A stretch of 64,000 bases of DNA from contig CAWBHS010000004.1 of assembly GCA_963788655.1 (NCBI GenBank), positions 1 through 64,000 on the forward strand, in the 5' to 3' direction. Source of the DNA: an uncultured Verrucomicrobiae bacterium (lineage in GTDB: Bacteria; Verrucomicrobiota; Verrucomicrobiia; Limisphaerales; JAFGQR01). Below, piece after piece: positions 1-64,000 of the stretch (the stretch's first letter is position 1; every line of letters starts with the position of its first letter). Below the pieces are notes generated by a model. That model searched no databases and was not told the DNA's origin. It saw only the letters and a list, made by a program, of their open reading frames with translations. Position numbers and translations under genes: made by a program.

Positions 1-169
1 CCACGCTTAACGCCGAAAATTGAGCTACGAGAACCGAAGGAATTCTGAGGGCATAAAACCGCGACGCTCCGGCTCGACGTAAATTGGTTCCGATTTCTTG
101 CTTTCAAGCATCGGGAAACCTGCCTGTTCCCGGAGGGTAGATCACCAGGCGCCCCTCTCCACATCGCAC

Positions 170-2478
170 CTATTTGACCGGTGTAACGTTGAACAGCGAA
201 GGTTGGGGGATAAATTCGTCCGCGCGTTTTCGGCCAGCTTCAATCTGTTCTGGCCTCAACTGCGGCAACAAGTCAGCGATGGTCTTGGTAGCGCTGGCTA
301 CTCCGTGGTCACGTGCCAGAAGGAGCCATTGGTAAGCTTCAATGAGGTCTTTCGACACGTCTTGGCCGGTGGCCAACGCACGTCCCAGCGCATCCTGAGC
401 GGCGCATATCCTGTCTGGCGGACAACCGAATCCATTTGATGGCTTCCGGGGAATTCTTTTCCGTGCCTTGCCCTACGGGCCATGGCCAACTCGAATTGGG
501 ATTGCGCGTCACCGTCCCGCCGCGCGGCGAAACCAATCAATGGCCTGAGTTTCGTCTTTGGTTACGCCCAAGCCACGGCGATACCGTTTGGCCATGGTGA
601 CTTCGGCTCTCACCATTCCTTGTTCGGCTGCTTTGCGATACCAGCGTGACGCTTCGACCGGATCTTCTGGCACGCCATCGCCAAGGCCGTAATTGAGCCC
701 CATCTGGTATTGTGCCTCGGCATCGCCCGCTTCAGCAGCCGCCCGACAACGGGCCACGGAATCCGCGAATTCGCGTTCATAGTCAGGGTCGGGAGTTAGC
801 GTGTCCAGCATACCTAGGCGCGTGCATGTCCTTGGGCGGCGGCCCGATGAAGGAAGTTGGTCGCCAGATTGAGATCTTTGACGATCACCTTCCCTTGAAG
901 ATAAGCCATCCCCAGCGTGGATTGGGCTTCGGGCAGGTTGTGGTCGGCGGCCTGACGAAACCATTTCAGTGCCTCCGTGGAATCTGGCTGGCCCAGCACT
1001 CCTCAAGCGTACCCATTGGCCCAAAACATATTGAGCGGAGGCATCGCCTGCTTCCGCTGCCTTCTGAATCCAGCGATGCGCTTCAAATAGGTTCGTTTCC
1101 ACACCTTGACCGCGATAGTAGAGATGGGATAGGTGACGTTGGCCGGTCGTCACGCCGGCTCGGCCGCAATGCGATACCATTTGGCGGCTTCAACGAAATC
1201 CTGGTTCACGCCCCAACCGTGTTCGTAAAGGAGCCCGAGATTCACGTAGGCGGCGGTATTTCCCGAACGTCCGGACTGTTCCAGCCAGACGCGTGCTTGA
1301 GCATAGTTTGTTCGTACGCCTTGCCCGTTCATATAACAGCAAGCAAGATCATTCTGTGCATGCGAATTGCCCGCCTTGGCGGCTTGGTACACCCAGGCAA
1401 CCCCTTGCCGCTCGTCACGGGGAACGCCGTCTCCATCCAGGTAGCGCCTGCCCAAATCGCGCTGCGCATCCGGCAAATTCCGTTCGGCGGCACGGCGCAA
1501 CCAGAGCAGGGAACTCTCGTTATCCTTGGCCACTCCCAAACCAAACGCGTAGTGGTAACTGAGCCAATGTTGGGCCATGGCATGGCCGCGTTGCGCGGCA
1601 AGCTGCAGCCAGCACACAGCTTCGCCCCAGTCCTGTACCCCGTAGGCTTTCATCGAATAGACCACTCCCAAAAGAAATTGGGCCGGAACAACATCCCACT
1701 CCGAAGCTTTGCGTAGCCAGGCAATAGCCTCCCGCGGATTACGTTCGACTCCATATCCGTGCAGATACGCATAAACCAGGTTGTGTGCCGCCGGCCAGAA
1801 CCGCTGGGTCGCGGCTTGGCGATACCATTGTGCCGCTTCGCTGAGATTTTTCGTGACGCCGATACCGTGGGCGAGGTTCCACGCCAGTTTGTATTGAGCT
1901 TCCGGGTCACCGCGGTTCGCAGCCTGCCGGTAATACTGGTTGGCCGCGGCCAGATCCCGTTTAAGGTAGCGCCACTCGTTCCACAAGCCCAGCCAAAAAG
2001 GAGCGACAACGTCGCCACCTTCAGCGGCCAGCTTCAACCATTTGACGGCGTCTTTAGAATCGGCTTTGACGCCTTGGCCGGTGGCCAGCAGCGCCGCCCA
2101 GTTGCGCTCAGCTTCGACGAGTCCCTGCTTGGCGGCTTTGCGAAACCACTTGGCGGCCTGCTTGTAGTCCTGGCGAACATCGCGGCCAAAGAAATAAAGC
2201 AAGCACATGAGATTCTGTGCCCGGGAATCCCCATGACTGGCACTTCGTTGAAGGGCAGGCAGTTTGTCAGTGATGGAGCCTCGCGGGCCGAACACGGATA
2301 ACCAGTTGGCCTCGGGCAACGTCCAGCGGTCGGGTGGTGCCAAATCCTTAATTTCATGCCGGGGGATCGTCGAGGTGGAAACTGGAATATCGGCACACGC
2401 CTGCCGGCCTGCGCCGACGGCCAGCACGCAGCTAATCGAAGGAAACCTGGAACAGAATGGCGAACCGCGTATCACCAC
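170..2478 (-). CDS. Sel1-like repeat (SLR) protein, reading frame broken by several indels
   Basis: Many repeats of the form A..WY/FR.AA.QG...AQ..LG..Y..G.GV..D across ORFs 1150-2478, 814-999, 509-1180 and 170-376; the repeats continue across frame changes. Confidence 0.85.
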
Positions 2479-2752
2479 AAAACACTAAACCGGACGTAGT
2501 CGATGACAAGCTCGTTTTCCGGCCTACTCACGCACTCGCCACCGTAATGGATTGACTGTTCGCATCAAGGCTGCGCACACGTAACTGTCATGCTTGGGAT
2601 TGCTTAACGTCAAGGCCCTGAGTCGTTGGCTCTCAAGGGTGCCTGCCCGGCTGCTGAACTAAATACTGGCTCCTGGCACGTAGTCAAAATGCTGCGCGCA
2701 TCTGCAAAGAACTCCCATTGGCTGAAGATGCGCAACGCGGCGATAATATCCC

Positions 2753-3470
2753 ATGAAAATGACAACGATGGAACTGAGCATTCGACGGGCGAACGAACGC
2801 GGCCTGGCTGATCACGGCTGGCTCAAATCACGCCATACATTTTCCTTTGCGGATTATTACCGATCGGGCGTTCATGGGGTTTCGCACGCTGCGCGTAATC
2901 AATGATGATCGCGTCGCTCCGGGAATGGGCTTTGGCACGCATCCGCATTGCGACATGGAAATTTTCAGTTACGTGCTGGAAGGCACATTGGCGCACCAGG
3001 ACAGTCTGGGCAACGGGCGGCAACTCCAACCGGGGCAGATTCAACTCATGAGCGCGGGGACGGGCGTATCGCACAGCGAATTCAATCCGTCGTCAGCGGA
3101 ACCAGCACACTTCCTGCAAATCTGGATTTTGCCACGCGAGAGTGGACTTGTGCCGGGTTACACTGAATGGCATCCCACGCCCGAACACGCCAACGCCCCC
3201 AAGGTCTTGGTCATCGCTCCAGACGGACGGGACGGATCGGCAATCATTCACCAGGAGGCTGAGATTTATCGGCTCCGGCTCAAAGCCGGGGAAACCGTGA
3301 CGCATGAGCTCCGAGCCGGACGGGGCGCCTGGCTGCAAATCGCTGAAGGCGTAGTGAACCTGAACGGCGTGGACTTGGCCACCGGTGACGGAGCCAGTAC
3401 CGAGCAGCAGGGGAAGTTGACGATCACTGCCCCGGAGCCGACGGAGGCACTACTTTTTGATCTCGGTTAG
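2753..3470 (+). CDS. Pirin family protein (YhhW-like cupin), one frameshift near 2860
   Basis: ATG 2753 gives [26 protein letters not shown], then [50 protein letters not shown] in the next frame. Confidence 0.9.
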
Positions 3471-3480
3471 GAACAGAATT

Positions 3481-3613
3481 GAATAGCCAAGAACCAATGA
3501 CCAATGACCAGAGAATGACCAATGGCCAATGCGTTGGGGAAAGTTGCTCCCAGGCGGGTGGGATTTGGGACTTGGGCCTTCTCTGGGATTTGGTCATTGG
3601 CCCTTGGACATTC
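3481..3613. repeat. Imperfect inverted repeat built from 7-bp-periodic CCAATGA / TTGGTCA units (copy 1)
   Basis: gaatagccaagaaccaatgaccaatgaccagagaatgaccaatg ... ttgggacttgggccttctctgggatttggtcattggcccttggacattc; similar element at 6591-6732. Confidence 0.75.
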
Positions 3614-3670
3614 ATTTTATCCGCCGCCGTACCTCAGAGCCTTTCGCAAAGCGCCGGTTTGAACCTTTGT

Positions 3671-3732
3671 GTTTGGAGTTCCGCCTTTCAGGCGGCAAGC
3701 CATCCAAACCGCTTGAAGGCGTGACTCCAAAC
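3671..3732. repeat. REP-like palindromic element
   Basis: gtttggagttccgcctttcaggcgg...ccgcttgaaggcgtgactccaaac, inverted arms. Confidence 0.6.
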
Positions 3733-3790
3733 TTGGCGCCTCCCCGATCGGACGAGTTTCAAACGGCCGGCAAAGTGGCGGAGACAGAAG

Positions 3791-3825
3791 AAAACCAGGA
3801 CCGCCTCACCGGCAGTCCTGGTTTG
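3791..3825 (-). terminator. Probable intrinsic terminator of the sugar-phosphate isomerase gene
   Basis: Minus strand reads aaaccaggactgcc-ggtga-ggcggtcctggtttt followed by cttc, about 30 bp past the stop at 3853. Confidence 0.55.
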
Positions 3826-3852
3826 CATCAAGATCAAGTCGCTTCGGATTAA

Positions 3853-4719
3853 TTACTTCGCGCCGTAATCGCGGACGTAATCAATGCACTGGGTCACTTC
3901 GGGGAGACTGTTCTCCCAGTGGTATTCGTATTCGATGGAGATGTTGCCGGCGAAACCTTGAGCCTTCAGTTCGTCAAGAATGGCTTTAACATTCGATACG
4001 CCCGTGCCGTAGGGCACGTCGTGCGCGCCGCCGCCCATCTGGTTGAGATCTTTCAAATGCACGCTGATGATGCGGCCTTTGAGAATGCGGAGGCATTCCA
4101 CGGGATTAAGATTCGAGCGCACCCAATGGCCGGTGTCCGAGGCCGAGCCGATGCGGTGGTCACGGCCCGCGACCAGACCGGCAATGTAGTATGGATTCCA
4201 CACCTTGTAGTTCGGATTGCTCATGCTGCCGGGATGATTGTGGTAGCCCACGCAGATGTTGTATTCCTTGACCAGTTTCTCGATGGTATTAATGGCGTCC
4301 ACCGATTCGGTGGTAATCGAATACATGCCCATCTTCTTGGCGAAATCAAAGACCTTGCGGGCCTCGGCTTCGTTGGCAGAGATGCCGACCACGCCGTAGT
4401 TCACGGCGCGCAGGTGGTTCTCGGCGAGCTTGGCCTTGACTTTGGCAATCACTTCGTCGGAGGCATTGTGATCGACGGTCACGTTGGGCTCTTCCTTGCT
4501 CAGTTTTTGGCCGGGGTAAAACTCAATCACTTTGCCGCCGGCCTTGGCGGTTTTCTCGATCGCCTCGAAGGCGGTGAAGTGATTGAACGTGTAGGCCTGG
4601 CAGCCAATCGCGAATCCGCCGGTCTTACACTGATCGGGGATGGCGGTCTGGGCTTGGAGGTTAAAAGCGGTTGCCGCGACGGCGGCGGAAACCATTAAGG
4701 GAAGACAAAACTTAGTCAT
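3853..4719 (-). CDS. Sugar phosphate isomerase/epimerase (xylose-isomerase-like TIM barrel) with N-terminal signal peptide
   Basis: Motifs HNH, DTGHW, HLKD, DVPYGTG, SIEYE; hydrophobic leader ending LQA-Q. Confidence 0.85.
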   Translation of the reverse strand: MTKFCLPLMVSAAVAATAFNLQAQTAIPDQCKTGGFAIGCQAYTFNHFTAFEAIEKTAKAGGKVIEFYPGQKLSKEEPNVTVDHNASDEVIAKVKAKLAENHLRAVNYGVVGISANEAEARKVFDFAKKMGMYSITTESVDAINTIEKLVKEYNICVGYHNHPGSMSNPNYKVWNPYYIAGLVAGRDHRIGSASDTGHWVRSNLNPVECLRILKGRIISVHLKDLNQMGGGAHDVPYGTGVSNVKAILDELKAQGFAGNISIEYEYHWENSLPEVTQCIDYVRDYGAK

Positions 4720-4844
4720 ATTGCGTTAGTGATTTTCAATTTTCCAACCTGAACCGACAGGTTGCAGTGTCAATGCTATGACGTTATGGCACTCTGAAAG
4801 CATCACCCTGTCAAAGAAAAAGTAGCTTGGGATTAATGCCCAAA

Positions 4845-4990
4845 GGGGAGCGCGCCCGCCTCGGGCGCCGTCAACGGCGCCTCGCCGTTGACTCGAATGC
4901 AGCGAGACGTGGGAATAATTGAAAGCCATCCTTCATCGAACGGCCGGTACGAAGCGCACCGGCCGACAGGCGAGGCGCCGGCCCCATCGG
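4845..4990. repeat. REP-like palindromic element, same family as 31196-31338
   Basis: gggagcgcgcccgcctcgggcgccgtcaacggcgcctcgccgttgactc closely matches the reverse complement of 31289-31338. Confidence 0.6.
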
Positions 4991-5025
4991 TTCCGGTGCC
5001 GAAACGCGCCAGTGGTTTCCAATCA

Positions 5026-5171
5026 TCGCGAAGCGTTGGGAGTGCGTGGAGCTGGCTCCTGCTTTCGATCGGCGCAGGGGTAGCCGTTCCCGGCAACGCG
5101 CCCTAGAGTTTGATCGACATTGCCCAATTGGAAAGCGCCGGCAAGCCGGTCGCACTCCAAACGCTGGCGCG
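5026..5171. repeat. REP-like doublet (ggagtgcg...cgcactcc family), intact copy
   Basis: tcgcgaagcgttgggagtgcgtggagctggctcctgctttc ... gaaagcgccggcaagccggtcgcactccaaacgctggcgcg; second, truncated copy at 8481-8613. Confidence 0.7.
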
Positions 5172-5273
5172 CCCAAGTGCAAACCGTTCCCGAATCCTGG
5201 CGATTGTTCATTTGTTGTGCAATACAGGCGCGAACTCGATGAATTTTCCACGTTCCAATCGCATCCAATTCTC

Positions 5274-6557
5274 ATGAACGACAACGCAAGCGACCAAACC
5301 AAGCAGGTTCCGGCAGTCTCCCGCCGTAATTTTTTGAAACACTCATCCCTGGCTGCCGCCGGCACCGTGGCGGTCGCGAGTTTTCCTTCGGTCCTGACCA
5401 GTTACGCCGCGCCGGACGATCCCATTCGCGTGGCCTTGATCGGGTGCGGGGGCCGGGGCAGCGGCGCGGGCAAACAAGCCATCTCCGCCGCGCCAAATGT
5501 GAAGATCATTGCGCTGGCTGACATTTTTCCGGACAAACTCGAAAAGGCGAAACAGAATTTCCCGGAGGTCCCGCCAGAAAACTGCTTCAGCGACTGGGAT
5601 GCCTACAAAAAAGCCATCGCGGTTCCCGGCGTCAATTATGTGATCCTGGCCACGCCGCCGGGATTTCGCCCGATGCAACTGCGTGCGGCGGTTGAGGCCG
5701 GGAAGAACGTCTTCATGGAAAAACCGGTGGGCGTGGACGGACCCGGAATTCGCTCGGTCCTCGAATCGTATGAAATTGCCAAGCAAAAGGGGTTGAACAT
5801 CGTGGCGGGCACCCAGCGCCGGCACGCCGTCAATTACAACGAAACCATCAAGCGCATTCAGGATGGGGCCATCGGGGAGTTGATGTTCCTGCGGGCCTAT
5901 TGGAACGGCGGGGCAATCTGGCACCGGCCCGAAACGGGCGAGACGGCCATGGAGAAACAACTGCGCAATTGGTATCATTACACGTGGATTTGCGGTGACC
6001 ATATTTGCGAACAGCACGTCCACAACCTCAACGTCTGCAACTGGATCATGAACGATCATCCGGTGAAGGCTGTCGGCATGGGCGGTCGCCAGGCCTTGGG
6101 GCCGGACGTGACCGGCGAGAAATGGGACCATTTTTCCATCGAGTTCGAATATGCCAACGGCGTGCGGATGTACAGCTATTGCCGGCAAATTAGCGGTTGC
6201 GACGGCAATGTCAGCGAGGCGGCGCATGGCACCAAAGGCTTCAGCAATTGCTCGAACCGTATCATGGTCGAGGACGGCGATTCCTGGCGCTGGCGCGGAC
6301 AAGGCTCCAATCCGTACGTGCAGGAGCACGCGGATCTCGTTGAAGCCATCCGGACGGGCAAGACCCTCAACGAAGCCAAGACCGTCGCGGAAAGCACGCT
6401 TACGGCCATCATGGGGCGTGAATCTGCCTACAGCGGTCGGGCGGTGGAATGGGACGAGATGCTGAACGCTAAAACGTCGTTGATGCCCGAGAAGCTGGCC
6501 TGGGGACCGGCGCCGGAACCGCACGTTCCCATCCCGGGCAAACACAAGGTTGTTTAA
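5274..6557 (+). CDS. Gfo/Idh/MocA family oxidoreductase with Tat signal
   Basis: SRRNFLK Tat motif, IGCGGRGSGA Rossmann motif, EKPV, GTQRRH, GDHICEQHVHNL. Confidence 0.92.
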   Translation: MNDNASDQTKQVPAVSRRNFLKHSSLAAAGTVAVASFPSVLTSYAAPDDPIRVALIGCGGRGSGAGKQAISAAPNVKIIALADIFPDKLEKAKQNFPEVPPENCFSDWDAYKKAIAVPGVNYVILATPPGFRPMQLRAAVEAGKNVFMEKPVGVDGPGIRSVLESYEIAKQKGLNIVAGTQRRHAVNYNETIKRIQDGAIGELMFLRAYWNGGAIWHRPETGETAMEKQLRNWYHYTWICGDHICEQHVHNLNVCNWIMNDHPVKAVGMGGRQALGPDVTGEKWDHFSIEFEYANGVRMYSYCRQISGCDGNVSEAAHGTKGFSNCSNRIMVEDGDSWRWRGQGSNPYVQEHADLVEAIRTGKTLNEAKTVAESTLTAIMGRESAYSGRAVEWDEMLNAKTSLMPEKLAWGPAPEPHVPIPGKHKVV

Positions 6558-6590
6558 GGATTTCCGATTTCAGGTGGACAGAGCGTTTGC

Positions 6591-6732
6591 GAATGACCAA
6601 TGACCAAAACCCATTGACCAGAGAATTACCAATGACCAATCACCATTGCTCCAGGGAACGGCGTCCCGAATTAAGTTCGGGCTTGGGGACTCGGGCCTTC
6701 CTTGGTGCTTGGACATTGGGCCTTGGTCATTC
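6591..6732. repeat. Imperfect inverted repeat of 7-bp-periodic units (copy 2)
   Basis: gaatgaccaatgaccaaaacccattgaccagagaattaccaatgaccaat ... cttggtgcttggacattgggccttggtcattc. Confidence 0.75.
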
Positions 6733-6886
6733 TTTCGAGTTGGCGTCCGGTCGAAAACTTCGGCGTCAAAATTTCTTCTGGCTTTTGCCGGATTAACGTT
6801 TGAGTATCATTACACATCAACAAAATCTTGTTCGGGCGCGATTTCATCTGGACTAAAATCGCGTGGTGAACTTGCCAAATACATAT

Positions 6887-8228
6887 ATGAAGACAGACAA
6901 ATCTAAAGCGATTCCAAATCAAGAGAACCTCAGCCGACGCTCCTTCTTAAAGAACTCCTCCCTCGCGGCGGCCAGCACGGTGGCAGCGATGAGTTTTCCG
7001 TCAGTGTTGCGCGCGCAGATCGAGCCCGGACATCAATGCCGTGATCATCGGCATCGGCGGCCGCGGCGGCGGCGCGGGCGGCAACTTCATGGCGGCGGTC
7101 AAGGCCACCGGCGTGAACGGCAAAATCGTGGGCGTGGCGGACATCTTTCAAGAGCAGGCCAACCGGGGCAATCAGCACTTTGGCGTGCCGAAGGAAAAGT
7201 GCTTCAGCGGTTTCGACGCTTACAAGAAAGTGCTCGAAATCCCGGGCGTCAATTACGTCATCATCGCCACGCCGCCGGGCTTCCGTCCGACCATCTTCAA
7301 GGCCGCCGTCGATGCGGGCAAAAACATCTTCATGGAAAAGCCCGTGGCCACGGACGGCACCGGTGCCCGCCAGAATTACGAGACCTACGAAGTGGCCAAG
7401 CAGAAGGGCCTTAAGATTGCCGCCGGCACGCAGCGCCGTCATCAGGCCGGTTACATTGACACCATCAAGCGCATCCAGGACGGCGCGATTGGCGACGTCG
7501 TTTTCATGCGCGCCTACTGGGTCAACGGCGGCCCGATCTGGCACCGTGGCGACCATGGCGACACCGATCTGGAACGGCAGATTCGCAATTGGTACCATTA
7601 CATCTGGCTGTCCGGAGATCATATTTGCGAACAGCACGTGCATAACCTCGACGTGTGCAACTGGGTCATGAACGATCACCCGGTGCGTTGCTGGGGCCAG
7701 GGCTCCCGCCAGCAGTTGGACGGCAAGTCCGGTGAGATTTGGGACAACTTCGACATCGAATACGAGTATGCCAACGGCGTCCGGATGTACAGTTACTGCG
7801 GCCAGATCAAACGGTCATGGTCGTCGGTCAGTGAGGCCGTGCATGGCACCAAAGGCATGTCCAATCCGGGCGGCTGGATCAATGTGAAGGGTGGCGAACG
7901 CTGGCGCTCGAGCCTCAAGCTCCAAAGCGGCGATCCCTATACCCAGGAGCACATCGACCTGATCAATGCCATTGTGAAGGACACCGAACTCAACGAAGCC
8001 AAGAACGTCACCGACAGCACGATGACCGCCATCATGGGCCGCGAAGCTTCGTACAGCGGCGCGGGCGTCGAATGGGATGAAGTGCTGAACGCCAAGTGGA
8101 AATACGCTCCCGACCTGGCTTACGCCGAGGCCGACAAGATGGAGTACGGTCCGTTCCGCACGTTGAAACCCCCGATGCCCAGCCTGTTCAACACGCTGAA
8201 GGATCCGGCCATGGTTCCGACGGTCTAA
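6887..8228 (+). CDS. Second Gfo/Idh/MocA oxidoreductase with Tat signal (tandem paralogue), frameshift near 7020-7040
   Basis: SRRSFLK in ORF 6863; IGIGGRGGGA, EKPV, GTQRRH and GDHICEQHVHNL in ORF 7041; clearly paralogous to 5274-6557. Confidence 0.9.
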
Positions 8229-8259
8229 CGGACACAGGGCACTTTGCTTGAATTGCATG

Positions 8260-8290
8260 AGCGCGGGCTGCAGAGCCCGCGCTTTTTTAT
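8260..8290 (+). terminator. Rho-independent terminator
   Basis: agcgcgggct-gcag-agcccgcgct followed by ttttt, about 30 bp after the stop at 8228. Confidence 0.8.
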
Positions 8291-8341
8291 TTCGGCGCAA
8301 AACGGGAAGGGCAGGGGAGCTGGGCAAACCTACTGCCATCC

Positions 8342-8370
8342 TAGCGTGCTGCCGGCATCCTGCCGGCAGA
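8342..8370. repeat. Solo copy of the REP that builds the 156-bp and 121-bp arrays
   Basis: tagcgtgctgccggcatcctgccggcaga matches the array core. Confidence 0.7.
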
Positions 8371-8480
8371 TCGAACGTAAACACCGCGTTCGATCTGAGA
8401 GCAAAGTCGGCGCGCACTCACCACGGCATTGCCGTGAGCGATGTCCTTATCGCCAGCGAATTGCCAATGACTTCCCAAGA

Positions 8481-8613
8481 TCGCGAAGCGTTTGGAGCGC
8501 GCGGAGTTTGCTCCCGCTTTCATTTGCGGTAGGCCGTACAACAACCAAGGTCGCCCACTCCAAGTCCCGGGCCTTATGGCCGATTCGAAAGCGCCGGCAA
8601 GCCGGGCGCACTC
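8481..8613. repeat. REP-like doublet truncated by IS110 insertion
   Basis: Arms match 5026-5171 up to ...gcaagccgggcgcactc, then switch abruptly to tctagaaactc. Confidence 0.7.
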
Positions 8614-9103
8614 TCTAGAAACTCAAGGCTGAATTCCCTGGAGTGCAATTAGTTCCATATTAAGATCCTTGGCCTGTTTTTTGAGCCACGCCACGCGTTG
8701 GGCCCGATATTTCGCCTAGTAGGCTTCCATTCCTTTGTCCACGTAATTCTCACCGCTCTTGATCATCCGATAGACCAGCCGCGCCTAGTGATGGGCCATC
8801 GCCACAATCGCCTTGGGCGCCCCCAGGCGGCTCTTGAGCCGCCGATACTTGGCCCCCAGCCAAACTCTGACTGTTGACCAGCGTGGAGGCACACAGCCGC
8901 ATGTACGTTGCGCACCCGGCTCACCACCGGTCGCGTCGCGCGCGCCAATACCCGCCCCCCCACTAATCCGGTGATCCGGACAGACGCCCAGCCACGACGC
9001 AAAATGTTTCTCGCTGGGCCAGCGGCTCATGTCCTTGCCCACCTCCGAGATGATCACTTGGGCGGCCACCGGCCCAATGCCGTCGATCTTGGTCAGGTCC
9101 ACC
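8612..9103 (-). pseudogene. IS110-family transposase, 3' remnant with in-frame stops
   Basis: VDLTKIDGIGPVAAQVIISEVGKDMSRWPSEKHFASWLGVCPDHRISGG ... YRRLKSRLGAPKAIVAMAHH*ARLVYRMIKSGENYVDKG (Transposase_20-like region); 5' part lost at the IS4 left end. Confidence 0.85.
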
Positions 9104-10577
9104 CAGTTGTGTTCGGACATGAAGCTGCTTTTGGGAGAGTGACGAGTCAAAGGCTGACCGAGGAGATCCCAAGGGCGTCCTTGGTGCGCTGTCATCCGAT
9201 TGTGACGCCATCGTCACCGGATTGTAACTTGTACAGGACCGCTGCTTTTGGCTTACTGAGCACGTGGTCGATGCGATCGGACAACCGCAACTGGATTTCA
9301 CCGAAAACGAGCTTCGGAACTGGAAGCTGCTCGACCAGTTTCGCGCCTATCTGGAACCCCGGCTCACAGCCCCCGACTCGCCCACCGCCCCCCTCAATGA
9401 CCACCAACTCACGCCCAGTGCCTATCTGTCGTTGATGCTGTTTGCCTTGGTCAACCCGGCGATCAAAACCGCCCGGGCCCTCTGTGGCGCCAGCCACTTT
9501 AAGCGTGTGCAGCAGGAGGTCTGCGGGCGACCGGTTTCCCTGACCAGCTTTTCGGAAATGCAGCACGTGTGCGCCCCGGAATTATTGGCCGGGTTGCTGC
9601 GGGACTTGGCGGGCCAAGCCACGCCGGTCTTTGGCGAGCGCCGCTTGCACGCCCACCTCCAAGAGCTGACCGCCAATGATGGCACGCTGTTGCCGGCCCT
9701 GCCCCGCATGGCCTGGGCGTTGTGGCAAAACCCCCAGAACCGGGCGGGCAAACTGCATTTGGAATTTTCGGTCTGGCGTCAGGTGCCCACTGAATTCACG
9801 ATCACGCCCGCCAACACCTGCGAACGGGCGGTGTGGAAAGCCAAGCTTAAACAAGGGGCGTTCTACGTCAATGACCGCTATTACAGCCACGACTATGAAC
9901 TGATTGATAACGTGCGGCAGACCGGCGCCAGCTTTGTGCTGCGGCTGCATAACAACGCGGTGCTCACGCCGCTGGGGCCCACCCGGCCGTTGACCGAGGC
10001 GGATCGGCAAGCCGGCGTCGTGGCCGATATGCCGGTACGTTTGGGCGCGGGCTCCGACGGACCGGTCGGCCGCTTGGTGCGAGTGGAAAGCGCCGGGCAC
10101 ACCTTCTTACTGTTTACTGACCGGGAAGATTTGGCGGCGGAACTGGTGGCGCTGATTTACCGGTATCGGTGGCAGATCGAACTGTTTTTCAAATGGGTGA
10201 AGTGCATTTTGGGCTGCCGCCACTGGTTGGCGGAGTCGCCCCAAGGGGTCACCCTGCAAGTGTATTGCGCGCTCATTGCCGCCGTATTGATGGTGCTGTG
10301 GACGGGCCGCAAACCGTCGAAGCGGCAATGGGAAGGTTGCAACTTTACTGGCTGGGGTGGGTGAGCCTGGAAGAACTGCTCGCCGTCCTGCGCCCCAAGG
10401 AAAAAGCCCACTAAAACGCCCGGGGGAATTTGGCGCCGCCATCTCCTCAGGGCGGAGCTTTGTCTACGGCCCGGGAGCGGGCTGGCCTTTGGGCCGAACG
10501 GGAGGCTTCCATCACGTGCGCACGCCCAATTTCGTCGCTGGCACCTTCTCAAGCACGAAGAATTCCGAACACTACTG
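9104..10577 (+). mobile_element. IS4-family insertion sequence
   Basis: Terminal inverted repeats CAGTTGTGTTCGGA (9104) and TCCGAACACTACTG (ending 10577), 13/14 match, enclosing a DDE transposase. Confidence 0.85.
9264..10414 (+). CDS. IS4-family DDE transposase (frameshift near 10335)
   Basis: ANDGT, VNDRYY, and YRYRWQIELFFKWVK (IS4 YREK signature); tail continues as LQLYWLGWVSLEEL in another frame. Confidence 0.88.
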
Positions 10578-11015
10578 ACCAGATCCCTGGTAGCTTGCTC
10601 GCGCCAAAGATTCAGGTGGATTGCGTGCGGGAGGAATTACGGCGTATCGGGGACGCCCTTTGTCGAGATGTTGGCCATTCATTTTTGTTCGGATCGTGAG
10701 GAAACGATTGCTGTGCTGAGCGAACTGCTGGCCACCGTTGAATCCCGCGTCCGCCATCGCCAATTTGTGGTTGGCGCGGACGCGGCGCGGATCTTTTGGG
10801 TCAATCCGGTGGCCGATTTGCGGGCGATGAACTCGGTCGAGGAATGGGCTGAACGCCCGCGCGAAGGGGCGATCATCCGCGAGCACGTGAGCCAAGAATT
10901 GAATCTGCCCACTATTGAGCTTGAAATTCCGCCGGTCTGTGATGCCATGCTGCCGACGCTGAGCGCGCGGTTGCAGGCGCTCGTGGAAACGGTCCAAGCC
11001 CGAAGAAGCTCATGA
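10578..11015 (+). pseudogene. 2-hydroxyacyl-CoA dehydratase subunit, 5'-truncated remnant, probably also internally deleted
   Basis: MLAIHFCSDREE, RIFWVNPVADLRAMN, ELNLPTIELEIPP..LSARLQALVET; overlaps the activase start (ATGA); far shorter than the family norm. Confidence 0.6.
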
Positions 11016-11812
11016 TTACCGCCGGCATTGATGCAGGATCGCGCTCGATCAAAGTGGTACTGTTCGACTCCGAACGGTCGCAGGTGCTGTCTTCCGGCAT
11101 CGCGGATCAAGGTGTCGAACAACAACGATTGGCCACCGACTTATTTGCGCGAACCTTGGACGAAGCCCACTTGGAACGGGATCACATGGCGACCATTGTG
11201 GCTACGGGTTATGGTCGGAATGTCGTGCGTTTTGCCGACACCACGATCACCGAAATCACCTGTCACGCGCGGGGAGTACACCCTCTGGCGCCGGAGACGA
11301 AAACCATCATCGAAATCGGCGGCCAGGACAGCAAAATGATTCACCTCGAAGACGGCGGCCGGGTGCGAGACTTTGCCATGAATGACCGGTGCGCTGCGGG
11401 GACGGGTCGTTTCCTGGAGGTGGTGGCGGCGCGGCTCGGGGTGGACCTGCCCACGTTGGGCGAACTTAGCCGACAAAGCTTGAAACCCGCTCTTATCAGC
11501 AATACCTGCGTCGTGTTCGCCGAAACGGAAATCATCGGCTTGCTGGCCGAAGGCGCGGCACCAGCCGACGTGGCGGGGGGCGTGCAAAACGCCATCGCCA
11601 CCCGCATCAGCGCCATGGCCGGACGAACGCTTGAGCAGCCGGTCTATTTCACGGGCGGCGTCGCGTTGCAATCCGGAATGATTCGCGCGCTCGAAGAAGT
11701 ATTGTCCTGCCCGGTCCGCATTCCGCAACTGCCGCAATACACCGGCACCCTGGGAGCGGCCCTCCCGGCCAGCCGGCGCAAACGTTCTGCGCCGTCTGAC
11801 TCCCGGTCGTAG
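11012..11812 (+). CDS. Acyl-CoA dehydratase activase (HgdC/BadF/BadG-type ASKHA ATPase)
   Basis: GIDAGSRSIK, ATGYGR, TEITCHARG, IGGQDSK, MNDRCAAGTGRFLE, CVVFAETE, FTGGVA. Confidence 0.92.
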   Translation: MITAGIDAGSRSIKVVLFDSERSQVLSSGIADQGVEQQRLATDLFARTLDEAHLERDHMATIVATGYGRNVVRFADTTITEITCHARGVHPLAPETKTIIEIGGQDSKMIHLEDGGRVRDFAMNDRCAAGTGRFLEVVAARLGVDLPTLGELSRQSLKPALISNTCVVFAETEIIGLLAEGAAPADVAGGVQNAIATRISAMAGRTLEQPVYFTGGVALQSGMIRALEEVLSCPVRIPQLPQYTGTLGAALPASRRKRSAPSDSRS

Positions 11813-11934
11813 CGGCGCCTCGGCGGAGCGGTGGAGACTCTTCTTGTTCAAGTTGGCGGCGACCGCCCTATCGGTTGGGAACACAGCGTTGGGACACAGT
11901 TGCATTCAAGTGCGGCCTGGTCTTTCATTCGCCG

Positions 11935-12810
11935 ATGCAAGATCTGATTGCCAAAACGTCCACCTTGCTCGAAGCGCTGCCGTACATTCAGCGCTTCAGC
12001 GGCGCCACGTTCGTCGTCAAGTACGGGGGCAGTTTCATGGACTCACCCGATCCGGAAGTCCGTCAGGGCGTGGCCCGTGACATCGTATTTCTGGAAGCGG
12101 TGGAAATCAATCCGGTCGTCGTTCACGGCGGCGGCAAGGCCATTACGCGAGCGATGGAAAAGGCCGGGTTGGCGGCCACGTTCGTCCAGGGACAACGCGT
12201 GACCGATGCCGCGGCGGTCAGCGTGGTGGACCAGGTATTGTCGCGGGAAATCAATCCCGAGATTGTGCGCACCATCCAAACCTTGGGCGGCATGGCCAAA
12301 GGCTTTGCCGGCACGGAAATTTTCACCTGCCGCAAAAAGGAAGTCCTCGGTGCCGACGGCACCCCGGTGGACCTCGGGTTTGTGGGCGAAGTCACCGGCG
12401 TCAACACCGGTCCGTTGCTCAAGTGCATTGACAAGGGCATCACCCCGGTCATCAGCCCCACCGCCCGCGGTGAAGATGGCCAGATTTACAACTGCAACGC
12501 CGACGTGGCGGCGGGCATGGCGGCTATTGCGCTCAAGGCCAAGCGGTTGGTGTTCATGAGCGACGTGCCCGGTTTGATGCGCGATCCGCGCGATCCGGCG
12601 ACCATCATCCCGCATCTCCGCACCCACGAAGTCGGCGCGCTAAAGAAGGCCGGGGTGGTGGACAAGGGCATGATTCCGAAAGTGGACAGCGCGGTGGCCG
12701 CCATCAAGACCGGCGTGGACAAAGTATCGTTGGTGGATGGGCGCATCCCGCACGCGGTGTTGCTGGAAATCTTCACCGACGAAGGTGTGGGCACGGAAGT
12801 CGTCTTGTGA
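11935..12810 (+). CDS. argB: Acetylglutamate kinase
   Basis: EALPYIQRF, VVKYGGS, VVVHGGG, YNCNAD, GMIPKV, LLEIFTDEGVGT. Confidence 0.96.
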   Translation: MQDLIAKTSTLLEALPYIQRFSGATFVVKYGGSFMDSPDPEVRQGVARDIVFLEAVEINPVVVHGGGKAITRAMEKAGLAATFVQGQRVTDAAAVSVVDQVLSREINPEIVRTIQTLGGMAKGFAGTEIFTCRKKEVLGADGTPVDLGFVGEVTGVNTGPLLKCIDKGITPVISPTARGEDGQIYNCNADVAAGMAAIALKAKRLVFMSDVPGLMRDPRDPATIIPHLRTHEVGALKKAGVVDKGMIPKVDSAVAAIKTGVDKVSLVDGRIPHAVLLEIFTDEGVGTEVVL

Positions 12811-12864
12811 GGGACGGCGAAGTTTTCCTTTGCCCCCGTCCGCTTTCTTGGCCATGCTGGTGGC

Positions 12865-13365
12865 ATGGGCAAACGCCGCGAAGCACGGGAACGCGCCGTG
12901 CAATTTTTGTTTCAGTTTGATTTGAACGTTCCGGAAAACCTGGACGAGGCCTTGGGCCAATTCTGGGAATCGCAACGGGCGGCGGTGATTGCTTTGGACA
13001 AAGGCCGGGCCACCTGGGGTCAGCCCACGGAATTGCCACCCCCTTCCACCGAGGAACTGGCAACGCGAGTGTTCGCCGACCGGATCATCCGCGGCGTGCT
13101 CGAACATCGTGACGAGATGGATACCGAGATTCAGAAGTACTGTCAGAATTGGGAATTGCACCGGATCGCCGCGGTGGATCGTAACGTGCTACGGATGGCG
13201 ATCTACGAGATGCGGTATCGCGAGGACATCCCTCCGGTGGTGAGCATCAACGAAGCGGTGGACATCGCTAAAAAATATTCCACCGAAGAGAGCGGAAAAT
13301 TTGTCAATGGCATCCTGGACCGCATTCGCAAAGAAGTCCTGCGTCCCGCCCGAATTGTGAAATGA
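12865..13365 (+). CDS. nusB: Transcription antitermination factor NusB
   Basis: RREARERAVQFLFQ, DRNVLRMA.YE, INEAVDIAKKY, FVNGILD. Confidence 0.96.
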   Translation: MGKRREARERAVQFLFQFDLNVPENLDEALGQFWESQRAAVIALDKGRATWGQPTELPPPSTEELATRVFADRIIRGVLEHRDEMDTEIQKYCQNWELHRIAAVDRNVLRMAIYEMRYREDIPPVVSINEAVDIAKKYSTEESGKFVNGILDRIRKEVLRPARIVK

Positions 13366-14237
13366 TGAACGAGACTTTTGCCGACCTCCATCTGCACACC
13401 TGCTTTTCCGATGGCACCTACACGCCCGAGGAACTGGCGGGCGAAGCACAGCGTGCCGGCTTGCGGGCCATCGCGGTGACCGACCACGACACCACGGAAG
13501 GTTGCGCCCGAGCGGCGGCCGCCTGCCAGGCGCGCGGTATCGAGTTCATCCCTGCTTCGGAACTGACCGCGGAGATTGAGGGTCACGAGTTGCACCTGCT
13601 GGGCTATTTCCTGGACACCGAAAATGAACCGTTGCAGGCTGGGTTTGCCAAGTTCCAGGAGGTGCGCCAGCAACGGATTCGCGAAATGGTGGCGAAGCTC
13701 AACGCGCTGTCCATTCCGTTGCCAGCCGAACAAGTGTTTGCCTTGGCGAATTGCCGCGCCCCGGGCCGGCCGCACGTGGCGCGGGCGCTGGTGCGGGCGG
13801 GCTTTTGCCGCAGCCTGGACGAAGCCTTTGACCGGTTCCTCAAAAAAGGCAAACGAGCCTGGGTGCCCAAGTTCAAGATTTCCGCGCCGGACGCAATTGA
13901 CCTGGTGCAACAGGCGGGCGGGCTGGCCGTCATGGCGCATCCGGGGTTGAACCGGCCGGATGAATATATCCCGGACCTCGTGGCCGCCGGGCTGGATGGC
14001 ATCGAGTGTTTTCACACCAAACATTCCACCGCGACCACGGAATATTATCTGGAGGTGGCCGAACATCACCATCTGCTGGTCACCGGCGGCTCCGATTGCC
14101 ACGGCTTGAACAAGGGCAAGCCGCTGATCGGCACGATCAAGTTGCCGTATCACTATGTGGAACGGCTCCGCGAGCGTTTCTTCCAGCGCGCGGCGGAAAA
14201 CGGATTTCTGCTCGCCGACCAAGACCGCCAAGTCTGA
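13362..14237 (+). CDS. PHP domain phosphoesterase (TrpH/YciV-like)
   Basis: DLHLHT..SDG, TDHDT, GRPHVA, AHP, TGGSDCHG. Confidence 0.9.
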   Translation: MMNETFADLHLHTCFSDGTYTPEELAGEAQRAGLRAIAVTDHDTTEGCARAAAACQARGIEFIPASELTAEIEGHELHLLGYFLDTENEPLQAGFAKFQEVRQQRIREMVAKLNALSIPLPAEQVFALANCRAPGRPHVARALVRAGFCRSLDEAFDRFLKKGKRAWVPKFKISAPDAIDLVQQAGGLAVMAHPGLNRPDEYIPDLVAAGLDGIECFHTKHSTATTEYYLEVAEHHHLLVTGGSDCHGLNKGKPLIGTIKLPYHYVERLRERFFQRAAENGFLLADQDRQV

Positions 14238-14266
14238 TCCAACTCACCATTGCCTCACCGCTTCCC

Positions 14267-15184
14267 ATGAATTTGTTCGATCGCTTCAAATCGGGCCTGC
14301 AAAAGACCCACGCCAAACTGACGCACGAAATCAAACGCATCGTCACGCGGTCGCCCAAACTGGCCGGCGGGTCGCTCGAGGAATTGGAAGCCGCGCTGAT
14401 GGGCGCAGACCTGGGCATGGCCATGACGGCCCAAATCATGGCCGCAGTGAAGAAGGCCTACGAAACCCAGGGACGCTCCGGCTCGGCGGTGTTCGCGATC
14501 GGCTGCCAGGAAGTCGAAAAGAGCTTCAGCAATGGCGAATCCGCGTTAAAGGCTCAACCCAGCGGACCGACGGTGGTTTCGATCGTCGGCGTCAACGGCA
14601 CCGGCAAAACCACCACCGCCGCCAAACTGGCGCACTTGGTCCAGTCCCAACAACAAACCGCGCTGCTGGCCGCGTGCGACACCTTCCGCGCCGCCGCCAT
14701 CGAGCAACTCAAGCTCTGGGGCCAACGCTTGAATGTGCCGGTCGTGGCCGGCGCCTATGGAGCCGATCCCGCCGCCGTGGCGCACGATGCCGTGGCCGCC
14801 GCGCAAGCGCGCAACATGGATTACCTGTTCGTGGACACCGCCGGGCGCCTGCACACCAAGCACAACCTGATGCAGGAATTGCAGAAAGTGCATCGCGTGA
14901 TGGGCAAGAAACTGCCCGGCGCGCCGCACGAAGTGCTGCTGGTGCTCGACGGTACGACCGGAATGAACGCGCTCAACCAGGCGCGCGAATTCAACAAGAT
15001 CGTCCCGCTGACCGGCCTGGTGATCACCAAGCTCGACGGCACCAGCAAGGGCGGCATGGTCGTGGCGATTCAGAAGGAACTGGGTCTGCCGGTCAAATTC
15101 ATCGGCCTCGGCGAACAGCCGGATGACCTGCAGCCGTTCGAGCCGCGTCAGTTTGCCGAGGCATTGTTTTCCGACAAGGAATAG
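14267..15184 (+). CDS. ftsY: Signal recognition particle receptor FtsY (NG domain only)
   Basis: GVNGTGKTTT, DTFRAAAIEQL, DTAGRLH, TKLDGTSKGG, IGLGEQPDDLQPF. Confidence 0.96.
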   Translation: MNLFDRFKSGLQKTHAKLTHEIKRIVTRSPKLAGGSLEELEAALMGADLGMAMTAQIMAAVKKAYETQGRSGSAVFAIGCQEVEKSFSNGESALKAQPSGPTVVSIVGVNGTGKTTTAAKLAHLVQSQQQTALLAACDTFRAAAIEQLKLWGQRLNVPVVAGAYGADPAAVAHDAVAAAQARNMDYLFVDTAGRLHTKHNLMQELQKVHRVMGKKLPGAPHEVLLVLDGTTGMNALNQAREFNKIVPLTGLVITKLDGTSKGGMVVAIQKELGLPVKFIGLGEQPDDLQPFEPRQFAEALFSDKE

Positions 15185-15323
15185 CCCGAGGTCTGAAGAC
15201 TGAAGCGGAGCGCGGGTATCTTCATCCGCACAATTGAAATTCCGTGCTCTGACGGATGAAGACATCTTGGCTCAGGACTCCTGAACCGGCGCTTTGGCAT
15301 TTGTCTGGTACGCAACGGACGTG

Positions 15324-15392
15324 AACCCCCTCACCCCATCCCTCACCCCCGCCTTGGGGGAGAGGGTGCCCGAAGGGCGGGTGAGGGGGATT
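15324..15392. repeat. REP-like hairpin (cccctcacccc...gggtgagggg family)
   Basis: aaccccctcaccccatccctcacccccgccttgggggagagggtgcccgaagggcgggtgagggggatt. Confidence 0.6.
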
Positions 15393-15621
15393 TAAAAGGG
15401 CTCACCAGTTTTCCACGGGATGGGGCGCTTGACGCTCCGGCGCCCATGGCTTCTGCCTTTCGCAATAATTTCCCCCCAAACCCAGCTTGTCACGCGGACG
15501 CGATTCTGGCACTGTGCGGCCTCATCGGCTGTGCATGAAGATTTTGGATTTGGCTTTAGTGCCGCTGTTTATCTTTTTATCCTGTTGAAAATTAGCACCG
15601 CCGGAAACAACCTGATCCATC

Positions 15622-16893
<1,272 letters not shown>

Positions 16894-16960
16894 CCTGCGG
16901 TTTGGGTGAGAGGCGCTCGAACGATGCCGTTCATGCGAGTCCAATCCCAAAGTTTGAACA

Positions 16961-17495
16961 GCCGGCAGCACGTTGACAGCGTGCTGCTGGCGTCCCCGGC
17001 AGAAACGGAAGCACGAGGAACACTCGAACCGATGCCGACATCCGAGGCGTTTGGTGCGCTCGACGTTGCTTGGCAATTCGTGGCGTCTTTTTCCGTTCGC
17101 TCTGCCGGCAAGATGCCGGCAGCACGTTGGTAGCGTGCTGCTGGCGTCCCGCCGGCAGAAACGGAAGCACGAGGAACACTCGAAGCGATGCCGACATCCG
17201 AGGCGTTTGGTGCGTTCGAGGATGCTTGGCAATTCGTGGCGTCTTTTTCCGTTCGCTCTGCCGGCAAGATGCCGGCAGCACGTTGGTAGCGTGCTGGTGG
17301 CGTCCCGCCGACAGAAACGGATGCACAAGGAACACTCGAACCGATGCCGACATCCGAGGCGTTTGGTGCGCTCGACGTTGCTTGGCAATTCGTGGCGCCT
17401 TCTTCCGTCCGCTCTGCCGGCAAGATGCCGGCAGCACGTTGACAGCGTGCTGGTGGCGTCCCGCCGGCAGAAACGGAAGCACGAGGAACACACGA
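16961..17495. repeat. Tandem array of a 156-bp REP-doublet unit, about 3.4 copies
   Basis: gccggcagcacgttg recurs at 16961, 17115, 17271 and 17427; units are near-identical along their whole length. Confidence 0.95.
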
Positions 17496-17605
17496 ACCGC
17501 CGCCCCGCGCTTCTGTTCGGACGTGTCGCACTCTTTGGACACTGGATTCGCTGCCAGCGCCCGTTATCGGCGGCGGTCGGTGATCCTTGGCGTTAACCCG
17601 AGATT

Positions 17606-18103
17606 ATGAGAGCTTCCTTCAAGCAAAAGATGCTTGCCGATACAGCCGCCGCCGCCCTTGGCCTCCTCTTGGTTTGGAGCATTTTGTATTTCGTTCATGG
17701 GGCCGCAATTCTGAAGGCCCATCCACTTCCGGACGGCATGAACTGGCGGCCCTATTCGTTCAACTGGCACACGCTGATCCGCTGGCTTTCGATTGCCGTC
17801 ATGTGGGTGTGCCTCCGCGACATCTCGTTCCGAATTGCCAGCAGCGTCCGGTGGACATCGTTGTCGGTGGTGCTCACGATCTTGGCCTCATTACTCGCGT
17901 GGGCCGGAGGCATGGCGATGGACCAAATATTTGATCTGAGGCACTCCCATGGTGCGCACAATTCAGTGATCCAGTACAGTTTTCTCGCCGTATGCTTCGG
18001 CTGGGCACTGGCATCGCAATTCGCCTATTCGTCATCTTTATTTCCAGATTCACAGCGAACAAATTTGGCGGAGAACACGGGCAAACCAATCGAATCAGAA
18101 TGA
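17606..18103 (+). CDS. Hypothetical membrane protein (about 4 TM segments)
   Basis: Open frame with several hydrophobic stretches; no recognised motif. Confidence 0.5.
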   Translation: MRASFKQKMLADTAAAALGLLLVWSILYFVHGAAILKAHPLPDGMNWRPYSFNWHTLIRWLSIAVMWVCLRDISFRIASSVRWTSLSVVLTILASLLAWAGGMAMDQIFDLRHSHGAHNSVIQYSFLAVCFGWALASQFAYSSSLFPDSQRTNLAENTGKPIESE

Positions 18104-18191
18104 ACGGCCAACACATCAGTTTACAATTCGAGCGGTATCGGGATGCCCTTTATCGGTCATTGCGTTCGGCAACAATCAACGAGCAACTACA

Positions 18192-18503
18192 ATGAACACT
18201 CAATCAAGACATTTTCTCTGGGCGCTGGCCGGCTTCTGCGGGGGATTCCTACTTTGTTTTTGCATGCTTGCCCCTTCGCAGACCACCGCGACTAGGAGCG
18301 CCACTGTTGGATCAACTGTCGCCTTCATGCAGGTTCAAACTCAGGAACTCCATTTCACACTGCCAAATGGTATTCCGGCGAAGATGTCGCCCAATTTCAG
18401 GCCGGTGGTTCCAGACGAGTTAGCGGACCCATTGTCCCGGATTCGTCGGGATTATGATTTGATCGATACCGGCTTCCAACCCGACTTGAAGGACACGAAA
18501 TGA
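18192..18503 (+). CDS. Hypothetical protein with N-terminal membrane anchor or signal
   Basis: ATG start and hydrophobic N-terminus (FLWALAGFCGGFLLCFCML). Confidence 0.45.
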   Translation: MNTQSRHFLWALAGFCGGFLLCFCMLAPSQTTATRSATVGSTVAFMQVQTQELHFTLPNGIPAKMSPNFRPVVPDELADPLSRIRRDYDLIDTGFQPDLKDTK

Positions 18504-18708
18504 AGCGGAAGCATCCAGGTGGATCGAAGCGCCACCGGCCGGGTCCGTGGCGAGGCCGGTCAGATTATCCAACGCCGGATTGGCTGTCGCGGGTTCCGGA
18601 TTGTCGGCGGCTTTTTCAAATCGACCTCAGTCGGCACCGTTTGCGGAGCAAGACGTATCGCCAAATACGGGCCGGAGCCGTAACGGTGCTCCCGCAACAG
18701 GGGGCCCG

Positions 18709-19251
18709 TTACTTAATGGGTTTGAACTTGAATTTCTGGCCGCCGATGCTGGCTTCGTACATCAATCCGCCTTTGGCGAGGGTGAAGACGGCCACGCCCT
18801 GCTGATACTTGGCGTTGGCCGAAGCTCCTTCGGCGGCGGCCACCGCACTAACCTGGGCGCTGAAAGCCAATTTGCTTTCCTTGAAATCGCTCAGCGCCGG
18901 TTCGCTGTCGAAGAAGATCACTTCCGCGTAGGACTGACCGCCCAATTGAAAGCCGATGGTGACTTGCGTCATCGACGTTTCGCCAATGAGCTTGCCCTTT
19001 TCATATACCAATCCATTGCCGTGCGCGGCGCCCACGCCAAAGGCGCCCTTGCCAATGCCGGGAAACACGGCGTAGCCCTTTGATTTATTAAAAAACTTCT
19101 TGAGCCCGGGATCGGTCTTTTGGAACAGCGCAATGGTCTCTTGGACTTCCTTCTTCATCTTGCTCTGGCTCGCCGCCCGACTGTTCGGGCTCAGGGACAG
19201 CGTTAGAAGAACCGGCAATATTCCACCCAGGATGATCTTCGTGTACTTCAC
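18709..19251 (-). CDS. Ysc84/SYLF (lipid-binding) domain exported protein
   Basis: Signal peptide; GYAVFPGIGKGAFGVGAAHGNG, IGFQLGGQ, KGGLMYEASIGGQKF. Confidence 0.85.
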   Translation of the reverse strand: MKYTKIILGGILPVLLTLSLSPNSRAASQSKMKKEVQETIALFQKTDPGLKKFFNKSKGYAVFPGIGKGAFGVGAAHGNGLVYEKGKLIGETSMTQVTIGFQLGGQSYAEVIFFDSEPALSDFKESKLAFSAQVSAVAAAEGASANAKYQQGVAVFTLAKGGLMYEASIGGQKFKFKPIK

Positions 19252-19458
19252 AATGCCTTACTCGTTTCGTTGATTGTTTGTCCGTCACCGTCAACCGACC
19301 GGCAATTTCCGGCCCCGGTGCGCGACACGGTATCGCGGCAGCCTGGCGGCGTCAATGGCTTGACCGCTGCCCCCCGGTGAATTGGCTGAATCACACGATG
19401 CGCTGAAGATTATCGCCGACGCTGCCGATATACCGGGAAAAACTCCAAGCATGCCCAA

Positions 19459-20211
19459 ATGAGCCGACCCCAACTCCAGACGCAACCTTCCGAACTGCCG
19501 CACCAGGGCCAGGTCCGTGCCAATGCCGGTCCGGAGCAGACCCGCGAGCATTCGGGGCAGACTGGGCAGACTGGGCAGACTGGGGGGCTTCCGGCGAAAG
19601 CTACCCCGGAAAAGGTCGCGGCCGGTGCGCCAGAACCGACTCCTGTTCCCGACAACGTCATTGTGCCGTTGGCGCCTTACCAAGAATCGCAATTCGTGGA
19701 TGTCCCGGGAAACTGCGTCCCCGCCAATTTGGAAGTGCGGGCAATCAACGGTGGTCTGCGGGTGACCTTCCTGTTACACGATTATTCCTGGATTGCCCTG
19801 CCGGTGTTTGAAGCCGCGCCGTTTTTGGTTTTTGCGTACTTGTTGACCCGCAAGCTGCCGGGAACATTCCCCCTGGTGGTGGGGCTGTTTGGAGCCGCGA
19901 TCTTGGTGGGCTGCGTATGGGAGTTCCTGCGAGAACGCCACCTGGAAATTCGACCGGACCGCCTCGATAACGTGGCGTCGGTGCTCGGAGCAGAACTGTT
20001 TCGCCGCAGCCTGCCCGCGGCGCAAATCGAACGCGTCCTGATCCGCTCGCAGGTGAACGGTGCGCGGTTGCTCTCCATTGAAAGCAACGCCGATATCTGG
20101 GAAGTGGGCGCGGCCTTGGAAGAAAAAAACCTGCAATGGCTGGAGGACTTGATCCTGGCCCACATCCGCCCAGCCACCCCGCGCGACGAACCCCTGCGCC
20201 TGGCCGCTTAG
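19459..20211 (+). CDS. Hypothetical membrane protein with low-complexity N-terminus
   Basis: Two central TM segments; 3x 9-bp repeat gggcagact (GQT) at 19555-19581. Confidence 0.55.
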   Translation: MSRPQLQTQPSELPHQGQVRANAGPEQTREHSGQTGQTGQTGGLPAKATPEKVAAGAPEPTPVPDNVIVPLAPYQESQFVDVPGNCVPANLEVRAINGGLRVTFLLHDYSWIALPVFEAAPFLVFAYLLTRKLPGTFPLVVGLFGAAILVGCVWEFLRERHLEIRPDRLDNVASVLGAELFRRSLPAAQIERVLIRSQVNGARLLSIESNADIWEVGAALEEKNLQWLEDLILAHIRPATPRDEPLRLAA

Positions 20212-20332
20212 GCTTTCACCGAACGCTTTGCTCCTTTACGAATCGAAGGGGAAGCGTGCCAGATTTCAGAGCGCGTAACGGCCATTTGATCCCGTTGTCT
20301 GACTTGGTTTGCGATTGAGGTCAGGATTGCGG

Positions 20333-21539
20333 CTACTCCCAGCGCAGGTACTCGGACCGTTGTTCCGGCCAGCAGGGTTGCAAACGGCGCGACTTCCACC
20401 AAACCGTTGGCTTTAGCCAACGACGAGAGCACGTGCGATCCTTGCCGGCCGGCGGAGCAGACTTGTCCGGTTTGATCCACAATCACCCGCATGAAATGAC
20501 ACCGGTCGCCGGGATTGCGCAACGGTTCTGCCAGGACGCCGGGAAAAGCGGGCAATTCCCAATGCGTCGCGCCTTGCATCTGCAGTAGAGCAGGGCGCAC
20601 CAGCAGAAGAAACGTTACCAGGGCGGACACGGGATTGCCTGGCAGGCCGAAGAAACACTTGTCACCCCAATGGCCATAGACGAACGGCTTGCCGGGGCGG
20701 ATGGCGATCTTCCAAAAATCCAGATTGCCGCCCATGGCTTCAAAGGCCTGTTTGACCAGATCCAATTCGCCCACGGAAGCGCCGCCGGTGGTGATGACCG
20801 CGTCGGATTCGGCAAACGCCTTTTCCAAGGCGGCGTGGGTGGCAGAAAGGTCATCGGGCACCAGCGGAAAAACTCGGGGCTTGGCGGCGATGGATTGCAG
20901 CAAGGCCCCAAGGCTGACGCGATTACTCTCATATATTTTGCCGGGTTTCAGTGCCCGACTGCGGTCGATCAATTCGCTGCCCGTAGCGAGCAAGGCCACC
21001 ACCGGCTGACGGCTGACTTGAACACGGCGCAATCCGAGCGAGGCCAGCAAGCTTAGGCTGCCGGCTCCCAACCGTTCGCCCCGCGCGGCCACCAAGCTGT
21101 CCGCTTTGAGATCCTCGCCGTGCAGGCGCACGTGTTCCCAGGTTTGAACGCCATCCACAACCAGAATATGCTCCGGCTGGTTCGGCGCGGCCACCGTATC
21201 TTCCTGCATCACCACGGCGTCGGCTCCGGGCGGCAGCGCGGACCCCGTGAACACCCGAACACAGGCGCCGGGTTCGAGGGCGGTTTGCGGAATTTCACCG
21301 GCCGCAACTTGACCAATGACGCGCAAGCAAACCGGAGCTTCCGCGCGGGCCTTGACGACTTCTTCGGCGCGGACTGCGTAGCCGTCCATCGCCGAATTGT
21401 CGAAACGTGGAAGATCAAATGGCGCCGTAATCGGCTTGGCGAGGATGCGACCGGCACTGGCGGCGAGGGGAATGGACTCGCTGGGCAGACTTTTTACGGA
21501 GGCAAGAACCTGCCGCAACGCATCGGACAAATCTAACAT
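20333..21539 (-). CDS. moeA: Molybdopterin molybdenumtransferase
   Basis: PRFDNSAMDGYAV, TGSALPPGADAVVMQED, TTGGASVG, PGKP, FGLPGNPVS. End placed at 20333 assuming one extra base near 20348 (VRVLRWE*); as assembled the ORF runs to 20208. Confidence 0.92.
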
Positions 21540-21634
21540 GCCGCGAGTCTCGGATGGGGATTGTTGAAAGTCGAACAAAAGTGCTGAGTTTCCGGTTGAG
21601 TTTTGACTGCGGCATGCTACAAGGAGGCCGAATA

Positions 21635-22108
21635 ATGAAGATAACGGATGTATTGATCACCGAACACGCGTTGTTTAACCGCGTGTTTGCGCAAGTGGAA
21701 CGCGCCCTTTCCCAATGTGGTGCGGTGAAGGAGGTCCAAATGCTGGCTGGTTTGGTCGAAGGCTTGTTGCGTCATCATGGGGAGACGGAAGCTCACCTCG
21801 CCTACGTTGCCCTGGATCATGCGTTGAAGGAGAAAGGCAAACTGGATCGCTTGCACGAGGAACACCAGGAAATCGACCGGCATTTCGAACAGGTGCGGTC
21901 AGCCTCCGACCTCGAAACCGCCCGCCGCCTGCTCCATACGGCATTGCAATCCTCGCGCGATCATTTTCGTTACGAAGAACGTCACCTGTTTCCACTGCTC
22001 GAACAGGTGCTGCAACCGGAAGCCCTGTCCAAACTAGGCCACGCCAGCTTGCAAGACTACGTGTCGCCGCCCAAAGACGCAAAGGCTGCGATGCCTCGCG
22101 CAGCTTGA
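21635..22108 (+). CDS. Hemerythrin/HHE domain protein
   Basis: AGGAGG RBS; EH...HHGETE...EEHQEI...HFRYEERHLFPL. Confidence 0.85.
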   Translation: MKITDVLITEHALFNRVFAQVERALSQCGAVKEVQMLAGLVEGLLRHHGETEAHLAYVALDHALKEKGKLDRLHEEHQEIDRHFEQVRSASDLETARRLLHTALQSSRDHFRYEERHLFPLLEQVLQPEALSKLGHASLQDYVSPPKDAKAAMPRAA

Positions 22109-22122
22109 GATTGTTATTAGCA

Positions 22123-22852
22123 GTTGGGTAGCGTGCTGTCGGCGTCCCGCCGACAGAAACGGATGCACGCCTGCCGTGCGAATGGTCACGAGACGTTGAT
22201 TCGCACCTCCCGTTCCAAACTGCCGGCAAGATGCCGGCAGCACGTTGGGTAGCGTGCTGTTGGCGTCCCGCCGACAGAAACGGATGCACGCCTGCCATGC
22301 GAAGGATCACGAGGCGCTAATTCGCACCTCCCGTTCCAAACTGCCGGCAAGATGCCGGCAGCACGTTGGGTAGCGTGCTGTCGGCGTCCCGCCGACAGAA
22401 ACGGATGCACGCACGGCGTGCGAATGGTCACGAGACGTTGATTCGCACCTCCCGTTCCAAACTGCCGGCAAGATGCCGGCAGCACGTTGGGCAGCGTGCT
22501 GTTGGCGTCCCGCCGACAGAAACGGATGCACGCCTGCCGTGCGAATGGTCACGAGACGTTGATTCACACCTCCCGTTCCAAACTGCCGGCAAGATGCCGG
22601 CAGCACGTTGGGTAGCGTGCTGTTGGCGTCCCGCCGACAGAAACGGATGCACGCCTGCCATGCGAAGGATCACGAGGCGCTAATTCGCACCTCCCGTTCC
22701 AAACTGCCGGCAAGATGCCGGCAGCACGTTGGGTAGCGTGCTGTTGGCGTCCCGCCGACAGAAACGGACGTAAGCCTGCCGTGCGAATGATCACGGGACG
22801 CTGATTCGCACCTCCCGTTCCAAACTGCCGGCAAGATGCTGGCAGCACGTTG
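22123..22852. repeat. Tandem array of a 121-bp REP-doublet unit, 6 copies
   Basis: gttggg(t/c)agcgtgctg recurs at 22123, 22244, 22365, 22486, 22607 and 22728; fills the gap between convergent genes. Confidence 0.97.
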
Positions 22853-22857
22853 ATGGC

Positions 22858-24218
22858 CTAATTGAGCCGGATGGCGCGTTGGATACGGATGGGCGGCGTG
22901 AGCTTCTGGCCATCGGCGGGAGCGGTGTGGATCTGCCGTAACACCTCCAGGCCCTTGACCACCTTGCCGAAGGCGGCAAAGCCCTGGCCGTCAGGATTGC
23001 GTTGTCCGCCAAAATCCAGTTCCGGTTGGTCGCTCAGGCAGATGAAGAAACTCGCCTGGGCGGTGTCCGGTGCGTCGCGAGCCATCGAAAGTGTTCCCTG
23101 CCGATGATGAAGGCCGGTGTCGCGTGTCCGTTCGAGCGGGATGGGCGCCAACCATTCTTTTTCCCGGGCCGGATCGCCCTGCACCTGTACCACTTCGATC
23201 TTCACGTTGTTCGTCGGCTGATTGGCCAGCGTTACGGTGCGGAAAAATGCCCCGTCGGCGTAGAAGCCTTCATGCACATAGTGGAGGAAGTTCTTCACCG
23301 TGACGGGCGCGCGTTGCGCTTCGAGTTCCACTTCAATGTCACCCAGTGCGGTTTGGATCAGCACGTGCGCGCATCCGGAATGGCTTCGGTACGCCAACGA
23401 AAACGTGGCGCCTGGGCAGGATCAAAACCTGCCAAATGCGCCCGTTCCACCGGTTCGCGCTCCATCGGTTTGCGATAGCGCCAGGGATTGTCACCAAACA
23501 CCTCGGCGCACAACCGGGCCAACGCCGGATCATATTCCTGCAACTCGCCCCGGGTGTTGACGTGATTGTGGAGGGCATCGTTCTGGCGATTGTTGTCAAA
23601 CCAATCCTGGACGCCTTCCGCCCAATACTCCTCCCGGTTGGTGCCGGCGTAAGTGCCTTTCCAGAGGCCGCGCTCCGTGGCGCTTTCATAAGCGACCTTC
23701 AGCCGCCGGTCAAACGCGGGATCGATGACCTTGAGTCCCAAGCCATGGATCGCATGCGCAAATTCGTGGATGAGGATGTTCTCGGTCGAATAGGGATCAC
23801 CGGGGAAGCACAACAGGTTTTCCTCGGCGCAACTGACCGGTGACCCGCCCAGTCCGCGGGCGCGGCGGTCCCAGAACACGCGCGGTTTGAGATGGGAATG
23901 CTCGGGCACATCGGTGGTGTATTCGTTCCAGGCCATCACCGTCAGGCGCACGTGATTGCTGGCCATGACGCGCAGGAAGTTTTCGCGCCCGGCCAGCATC
24001 CGTTGCAAGATCCAGGCTGCCTCCCGCAGGGCGTAGTCCGATACGTTCGTCGAACCAACAATGGCGAAACCGGCTACTGAGGTCTGTTTTTGATAAAATG
24101 GATCGAGTTGCAACTCGTGTCGCAAGGTATCCGGCACCGGGCCGACTGGGCCAGGTTGTGCCGAAAAAACCGTCGTGGCAAAGCTGCCCAAGAGAATCAA
24201 ACTGAAAGTTCTTATCAT
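22858..24218 (-). CDS. Secreted HExxH zinc-peptidase-like domain fused (across one indel near 23370) to a cyclophilin-type PPIase
   Basis: Signal peptide; RARGLGG, ENILIHEFAHAIH, EEYWAEGVQ; then IQTALGDIEVEL..APVTVKNF..Y..GFY, GTLSMAR, FFICL, GFAAFGKVVKG. Confidence 0.8.
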
Positions 24219-24300
24219 GCCATTGGCCTTTGGTTCAGGTGAACATTAGCGCGGTAGTTTAGCGTCAACTTGGTTTTGCACAGCTTAAAAAGCCGCTACA

Positions 24301-24372
24301 TGTAGCCGCCGACATGAGGAGGCGGAGAACGGGAAGTAGCATCAGATCCGCCTCCTCACGTCGGCGGCTACA
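24301..24372. repeat. REP-like hairpin with GTAG foot
   Basis: tgtagccgccgacatgaggaggcgga ... tccgcctcctcacgtcggcggctaca, near-perfect 26-bp arms. Confidence 0.8.
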
Positions 24373-24423
24373 GCGCCTGTGCATTTTTCGCGCTAGGAAC
24401 ATTCATCGACCGCCCAGACGCGC

Positions 24424-25594
24424 CTATGTGGCAGTGTGGGACGGTGACATGGTTCGCAGGTTGGTGATGATCAGGGGCAGGTGTTGCAGCAGGTAATCCA
24501 CGTTTTCGTCCGTATTGTAAATTCCCAGACTGAAACGCAGACTGCCCCGCGCTAATTCCGAGCTGACCCCCATAGCCGTAAGCACGTGTGAAGGTTCGAG
24601 CGATCCGGTCGTGCAAGCCGAACCGGTCGAAGCACATATTCCCAATTGGTCTAGCAGCATTAAGATGGATTCGGCTTCGACCCCTTCGAACCCCAGGTTC
24701 GATGTGTTCGGCAACCGTTGTTCCCGATTGCCGTTGAGGTGCGTGTACGGGATTGCCTCCACAATGCTGAGTTCCATCCGGTCTCGAAGTGAGCGAACAC
24801 GGGTGCTCATTTCGGAGAGCTTGCTCATCGCCATTTCCGCGGCGCGCCCGAATCCCACGATGTAGGGAACGTTTTCCGTGCCTGCCCGACGACCTTGCTC
24901 CTGATGCCCCCCCAAGAGATACGGTTTATACGGCGTGCGCCGTTTAATGTAGAGCAGGCCAATACCCTTCGGTGCGTGAAATTTGTGGGCGGACAGCGAT
25001 AAGAAGTCCACGCCGGCAGCTTGCACATCGATTCTGGTTTTACCGAGCGCCTGAACCGCATCGGTGTGCAGTAACGTTCCCCGCCGATGACAAAGCTCGG
25101 CGATTTGGGCGATGGGAAAGACCACGCCGGTTTCGTTGTTCGCCCACATCACGGACACAAGTGCCGTATCCGAACGAATGCTTCTGGCCAGCAGGTCCAG
25201 GTTCAATGAACCATCCGGTTCGACCGGGAGGAAGGTCACTTCGTACCCTTGCTGCCGGAGACATTCGCTACACTGGATCGTCGCTGAATGCTCAACGGCG
25301 GTCGTGACCAAGTGCCGCTTGCCGGGAGCAACCAGCAGCGCACTGTGCAGCACGGTGTTGATGCTCTCGGTGCCGCCACTGGTGAAGACCACTTCCTGCG
25401 GATCGGCATTGATCAGCGCCGCTACTTTGGCTCGCGCGTCCTCCAAATGCCCGGCCACCTTTCTTCCGAACTGGTAAGCGCTGGAAGCGTTGCCCCAGTC
25501 TCTCAGTCAGGAATGGCAACATGGCTGCCAAGACTTCCGGCGCCACGCGGGTGGTGGCGTTGTTGTCAAAATAGTGCAGCTTGGACGGGCTCAT
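24424..25594 (-). CDS. Cysteine desulfurase (NifS/IscS class), frameshift near 25490
   Basis: YFDNNATT, FTSGGTES, HTDAVQA, SAHKFH.PKG (PLP lysine), STGSACT. Confidence 0.93.
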
Positions 25595-25802
25595 AGTTCG
25601 GAATTCTGGGCCGGCAATCGTGCGAGGTCAACATCGCTCACCGCTGTGGATGAAAGCATCCGCGCTCCAACGAGGTGAAGCGTGCTGGCCGTCCAGTCGC
25701 TCTTGGAATTCGGCGACGCCGGCCCATCCAACTTAGAGCGAGATTGGATCCGCACACGAGATCAAATTCCCGAAAACTAATTGTAATCCTCAAAAATACC
25801 TG

Positions 25803-25831
25803 TTGACAGGATTGAGTGAGTAATGTATCAT
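25803..25831 (+). promoter_or_regulatory. Sigma70-type promoter for the cys cluster
   Basis: TTGACA-17 bp-TATCAT, 22 bp upstream of ATG 25854; the -35 lies within the imperfect palindrome cctgttgacagg. Confidence 0.7.
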
Positions 25832-25853
25832 AACAAACATTATTAAGTTAATC

Positions 25854-27536
25854 ATGAATACAGCAAATGAGCCTGTCAAACTGACGCACAACGAAATCAT
25901 CAAGGAAGCGAACCCGACTTTGGCTGGCGCTATTGCGGGAACGTTAAAGGATCCCGGTGCGGATCGATTTTCCGAGGATGACGTGCAATTTCTTAAGTTT
26001 CACGGCATTTACCAACAGGACGACCGGGATCTCCGCAAGACGGGCAAGAAATACATGTTCATGATCCGCGGGCGCATTCCGGGCGGGATTCTGGCCCCGG
26101 AGGGATATTTGCGTTACGACGAGTTGGCGACCCGATACGGCAACGACACCCTGCGTTTGACGACCCGACAAAGTTTTCAATTCCACGGTGTCGTCAAGAC
26201 CGGACTGGGGCCGTTGATGAAATCGCTGAACGAAGCACTGCTTTCGACATTGGCGGCGTGCGGCGATGTTAACCGCAACGTCATGGCGCCGGCCACGCCG
26301 GTGATCAACGGTTTGGGCAAGCGCGTTCATGAAGATGCTCAGCGAGTGGCGGATGCGCTCACCCCGCAGACCCGCGCCTATCACGCCATTTGGGTGGAGG
26401 GCGTGGAATTGGATTTGAAAGATGCCGCGGATCAGGATTTTGTCGATCCGCTATACGGGAAGAAGTATTTGCCTCGGAAATTCAAAGTGGCGTTCGCCAT
26501 TCCGCAGTTGAACGATGTGGACTTGTTCACCAATGATCTGGGTTTCATCGCCGTCGAGGAGAACGGTCAACTCATTGGATATAATGTGACGGCCGGTGGC
26601 GGCATGGGACGGAGTCATGGCAACCAGGCGACGTTCCCACGGGTGGCGGATCGGCTGGGTTTCATTCGGCCCGAACAAGTCGTTGAAGTGGCGAAGGCTG
26701 CCGTCACTATCCATCGGGACTTTGGCGACCGCACCAACCGCAAACACGCCCGGCTGAAATACGTGTTGGAAGAACGCGGCGTGGATTGGTTCCGCGCCGA
26801 AGTGGAAGCGCGGGCGGGAATCCAATTCGAACCGATGCGGGCTTTTGAGTTCGAGCGGCAGGGCGATTTGTTGGGCTGGCATCGGCAGCATGATGGGCAA
26901 TTGTTTTTGGGACTGTTTGTATTGAGCGGACGCATCAAGGATGCTGAGGGTTACCGGCTCAAATCTGCTTTGCGCGAGATCGTCGAACAATTCAAACCGG
27001 AAGTGCGCCTGACGCCATCGCAAAACATCATCCTGGCCGACATCGCCATCGAGAATCGGGAGGCGATAACCCGCCTCCTCGCCGAACACGGCGTGCCCGT
27101 GGACAACCAAGGCACCATCCTGCGCCGCGCCGCGATGGCGTGCCCGGCATTGCCGACGTGCGGACTGGCGCTGGCGGAAAGCGAACGTTATCTGCCGAAC
27201 TTCCTGGATCAGGTCGAAGCAGTACTGGGCGACTTGGGACTGGCGGACCAGGAAATCATCATTCGCATGACCGGTTGCCCAAATGGCTGCGCCCGGCCAT
27301 ATATGGCGGAGATCGGTTTGGTGGGCAAAGCGCCTGGTCGTTACCAGATCTGGCTGGGCGGCAACGTGGCCAGCACGCGGCTGAATCGGTTGCACCGGGA
27401 CAACGTCAAGGAAGCCGAATTGATCGGCGAACTGCGTGGGTTGCTCGAGCGTTACCAAAAAGAGCGCCTCGGTGCCGAGCGGTTCGGGGACTGGTGCGAA
27501 CGCGTGCTGTGGCCGGAGGCGGCCGTGGCAGCGTGA
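25854..27536 (+). CDS. cysI: Assimilatory sulfite reductase hemoprotein subunit
   Basis: LKFHGIYQQDDRD, ACGDVNRNV, YLPRKFK, CPALPTC...GCPNGC siroheme/4Fe-4S ligands. Confidence 0.95.
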   Translation: MNTANEPVKLTHNEIIKEANPTLAGAIAGTLKDPGADRFSEDDVQFLKFHGIYQQDDRDLRKTGKKYMFMIRGRIPGGILAPEGYLRYDELATRYGNDTLRLTTRQSFQFHGVVKTGLGPLMKSLNEALLSTLAACGDVNRNVMAPATPVINGLGKRVHEDAQRVADALTPQTRAYHAIWVEGVELDLKDAADQDFVDPLYGKKYLPRKFKVAFAIPQLNDVDLFTNDLGFIAVEENGQLIGYNVTAGGGMGRSHGNQATFPRVADRLGFIRPEQVVEVAKAAVTIHRDFGDRTNRKHARLKYVLEERGVDWFRAEVEARAGIQFEPMRAFEFERQGDLLGWHRQHDGQLFLGLFVLSGRIKDAEGYRLKSALREIVEQFKPEVRLTPSQNIILADIAIENREAITRLLAEHGVPVDNQGTILRRAAMACPALPTCGLALAESERYLPNFLDQVEAVLGDLGLADQEIIIRMTGCPNGCARPYMAEIGLVGKAPGRYQIWLGGNVASTRLNRLHRDNVKEAELIGELRGLLERYQKERLGAERFGDWCERVLWPEAAVAA

Positions 27537-27722
27537 GCCGGACGGTCTATTGTTGCGTTACCACGAAACTCTCGACCACCTGATTTGAAAGTCGTGCTAC
27601 CCCATCAATCCTGGCATAGCGGCGTCTCGGCAGATCGCCGCCATCATGTTCGAGAATTTGCGATGCTCTGCCGAGACGCCGCTACGGTTCAGGATGCCAA
27701 TGCGCTTTATTAAAAACTGAGC

Positions 27723-28454
27723 ATGTTGTCGCGCGAAGAAATCCAGGAGCTGAATCTGCGTTTCAACCAGGAACCCACCGAAGCTATCCTGCAATGGGCC
27801 TGGAAACGGTTTGGAACCCGGGCGGCCATTGGCACCAGTTTTCAAGGCGCCGGCCTGGTGATGATTCATCTGGCCAGCCAGGCGGGCCTTCAATTCCCGG
27901 TGTTCACGATTGATACGGGCTTGCTATTCCCGGAAACGGTGGCGTTGAAACAGCGGCTTGAAGAGTTCTTTGGTTTTCCCATCGAATCTTTAAATCCCGA
28001 CCTGACGGTGGAAGAGCAAGCCGACATTCATGGACCAGAACTGTGGCGCACCGAACCCGATCTGTGCTGCACGGTGCGCAAGGTGCTGCCGCTGCGCGAC
28101 CGGCTGAGCACGCTCGATTGCTGGATCACCGGCCTGCGCCGGCAGCAAAGCGATACCCGGGCGAACGTCGGCATTGTCGAACTCTACGCCTTTGACGAAA
28201 CCACCGGGCATGACATTGTGAAACTCAATCCGATGGCGAACTGGAAGCGCGAGGCGGTCTGGCAGTACATCCGCGAACACCGTATTCCGTACAATCCGTT
28301 GCAGGACCGAGGCTATCGCTCGATTGGTTGCCGGCCCTGCACTCGGCAGACGGCGGCGGGGGAGAACGAACGCGCCGGGCGGTGGACCGGCTTCAACAAA
28401 GTCGAATGCGGCATTCACACCTTCATGTCGAAGAAAGTTGATTTCCAAATTTAG
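27723..28454 (+). CDS. cysH: (Phospho)adenylyl-sulfate reductase, 4Fe-4S APS-reductase type
   Basis: [40 protein letters not shown]. Confidence 0.95.
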
Positions 28455-28458
28455 GTCT

Positions 28459-29270
28459 ATGGACTACCTCTCCAAACTCGAGAACCAATCCATCTACATT
28501 TTCCGCGAGGCCTTCAACAAGTTCGAACGGCTGGCGATGCTCTGGAGCATTGGCAAGGACTCGACCGTGCTGCTGTGGCTGGCGCGCAAGGCTTTTTTCG
28601 GACACGTACCTTTTCCGCTGGTCCACGTGGACACCAGCTACAAGATTCCGAGCATGATCGAGTACCGCGACCGACTCTGCCGCGAATGGAACCTGCAATT
28701 GGTTGTCGGCAAAAACGAGGAGGCGTTGCGTGCCGGGCTGACCTTTCCCAACGGCAAAGCCACCCGGGTCGAATGCTGCGGCCGTTGAAGAAGGACGCGC
28801 TCAAAGCGGTGCTCGACCAGCACCAATTCAACGGCGTGATCGTGGGCGTGCGCCGCGATGAGGAGCCGACCCGGGCCAAAGAGCGTTACTTCAGTCCGCG
28901 CGACAAAAACATGGAATGGAACGCCGAAGACCAACCGCCCGAGTTGTGGGACCAATTCAAAACCGATTTCGAACCCGGCGCTCACATTCGCATTCATCCG
29001 TTGTTGCACTGGACGGAACTGAACATTTGGGAATACATCGAGCGCGAAAACATTCCGATCATTCCGCTCTACTTTGCCAACGACAAAGGCGAGCGCTATC
29101 GCAGCATCGGATGCTTTCCCTGCACGACTCCCATCAAGTCCCGCGCCGGGACCGTGCAGGAAATCATCGAGGAACTGCGAATCACCAAGGAACCCGAACG
29201 CGCCGGCCGCGCCCAGGACAAGGAGAGCGAAGACGCCTTCGAGAAACTGCGGCGCGACGGATACATGTAA
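28459..29270 (+). CDS. cysD: Sulfate adenylyltransferase subunit 2, frameshift near 28780
   Basis: [43 protein letters not shown]. Confidence 0.93.
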
Positions 29271-29294
29271 ACGCAAAATCATCATTCCCCTTTC

Positions 29295-31191
29295 ATGGCT
29301 CCCTCCGCCCCCGCTACCGAGCAACTGAAAATCGTCATCGTCGGCCACGTCGATCATGGCAAGTCCACCTTTGTGGGTCGGCTGTTTCACGACACCGGCT
29401 CGCTGCCCGAAGGCAAACTCGAGCAACTCCAAAAGATTGCCGAACGCCGCGGCGTGCCCTTCGAATGGGCCAACCTGATGGACGCTCTGCAGTCCGAACG
29501 CGACCAGAACATCACCATCGACACCGCGCAGATCTGGTTCCACACCGCAGAAGCGGCAATACGTGATCATTGATGCGCCGGGCCACAAGGAGTTCATCAA
29601 AAACATGGTGACCGGCGCGGCCAATGCCGAAGCCGCCTTGCTGCTCATCGACGCCCACGAAGGCGTCCAGGAAAATTCCCGGCGGCACGGTTACCTGCTG
29701 CATCTGTTGGGCATCCGCCAGGTTGTCGTGCTGGTGAACAAAATGGATTTGGCCGATTACCGCCAAAGCCGCTTCGACGAAATCGAAGTCGAATATCGTC
29801 ATTGGCTCAAGAGCATCGATCTGGAGCCCAAGCTGTTCATCCCCATCGCGGCCAAAACGGGTGACAACATTGCGCTGCTCAGCAAAAACATGCCCTGGTG
29901 GACCGGGCCGACCGTCGTGGAAGCGCTGGATGAACTGATCGTCTCTGAATTGCCGAAGGACCAGCCGTTGCGGTTTCCCATCCAGGACATTTATCGTTTC
30001 GACGAACGTCGAATTCTGGCGGGCCGCGTGGAGAGCGGAACGGTCAAGGTCGGTGATCGGCTGCTCTTTTCGCCCAGCAACAAAACCAGCGTCGTCAAGA
30101 CCATCGAACGTTGGAACGCTCCGTCCCACGATGAAGCGTCCGCCGGCGAAAGCATCGGCATCACACTGACCGAGCAAATCTTTGTCGAGCGCGGCGCGGT
30201 GGCGGCCCTCGAAACGGCGCCCCCGTACGAACTGGCCAAATTCAAAACGCGCGTGTTCTGGCTGGGCAAGCAACCTTTCAAGAAAGGCACGCGCTACAAA
30301 ATCAAACTGGCCACGCAGGAGGCTGAGTGCGAAATCGCCAGCATCGAAAAAGTCATCGACGCCTCGACGTTGAGCACGGTATCCCGCCAGCACAACGAAG
30401 TCTTTGTGGGACGGCACGAAGTCGGCGAAGTTACCCTCAAAACCAAGAAACCGCTCGCCTTCGATGCGGTGACCGAAATCATTCCCACGGGGCGTTTTGT
30501 CATCGTGGATGGCGTGGAAGTCTGCGGCGGCGGCATCGTGTTGGCAGACGATTACCCGCGCCGGTCCGCGGGGGGCGAACACAAGAGCGACAACATCTTC
30601 TGGAGCCAAGGCAAGATCACGGCCGAGCATCGCTCCCGCCGCAACGGCTATCCCGGTTGCGTGATCTGGCTGACGGGGCTGTCCGGCTCCGGCAAGAGCA
30701 CCATCGCCAACGAACTGGAGCGGGAACTCTTCAATCTCGGCAAGAATGCCTACGTCCTCGACGGCGACAATGTCCGCCACGGCTTGTGCAGCGATCTGGG
30801 GTTCAGTCCCCACGAACGCACCGAGAACATCCGCCGCGTGGGCGAAGTGGCCAAGCTGTTTGCGGACGCGGGCGTCATCTGCGTCACGGCGTTCATCTCA
30901 CCGTATCGCGAGGATCGCGACTTGGTGCGGCAGATGTTGCAGGTGGACCAGTTCGTTGAGGTGTTTGTCAATGCGCCGGTCGAGGTTTGCGAACAGCGTG
31001 ATCCCAAGGGACTTTACGCCAAGGCTCGCGCCAATGAACTCCAGGAATTCACCGGTATCTCCGCACCATACGAACCGCCGTTGAAACCGGAACTTGAACT
31101 CCTCACCGCCGAAGCGACCATCGAAACCTGCGTCGCCCGGATATTGGATCATCTCCATTTGCGCGACGTGGAAATGGCGATTTCGATTTAG
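29295..31191 (+). CDS. cysNC: Bifunctional sulfate adenylyltransferase subunit 1 / APS kinase, frameshift near 29550
   Basis: [18 protein letters not shown], then [29 protein letters not shown]. Confidence 0.93.
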
Positions 31192-31195
31192 CCCA

Positions 31196-31338
31196 GGGGA
31201 GCACAAGCGCCTCGCCGGTCGTTCGGCGCGCCTCGCGCCGAACATCGAATGGAATGCCGCGTCCAATCTGAGACGGGCGGTGAATAACGAGTCAACGGCG
31301 CGGTGCCGTTGACAACGCCCGGGGCGGGCGTGTTCTCC
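31196..31338. repeat. REP-like doublet between convergent genes
   Basis: Right arm matches the reverse complement of 4846-4894; left arm ggggagcacaagcgcctcgcc... Confidence 0.6.
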
Positions 31339-31348
31339 GGCGGGCCGG

Positions 31349-32563
31349 CTACAACAAATAACAAAACATCGCGTCGCGCAGCTTCGGCTCGAACCACGTG
31401 CTTTTGGGCGGCATCATTTCGCCGGCGTCGGCGATCGTCATGAGATCTTCGACGCTCGTGGGATACATGGAAAAGGCGCAGGCACACTCATGCTGGCGCA
31501 CGATCTTCTCCAATTCCGCCGGGCCGCGAATCCCGCCGACAAAAATGATCCGTTCACTTCTGCGGGGATCGTCGATGCCGAAGATCGGCTTGAGCACGTG
31601 TCTCTGGAGCAACGCCACGTCAAGTTGTTCCAGCACCTCGGCTGAGGAGGTCAGGTGCGGATGAAATTGCAGTTCGTACCACTTGTCGGCCAGGTACAGG
31701 CACAAGTCATGTTTGCGCGCCGGTTGGGTGGCGCCGGTTTCCCGGACGTCGCAGACGGCATCCAATTTGGCCAGCAACGTTTCGGGCGTGTGGCCGTTCA
31801 GATCTTTGAGCACCCGGTTGTACGGCAAAACGCGCAACTGGTTGTGGGGAAAAATCACCGTCAGGAAATATCGGCTGTTACCGCCACCTTTACGGGCTTG
31901 AAACACCCGCGCCGCCGCCGCCGTGCGATGGTGCCCGTCCGCGATGTACAAATACCGAATCCGCTCGAAGGTCTTTTGAATTAGCTCCACGTCCTCGTCA
32001 CAGACCAGCGACCAGGCGCTATGTCGCACACCGTCGGCCGCGACGAAATCCACCGTCGGCTCCGTGGCCGTGCGTTTGGCCACCAGTTCATCGAGCGCCG
32101 GCGCCGCGCGATAAATCAGAAAGGCCGGACCGGTTTGGGCATTCAATGCTTCGATGTGCCGAACGCGATCATCCTCCTTGTCCGGCCGGGTCGATTCGTG
32201 CTTGCGGATAATGTTGCGCAGATATTCCTCGCAACTGGCGACCGCCACCAGACCGGTTTGCGTGTGGTTGCCCTGGGTTTGGCGGTAAAGGTAAAAACCG
32301 GGCTGCACATCCTGACGCAGCCAGCCTTCGGAAAGAAACCGGGCGAAGTTGCGCTTGCCCTTTTCATACACCTGCGGATCGTGTGAATCGAGCGTCGCCG
32401 GCAGATCAATCTCCGGCTTGCTGACCCGGAAAAAACTGAAGGGATTGCCGGCCGCTTGTTCGCGCGCTTCATCCGCCGACAACACGTCGTAAGGCAGTTC
32501 GCAAATACGGACTGCCAGTTCGGGCCGCGGTCGCAACGCGGCAAAGGGTTTGATCGTCGCCAT
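31349..32563 (-). CDS. DUF1015 family protein
   Basis: MATIKPFAALRP, LPYDV, IRKHE.TRPDKE.DR, YIADGHHR, MPPKSTWFEPKLR. Confidence 0.9.
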   Translation of the reverse strand: MATIKPFAALRPRPELAVRICELPYDVLSADEAREQAAGNPFSFFRVSKPEIDLPATLDSHDPQVYEKGKRNFARFLSEGWLRQDVQPGFYLYRQTQGNHTQTGLVAVASCEEYLRNIIRKHESTRPDKEDDRVRHIEALNAQTGPAFLIYRAAPALDELVAKRTATEPTVDFVAADGVRHSAWSLVCDEDVELIQKTFERIRYLYIADGHHRTAAAARVFQARKGGGNSRYFLTVIFPHNQLRVLPYNRVLKDLNGHTPETLLAKLDAVCDVRETGATQPARKHDLCLYLADKWYELQFHPHLTSSAEVLEQLDVALLQRHVLKPIFGIDDPRRSERIIFVGGIRGPAELEKIVRQHECACAFSMYPTSVEDLMTIADAGEMMPPKSTWFEPKLRDAMFCYLL

Positions 32564-32937
32564 AAACTGAGGGCGGGAAACATAAAGGCTGCCCCGGCGG
32601 CAACGCACGCACAAAAAGCACATTGGGATCGCACTCGCTTCAAGCGCTGTCAACGGTGTCACCCCGTTGACTCGCAAACCGCCGCCGTTTTCAAATTGCG
32701 CGCCGTTCCATTCGCGTTCGGCGCGGAGCGCCCAACCAGCCAGCCAGCGAGCCGCATCGCCGATGCTCCTCAATACGTTTGGCTTGTTCCGGGGGCACGA
32801 CTTGGCATTCTGGGGACAGTGACCGCTGTACCGGGCCTAATCGGCAGATTACTTGCTGTGCTTTAGTGGAATTCTTGGTCAAAACCAACTGTGGTAAATG
32901 GATTTGAGACAGTTAAAACCATAACAAACATAACTAC

Positions 32938-33981
32938 ATGGAAACGAAACGACTCGTAGAACAGGACCCACCCTTGCAGAAGGATGACCTCATCGTCATC
33001 ACGGGCGGCGGCGGCTTTATTGCCGGTAATCTGGCGAAATATTTTTCGGACAAAGGATTCACCCGCATCCGGGCGGTGGACAAGAAGCCGCTTTATGAAT
33101 GGTATTTGCGGGTGCCCGGCGTCGAATCGCTCTGTCTGGATGTCAGTCAGGAAGTCAATTGTCGGCGCGTGTGCGAAGGCGCCGTCGAAGTGTATAACCT
33201 GGCCGCCGACATGGGCGGCATGGGCTTCATCGAGCGCTTCCGGGTCGAGTGCCTGCGGAGCATTCTGGTAAACACCCACATGATTGAAGCGGCTTACCGG
33301 GCTGGAGCGCGGCGCTATTTCTTTTCCTCGTCGGCCTGCGCTTACAATACCCTGCTCCAAAAAGATCCCAACGTGCGGGCCTTGAAGGAATCCGACGCCT
33401 ATCCCGCCATGGCCGAACGCGGTTACGGTTGGGAAAAACTCATGTCCGAAATGTTCTGCCAGGAATACTGGGCCGAACGCGGCATGAAGACCGCCATTGC
33501 GCGGTTCCACAATGTGTATGGTCCGTACGGCACGTGGGACGGCGGCCGCGAAAAGGCCCCAGCCGCGATCTGCCGCAAAATCATCGATGCGATCGACAAG
33601 GGACGCGACACGATTGATATCTGGGGCGACGGCTCCCAAACCCGCAGCTTCATGTATATCGAGGACTGCGTGAAGGGCATCGACATGATCATGCACTGCG
33701 ACGAGTTGATTGCCACGCCGATCAACCTTGGCTCCAGCGAAATGGTGTCCATTAACGAACTGGTGTCCAAAGTGGAGAAGATCGCCGGGGTCAAGTTGAA
33801 ACGGAACTACCAACTCGATGCCCCGAAGGGCGTGGCTGGCCGCAACAGCGACAACACGTTCATCAAGCAGGTGCTCAAGTGGGAACCCAACACCACCCTC
33901 GACGAAGGATTGCGCGCCACCTACAAGTGGATCAAGGAACAGTACGAAGCCCGCAAAAAGGGCAAACGCGTGGTTGAATGA
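32938..33981 (+). CDS. NAD-dependent epimerase/dehydratase, GDP-mannose 3,5-epimerase-like
   Basis: GGGGFIA, LAADMGGMGFI, SSSACAY, YGWEKL, GGREKAPAAICRK, GRNSDN. Confidence 0.88.
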   Translation: METKRLVEQDPPLQKDDLIVITGGGGFIAGNLAKYFSDKGFTRIRAVDKKPLYEWYLRVPGVESLCLDVSQEVNCRRVCEGAVEVYNLAADMGGMGFIERFRVECLRSILVNTHMIEAAYRAGARRYFFSSSACAYNTLLQKDPNVRALKESDAYPAMAERGYGWEKLMSEMFCQEYWAERGMKTAIARFHNVYGPYGTWDGGREKAPAAICRKIIDAIDKGRDTIDIWGDGSQTRSFMYIEDCVKGIDMIMHCDELIATPINLGSSEMVSINELVSKVEKIAGVKLKRNYQLDAPKGVAGRNSDNTFIKQVLKWEPNTTLDEGLRATYKWIKEQYEARKKGKRVVE

Positions 33982-34805
33982 ACAACCACGTACCGAACTC
34001 TTTGTCCAACCAAGCGCCCATTCCGATTACGGAAATCATCGGCAAGATCCCCCACCGCCTCGCACTGGCCGGCGGGTGGATCGATCAGCCGTTTGTCTCG
34101 CGCCACAATCCGCAACCGCCGGGCTCCATGGTGGTGGTTGCCTTGGAACCGTATTTCCCGGTCATGGATCGCGCCGGGTTTGCGACCGGCACCCGCGACA
34201 TTGCCCGGCGATTGTGGCACGACGAACTGCCCGCGCGACCTCCGGACGAACTTGTCCGCGAACTCTACGAAGCAGAGAACCGCGGCAAAGCCGAGCCTTC
34301 CGGTTCGCAAGACATGATTGGCCTGGTCTATCCGGGCATCAATCGACTGGACTACGACTTCAGCGCGCATGGCGGCATTTTTCCGGCGCATATCGAGTCG
34401 CTCAACGAACCGCGTGCGGCGCGGTGGCTTGAATCGGTGCTGCACGTGTTGCCGGTCGCGCAACGTCCGAGCGGCTACAATCCGTTGGGCGAAAAACATC
34501 TCGATCCACAATGGATCGCGCGGTTGGGCCAGTCGGGAAAAACTTGTTTCGACGCCATCCGCCGCATGGATCTGTCGGCGTTGGGCGCTGCGATGAACGA
34601 GTGCATGGCGTGCTGGGCGGCGATCCTGCCGCATACTATGCGACACGCCACGATCCGAGAAAATCTCCCGGGGCTGTTGCGCTCGTATCAGTCGAGGTAT
34701 CCCGGCGCCATGTATTCCGGCTGCGGTGGCGGGTACTTGTTTGTCGCTTCGGCGGAGCCGGTGCCGGGTGCCTTCAACGTGAACCTTCGTTTGGCCACAC
34801 CGTGA
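33978..34805 (+). CDS. GHMP-kinase-like protein
   Basis: P.RLALAGGWIDQP at the N-terminus, SGSQD, YSGCGGGYL at the C-terminus; ATGA overlap with the epimerase. Confidence 0.7.
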   Translation: MNNHVPNSLSNQAPIPITEIIGKIPHRLALAGGWIDQPFVSRHNPQPPGSMVVVALEPYFPVMDRAGFATGTRDIARRLWHDELPARPPDELVRELYEAENRGKAEPSGSQDMIGLVYPGINRLDYDFSAHGGIFPAHIESLNEPRAARWLESVLHVLPVAQRPSGYNPLGEKHLDPQWIARLGQSGKTCFDAIRRMDLSALGAAMNECMACWAAILPHTMRHATIRENLPGLLRSYQSRYPGAMYSGCGGGYLFVASAEPVPGAFNVNLRLATP

Positions 34806-35641
34806 ACGACACGCAGAAGCAGGTGGTGGTTTCCGGCGCCTTTGATGACTTGAAGGCGTCGCACCTCCGGTTCCTGGAAGAAGCGGCCCAATTGGGCGAG
34901 TTGACTGTCCTGCTGTGGGCTGACGAACTCGTCGGTCGCATCGCGGGTAAACCGCCCAAGTTCCCGGAAGCTGAACGGCGCTATTTGTTGGAGTCCGTCC
35001 GCTATGTCAGCCGGGTCAAACGGGTCGCCAACCGGTTGGACAAGGATGCGCTGCCGGACTGGGAGACGCTCGGCTTCAAGCCCGATCTTTGGGTGATGGA
35101 CGAAGCGCAAGCCGGTTCCGCCCAAAAAGCATTTGCCGAGGAGCACGGCGTGCAATACCAGGCGCTGAGGCGAGTTGACTTGACGGGATTTCCCGAACGC
35201 CCGGCACCTGCCGGCAACTCCGAGACCGGCCGGCGCAAAGTCATGGTGACGGGTTGCTACGATTGGTTTCACTCCGGCCATGTGCGTTTCTTTGAAGAAG
35301 TCAGCGCTTATGGTGATTTGTATGTGGTCGTCGGACACGATGCCAACATCCGTTTGCTCAAGGGCGAGGGCCACCCGCAGTTTTCCCAGGACGAACGCCG
35401 CTATGTGGTTCAATCCATCCGTTTTGTCACCCAGGCGCTTGTGTCAACCGGGGATGGCTGGCTGGATGCAGAACCGGAAATCCAACGCCTCCAGCCGGAC
35501 ATCTATGCCGTAAACGAAGACGGCGACCGTCCCGAAAAACGCGAGTATTGCGCCCAGCACGGCCTCCACTACCTGGTGCTCAAGCGCATTCCCGCTCCCG
35601 GCCTGCCCCCGCGCACCAGTACCGATTTGCGTGGATTCTAG
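34802..35641 (+). CDS. Protein with two tandem cytidylyltransferase-like (HxGH) domains
   Basis: VSGAFDDLKASHLRFL (degenerate) and VTGCYDWFHSGHVRFF, RTSTDLR; GTGA overlap with the kinase. Confidence 0.8.
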   Translation: MNDTQKQVVVSGAFDDLKASHLRFLEEAAQLGELTVLLWADELVGRIAGKPPKFPEAERRYLLESVRYVSRVKRVANRLDKDALPDWETLGFKPDLWVMDEAQAGSAQKAFAEEHGVQYQALRRVDLTGFPERPAPAGNSETGRRKVMVTGCYDWFHSGHVRFFEEVSAYGDLYVVVGHDANIRLLKGEGHPQFSQDERRYVVQSIRFVTQALVSTGDGWLDAEPEIQRLQPDIYAVNEDGDRPEKREYCAQHGLHYLVLKRIPAPGLPPRTSTDLRGF

Positions 35642-35877
35642 CTAAGGACGTTCGCGGTCTGAAAACTGGATTATTTCTACAAGAACTGGTTTTAGCACTA
35701 CAGCGACACTTTCCACAAATCGCGGATGGAGCGCGGCGTTTACGCCGCTTCACCGTCCTATTCAATAAGCCGCTGGCAGGTCCTTGGTGCTTGAAGCGGC
35801 CTAAAGGCTGCGCTCCGTTCTTCGGAAGTGTCGCTGTAGTTTTAGGAAGTCTTCCCAGGCTTCTGCCCGTTGAATAG

Positions 35878-37329
35878 TTACGGGTTGTCGGAAGGTTCTT
35901 CCGCTTCGTCCTGTTTCGGGTGGAGGCCGAAGCGATTTAGTTTTTCCCGCAAGGTCAGGCGGGACAATCCCAGCCAGCGGGCGGCTTTGCTTTGGTTGCC
36001 CTGAGCCAATTGGATGGCTTGAGAGAGGACTTCGCGTTCGGCCAGTTCGAGGAGGCGCGCGTGTGCGTTGGTGATTTCTCCGCGTTGCGCGGCAGCAAGC
36101 AGTGCAGTGGCATGTTGCTCAAGGGATTGCTGGCCCGTCGGAGGCGGGGCTGCCTCCTGGCTCAGCACGGCGGTCACGTGATCACGGTTGATCGTATAAC
36201 CGCGCGCCAACAGGAGGATTTTCCGCACAGTGTTCTCCAGTTCGCGCACGTTGCCGGGCCACGGCTGCGATTGCAACAGTGCCATGGCCTCCGGGCGAAT
36301 GGAGGGCGGACCTTCGCCGAGTTCCTCGCCGTGTTTTTGAAGAAAGTATTGGATCAGGTCCGGAATGTCTTCCCGCCGTTCTCGCAACGCCGGCAAGCGG
36401 ACGACCACGGTGCTTAAACGGTAATACAGGTCTTGGCGAAACTGCTGTTCGGCCAGGGCGGTTTCCAGGTTGCGATTGGTCGCCGCGATGACGCGGACGT
36501 CGGCCGCGATCAGTTCCTTGCCGCCCAAGCGCCGAAAGTTCTTTTCCTGGAGCACGCGCAACAGTTTGACCTGCGTGCCGGGGGGCATGTCGCCGATTTC
36601 GTCGAGAAAGATGGTGCCGCCGTGCGCCTGTTCGAAGCGTCCAATGCGGCGCGCCTCGGCGCCGGTGAACGCGCCGCGTTCGTGTCCGAAGAGTTCACTT
36701 TCGAGCAAGGTTTCCGGGATCGCCGCGCAGTTGATGGCCACCATGGGCGCGGATTTGCGGTCGCTGTGCTGGTAGATGGCCCGGGCCACGAGTTCCTTGC
36801 CCGTCCCGGTTTCTCCGCGGAGTAGGATATTGACCGGCTTGGCGGCGACACGGCCAATCTCTTTGTAAATGGCTTGCATCGCCCGGCTGTTGCCAATGAT
36901 GGCGTCCCGTCCGATATCGGCCTCACCCAGGGTGATGGGTTGGGACGTCAGGCGCCCGGCGGCCACGGCTTTCGCCACCAGCGCCAACAATTCATCCATT
37001 TCAAACGGTTTGAGCAGGTAGTCGTAGGCGCCGAATTTGGTGGCTTCGATGGCGATGTCGGTGGTGCCGTGCGCGGTCATCAGGATCACCGGCAGGCGAG
37101 GCTTGACGGTATGTAATTGACGGACGAGTTCCAAGCCATCGCCGCCGGGCAGCTTCAAGTCGCTGAGGACGGCATCGAAGTTTTGCTGCTCGGCGCGCTG
37201 GAGCCCGTTGTCGCCACGGGTTTCCCAAGCAAGGGTGTAACCTTCGTCGGCCAGCACTTGCCGGAGCCCGGCCGCCAGGTCCGCATCGTCTTCAATCAGG
37301 AGCAGGCTAGGCTTGGGTTTCAGGTTCAT
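35878..37329 (-). CDS. Sigma54-dependent response regulator (NtrC/AtoC type)
   Basis: Receiver domain, GETGTGKE, ESELFGHERGAFTGA, FLDEIG, WPGNVRELEN, Fis-type HTH. Confidence 0.95.
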   Translation of the reverse strand: MNLKPKPSLLLIEDDADLAAGLRQVLADEGYTLAWETRGDNGLQRAEQQNFDAVLSDLKLPGGDGLELVRQLHTVKPRLPVILMTAHGTTDIAIEATKFGAYDYLLKPFEMDELLALVAKAVAAGRLTSQPITLGEADIGRDAIIGNSRAMQAIYKEIGRVAAKPVNILLRGETGTGKELVARAIYQHSDRKSAPMVAINCAAIPETLLESELFGHERGAFTGAEARRIGRFEQAHGGTIFLDEIGDMPPGTQVKLLRVLQEKNFRRLGGKELIAADVRVIAATNRNLETALAEQQFRQDLYYRLSTVVVRLPALRERREDIPDLIQYFLQKHGEELGEGPPSIRPEAMALLQSQPWPGNVRELENTVRKILLLARGYTINRDHVTAVLSQEAAPPPTGQQSLEQHATALLAAAQRGEITNAHARLLELAEREVLSQAIQLAQGNQSKAARWLGLSRLTLREKLNRFGLHPKQDEAEEPSDNP

Positions 37330-38692
37330 GGATGCGTGGCAATACGATGCCAAAGGTGGTGCCGATGCCCTGCTCGGTTTGATACAGCAAGGCGCCGCCG
37401 TGTTTCTCGACGATGCGGGCGGCAATGGATAATCCCAGTCCGCTGCCTCCCTGCTTGGTGGTGAAGAACGGGTCGAACAACCGTTGCTCAATGTCCGGGG
37501 GAATGCCGCCGCCCGTGTCCCGCACTTCCAGGATGACCACTTCGGTCAACCGGTTGTCCAGGCGTTTGGCCCCGGTGTGCAGGCGCAACGTAATGGCCCC
37601 ATTTTGGCCGATGGCGTCCGCGGCGTTTTGCACGAGGTTGATGAGCACTTGTTGGATTTGTTGCACGTCAATTTCAACCCATGCCGGGCCGGCGAGCTCG
37701 AGCTGCAGTTGAATGTCAGACTTTTTCAGTTGCGGGGAAAGCAGTTTGTGGACTTCGCGCAAGGGAACCTCGGCTCCCGTGATGGTGCGCTCCGGATCAG
37801 AGGGCCGGGCAAAGAGGAGGAAGTCCTTGACGATACGTTCCAGGCGATCGATTTGCTGGTTGATGGTTTCCGCGTCGGTTTGCTCGGGGGAATTCGCCGG
37901 CAACAGTCGCTTCAAGGTAAACAGCCGGGCCTTGATGGCAGTGAGGGGGTTGCGGATTTCATGGGCGACGCCGGCGGCCAGCATGCCCAGCGAAGCGAGT
38001 TTTTCCTGCCGCTCGAGGAGGGAGCGGCTTTCGACCAGCTTGAGTTGGAGCGGCGCTATTTTTCGGTGGTAGGCAATCACGGCGAGCCAGGCGCCCAGGC
38101 CGATCACGACCACCGTCGTGCTTAGCAGCAGGATGCCGAGATCCCGGAGCAGGCGATCCGAACTATTGAAGAGGTTCTGCATGTACAGAATACGGGCGTC
38201 GGCCAATTGGTAGCCATGATCATTCAACTCTTCGGAAGCCTGTTGAACCGGATTGAAATCAATCAAGGGCATCTGGTTGGTGCCCTGTTTCAGGTCGCGG
38301 ACCGCGTGATAAAAGTCCTCGGCCGCCATCATGTAGTTCGTGTGGGCCGTATCAATCGCATTGAGAACGCGTCGTTCCTTTTCCGAGGTGTACAGCAACT
38401 TGCGCTCGTCGATGTAAGCGTCCAGGGCTCCGCTCTCTTTGGTGAACTGCGCCCACTCCGCGGGAAGCTTGTCGATCCCGTAATGAAGCAAGATATTGTT
38501 GAGCCGGAACGTGGCCAGTTGGAAACGGCGCATCACATGAAAGCTATCGCTGGGGGCCGCGGCCAGTTGATTGCGCACCCAATTGATGCGTTGCCAGGAG
38601 GAATGGGCTTTCCAAATCACGGCGCCCAAACCCAACGCGATCGCCAGCACAAAGAAGAGGACACGCACTTTTAAACTCAGGCTCAGTTTCAT
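37307..38692 (-). CDS. Membrane sensor histidine kinase
   Basis: Two TM segments, AHEIRNPL H-box, NLVQNA, DTGGG, FDPFFTTK, GLGL; alternative start at 38743. Confidence 0.93.
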   Translation of the reverse strand: MKLSLSLKVRVLFFVLAIALGLGAVIWKAHSSWQRINWVRNQLAAAPSDSFHVMRRFQLATFRLNNILLHYGIDKLPAEWAQFTKESGALDAYIDERKLLYTSEKERRVLNAIDTAHTNYMMAAEDFYHAVRDLKQGTNQMPLIDFNPVQQASEELNDHGYQLADARILYMQNLFNSSDRLLRDLGILLLSTTVVVIGLGAWLAVIAYHRKIAPLQLKLVESRSLLERQEKLASLGMLAAGVAHEIRNPLTAIKARLFTLKRLLPANSPEQTDAETINQQIDRLERIVKDFLLFARPSDPERTITGAEVPLREVHKLLSPQLKKSDIQLQLELAGPAWVEIDVQQIQQVLINLVQNAADAIGQNGAITLRLHTGAKRLDNRLTEVVILEVRDTGGGIPPDIEQRLFDPFFTTKQGGSGLGLSIAARIVEKHGGALLYQTEQGIGTTFGIVLPRIHEPETQA

Positions 38693-38815
38693 TTTATCAC
38701 TTCTGGTAAGGAACTGATCAGTTCCTGGTTGCTTCTTTACCATACAAACAGCCGCCCGCGTAGTAAGTTTCTACCGAACAGGTTGATTCCCAAAGAGACG
38801 CCAACCCTCACTTCA

Positions 38816-38832
38816 TTGGCACACCGATAGCT
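38816..38832 (+). promoter_or_regulatory. Sigma54 (-24/-12) promoter
   Basis: TTGGCACACCGATAGCT, GG-N10-GC spacing; divergent from the NtrC-type activator operon. Confidence 0.65.
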
Positions 38833-39181
38833 TAAAGAGAGGGGTCACTGCCGAAATGGGGTACGGCGGGACGGAAAATAACGACAACATGAATCAACGA
38901 ATTCGAAAACCGACCCCGTCAACGTGGACCGAAGGGATGCGCAGTCGGAACGGGATGGCGCATACGAGTGAGCCGACGGAAACCGATTTCACAAATAAAG
39001 GAGTTAATTCGTTGACTGGACCGGGTTTCACGATTCTCCACACAATGTCGCGAAGCGGCTCGCGATGCAGATTGCAAGTGGACCGGTCCCGGTTGACTTC
39101 ACTTGCGGTTGAGCCATCCCCTGGCTCAACCGCAGGTGCCCGCCCGCGGCATAGAACCACGCCTGCCATCCCCAAAAAATA

Positions 39182-39625
39182 ATGAACAAGATGATTTTAA
39201 TCGCCGACGACGATCAGTCCGTGCAGACCTCGCTGGCACGGGTGCTGGAAGTGGAAGGCTATGAAGTAGTGTGCGCGGCGGACGGCACGGAAGCTGTCCA
39301 CGAAGCGGTGACGCGGTTGCCGCACTTGGTCTTGTTGGACCTCAACATGCCCAATCGAGACGGTTGGCAGGCTTTTGAATTACTGGAACGGCTGTGTCCG
39401 TTGTTGCCGGTGATTGTGATCACGGCCCGACCGCACCAGTATCAGCGCGCTGCCGGCCAGGGAGTGGACGCCTTGATGGAAAAACCGCTGGATCTGCCAG
39501 TGCTGCTCGATACCATTCGCCGCTTGATCAAGGAATCCGAAACTGACCGCATTCGGCGCCTGACCCGCGGCGATTTCCGCACCGAATTGCTGCCCTCTGT
39601 AAACGAAAAGGAGGCCCTCCCTTGA
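39182..39625 (+). CDS. Single-domain response regulator
   Basis: ILIADDD, LLDLNMP..DG, VIVITA, EKP. Confidence 0.9.
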   Translation: MNKMILIADDDQSVQTSLARVLEVEGYEVVCAADGTEAVHEAVTRLPHLVLLDLNMPNRDGWQAFELLERLCPLLPVIVITARPHQYQRAAGQGVDALMEKPLDLPVLLDTIRRLIKESETDRIRRLTRGDFRTELLPSVNEKEALP

Positions 39626-39661
39626 CCATCGATGTCTTGATGAGATAGAGTTACCCAGCGC

Positions 39662-40216
39662 ATGATGAAAACCATTTTGTTAGTGGACGACGATGTGTCG
39701 GTTCGGGAGTCGGTGTCACAGGTATTGGTCGCCGAGGGGTATGAAGTGTTGTTGGCTGAAGATGGAGATACCGCGCTGGAACTGGCCAGGAACTACTCGG
39801 TGAACCTGGCGCTGCTGGACTTGCGCATGCCCAAGAAAAGTGGGTGGGATACCTTCGAGCCGTTGACCCGCGAACACCCCACGTTACCGGTGATCATCAT
39901 GACGGGCCGTTCCAATCAACGCTTTACCTCGCTGGCCGCCGGGGTGGGGGCGTTGATCGAGAAACCTTTTGAAATGAGCAAATTGATCGAGATCATCGAG
40001 CAATTGCTGGCCCAACCCGCGGAAGCGCATCTGGCGCGGCTAGCCGGTGAAACCTCTGATTTGCGCTACGTTCCGCGCGGGGAGGAAGTGGAGCGCGAGC
40101 GGGCGGGCGCCCCGGTCCACCTTGTCGGCAACTATGCGACTGGCAAGGAATCGGGAGTGGCTGGACATCCTAACGGGGCCAAGACACTCACCCCGGCGAA
40201 GCCGCACGGCGAATAA
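39662..40216 (+). CDS. Single-domain response regulator (tandem paralogue)
   Basis: ILLVDDD, LLDLRMP..SG, VIIMTG, EKPF. Confidence 0.88.
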   Translation: MMKTILLVDDDVSVRESVSQVLVAEGYEVLLAEDGDTALELARNYSVNLALLDLRMPKKSGWDTFEPLTREHPTLPVIIMTGRSNQRFTSLAAGVGALIEKPFEMSKLIEIIEQLLAQPAEAHLARLAGETSDLRYVPRGEEVERERAGAPVHLVGNYATGKESGVAGHPNGAKTLTPAKPHGE

Positions 40217-40500
40217 CACCCATTTCTAAGATTACTGAAGTTTGAACCGTGGCCGCGGCGGTGAAGCCACGACCACACTTCTTCTGCTGGCGGCAGTTTC
40301 GATCCAAGCGCCGTCTCGCTTCTCTGCCTACGCCAAAAAAACCGCATCTTTTCCTCGCAAAACACGCTTATTTGGGCCATGGTGTCCGCGTACCCAACGG
40401 AATGACTTGGCCCGGTTTCGTCTGCTCAGCAGGAGCTTACGCTTGGCAGAAGAACCGTCAGGTTTCCGATAAATGTGGCTTCAAAACTTGCGTTGTGACG

Positions 40501-43500
40501 ATGAAATTTGGTTGGTGGTCTTCAATTTGTATTTTCGCTCTGGCGTTTTCGGCCTTGGAAGTACGCGCCGAACAGGTGGTGTTTAGTGAAATCATGTATC
40601 ACCCCGCCGGATTGCTGCCGGAATACCTGGAAATCTACAACCACACCGCTACCCCCCTGGACATTGCCCAGTGGCAATTGCGGGGTGGAGTGGATTATGA
40701 GTTTCCCGATTATTCCGCGAGCGATTCGATGCTGACGTTTCTCAAGCCGTATGAGCGAATCCTGGTTTGCGGTGTGGACGCGGCCACGTTGCGCACGGCT
40801 TACGGCATTCCTGCCACCGTCCGCATCTTCGGGCCGTGGACTGGCAACCTCAACAACGCCGGGGAACGCCTGACGCTCAAAGACAAAAACGGCGTGACCG
40901 TTTGCACCGTGACGTTCAACGATCGCGGTAAATGGTCCCCCGCCGCCGATGGGGCCGGGCACAGCCTGGTGCTGGTGAATCCAGACAGGCGGCTCGACGA
41001 CTGGCGCAATTGGACCGCAAGCCAGCGACGCGGCGGTACACCGGGCACCGAAGCCATCGCCGAACCCGAAACGCCGGTGGCCAATCCCGAGGTGAATCTC
41101 AGCCAGGGCATTCCCTTTGTGGAATACGGCGACGTTTGGAAATTCCACGACCAAAACCAGAACCTCGGGACCGCTTGGAGGGCGACTGGTTACGATGATA
41201 GTAGTTGGAGCCAGGGACCGGGTCTGTTCGGTTTCGAAAACGCCGGCTTGCCCGCGCCCGGTATCCAAACGCCGCTGTTCAACGACACCGACGCCAACAA
41301 CCTCATCACGTATTATCTGCGCAAGAGCTTTGCCTATAACGGCAGCCTGCAAAACGTCGCCCTCAGTATCGACCAAATCCTGGACGACGGCGCCATTTAC
41401 TATTTGAACGGCCAGGAACTCGGGCGTGACAACATGCCCAGCGGAACCGTCGATTGGAAGACCACCGCGTCAGGCGCAGTGGGGGACGCCACCGAAAGGC
41501 TCAACGTCATCAGCGTGCCCGGCACTGCGTTGGTCCGCGGCAACAATGTGCTGGCCGTCGAAGTTCACCAGATCAATGCCACCAGCTCGGACGCAGTGTT
41601 TGGCTGCCGATTGAAAATCTCCGCGCCCAGCCAGAACAACGTGGTCATCAATGAAGTTCTGCCCGGCGCGGCAGGCCTCGGATTTGTCGAGTTTTACAAT
41701 CCCACGCTAGCTCCCATCAATCTGCGCGATTATTACGTTAGCGACGATCCCGCGAACTTGGCCAAGCATCGCATCACCACTGATGTCATCGTTTCTGCGG
41801 GAGGATTTGCTTCGGTGGGTTTCGCCGAATCCGGGTTGTCGAGTGGTAGCACGCTCACCGTGTATCTGACCGACGCCGACGGAGTCACGGCCTTGAGCGG
41901 TATCAGCACCAGCGCTGCGTTGAATGGCCGGTCCATTGGCCGCAAACCCGCCGGGGGCGCTTCCTGGTTTTTGTTTGCCGATCCCACGCGCGACGCCCCG
42001 AATGAAACCCAAAGCGGTCTGGCAGCGGCGCTGCACTTGAGCGAAGTGCATTTCAGCACGTCAAATACTGTTGATTGGGTGGAATTTTACAATGCGAGCG
42101 GCAGCAGCCTTCCGTTGAACGGTTTGTTCCTCGCCGCCGACCGTGAGCTGACCAATAAGCTGGCATTGAGCGGGACGGTGTCCGCCGGTGGTTACGCCAG
42201 CGTGAATTGCAATTTCGCGACGTCTGATGGCGAAGTGACGTTGTTTCTGGTCACGTCCGCCAACACCGTGCTGGCCGCGCGGGTGTTCGAGCGGACTGCG
42301 TTGGGCAACTCGTTGCAAGCGTTTCCGGCCGGGGCGAATGAATGGTACGGCGCGCCGGCCAGTTCCCGCGATGCCGCCAATAATCCGCCGCGGCAGGATT
42401 CGATTGTGATTAACGAGATCATGTACGATCCGCCGTCCGACGAAGTGGCGGGCGAGTTCATCGAGCTGTTCAATCGCGGCGCCACAACGGTGGACGTGTC
42501 GAACTGGCGGTTCACCGACGGCATCGACTTCACGATTCCCTCCGGCACGACCATTCCGCCGAATGGCTTTTTGGTGGTCGCCGCCGATCAGGATTGGATG
42601 CGCTCGACCTACGGCACCATTGCGGTGGTGGGAAATTTCAGCGGCCGGTTGCGCAACACCGGCGACTTGATCCGCTTGGTTGATCAATGGGGCAACCTGG
42701 TGGACGAAGTGGATTATCAGCCGGGCGGCACCTGGCCCAATTTAGCCAACGGCGGCGGCACCAGCATGGAATTGCGCAATCCGTGGATGGACAACCATTT
42801 CGCGTCCGCCTGGGCCGACAGCAACGAAACCAACAAAGCCGGTTTCCAGCACTACAGTTACTCCGATGTGTTTCGCCAGCTCAAGGCCGACGGCGGCGTA
42901 ACCGATTACCGGGAACTGCATTTCCATCTGGTGGGCGACAGCCATGTGGTGCTGCAAAACATCCAGGTCCGCCAAAACGGCATCGGCGCGAACCTGATCC
43001 AGAATGGCGACCGCATGTCCACCGACTGTTGCAGCGCCAGCGGTTGGCTGGCCCAGGGCACGCACTACGCCAGCACCATGCAGAACGGCCAATTGCACAT
43101 CCTGGCGGATGGCCACGGCGACAACCGGCCCAATCGCGTCGAGATCGACGTGACCGCCATGCAACCCAGTTCGACGTACGAAATCAGTTTCGATGGCCGC
43201 TGGGTGGCCGGTTCTTCGCGGCTCGTCGCCCAGACCTGGGACCACAGCATCGCAACGAGCTTCTCGCTGGAGATTCCCCCGAACCTCGGTACGCCCGGCA
43301 CGATGAATTCGCAGTTCATCCCCACACCCGCGCCGCAAGTGGATGGCCTGTTGCACAATCCCGCCGTGCCTGCCGCCGGGGAAACGGTCACGGTCACCGC
43401 GCGCATCACCTCCGCCTCGCCGGGTCCGCAAGTGCGATTATTCCATCGGCTCGACAACAGCAGCGGCGACGGCGCCTGGAGCAGCAAGACGATGTTCGAT

Positions 43501-46500
43501 GATGGCCTTTCCGGCGGTGATGCCACCACCGGCGATGGCATCTACACCGCGCAACTCACCGAATACGGCGGCAACGGCCAGGTGGTGCAATTCTACGTGC
43601 AGGCTACCGCCGGCGGGCAGTCCAGTCAGATGCCCAAATGGGGCGCGGACCGGCCGGCGATGTATGTGGTGGACACGCCCGAGCACCATTGGCGATTTGC
43701 GGAAGATGCGCTTCGTGGTTTCGGCGCTCGACGTGCGCACCATCAGCGATCAGGACAATCCCACGGGGACGTACGGCTACAAGTTCCCGCGCCTGTCCAA
43801 TCATTACTTCAACATGACGCTCATCATCAACGAGCGAAACGTGGTCTATAATTGCGAGATTCGCACCAGTGGCAGTCCGTGGACCCGCGGCGGCGGACTG
43901 GATCGCGGCAAATTCAAACTCCCCAAGGACCAGCTCTTTCGCGGCAAGGAAAAGCTCATGTACGACAACGACGCCGGTGGTGGCAGCCGGCATCATAACC
44001 GGATTGCCCGTTACTGGCTTTATCTGCTGGGCCACCCGGTCAATGAGAACGAATTCATCCAGATGGAGGTCAACAACGGCGGCGTCAGTTTGCGCGAGGA
44101 AGTCGAACCGGTGGGCAACGATTTGTTGGACCGCAATTTTGAAAACGGCACCCAGGGCGAATTATACCGCATCGACGACGAGTGGTGGTTTCAAGACAAC
44201 TGGGGCCGCAGTCAGCGCGATGCGGACTGGGTGTATAAAGGCACCGACAATGCCGGCCGTTATCGCACCGAATGGATGAAACGTTCGCGCGAAGACGACG
44301 ACGATTTCACCGCGCTGATCGGCTTTTTCAAAAAGCTGTCGCAAGGTTACACCCAGTCCGAAATCGAGCGACTGATCGATTCCGAGATGGTCATGAAAAT
44401 GGCCGCCGTCCGCGGCTACATTTACGACTGGGACTCGTTCTCAGTGAACCGCGGCAAGAACGGTTACTTCTATCGCAAGCCGACCGATGGGCGGTTCATG
44501 TTCTGGCATTGGGATAGCGACCTGGCGTTTCAGGATGCGAACGCGACCTTCCTGGCGGGCAAGCCCGGCTTTCCCGGCTACGTCCAACAATCCTACAACC
44601 TGCGTCGTTTCAAACATTACCTGGCGCTGGTGGTCGAGGATTACGCGCGCAATTCACCCCGCATGAATGCCTGGCTCCAGGCCGAGGAAAACGCCAGTTC
44701 GCAATACACCGTCAGCGCCACGTACCAAACCTGGTTCAACAACCGCGAAACGCCCGCCCTCAATTTCCTGGGTGCCAACCGGAACGCAGCGTTCAACGTG
44801 ACCACCGGGGGCGGCGGGGTGATTTCCACCAGCGGCGCCACGGTGAACCTGTCGGGCACGGCGCCCTTGCGGGTTTACCAGGTCACGGTCGCCGGCCATC
44901 CGGAAGCGACGTTCTCCTGGATCAACGAAACCAGTTGGACGCTGAATGGCATCGGGCTGTCCAGCGGAGCGAATGTGCTCACCGTCAATGCCGTCGATGA
45001 TTTCGGTCAGGTGCTGCACACCGACACGGTCACCGTCAACAAAAGTGGCAACGCCCCACCGGTAATGGCGCTCGCAGCCAATCCCGATTCCTGGCACGTC
45101 TCGGTGGTAGCACCGTTGGAACTCGATGCGCACAACAGCTTCGATCCCGACGGCGGACCGCTGACGTATTCGTGGACCGTTTCACCGGCAGATGCCCAAC
45201 TCGAAACGAGTTCGCAGGACCGCGCGACAGCAATCTTCCCCCGGCCCGGCCTTTATACGTTCACCGTGAACGGCCGTGATCCCGGCAACGCGGTGACCAC
45301 GATCCAACGTGAGGCGGCCGTGTATGCACCGGACGGTTTCAGCCCGTTCAACGACGCGGTGCTCGAGCCGTATTGGAATCGCAGCAGCGTCGAGCCGCGC
45401 ATGAATTACAACACCGGCACCTATTATTCACTCAGCGAAATGGACGGCCACTTGGTGGTGCAGGTGTTGGACGACCGCGCGCGACCGTTGGGCGCCGCCA
45501 CACCGGCATATCCGCTGATTTGGCGGACCATGCCGCCGCAAACGGATTGGGCGTTGATGACCAAGGTGGGTGTGATCGGGCAGTTGTTCGGCGATTATTC
45601 GACCGGCCTCATGGTTGAAATGATCGAGGAAGGCAGCCCGGTGCGGTACGCGTTCGGTATCGAGAATGGCAGCATCCTGAGCGTCAAACGGGCGACCTCG
45701 TCAGGCGTTGCCGGAGCGTTGAAGAGCGCGTCACTGACCACGACGGAAATCGCGATTCGCATTCGCCGGGCGGGCAACGTGCTGTATTTCGAAAAGCAGG
45801 AAAACGGCGTCTGGTCGCTGGTACATTCCACTGGACTGGCCTCCGGCGAACCGGCGACCAAAGGGGGGCTGTTCGTGGCCACGGACACACCGCAAATCAT
45901 CCGGGCCGCGTTTGATTACGCGCTGCTGGTGGACTCTTCAGCCACTTCCGACCTGCGGGAGAATTTGCGCCTCAGTGAAATCATGTACAATCCCGAGGGC
46001 GGCCTGGAGTTTGAATATGTCGAATTGGTAAACATCGGCGACACCACTTTGGACCTGACGGGCGTTCACTTTACCGACGGCGTCACGTACACGTTTGGCA
46101 GCACCCGGCTCGGGCCGCGGCAATATCTCGTGGTGCCGTATTACGATCAGGCCTTTGCCGCGCGCTACAGCACCGCCGGTGTAAACCTGGCGCCCGGCGG
46201 CTTTGCTCCGAGCCGGTTGAATAACGCCGGCGAAACCATCGAATTGTCCGACGCGCAAGGCGCGGTGATCCTGTCGGTGACGTACGGCTCGTCCGGCGTC
46301 TGGCCCGCTGAGGCCGACGGCGGGGGGAGTTCGCTCGAAGTAGTTGATCCGGCCGGTAACTTAAATGATCCGGCCAATTGGCGCGCCAGCCCGGAATCCA
46401 ACGGTTCACCGGGACGCGCCGGCGGTGAACTGTTGGGAACCGTGGTGGTGAACGAGGTTCTGACCCACACGGATTATCCCTTCGAAGATGCCATCGAATT

Positions 46501-49344
46501 GTTCAACCGCACCGAGGCAGCCATCGACGTCAGCGGTTGGTTCCTGAGCGACTCGCGCGATGATTTGAAACGCTTCCGTATTCCGAACGGCACAGTGATT
46601 GGCGCCGGTGACTTCGCCGTGTTTTACGAAGTCGATTTCAACACCAACAATCCGCTCGTACCGTTCTCGCTCAGTTCGGCCAATGGCGACCAAGTCTATC
46701 TCTCCGCCGCGGACGCCAACGGCAACCTGACCGGCTACCAGTCCCGCGTTGATTTCGGACCGGCGGAGAATGGGGTTTCCTTTGGGCGCTATGAAACGAG
46801 CGTGGGCCGCGATTTTACGGCAATGGCCGAACGGACTTTCGGCATGGACTCCCCCGCGACAGTTGGCCAATTTCGCTCTGGCACCGGGTTGGTCAACAGC
46901 GCGCCGCGCGTGGGTCCGGTGGTGATCAACGAGGTGCTGTTTCATCCGCCCGACATCGGCGGCACCAACGACAACACCTTTGCGGAGTTCATTGAATTGC
47001 ATAACGTCACGACGAACAGCGTGACGCTTTACGATTCGGCGTTCCCAACAAATACCTGGCGTGTGCGCGGGGGTGTGGACTTTGATTTTCCGCAGGGCAC
47101 GACATTGCCGTCGCGCGGATACCTGCTGTTGGTGAGTTTCGATCCGACCACCAACGCCACCGAGTTGGCGGCGTTCCGCAGCAACTACGGATTGCCTACG
47201 AGTGCGACCATCCTGGGTCCCTACGCCGGCAAACTGCAAAACAGCAGCGAGACGTTGAAGCTCCTCAAACCGGACGCCCCGCAAGGGTCCGGGGCCGGAG
47301 GAAGGGCTGGTGCCTTACGTGTTGGTGGATCTGCTGCATTATGGCGACGCGTACCCTTGGCCGGTGAGCCCGGATGGCAACGGTGACTCGCTCCAACGAC
47401 GCCGGCCATTCGACTACGGCAACGATCCGGCCAATTGGAAAGGCGAACCTCCGACCGCCGGGCGGGCCAACGTCGCCGCAAGTGATTTCACTGACACCGA
47501 TGGCGATGGTTTGCCGGACACCTACGAATTGGCCAACAGTTTGAACATAAGCGATCCGACTGACGCTGCGGCGGATGCCGACCACGATGGCCGCTCCAAT
47601 GAGGCCGAATTCCTCGACGGCACGGGACCGCAAAACGCTGCCGATTATCTATCAGGTGCCGGCCATTGAAACCGCGCCGGCGGACCGGATCGCATCGGCG
47701 GGAACGGTGGTGAACTTCACCGTGACGGCCAATGGCACGGAGCCGTTAAGCTATCAATGGCGCGTCAATGGATTGGCGATGCCGGGTGCCACGAATGCTT
47801 CGTTGACCCTGACCAACGTGCAAGCTTCGGAGGCCGGCGACTACCATGTGGTCGTTCACAATGCCGCCGGTTTTGTGATCAGTGAAGTCGCCCGACTAAC
47901 GGTCAATCAACCGCTCGAAATCCTCGCCCAGCCGTTGAGCCAGTACGCCGATTTGGGCAGCATGGTCACCCTCAATGTGCTGGCTCAGGGCACCGGCACG
48001 CTGCGCTATCAGTGGCAACGTGACGGAGTGAATTTGACTGGTGCTACTAACGCCTCGCTTGTCTTGTCGGAGGTGCAAGCCGGGGATAGCGGCAATTACG
48101 CGGTCGTGGTGACGGACGATGTCCAATCGCAGGTTAGTGCCAGCGCCACGTTGACGGTGCTGAGTCCGCCCATCATCTTGCAGCAACCGCAAAGTCAGAC
48201 AGTAGTGGCTTATACCGATGTCTATTTCACGGTGATCGCCGGAGGGCAAGGACCGTTCGCTTACCAATGGCGGCTCAACGGGGTGAACATTGTGGGCGCC
48301 AACAGTGCGATGCTGCAATTGCCCAATGTGCAATCAGGGCAGGCGGGCAGTTACAGCGTGGAGGTGTCCAATCCGGTCAGTTCGGTCGTGAGCAGCAACG
48401 CGCTGCTAACGATTCAAATTCCGGCCACCATTACCGAACAGCCCGTCAGCCAGATGGTGGATCCGGGAGCAACCGTCACGTTCCGCGTGGTGGCAATCAG
48501 CACTTCCACCATGACCTACCAGTGGCGGCTTAACGATCAAGACATCCCCGGCGCTACGGGCAGCACGTTGACGCTGGCGAACGTACAGGAAGCCGACAGC
48601 GGCCAGTACCAAGTGATCGTGACGGACGCGATTGGCTCAGCGGCCAGTGAAGTCGTGCTTTTGACCGTGTTGACCGCGCCGGCGATAACGCAACAGCCAG
48701 TCAGTGTTTCCGTCGTCGAAGGCGGCACCGCGGTGATCAGCGTCGAAACCAGCGGGGCGCTGCCGATGGGCTATCGCTGGCGGTTCGGCCATGTCACCAT
48801 TGAAACGAACCTGGTGTATTCGCACCAATCGTTCCTCACTTTGGAAAATGTAACCACCAATGACGCCGGCCTCTACGAAGTCATCATCACCAACATCACC
48901 ACCGGATTGCCCGGCCTGGCCAAACAGTCGGACCACGCCGAATTGGTTGTCCTGGCCGACAGCGATCACGACGGCATGCCGGATGTTTGGGAGGATGCTA
49001 ACGGGCTAAATTCGCAAGACCCGGCCGATGCGGACCGCGACGACGACGAGGATGAGATGAGCAATTACGAAGAATACTGTGCCGGAACAGATCCCGGCGT
49101 CGGCGCCAGTTACTTGCACGTCGCGACGTTGGAGACCGGAGACAGCGTCACGCTCAATTTCCTGGCGACCTCGAATCGCACCTACACCGTCGAGTACACC
49201 GACGGTCTGGACCACGTTCTATGGCTAAAGCTTGCTGACTTGGTGGCGCATTCGACGAACCAGGTCGAATCCTTGCCTGATCCGCAATGGAATCCCCAGC
49301 GTTACTATCGCCTGGCCACGCCGCGGCAGCCCGATCCGGATTGA
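40501..49344 (+). CDS. Giant secreted protein (~2900 aa): multiple lamin-tail domains, CotH-kinase-like domain, PKD-like and lectin-like domains, about five Ig domains, DxDxDG repeats; indels near 43680, 47300 and 47650
   Basis: Signal peptide MKFGWW..VRA; repeated V(V)INE(I/V)(M/L)Y.P....E(F/Y)IEL.N; DWDS..KNGYFY...WHWDSDLAF (CotH-like); repeated I..QP.SQ....G..V.F.V.A.G.....YQW..NG..I.GA....L.L.NVQ...G.Y.V.V. Confidence 0.85.
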
Positions 49345-49922
49345 GGTTGGGCATTGGGGGAAACGGTTATAGCATTAGTTCGGGCAAATTTGAGGCGCGT
49401 TCAATCCACGCCATACGAACCGCCAAAGCGGTAGTTTAGGAGTTCAGCACCTGCCACTGTGCGAATCGCGTTCAGGCCGGAGCATTTGGATTTCGGGCTT
49501 CGGTTTTTGAGCTCGGTCCCGACACGTTGTTTGCGACATTCGAGCAGCCAGGCAGCACAACCGCAGAAAATATTCAAAAATAGTTCTAGATTTCAGTTGT
49601 CAGTCAGTTCAGGAATCCTTCCAAGCAACTGCTTCCCCATAGAAAGCGGTTTGTGAGGTAAACAGTTCTTTGGAATTTGATCATTTGCGTAGCTTTTGGC
49701 GAGCTACGACCTCGTGGAAAAAAACCGACCAAAACTTCTTTACTGCGGAATTCGCCAAGGCGCGCCCCAATGGGCGCCGCCTTGTGCATTTCCGCAGCGG
49801 GTGCCTTGGTCGGTTCCCGTCCACGAGGTGCGCGGGTGTGCGCCTCTTTGTTTGTTGGATGAGGCTCGCCCGCTTGAACGCCACTGAGGTTAACATGCAG
49901 TCAATGGAGAAAGGATCAGTTG

Positions 49923-51170
49923 ATGAATCCCAAACGGTTGTTCCCCCCAATGCTGATGGCGGCACTGGCCTGCTGGCCACTGCTATCTTCAGCGCGACCC
50001 CGTCCCCCGCTGCCGCCCTGGCCGGAAGTTTTCCTGCAACGGCTGACCTTCGACGAACCTTATGCGCTACCTGCAGGGACAGGCGCTGAACGAAGCCCTA
50101 GCATTGACGCTTCGACTTGGGTGGAAAGCTGGAGCGGTTACGCCCTGAATCGGCAGGATGATCATTTGAACCCGGTCATCATGCCCATGGTCACGACCGA
50201 GCAATGGAACGTGGCCCCGGATGCCGGTATCATTCGCTTTTGGTACAAGAGCGAGTGGACTGCGCCGGGAGTGATGGCCAACGGCGGGCCGGGACATTAC
50301 GCCCGGCTGGCCGAGTTAATCACCACCACGGACAAAAAGCATCCCGTTGTTTTCTGGTCGTTGTATTTCTCGCCGGATGGCACCCAGCTTTACCTCAGTG
50401 GCGACGGGGCATCGGGGCCGGTGGATTACTTGAAGGCATCCATTTCCTGGGACAATAGTTGGCATCTGGTGGCCTTGTCATACGGACCGGAGGAAACCTC
50501 GTTATGGCTCGATGGCGCGTTGGCCGCACTTGGCCAGGGAATTCCGAGTGTGCCGATGGCGGCGGCGGGCCTGACCAGCCTGGTCATCGGGTCGGACGCG
50601 TCGGGGCGGAATACGGCCGCCGGGCAGATCGAAGAGTTTACCACGTTTGTCGGTGAACTGCCGATGTGGCAGACGGGATTCGCCTGGTATTTCCAGGCTA
50701 CATGGGAAACGGCAGCCCAAGGCCCCATCTCCGCGGAAGAAGATGCAGCGTGGCTGCAACAAGCTGCCGAGTTGCAAGCCCTGCGCGACGCGGGATTGGT
50801 GGCGCAAAAGCCAGCCATGCACCCCATGCTGCTGGAATTGGAGACGGGCTTCTATTTTCTGACGCCGGAGCTTTCCGGCACCAATGTGAATCTGACGCTG
50901 GAGAATGGCGAGACCAACAAAGCCTACAATCTGTTGTTCAGCCCGGTCCTGCCCGCGTCCTACTGGAGCACGGCCATCATCGGCACAATGGGGCAGACCA
51001 ATTTCACCGTCCCGCTGTCCAACTACGCCGCCTTTTTTCGGGCCGAGGAAGGGGATGATTGGGACGGCGACGGAATTAAGAACTGGGAGGATGCCGATCC
51101 GTCCGATCCGGACGTGGGCATTTTGCAGGTGACCATCGAGGCGCCGGAGGATGATTCAGTCATTCATTAA
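49923..51170 (+). CDS. Secreted LamG/concanavalin-A-like domain protein, directly upstream of the RHS gene
   Basis: Signal peptide; G.IRFWYK, WHLVALSY..TSLWLDG, LVIGSD, GQIEEF; C-terminal DWDGDG motif; 15 bp from the RHS start. Confidence 0.7.
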   Translation: MNPKRLFPPMLMAALACWPLLSSARPRPPLPPWPEVFLQRLTFDEPYALPAGTGAERSPSIDASTWVESWSGYALNRQDDHLNPVIMPMVTTEQWNVAPDAGIIRFWYKSEWTAPGVMANGGPGHYARLAELITTTDKKHPVVFWSLYFSPDGTQLYLSGDGASGPVDYLKASISWDNSWHLVALSYGPEETSLWLDGALAALGQGIPSVPMAAAGLTSLVIGSDASGRNTAAGQIEEFTTFVGELPMWQTGFAWYFQATWETAAQGPISAEEDAAWLQQAAELQALRDAGLVAQKPAMHPMLLELETGFYFLTPELSGTNVNLTLENGETNKAYNLLFSPVLPASYWSTAIIGTMGQTNFTVPLSNYAAFFRAEEGDDWDGDGIKNWEDADPSDPDVGILQVTIEAPEDDSVIH

Positions 51171-51185
51171 TCAAGCGAGGTAACT

Positions 51186-54100
51186 ATGAAAAGATACTTG
51201 TTTTGGCAGAGTTGGATTGGGCTGGTCATCAGCGTTTCCCTGATGTTACAGGCGCACGCGCAGACAAACACGGCTCGGACGGGACAGTTTTTCCGGGGAA
51301 CCGGGAATGATCAGCAATACCACTCATTGGTGGTGGCGTTGGATTTTCAGAAGGGAATCCCCTTGGACAACATCGGGGGGATTGCCACAAACCTGTTTGA
51401 TTGGAGTGCGCCCACTTACTACCACTTAAATGCGACGAATGCGGCCAGCCGGATTCCCTTTGAGAATTCGATTGTCGCTTTTGGGAGTCGGGTGGGAGGC
51501 AGCCCGCTCTATGTCGGCAGGAAGTATAGCTGGGGCGTTTACGGTGGGGAATTCGATCCCGAAATCAGCCCATATCTTTACATCGAAGCCTACTATCGGA
51601 CGAACTTCGAGTTCACGAATTACTTTTTCCTTTTTCTGCCCAATCATGCTTTTTACCCTGATTATTGGCGGGACTTCGCGACCAATGGCTTTGCCACGAA
51701 CCTGACGGAGTTGGGATTGACGGTTCGGGCTTACAATGTGCCTGAGCGCGCCTGGGGGGTGTCTCCCTACTACAGTTACGTGCTGACGCTGGAAGCGCAA
51801 CCGGAGGCGACCAACTACATTTTTGATTTCTACTTGCTGGGATACACCGATCAGGGCGACATGGTGGTGGACGACACCGGTGATTCCGCCTACTCTGATC
51901 TATTCACCGCAGAGTTTGACGAGCGCCCTCCAGGGCAGGCCGTTTTCCTGGACCAACCCCATTTCGATGGGACGCCCTTACCACCCGAGTACGCCGGAAA
52001 ATCCGTGGAAGAACTCACCAACTTCACGGCCAGTGCGACCAACGCAGTGTGGCTCACGAATGACACAGGTTATTTGACTGTCGATCAAAGCCCGGAATTG
52101 CGCCGCCATCCGCTGTTGGACCAGTTGGTTACTGATTTGCGGAATGATCCCTTGGCTTTGACGGCTTATGTGGTGAACGAAATCGAGTTGACCGACGCGT
52201 TGGCCTACGGCGAAGACGGCCAGGTGCCGGAGGATTCGGTCAATTTGGGCGGTGTCAATCGCAGTGCGCTGGGAACGTTCCTCGAAAAGCAAGGCTCGCC
52301 AACTGAGCAGTGCGCGTTGTTGGTCTATCTGCTACGCCAGGCCGGTTACCCGGCAGCCTACGTCTTCCACCAACAGCAATTTGGAACTGCTGGACTCGCG
52401 CTTGAGCAAGCTGCTGCGGATGCAGATTCGCGGAGCCGTAGATGAGTGGGGAAGTCCTTACACCAGCAACCGCTTGATCACGGTGAACTATCCGTGGGTG
52501 GTGGCGAACATTGACAACCGGTGCGTCCACATTTTCCCGTGGCTTAAAGACACCGAGATCGTCGAAGGATTGGATCTTTATGATTACTTACCCGCGGAAT
52601 ACGACTGCGGCTTCAAGTGGGTGCGTGATTATCTGTATGGAGCCACCAACATCCTGGGCCTGAGCGCGGAGCCGACATGCCGCGGGTGTTGTTTCCCAAG
52701 TTCGTGGAACAGAGTTTGCTGGACAATTATCCCGGCCTTTCCCTGGACGATTTGGGCGTGCGGATCGTGAACCGCCAGCATCAGTATGCGCGGTGGGAAG
52801 ATTTGCCGCAGCCAAATCTCTTGACCAACCAGAGTCAGGTCGTGGTACACGGAAAGTCTGACGACGGCCACCAATGAACTCCCCTACTTGAGCCAGGTTT
52901 TTGACATCATGCGCGTGGAGGTGCTGCGGTCCAGCACGGCCATCCTGGACACGGGGGAGCTGCGGATGTGCGATTTGCAAAGCCGCAAATTTCTGTTGTT
53001 CACCAACAACAGCCAACTGGTCCTGTGGCTGGCAGCCGTACCAGCCAGGCGACGACCAACCAATCCTCCTTTGACGCCTCCGATCCGGCGCTGACCAACC
53101 GGCAGGTCCTGGTAACGAACGTGCTGGAGAGCGGACAACCAATTCAAAGTCCGGTTGACCTATCAACGCCACCGGTCATTAACCAACGAGCTGGCCGTGA
53201 TTCTTAAAGGTGGGGGAAACCCGTGGTTACACCAATGAGTTGATCGTCACCAAGCGCGACGTGGCGGCACTTTGCTTCAGCGTCGGGCGCGTGACTCCAG
53301 CGATGCTGCAAATCCAAGCCGAAGACTACTGGCGCATAGAACGGCGCAAAGAAACCAACTCGGCGTACGCCCCGGCCATCGAAGACTACCAGGGGACTGC
53401 GGTTTATTTGATGGGGATGAGTTACTTTGAGCGTGCAGGCGAGTTTCAGCGGCTCAACCAGAATCTCCACAAAGTGCAAATGGTCTCTCGCTTTGCCGAA
53501 GGGTTGTCGAAACTCACCACCACCGAAGTCGGCGGCACGACGAAGGTGCAACCTGGGGTGGATATGCTTCACAACGAAACGGCCATCGCCGGCAACCGCA
53601 CCGTACATCCGGATTCGGGGGAGGACCCCACCGCGGCTCAAGTCGTTTCTTTGGCTCGACCTGGCCAGCAGTTCGGCCGAAGAACACGCGATGCTCAACC
53701 AATTCTTTGGGGAAACCAATTCGATCTCCACGGTGAAATTGCTCCAATTGGCGCAACAGCGCGCTGGTCCGAACCTGCGAAGGGATCGTCCAACTGGACG
53801 AGAACAATTACGTGGCGCGAGGAAATCAAGCGTCAACCGATTATGGTGGCACCTTGCTGAAGGACTATGATCCAGTGGCATGGAACGAGGTAACCTCGGT
53901 TTTTAGCCAGAACGAGGCCCGCTTCGCTTTGGTGTATATGACCCCGGCCGGGATCAGCAACGAGACGGCCTCATACAAAGGCATGGGCACCTTCCTATTC
54001 CATCCGCTGGGCGGCATTTCTCTAATTAGCACCAATTTGAACGGCGGCTACGGCAGTTACAGCCGACTTCCAGGCCGACGCGGGGTCGGAGGACAACTAC

Positions 54101-57100
54101 CTGAACTATTCCTTGTTTACGGCGGACGACAACTCGTTCTACTTCGGCCATAACGACCAAGAGGACACTTATTTCCAAAGTTCGTACTCCGCCTACGACG
54201 CGAGCCGGTATTTTAATGACACGTGGTCGCTGATACCTTCAATCTTCCAATACGATACTTCCTGGCAGATCGACGCGCTCTTCAGCTTGGGCGCTCGTCG
54301 TTCACCGATTCGGAATGGCGCGCGTACAACAGCGGGTTTTTTGGTCCCTCAGATTGGGTGGACTCAAAATCGAGTTTTGTTGCCGACCCGGTTAATCCTT
54401 TAACCGGCGAGTTCTACATCGACGCCGTGGACCTGTCCTTGCCGGGGCCGATGCCGCTGCAAATCCGGCGCAATTATCTGAGCCAAAATCGTTCGGAAAA
54501 CCAGTTCGGCATCGGCTGGAAATGGAGCTTCACCCCCTACCTGGTCGTGACCACCAACGCGGCGGAAATGCCGATCATCTACGCCGCCGAAATGGCAGGT
54601 TCGGTCGTGGCCTATCGCTTCCACACCAACGAGATGTGGCGGCCGGCGTGGGAAGACAATCCCAGCCTGAACAACAACAACAACGCCGGCATCGGCTCCG
54701 TCGCGAACATGATGAATGCCTGGCTGGCGCGGGCCGAAACCAACGGGGTGGAAACCTACGAGCTCAACACTCCCAATGGGAGTGTGCGCCTTTACGAGAC
54801 GATGTCCTTTCCGATTGTCACCAGTTCCAACACCCTGGCGCGCACCCGTCCTTACCTGGTCCGCTGGGAAGACGCCCGCGGTAATTTCTACACGTTCACC
54901 TACGGCACCAATGCCAGCGGCGGTGGACTATGGGGAACTTATCCGCATCGAGAGCAGCAACGGAGGCTACCTGGGCCTGTATTATGACACCCATGGCCGC
55001 ATCCGCGAAGCATACACCGGCGATGGCCGCCGGCTGAGCTACCGGTATGATAACTATGGCGATCTGGTGCAGGTGACCTTCCCGGACGCGTCGCAAATTG
55101 ATTACGGATACGCCCAGTACACCTTCACGACCAACAGCCAGACCTTCACTGATTCGGACCATCTGCTGGTGCGCGAACTCAAGCCGGACGGGCGGGTCCT
55201 GCAAAACGAATATGACCCGCAGCGGCGCGTCACGAATCAATGGGCCACCGTCGGGCCGGACCTCCGATTGGTGCGCACCGCGTCGTTCCTCTACACCAAC
55301 AATTACGATCCGACCAACCTCACGTTGACCCTCACCGGGACCACGACCCTCCTGGATTACACCAACCGGGCGACGACTTACTGCTACACCAACAGCCTCC
55401 TGCGGCGCGTGCGCGATCCGCTGAATTACGAAGCGCTCCAGGAATGGTACAAAGTGGGCGAAACCAATCCGCCCGCTTCCCGCGCAGCCTGAAGCAAGTC
55501 ACCGACCGGCGGGGATTGGTGACCGAATATCAATACGATGAACGCGGCAACGTGACCAACCAGACCGTGCGCGGCGACTTGCTGGGCGACGGCGATACCA
55601 ACACCGTGGCCACCCAACGGGCGGTGTTCAACGCACAAAACCTGCCGCTGCGCATTGAAACCGCTCGCGGCACGACCAACTGGTTTTACTACACGAACAC
55701 CTGGCTGCTTAGCGGCGTGTCCCAATGGGGCCTCAATGCCACGACGGCCGAGGCCATCACCAATGGGTACAATATTACAACGTCACCAACACGGTGAGCC
55801 TCGGCGGCACGGTGTTTACGAACGTGGCCTTGGGTTTGAAACATCGCGCCATTCGCGCCGAGGGCACCACCGAGGCGGCCACCGACGAATGGTGGCACGA
55901 TGGCCGCGGTTGGCCGACGCAACTCCGCTACCCCGGCACCAGCGATTCGAATGTGGTGACCACCTACTTTTACAGCGACCGGGGCGAGGTCCTGGCCCAA
56001 GCCGATGCCGCCGGGCGGAGGACCGAAATGGGCTACGACAACCTGGGGCGGCCCATCGCGCGCGAAGTGTTCGAGCCCGGAGCCACGGTGCCCCTGGCCT
56101 GGGATTACACCTATTACAACGAGAACGGCGAAGTGACCTGGACCGACGGGCCGCGTTACGATCCGGAGGACTATGTCTGGCGCGATTACGATGGGGCGGG
56201 CCGAAGACGGTCGAAATCCACTGGCGCACGCGGGCCAAAGCCGATGGCAGCGGCGTGGAGGCCGGCGCCGATCCGCTCGCTCCCAACGCTGCCAACGAGC
56301 CAGGGGACGACGGGCTGTATGCCACGACCTATTGCGATTACGATCCCTTTGGCAACCTCGTCCGCGTCACCGATCCACGGGGCAACTATACGCTCAAGAT
56401 TTATGATGGGCTGAACCGCCTGGTGCGGGAGGAAACGTATGCGGCCGACAACACGTTGATGGCGACCAACGGCCTGGCTTACAATGCGGCCGGCGACGTG
56501 ACGGACCCGTGCAACGGGCTGGGCGCCGCCACCCACAAGCTCTACACCAGCCGGGGCCAAGTGAAATGGCAGGCCAACGCCGACGGCTCGACCAACGCCT
56601 GGACTTATTACGCCGATGGCCGGTTGCGCCGGGAAATCCAGCGCAACGGCGCGTATTGGGAACCACCTACGACGATGCTGCCCGGACGGTGACGCGCGTG
56701 TTCTACACCGCCGGCGACTCGCCGCTCGCGACGAATACCGTCGAGTTCGACCGGCGGGGCAACGCGGTCCAGGGCACCGATGCCGGCGGTTACACCTGGA
56801 CGGCCAGCTATGATGGTTTGGACCGGGTGAAAGTGGCGGCGGGACCGCTGGTGACCAACCTGGTGGCCACCGGCATGGACCCCGAGGAATACACCACCAA
56901 CCTCATCCAACAAAGCACCACCTACACCTACAGCGCGAGCGACCAGGTGCTGGCGGTGCAGAACGCTCTGGGTGAAACCACGGTGGCCACCAACGACGCG
57001 TTGGGCCGGGTGATCTGGAGCGGCACCTACGCTTCGAACAGCGCCACACCGTTGCGCGTGACCAGCACCCTCTATCGGCCGACCACCACAGCGCCACCGT

Positions 57101-60100
57101 GACCGCCGGTACGGGCGACAATGCCGTCACCCCACGACGTTCACGGACACCGCGGGCAATCCGTTGTTGACCATCAGTTGCCCCGACACCGGGATCGCCG
57201 AATACGCGCTGAGCCGCTACGACGTGGCCGGCAACCGCGACCTGGCAAGGCCGTTACAGCAACACCAACGGCGCGGTCGACGCTCTGGCAGACCAACGCC
57301 TGGACCTCGACGGACTAAACCGCGTGCTGACCGAAACCACCCGCGACGGCGCGACCACCACCTTCGAGCGGGACGCGCTGGGCGACGTGACCGGCCGGGA
57401 AATGCCCAGCGGGCTGACCTGGTCGGCCACCTACACCAGCGACGGGCGTATCTTGACGGAGCACGATTCGGCGGCACCAACACCACGCGGAGCACGACTT
57501 ACAGCTATTACGGAAGCGGTGCTCCGTGGTCGGGTAAACTCTACACCGTGACCGATGGACGGAGCGTTACGCAGACTAACACCTACGATGACTGGTTGCG
57601 GGTGGCCAGCGTAACCACCAGCGGGAACGAAGACGAAGAAGAAATGACCGTCAGTTGGTCCTACGACGCGCGGGGAATATTAACAAACCTGGTGCAATCC
57701 TTCGCCAACACCAACACCGGACCAAACGACCGCCGTACGGCGGGATTACGACGCCTACGGCGCGGTGACTGGGAATGGTTGGCGCTCGATGGCGCGACGC
57801 CGGGCGCGCGGCATCAAAGCTGGGACAGCGCCGGCCGGCGAAACGGCCTGCGGCCGGCACCTGGAACGTTCCCTTCGCCTACGGCGCCGACGGCCTGATG
57901 ACTCAGGCGGGCGAGGCGACCTTCGGTTACGGCGACAATGGATTGCTGACCACCCGCACCAACAGCCATCGCACGTCATGGTCACGTCTCGCGATGGAAC
58001 CGGTCGGCGCTTGGAAACGACCACGACCGCGACAGCAACGACTTGACCGAGACGTTGACCTGGCGCGGCGACGGCCTGCTGACCGATTACACGGCCACCC
58101 GCAGCGACTTCACCGACACGCGGCACTACGCTTATCAGGATTGGAGCCAACGGTGCTTTAGAAAGCCTGTATCTCGGCAGAGCCAACCGCTGACGAACAA
58201 TTACGATTACGATCAAGGAACGGCCGGCGGTTTGGGCGTGCTGACGGCGGCCAGCCAATCCTCGGCCGAACTACCTGGCCAGTGGGGCTTGCCCAGCAGT
58301 GGCGGAATGGACGGGTTAAGCCGCGTGGTGCAGGCCACCAACACCGTGGTCAAGCGCACCGCCCACGGCCAGGTGAATGGCGCGGCGTCTCTACGGGCCG
58401 ACCTCAATAATCGTCCGCTTGCCATCCGCCACGATTCGACTCAAGCAGGCCAATGGCTGGCCGACATGGAATTGGTCGCCGGCACCAACACGCTGGAAAT
58501 CATCGCCGAGCATCCCGAGCCACCAGTTCAGCACGAACACCAGCAGTTCGTTTACGCTCACCAATGCCGCAGCCGATCTGGCGAATGCACTTATGACGGC
58601 AACGGCAATGTCACCCAGCGCGTCTGGAAAAACCACACCAACGGCACCGTTCGCACGCAGACCCTCACGTGGGATGCGTTCAACCGTTTGGCCGCAGTGA
58701 CCGAGCGCGATGCCGAGGACCAACGGCTACAACTGGCAAGCCGTCTTCGATGGCCTGGGCCGCCGCGTGCAAACGCTCGTGACGCTGGTCAGCAACAACA
58801 CCGAAACGGCTACCGCGACGCTCAACCACTACTACGATCCGAGCGTGGAGTTCCTGGAAATCGGCGTTTCGGTGAACGGCGTGACAACCTGGAAACTCTA
58901 CGGTCCTGATGGCGATGGCGGCTACGGCAGCCAGCAAGGCCTTGGTGGATTGGAAACGTTGAACACGGGCAGTCCCAACCAGAGCACCGGGCGTCATTCA
59001 GGACCACTTCGGCAACGTGCTGGCCGGTATTGCCGGCGGTTCGGTCACTTGGGCTGCCGCTCGCCTCACCAGCTACGGTCCAGTCGAAGGAACCCAATTA
59101 CCGACGCTTTCGTTCACCCCGCTGACCGCCGAGCACCTCGCCTGGCGCGGCAAGTGGCGCGACGTGACCGGCGACTTCTACTGGGGCGCGCGCCCGTACG
59201 ATGCGCGCCATCGGGCCTTTATCGCCTTCGACACGGCGGGTCACGCGGCAACGCCCGACGGTTACTCAGCCTTCGGCGGCAATCCCGTCATGCTCTGGGA
59301 CCCGGATGCGCGCTGTAATAACACCCCATCTGCCAACGTGCCGATGGTGCCGTGGCCAGACAGCGCGTTGGACCTCGAGATCGATGATACACTCAGGAAT
59401 CTGCAAACCATCAACACGGGCTACGCGCTGCGCCGCGAAGCCCAGGAAGCTTATGCGGCCGACCAAGTGAACCGCGCGCTGTGGGATTACCAACTCAATC
59501 AGCAGATTGACCACATGTGGGACCAAACGCCACAACGCGCCTATGCGGGCGCCGCGTGGCAACAGGAGACCGAGCGTTTACGGTACGAATCGACGCCGAC
59601 GCCCGATCTAAGTTGGTCCCAGCAGTGGCGCTACGACCCGACCGGAACGTTCGATAACGCGCTGGCGACCACGGCGAACATTGTGACCCTGGGGACTGCC
59701 AACTCAGCGAGCATCGCTTTCAGCGGGAGTGATTTGTGGGGCAAGGGCGGTTACTCGACAGGCCAGCGGGCGACTGAGGGATTGTTTCTGGTGAGCATGA
59801 TCGCGCCGGCAGGTGGACTGGGGCTCAGGGCGGAAGAAGGATTGCTGGGGGCCGCAGAGGGGTTAGGCAGATATGAGGTTGGGTCATACAACGTGCTGCG
59901 CGAAGGAGCGGAAGCTGGCTTGGACGCTCATCACGTCGGGCAGAAGGCCTTAATGAGGCAATTCGTCGAGGGCTACGACCTCCGAACTGCACCTTCAATC
60001 TTAGTTCCAAAAGCTGGTCATACACGTGGCGCAGATGTTCTGTCGCGGAACATGAGCGGCTTCAACAACGCGCGAGACGTTATCGCAAGAGACATTTGGG

Positions 60101-60192
60101 AGCTTCGGCGAGTTATCTTGGACATCCCGAACAGCCAGCTTCAGCGTTTGATAGAACTGAACAAACAAATGTATCCTGAGGTTAGGAGGTAA
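51186..60192 (+). CDS. RHS/YD-repeat polymorphic toxin (~3000 aa): signal peptide, transglutaminase-like domain, DUF6531-like motif, YD repeats, RHS core, HNH-like tip; many indels
   Basis: MKRYLF..AHA-Q leader; GSPTEQCALLVYLLRQAGYPA and VHIFPW; VADPVNPLTGEF..DLSLPG..LQIRRNY; many YD..G(N/R) repeats; WRGKWRD.TG.FYWGARPYD...NPVMLWDPD core end. Confidence 0.85.
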
Positions 60193-60196
60193 TGGT

Positions 60197-60541
60197 ATGA
60201 CACCCCAGGAATTTGTTTCATGCATTCGGCGCGAGGTTTTGGAAGAGAGTCTTAAGATGTATCGGCAAAGCCTTGAACGCTCAGCTTCGACTCCGACCGG
60301 GCGAGACACATACTGGCCGGAAATGACCGAGTTTTACCAGTCGCTCAACGAAGAACAGCGACCGCAGTTTATGGATGGAATCCGGCAGGTACTGGTGGAC
60401 ACTTTGTCCAATGTCTTCGGAATCCTCGACGGCTCGACTCTGCTGGAAAAGCATCGAGATTACTTCCATCTCACCTATGGCGACGAACCACAAGAACTGA
60501 ATGGTGAACTCCAAGATCTATTCCTGTCGCCTGAAACCTGA
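60197..60541 (+). CDS. Putative cognate immunity protein for the main RHS tip
   Basis: Small acidic ORF starting 4 bp after the toxin stop with an AGGAGG RBS; lower GC like the toxin tip. Confidence 0.75.
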   Translation: MTPQEFVSCIRREVLEESLKMYRQSLERSASTPTGRDTYWPEMTEFYQSLNEEQRPQFMDGIRQVLVDTLSNVFGILDGSTLLEKHRDYFHLTYGDEPQELNGELQDLFLSPET

Positions 60542-60563
60542 AAATGCTGTGAACGAGTAATGG

Positions 60564-60891
60564 AAATGAACTTCACACGCCAACCATAGAAAGGCCCGAG
60601 TTGCCAAAAGAAGTTAAAACGCTGGACCAGCTTCTCAGCTACGCACCCTTCGCAGGCGCAGGAAAGCTCACCTACGTCAGACTGAACATCCCAATGCCCT
60701 GCCCGCCTCGTGGCACTGTCCTGGTCAACACAAGGACGTGGTTTTGCGAGCCTGTTTCATCTCAGCACGCCCGGTTCGCTTTCAGTCAGGGATGCGACCG
60801 TTCCAGCTAGGTTGGCGCTTTGGATAAGCCCATGAAGCGCCGGCTTCAATTCGTTTTGGTCCTGCTGCTGGCGGCGTCCGCCTTTGGTTAC
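60564..60891 (+). repeat. Cassette leader repeat, copy 1 (non-coding block plus signal-peptide coding block)
   Basis: aaatgaacttcacacgccaaccatag identical to 63037-63062; further shared blocks; 60832-60891 similar to 63143-63202. Confidence 0.85.
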
Positions 60892-62729
60892 GCTCCATTG
60901 GCGAAGCTGACTTTGCCGCACCTTCTGGAGGAACGGTCAGCCCGTCCCAGCCATCAGTTCAGCACCAATGCGAGCAGTATCTTTACCCTCACCAATGCGG
61001 CCGCCGACATGGCCCTCACTACCTACGATGGCAACGGCAACGTAACCCAACGCGTCTGGAAGGATCACACCAATGGAACTGTCCGCACGCAGACACTCAC
61101 CTGGGATGCTTTTAACCGTTTGGCCGCAGTGACCGAACGCGACAACGAGAATCATGGCTACAACTGGCGGGTCGTCTTCGATGGCCTGGGCCGCCGGGTG
61201 CAGACGCTCGTGACGCTGGTCAGCAACAACACGCAAACGGCCACCGCCACACTCAACCACTACTACGATCCGAGCGTGGAGTTCCTGGAGATCGGCGTTT
61301 CGGTTAACGGCGTCACGACCTGGAAACTGTACGGCCCCGATGGCGATGGCGGCTACGGCAGCCAGCAAGGTCTTGGTGGATTGGAAACGCTGAACACCGT
61401 CAGTCCGAACCAGAGCACCGGCGTCATTCAGGACCACTTCGGCAACGTGCTGGGGAGCGTTGCCGGCGGCTCGGTGAGCTTGGACTGCCGCTCGGCTCAC
61501 CAGCTACGGTCCCGTCGAAGGAACCCAACTCCCGCGCTTTCGTTCACCCCGCTGACCGCCGAACACCTGGCCTGGCGCGGCAAATGGCGCGACGTGACCG
61601 GCGACTTCTACTGGGGTGCGCGTCCGTACGATGCGCGCCGGCGGGCCTTTATCGCCTTCGACACCGCGGGCCACGCGGCAACGCCCGATGGCTATTCAGC
61701 CTTCGGTGGCAATCCCGTGATGCTCTGGGACCCGGATGGGCGATTGGGCCAGAACCCGGCGTTTGGAGTGGGCACGAGTTATGGGCCGGGCATGGACATC
61801 TTTACCCAGAACGACATCTGGTGGAACAGTTTTCAGCAGCCCGCCACTGCCGCCAACGACGTATTCACACAAAACCAACAATGGATTGACAGCTACCATC
61901 AGCCCAACTGGCTGGCCGGCGGCGGGCGCTTGCTGGGCGGCAATTACGACTGGATGGGAAACCCGGTGCCCGAGAGTAGCAGCGGCTACGGCGGCGCGAG
62001 TGATCCGTACGCCAACTGGAATGCCACGGTGGACTACAACAATCCGCGGGATGTCATGGGCGTCTTCCAGCAAGAAGCGTCGCGCACATCGCGCGGCTCC
62101 GGCTCGGAACTGAGCTGGTCCCAGCAGTGGCGTTATGACTCGACCCGCACGTTTGACAACGCGCTGGCAACCACTGCCAACGTCCTCACCCTGGGCACCG
62201 CTAACTCCGCAAGCATCGCCTTTACCGGCAGCGACCTCTGGGGCAAGAGCGGCTACTCGACGGGCCAAAGGGTCACCGAGGGATTGTTTCTGACCAGCAT
62301 GATCGCGCCGGTCGGCGGGCTAGGACTTAGGGCGGAAGAGGGATTTTTGGGGACTGCCGCAAAGCGGCTAGCAACCGGTGCAGACGGAGCGGTTTTCTGG
62401 TCGGGAATTGGAAGGGGCGGCGCTGAAAGAGCCGCCACATGGGCGGGACAGAACGGAGGAATAACACTCGAATCGACCTTGGCGTACGGGGAATAGCGCT
62501 TCCCGCTTGGGATGCGAGCAATCCGGCCTCTGTTGCGGCTTGGCGACAAGCCTCGACGGATTTCGCTGCCGGCGCGGGAGGAAATGTCCGCGTGCTACAG
62601 GGTGATGCTTTGCGTGTTGATGCTATCTGGCGCGATGAGTTCAGAGCGCTGCAAGCAAATCGCAACGTCAATTCGATACGATCGATAAACCCAAATTCAG
62701 GAGCGGAGGTCTTTCTATGGTCGAGATAA
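60832..62729 (+). CDS. Orphan RHS cassette: signal peptide + duplicated RHS core + ADP-ribosyl-cyclase-like toxin tip (frameshift near 62490)
   Basis: MKRRLQFVLVLLLAASAFGY; 60946-61737 homologous to 58514-59307; NPVMLWDPDGR; tip FWSG...TLEST...W..AS..FA..A.G.V.V...IW..E. Confidence 0.8.
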
Positions 62730-63030
62730 ACAATCTCAGTTCCCGGCAGCTTGTTGAGGCAGTTCGGCTTTGGACCGGATGGGGGCAGAGACGCCCAACC
62801 GAAACAACAAACGAGTGGTGGATCGTTTCGGGGAGCAGGACGCCGTGAAGCTGCTTCCTCTAATAAAATCTTTAGAGGAGGACTTTTACGCATCTGATGC
62901 GCAGCTTGTTGCCGCCAATCTTCAGGAGATGGAAAAACTGGCCTCCGAGCATTTCAAGCGAAAGCATCCGACAGCGGCCGAGGAAATCGTCAAGGCGTTC
63001 GCGTGGTGCTACACGTTCGACTTCAAATAA
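62717..63030 (+). CDS. Putative cognate immunity protein for the orphan toxin (one indel near 62785)
   Basis: GGAGGT RBS then ATG 62717 overlapping the toxin stop; MVEINNL..VRLWTGWG continuing into ORF 62770 (..AFAWCYTFDFK). Confidence 0.7.
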
Positions 63031-63036
63031 ATGAAC

Positions 63037-63202
63037 AAATGAACTTCACACGCCAACCATAGCACCCGAGTTGCCAATGAATTTAAAACGCTGGAAAAGC
63101 TTCGCGGCTACGAACACTCCTCGACGCGGAGTCAATGATCCCGTGAAGCGTCGGCTTCAATGCGTTTTGCTCCTGCTGCTGGCGTTGCCAGCTTTTGGTT
63201 AC
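63037..63202 (+). repeat. Cassette leader repeat, copy 2
   Basis: Matches 60564-60645 and 60823-60891 but lacks the ~180-bp middle segment. Confidence 0.85.
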
Positions 63203-63427
63203 ATTACGTCACCGATCGTTCGGCCAGACAGCGCGTTGGACCTCGAGATCGATGATACACTCAGGAATCTGCAAACCATCAACACGGGCTACGCGCTGCG
63301 CCGCGAAGCCCAGGAAGCTTATGCGGCCGACCAAGTGAACCGCGCGCTTTGGGATTACCAACTCAATCAGCAGATTGACCACATGTGGGACCAAACGCCA
63401 CAACGCGCCTATGCGGGCGCCAAGTGA
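63143..63427 (+). CDS. Mini-cassette: signal peptide + copy of the first post-core module of the main RHS protein (small secreted protein or remnant)
   Basis: GTG-KRRLQCVLLLLLALPAFGY, then 63222-63421 matches 59354-59553 with one mismatch seen, in frame, followed by a stop. Confidence 0.6.
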   Translation: MKRRLQCVLLLLLALPAFGYITSPIVRPDSALDLEIDDTLRNLQTINTGYALRREAQEAYAADQVNRALWDYQLNQQIDHMWDQTPQRAYAGAK

Positions 63428-63710
63428 ATAGGCAACCAATAGCAGGCTTGTGGCCAGCTTTTCGCCTGGTGGCACCGGCAGCAGCTTCTTGGAGTTCGCG
63501 GCCTTGCAACGTTGGCCGGTGCGCCATCTCATGTATTCATCCGAACGTTCCAACACACGGGCCACCCACATCCAGTGCTGGTCCTCGTCAACCTCGGGAA
63601 CGCTTCGCTGATCACCGAAGGTTTCCTGCCAACCGAGTTCAAACGCGACTGCTGCCGGCTCTGTGGAACCATCTTTTGATGCTCCGATAGCCATAATCAA
63701 TCTAACCTAA

Positions 63711-64000
63711 ATGAAAATTAAAGCGATGAAGCTAACCGGATTCCTTCTGGCGCTGTGGGCCGGGCTGTTGACGCTTCCAGCACAACTGGTCGTCACGGTG
63801 TTACCACCCAAAATCACTGGCAGCAAAGCGGTGTACCGCTGGCGCTGAAGAACAACTTTGCGGAAAGCGTAACATCGGCCCGGGCCGGTTGTTCCTATTG
63901 GATGAGCATGGCAAGATGGTCGGCCAATCAACGCACTGGATCATTGGGAACGGGAAGTCCAAAGGGCTAGCGGCAGGCGGTACGAACGCCTTTTACTTTG
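63711..64000 (+). CDS. Hypothetical secreted protein, runs off the window end, indels
   Basis: MKIKAMKLTGFLLALWAGLLTLPA-Q signal; across frames LVVTVLPPKITGSKAV/PLALKNNFAESVTSARA/FLLDEHGKMVGQSTHWIIG. Confidence 0.55.

Follow-up and report, generated by a model that had tools for sequence, protein, structure and literature searches.

The repeated leader ahead of the orphan toxin cassettes in this Verrucomicrobiae locus is a copy of a discrete, non-coding element of ~245 nt, here called E, which is folded and lies on the strand of the RHS genes. The locus belongs to a metagenome-assembled genome (MAG; 86% complete, 5.6% contamination, 115 contigs) and was analyzed in a 64,000-nt stretch of contig C4, referred to below as the window. 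E is present in multiple copies in its own genome, is patchily distributed across the class, and is strongly enriched beside polymorphic-toxin modules. Every module of the locus is decaying, and the locus is reinterpreted here as a graveyard of RHS modules as opposed to a battery of independently exported toxins. E probably has a role at the RNA level, and the array in which it is set was probably built by recombination. Polymorphic-toxin loci grow by piling up orphan modules, the junctions of which have, to our knowledge, so far been treated as anonymous. The present analysis places a defined, conserved, and folded element, without match among curated RNA families, at such junctions in many families of an under-studied soil phylum. 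A literature search found no paper describing an element of this kind, which is no proof that none exists.

Sequence, structure, and distribution of the element

An identical 26-mer at 60564 and 63037, followed by shared blocks, had been noted in the initial annotation, and these positions are exact. The sequence AAATGAACTTCACACGCCAACCATAG lies at 60564–60589 and 63037–63062 on the + strand (zero expected in 100 shuffles), followed by a further shared block (60607–60649 and 63076–63118, 81%) and a shared signal-peptide block (60824–60891 and 63135–63202, 84%). The 26-mer constitutes the 5′ end of E and occurs exactly at five places in the genome (C4:60564, C4:63037, C4:66772, C48:36327–36352 on the − strand, and C93:7987) and with one mismatch at C93:13523. 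Its proposed use as a mark of immunity/cassette junctions holds for both copies in the window, but the copy at C4:66772, outside the window, is preceded by a duplicated RHS-core fragment and no immunity gene; the 26-mer is thus not peculiar to such junctions. The genome contains 11 copies or pieces of E on six contigs (13 nhmmer rows), 80–94% identical to one another, and 10 of the 11 have RHS_repeat matches within 2.5 kb. Conservation of E is far above that of its flanks. The 3′ motif GTCAAY, ~32 nt past E, was considered as part of the core and set aside as the mark of a subclass because only 24 of 57 copies have it. A closing stem or terminal inverted repeat, CATAGC/GCTATG, was likewise rejected, since its 5′ half varies while its 3′ half is constant, a pattern without covariation.

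The proposal that the leader is a discrete element is supported over chance similarity, and so is a conserved secondary structure, with six separate helices that carry compensatory changes. In the alignment on which the helices were themselves partly picked by eye, 93.7% of 874 cells are paired, compared with 36–50% for slid partners; double changes occur at 15 of 26 pairs, and none of 500 shuffles reaches the observed values. Out-of-sample scoring of 24 copies not used in helix derivation, and aligned by sequence HMM only, gives 541 of 596 cells paired versus 33–51% for slid partners. A conserved 5′ block (ACGCCAACCA) is unpaired. Folded singly, the sequence gains no stability over shuffles (z = +0.96, + strand; −0.40, − strand), and RNAalifold applied to a larger MAFFT alignment returns a weak consensus (−1.69 kcal/mol). 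Rfam 15 covariance models yield no match at E ≤ 1 in 59500–64000 of the window and none on E at E ≤ 0.1 in eight loci from other orders, where the sole match is a tRNA elsewhere; ARAGORN finds no tRNA or tmRNA.

Several other functions for E were tried and rejected. As a small protein gene, it would be expected to show 3-periodicity, which is lacking from the column entropy of ungapped blocks; core lengths are spread over the three classes modulo 3 (9, 12, and 13 sequences), and 1- and 2-nt gaps are numerous. Even so, in 24 of 34 copies a single + strand frame is free of stops, whereas no − strand frame is. A sigma-54-like or ECF-like reading of the 5′ motif, made by eye, was dropped because the GG of the −24 box is present in a minority of copies. 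CsrA-type control was considered from the loop of the last hairpin, CA(U/G)GGAUG in most copies but with GGC in about one-fifth (by eye); the genome has two CsrA genes. A sigma-70 promoter scan of 60100–63600 gives a single promoter-like site, at 60148–60177 ahead of immunity-like ORF 1, and none inside E. The four terminator-like hairpins found in the same interval all fall within signal-peptide codons, at chance frequency.

DNA search finds E in 88 of the 401 genomes sampled from its order and in 52 of 166 genera, and a sample of 401 genomes of the phylum adds 13 genomes outside the order. When a 1.5-kb query was run against five congeners of one carrier genome (G214), the E part alone matched, in four of the five. 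A Pfam toxin, immunity, or RHS domain lies on the strand of E in 14 of 57 DNA-found loci of other genomes, for which 1.5–2.5 kb was fetched per flank. Domains encountered near E include AHH, LHH with SUKH, Tox-REase-5 with Imm52, Tox-REase-7, NucA/B with SUKH, Imm70, Tox-ART-HYD1, and Tae4. E recurs at boundaries between modules of toxin loci in its own and in other genomes, which supports this part of the initial reading. Its start is typically 0–120 nt past the immunity gene, and what comes after it is the next gene or an RHS fragment; the order immunity gene, E, RHS fragment is seen also in independent genomes and in one metagenome contig, and signal peptide–RHS ORFs directly follow E in L063 and L041. 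Copies of E flank both sides of a cassette in L067 (RHS fragments and DMP19), L053 (a Tae4-like gene and 243 aa), L056 (SUKH), and L069 (a small secreted protein), and in L062 two copies enclose non-toxin cargo, a 177-aa ORF and a glucuronyl esterase. E is also found 3′ of genes for RibD, PurF, aspartokinase, transketolase, PurC, PpdK, and a P-type ATPase, and one copy separates rpoC from rpsL. At least 12 loci have their downstream gene on the opposite strand, and the upstream gene is divergent in a few (L038, L063, L070, and C35); a fixed role as 5′ leader or 3′ trailer therefore fits only some copies.

State of the RHS locus and its cassettes

Table 1. Features of the RHS locus, in window coordinates
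Feature	Position	Strand	Content or basis
Main long RHS gene	54223..60192	+	DUF6531, RHS repeats, C-terminal toxin region from ~59320
Immunity-like ORF 1 (114 aa)	60197..60541	+	Start 5 nt past main toxin stop; ORF list
E copy 1, full length	60564..60809	+	nhmmer HMM positions 2–243, E = 1.6e-70; alignments A1, A3
Cassette 1 ORF (554 aa)	60832..62496	+	Signal-peptide codons (predicted) 60832–60891, RHS core 3′ fragment, DPDGRL motif, toxin region
Out-of-frame stretch in cassette 1, 57 nt	61478..61535	+	Indel list; compared with P0002, P0004, and main-gene reading
Cassette 1 toxin domain, second-frame continuation	62439..62729	+	Contiguous homologues
Immunity-like ORF 2	62717..63030	+	Split in two frames, 62717–62848 and 62770–63030; ORF list and sequence
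E copy 2	63037..63135	+	5′ ~99 nt only; nhmmer HMM positions 3–99, E = 6.7e-17
Cassette 2 stub (94 codons from GTG)	63143..63427	+	Signal-peptide codons (predicted) 63143–63202, then main-gene copy
E2, diverged relative of E	63423..63712	+	5′ motif (GGCAACCAATAGCAGG) resembling that of E; alignment with E

The main long RHS gene, in which Pfam recognizes DUF6531 and RHS_repeat on the pieces searched, is a pseudogene broken into at least nine successive reading frames (ORF list). It differs from its 96.6% identical duplicate at C4:64253–66775 by 10 one- or two-base indels and one 3-nt indel and from cassette 1 by five single-base indels. The assembly is not indel-noisy, since intact ORFs of up to 6119 aa are found elsewhere in the genome. 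Immunity-like ORF 1 matches no Pfam family, and its position suggests an immunity role.

Cassette 1 is decayed. Its ORF opens at ATG 60832, reading MKRRLQFVLVLLLAASAFGY..., and continues after the predicted signal peptide through ~11 diverged codons from the native short-RHS gene into an RHS core 3′ fragment (60946–61742) that matches main-gene 58515–59312 at 88% identity and in frame; the DPDGRL motif lies at 61729–61746. With one base too many at 61478 and one too few at 61535, ~19 residues are garbled in the conserved ...SYGPVEGTQLP... segment of the core. The toxin is frameshifted at ~62477–62490, between ...TLESTLA in the first frame and RGIALPAWDAS... in the second, a break confirmed by P0019, P0020, and P0022, which run unbroken across the site (...TLE(S/A/T)T(L/R/M)A(S/A)RG(I/L)(T/K)LP(A/T)W...; identity up to 86%). 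Coverage by homologues of the cassette is limited to the core and pre-toxin half, and PF02267 (ADP-ribosyl cyclase) is found on 2 of the 30 homologous clusters. The ATG of immunity-like ORF 2 overlaps the toxin stop by 13 nt; the ORF appears split, to judge from the ORF list and sequence, and a Pfam search with its 62770–63030 piece returns no family.

Cassette 2 is a decayed stub, which begins at GTG 63143, reading VKRRLQCVLLLLLALPAFGY..., and is preceded by a copy of E from which ~180 nt are deleted in alignment with copy 1. Its pre-toxin piece of 200 nt (63222–63421) is a 99.5% copy of main-gene 59354–59553, in frame, and the ORF stops where this homology ends. Given such identity to the present main gene, a recent local duplication fits better than the displacement of an older resident module, which counts against the origin of the array reconstructed below. 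The entry points of the two cassettes into the main gene, 58515 and 59354, differ as had been described. E2, which follows, is under the nhmmer threshold for E in its own genome; the small secreted protein gene directly 3′ of it (from 63711) is a frameshifted copy, a 96% copy of E2 at C70:41378–41089 stands ahead of the intact gene, and pieces are present in L051, L069, and L033.

The conserved signal-peptide-like starts at ATG 60832 and GTG 63143, fused in frame to RHS sequence, were correctly recognized at the outset, and by inspection they appear to have the layout usual for Sec signal peptides: MKRR, a hydrophobic core of 12–14 residues, and A-x-G/A-x-A. Intact short RHS toxins encoded at C93:8349 (700 aa) and C93:11163 (683 aa) have this predicted signal peptide as their native N-terminus; the two are 91% identical over 457 aa and have a truncated paralogue on C48. 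One subfamily of E in the genome lies 22 nt 5′ of the start codon of this toxin family. The arrangement MKRR / LQFVLVLLLAA / SAFG-Y is, by inspection, Sec (signal peptidase I)-like and without a lipobox cysteine, and A-x-G is kept ahead of the junction in paralogues and homologues (AFGH, AWGH, AWGN). No T6SS or PAAR domain occurs in the Pfam-scanned pieces of the locus, and the short RHS toxins appear to be Sec-exported rather than T6SS-linked. Cassette 1 (C4a) has only E, the predicted signal peptide, and the ~11 diverged codons in common with the C93 genes. On alignment, both window cassettes are chimeras in which E and the first 20–31 short-RHS codons are fused to parts of the neighboring long RHS gene, at breakpoints that differ between the two. 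P0002 (899 aa) and P0004 (639 aa) carry the same signal peptide with different RHS join points, and P0007 joins further downstream than either; a metagenome scan for the DNA around all three recovered only 48–60% relatives (L049–L052). The idea that the cassettes are independently expressed and exported finds no support, cassette 1 being frameshifted and garbled and cassette 2 a stub. With the garbled core, the toxin frameshift, the split immunity ORF, and the 94-codon stub, the locus is unlikely to export working toxins independently.

Origin of the array and role of the element

The nature of E, its spread and enrichment, the chimeric cassettes, and the decay of the locus are the observations to be explained, from which the building of the array and the role of E are reconstructed. 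The array would have been stitched together by recombination from incoming or duplicated toxin–immunity modules, each with a downstream E and leader. These modules may have been anchored through homologous sequence, either of the RHS core or of E, the other end being joined illegitimately; modules that bring their own E and enter by one homologous and one illegitimate join would leave E at every junction and entry points that differ. The most likely role of E is at the RNA level, where it would be co-transcribed as a leader or intercistronic element of the downstream gene, which in RHS loci usually encodes a secreted protein. Its repeated copies may also provide passive homology for rearrangements.

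A more active part for E is less likely. E would then be a recombination site or would terminate a mobile cassette of integron-, rAID-, or IMEX-like type or a non-autonomous element, and a recombinase encoded elsewhere would read its 5′ motif and folded single strand, insert E-bounded cassettes, and so build arrays actively. The sharp 5′ boundary of E on unrelated sequences is in keeping with such a site: it abuts immunity-gene stops and the RHS-core duplicate ending at C4:66775, L064 and L068 have ORFs that read into it, and in one locus the stop of PurC is at its position 0. The 26-mer is identical in five copies while the rest of the element differs by 6–20%, and the 5′ part is mostly the portion kept in truncated copies. 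Cassettes flanked by E in five loci of other genomes, one with non-toxin cargo (L062), point the same way, as do the patchy distribution, the high identity across families, and a 58-copy tree that does not follow families (FastTree, 245 columns, branch supports not considered); the conserved intergenic motifs of rAID orphan arrays of Bacteroidales, to the extent that the available text of the source describes them, offer a precedent (PMC12247911). What weighs against a dedicated site is that, in a search confined to the Phage_integrase family, none of the 20 matches in the genome is on the contigs carrying E with RHS genes (C4, C48, C89, C93, and C109). Truncation breakpoints vary between HMM positions 47 and 182, unlike a fixed crossover point, and 53 flank pairs of full-length copies reveal, by eye only, no terminal inverted repeat or target duplication, features that a MITE would have. 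An empty-site search in the five congeners of G214, whose flanks are too diverged, recovered none. Of 66 loci in other genomes, 7 have a recombinase-type gene close to E, and none recurs: integrase fragments (L007, L079), an IS110 transposase (L060), a DDE transposase (L059), a reverse transcriptase (L013), an IS200-like Y1 transposase (L031), and an excisionase-type HTH_17 (L034). It is unlikely that E is the boundary or recombination element of an undescribed cassette-capture system of Verrucomicrobiae, served by a trans-encoded enzyme and integron-like without a linked integrase. If such a system did exist, toxin–immunity and other secreted-protein genes would travel bounded by E and be inserted behind resident genes, and some lineages would give captured fragments a ready-made leader and signal peptide.

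E between housekeeping genes, or where both neighbors diverge or converge, might suggest an independent small RNA gene or a generic transcribed intergenic repeat, comparable to ERIC/REP, with no special tie to toxins and simply tolerated and accumulated by toxin loci. One or two copies are present in complete genomes from other orders, as far as scored, and the unpaired 5′ block could be a seed or protein site. This account is nevertheless improbable: 10 of 11 copies in the genome and 14 of 57 loci elsewhere adjoin genes for toxins, immunity, or RHS, a class that takes up very little of a genome; E lacks a conserved upstream promoter and does not end in a terminator; and BLAST detected it in no more than 88 of 401 genomes of the order. 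Assembly joins between RHS repeats that had collapsed or become chimeric are a very improbable source of the repeats, even though the sequence derives from a MAG and the locus is a mosaic of duplicates. The copies of E differ from one another and are spread over six contigs, the same immunity gene–E–RHS fragment anatomy recurs in independent genomes and a metagenome contig, and single-base indels are atypical of repeat collapse, long ORFs elsewhere being intact. If E regulates expression, as the RNA-level reading would have it, it represents a new leader RNA linked with secreted toxins; should it instead direct recombination, it offers a new route by which toxin arsenals are built. In both cases, an HMM or covariance model of E is a handle for locating toxin–immunity islands in Verrucomicrobia.

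Comparison with known systems

ERIC, REP/BIME, and Correia repeats are short (35–155 nt) palindromic units without known gene-family preference. Like E, they are multi-copy, non-coding, intergenic, and mostly co-oriented with flanking genes, and they occur across genera in variable copy number with no transposase of their own; E is longer, non-palindromic, present in few copies per genome, and enriched at polymorphic-toxin loci. The attC sites of integrons are imperfect palindromes of 57–141 nt that are poorly conserved in sequence and depend on IntI beside attI. E resembles attC in being a repeated element of conserved fold at the cassette boundaries of a co-oriented array, structure being kept rather than sequence alone. 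It differs in its ~245-nt length, its six helices, its strong sequence conservation, its variable truncation points, and the lack of a linked integrase.

The rAID arrays of Bacteroidales, as presented in the available text of their description, likewise consist of co-oriented short genes of toxin–immunity systems with conserved intergenic motifs between them and have a wide but patchy spread within one order (PMC12247911). E lies between modules in a similar manner in the window and in L053, L056, L062, L067, and L069. Whereas rAID arrays are defined in that text by an adjacent tyrosine recombinase and contain orphan immunity genes only (PMC12247911), the modules of E arrays hold toxin parts, and no tyrosine recombinase is found on the E-bearing RHS contigs of the genome itself; in other genomes, the flanks covered were of 1.5–2.5 kb. 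E, in addition, stands singly between housekeeping genes.

A further resemblance is to the orphan rhs-CT/rhsI modules of Salmonella and E. coli, which in the available text of the sources are co-oriented modules behind a full-length rhs gene, comprise an rhs core piece up to a DPxGL-type motif, a toxin, and an immunity gene, have variable core entry points, and are considered products of recombination (PMC3967940, PMC7043789). Both window cassettes are downstream of the main RHS gene and co-oriented with it on the + strand; cassette 1 has the core fragment, DPDGRL, toxin, and immunity-like ORF, and cassette 2 only its pre-toxin piece. The premise of the initial annotation that classical orphans are silent is dated, as internal promoters and translation starts are reported for Salmonella orphan rhs in the text available (PMC7043789). 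The same text places expression of enterobacterial orphans at promoters inside the rhs reading frame (PMC7043789). These orphans are not known to have a spacer such as E. Classical orphans are characterized by having no start codon or export signal of their own; in the window, ATG 60832 and GTG 63143 each open an in-frame signal-peptide-like sequence, and each module is preceded by E together with the start codon and predicted signal peptide of another gene family.

Repeated leader and element E

The initial annotation described an identical 26-mer ahead of two orphan toxin cassettes that follow the long RHS gene (main gene, 54223..60192). In this 8.96-Mb metagenome-assembled genome of 115 contigs, the 26-mer is found exactly at 60564 and 63037, where none is expected by chance. 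The additional shared blocks are borne out (60607-60649 / 63076-63118, and signal-peptide codons at 60824-60891 / 63135-63202), as are separate signal-peptide starts, the cassette 1 ORF opening at ATG 60832 and that of cassette 2 at GTG 63143. The entry points into the main RHS sequence also differ as described: cassette 1 60946-61742 corresponds to main-gene 58515-59312 (88% identity) and cassette 2 63222-63421 to 59354-59553 (99.5% identity).

The 26-mer is the 5' end of a ~245-nt element, here termed E, whose conserved stretch runs to ...CCAGCTATG. BLASTN and an nhmmer profile return 13 rows in this genome, representing 11 copies or pieces (table), 10 of which lie within 2.5 kb of RHS_repeat matches; the exception is on contig C35. 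The proposal that the leader marks immunity/cassette junctions holds at 60564 and 63037 and fails at C4:66772, on the contig that carries the window, where E follows an RHS-core duplicate without an immunity gene. This 2.5-kb, 96.6% duplicate of main-gene 55182-57698 (C4:64253-66775) runs precisely up to the third E copy, and it keeps a 680-codon open frame where the main-gene copy is broken.

Homologous ~90-100-nt inserts occupy the same place within two E copies (C93:8150-8239 and C109:59955-60047); their ends are inverted (CACCCCATGAGAT ... ATCTCACGGGGTA), and they resemble a small hairpin or an insert of MITE type. C109:41843-50855 holds two RHS regions ~6.2 kb apart with identically scoring paired RHS_repeat matches, a second tandem RHS array with the 5' E piece between its halves. 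Downstream of the C89 copy (C89:~4300-7400) are ORFs whose sequence features resemble those of an IS66-type insertion.

Element E, its diverged relative E2 and associated features (C, contigs of this genome; L, loci elsewhere found by DNA search; A1, alignment of 34 E copies)
Feature	Location	Strand	Remarks
E copy	C4 60564-60809		full
E copy	C4 63038-63135		only 5' 99 nt
E copy	C4 66772-67014		full; outside window
E copy	C48 36352-36115	-	full
E copy	C93 7987-8149 + 8240-8328		split by ~90-nt insertion
E copy	C93 13524-13644		5' part
E copy	C93 13641-13881		full
E copy	C89 6330-6090	-	full
E copy	C109 47423-47575		5' part
E copy	C109 59799-59954 + 60048-60113		split
E copy	C35 19754-19889		partial
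E helix	A1 columns 89-91/125-127
E helix	A1 columns 100-103/113-116
E helix	A1 columns 151-153/169-171
E helix	A1 columns 190-196/222-228
E helix	A1 columns 204-206/217-219
E helix	A1 columns 232-239/246-253
Upstream of E	L032		LHH+SUKH
Upstream of E	L034		AHH
Upstream of E	L048		Tox-REase-7
Upstream of E	L066		Tox-REase-5+Imm52
Upstream of E	L067		NucA/B+SUKH
Upstream of E	L065		Imm70+SUKH
Upstream of E	L069		Tox-ART-HYD1
E on both sides	L067		RHS fragments + DMP19
E on both sides	L053		Tae4-like protein with signal peptide + 243 aa
E on both sides	L056		SUKH
E on both sides	L069		small secreted protein
E on both sides	L062		177 aa + glucuronyl esterase
E2	window 63423-63712
E2	C70:41378-41089
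E2	L069:1905-2025
E2	L051:2368-2697
E2	L033
Small secreted protein	window 63711-64137		frameshifted
Small secreted protein	C4:67060-67470
Small secreted protein	C70:41090-40665
Small secreted protein	L056, L069, L049, L050

Structure, neighbours and distribution of E

E is non-coding, with a conserved sequence and secondary structure, and its copies are enriched at the boundaries of toxin modules. Column variation in its alignment shows no 3-periodicity, core lengths span all classes modulo 3, and 1-2-nt gaps are many. Rfam 15 gives no match on the window region at an E-value of ≤1, nor on the element at eight distant loci at ≤0.1, and ARAGORN finds no tRNA or tmRNA. From 34 copies, RNAalifold predicts 25 pairs, and compensatory changes occur in 14 of these. 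A six-helix structure was fixed in the columns of the same sequences on which it was scored; 93.7% of 874 cells pair, compared with 36-50% when partners are slid, double changes occur in 15 pairs (4-9 slid), and 0/500 shuffles reach the observed values. Because the structure derived from its own scoring set, it was retested on an additional 24 near-full-length copies, for which the sequence HMM alone gave the alignment; in these, 541/596 cells (90.8%) pair, compared with 33-51% slid, and single positions take several pair types (193/225: CG 16 / TA 6 / GC 1). The covariance analysis suggested for the leader thus yields six helices with compensatory changes that hold in the further copies. G-U pairs, such as U-G at 238/247 in 30/34 copies, indicate the + strand, that of the RHS genes. 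Single-sequence fold stability does not exceed that of shuffles, and RNAalifold on a larger MAFFT alignment is weak. The most conserved part, the first ~45 nt (GAAC..ACGCCAACCA..GCA-loop-TGCCAA), is mostly unpaired.

One stop-free + strand frame runs through the whole element in 24/34 copies of A1, and none on the - strand, notwithstanding evolution unlike that of coding sequence; upstream ORFs run into E at C4:66772, L064 and L068. Some 32 nt past the end of E, at constant spacing, 24/57 copies have the motif GTCAAY; in signal-peptide-linked copies this position is taken by CTTCAAT, within the signal-peptide codons.

In other genomes, same-strand ORFs were scanned at DNA-search loci (37 at ±1.5 kb, 20 more at ±2.5 kb) and opposite-strand ORFs at 66. 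On the strand of E, Pfam assigns a toxin, immunity or RHS domain at 14/57 loci; RHS follows E in L033, L039, L041 and L063 and precedes it in L057, and unnamed pairs of 300-aa and 150-aa ORFs occur at many further loci. Metagenome contig L051 carries an RHS-toxin, a 163-aa ORF, E 11 nt on and then the next RHS. E is also found downstream of RibD, PurF, aspartokinase, transketolase, PurC, SCO1, P-type ATPase, PpdK and melibiase, and between rpoC and rpsL-rpsG-fusA. As a rule the element begins 0-120 nt behind the stop codon of an ORF in its own orientation. A convergent gene follows it at no fewer than 12 loci, and the upstream gene is divergent in L038, L063, L070 (gcvP start 47 nt off) and C35.

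With a 271-nt core as query (E-value ≤1e-5), E was matched at 70-85% identity in 88 of 401 sampled same-order genomes and 52/166 genera, including 61 of the 250 genomes of ≥90% completeness and ≤5% contamination. A phylum-wide sample gave 15/401: this genome, one of the same order, 11 from other orders of the class and two labelled with the same phylum. By profile search, copies in other genomes are mostly full length, the distant ones recognisably the same element. Since a 1.5-kb query, run against five congeners of one carrier, matched over E alone (in 4/5 genomes), E is far better conserved than its flanks. FastTree on 58 copies, with only 245 columns, shows no apparent grouping by family and places own-genome copies in three places.

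E2 begins with GGCAACCAATAGCAGG, close to the 5' motif of E, and aligns weakly to E. It directly precedes the gene for a small secreted protein twice in this genome and also in genome G340; in G207 it cuts off a signal-peptide remnant. This 137-142-aa protein, without a Pfam family, follows E or E2 or ends RHS loci in several genomes, and its Atlas clusters (567, 78 and 102 hypothetical proteins) are commonest in Verrucomicrobiota.

Decay of the cassettes and origin of the signal peptide

Both cassettes of the window are chimeric, composed of E, a signal peptide and pieces of the local RHS sequence, and both have decayed. The main gene has at least nine frame changes, and ten 1-2-nt indels and one 3-nt indel separate it from its duplicate over 2.5 kb; elsewhere in the genome intact ORFs reach 6119 aa. 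The cassette 1 frame stays open over 554 codons. One base too many at 61478 and one too few at 61535 put the stretch between them out of frame, and the garbled segment reads ...(S/T)(S/A)YGP(V/L)EGTQLP... in the main gene and in homologous proteins P0002 and P0004. The family of its toxin domain (62300-62729) is widespread, with 30 clusters at up to 86% identity, and is carried by RHS, haemagglutinin-type (PF05860/PF04830) and ~200-aa signal peptide-toxin proteins; PF02267 (ADP-ribosyl cyclase) falls on 2/30 clusters, and Pfam gives no match on the window pieces. The domain is frameshifted between ...TLESTLA and RGIALPAWD..., where homologues read through, and in the ORF list the immunity-like ORF appears split (62717-62848 / 62770-63030). 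Cassette 2 stops after 94 codons, where the main-gene copy ends and the E-related element starts. Elsewhere in the window, two very large ORFs bearing Lamin-tail, CotH and PKD domains (40249-43851 and 43343-47386, within 40249-47386) overlap by ~500 nt in different frames and may be one frameshifted gene.

The signal peptide is thus native to a family of short RHS toxins, apparently of Sec type and not related to the long main gene, since two intact C93 ORFs begin with it. C48 has a truncated 222-aa paralogue behind E. The C93 ORFs (C93:8349, 700 aa, E in front; C93:11163, 683 aa, without E) comprise signal peptide, ~470 aa of RHS repeats to ...DPFGL and differing toxins, and share 91% identity over 457 aa. 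Cassette 1 matches C93:8349 solely at 34% identity over 53 aa. Its shared DNA covers the signal peptide and ~11 diverged codons (PPERRLFLHF vs APLAKLTLPHL) before main-type core, and that of cassette 2 stops within a few bases past the signal peptide; the breakpoints therefore differ, as illegitimate joins would give. P0002 and P0004 have a common signal peptide (MRRFGSTI(L/F)LVVLLPW...) with RHS joined ~300 residues apart, and P0007 joins further downstream. L033 retains a remnant, MKRWLSFLFLL, after E at unchanged spacing.

Proposed assembly of the array and probable role of E

Modules would have arrived or duplicated with downstream E and leader attached, and would have been fixed by homology (RHS core or E) on one side and an illegitimate join on the other, which would place E at every junction and give each cassette its own entry point. 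For cassette 2, a recent duplication within the locus is favoured by its near-identity to the main gene as it now stands.

Co-transcription with its neighbours, as an RNA leader or an intercistronic element, is the likeliest role for E, because it covaries on the gene strand and precedes secreted-protein starts, by 20-60 nt at cassette 1, C48, C93:8349, C4:66772, L056 and L063. Ranked second, a function in recombination or as a mobile element would account for the sharp 5' boundary, the invariant 26-mer, cassettes flanked by E and the patchy spread, but no tyrosine recombinase lies on the five contigs of this genome that carry E together with RHS; a stand-alone sRNA or generic repeat is placed third, behind both.

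No description of E was found in the literature searched or in Rfam. Toxin-cassette arrays with adjacent immunity genes have been described, the accessible portion of that account making no mention of a conserved spacer (Zhang et al. 2012). The closest known systems to the E-marked arrays are enterobacterial orphan rhs modules, whose toxins are sometimes not silent according to PMC7043789, and Bacteroidales rAID arrays. The latter, as presented in PMC12247911, are defined by a recombinase, and they share with the arrays described here the presence of conserved intergenic motifs.
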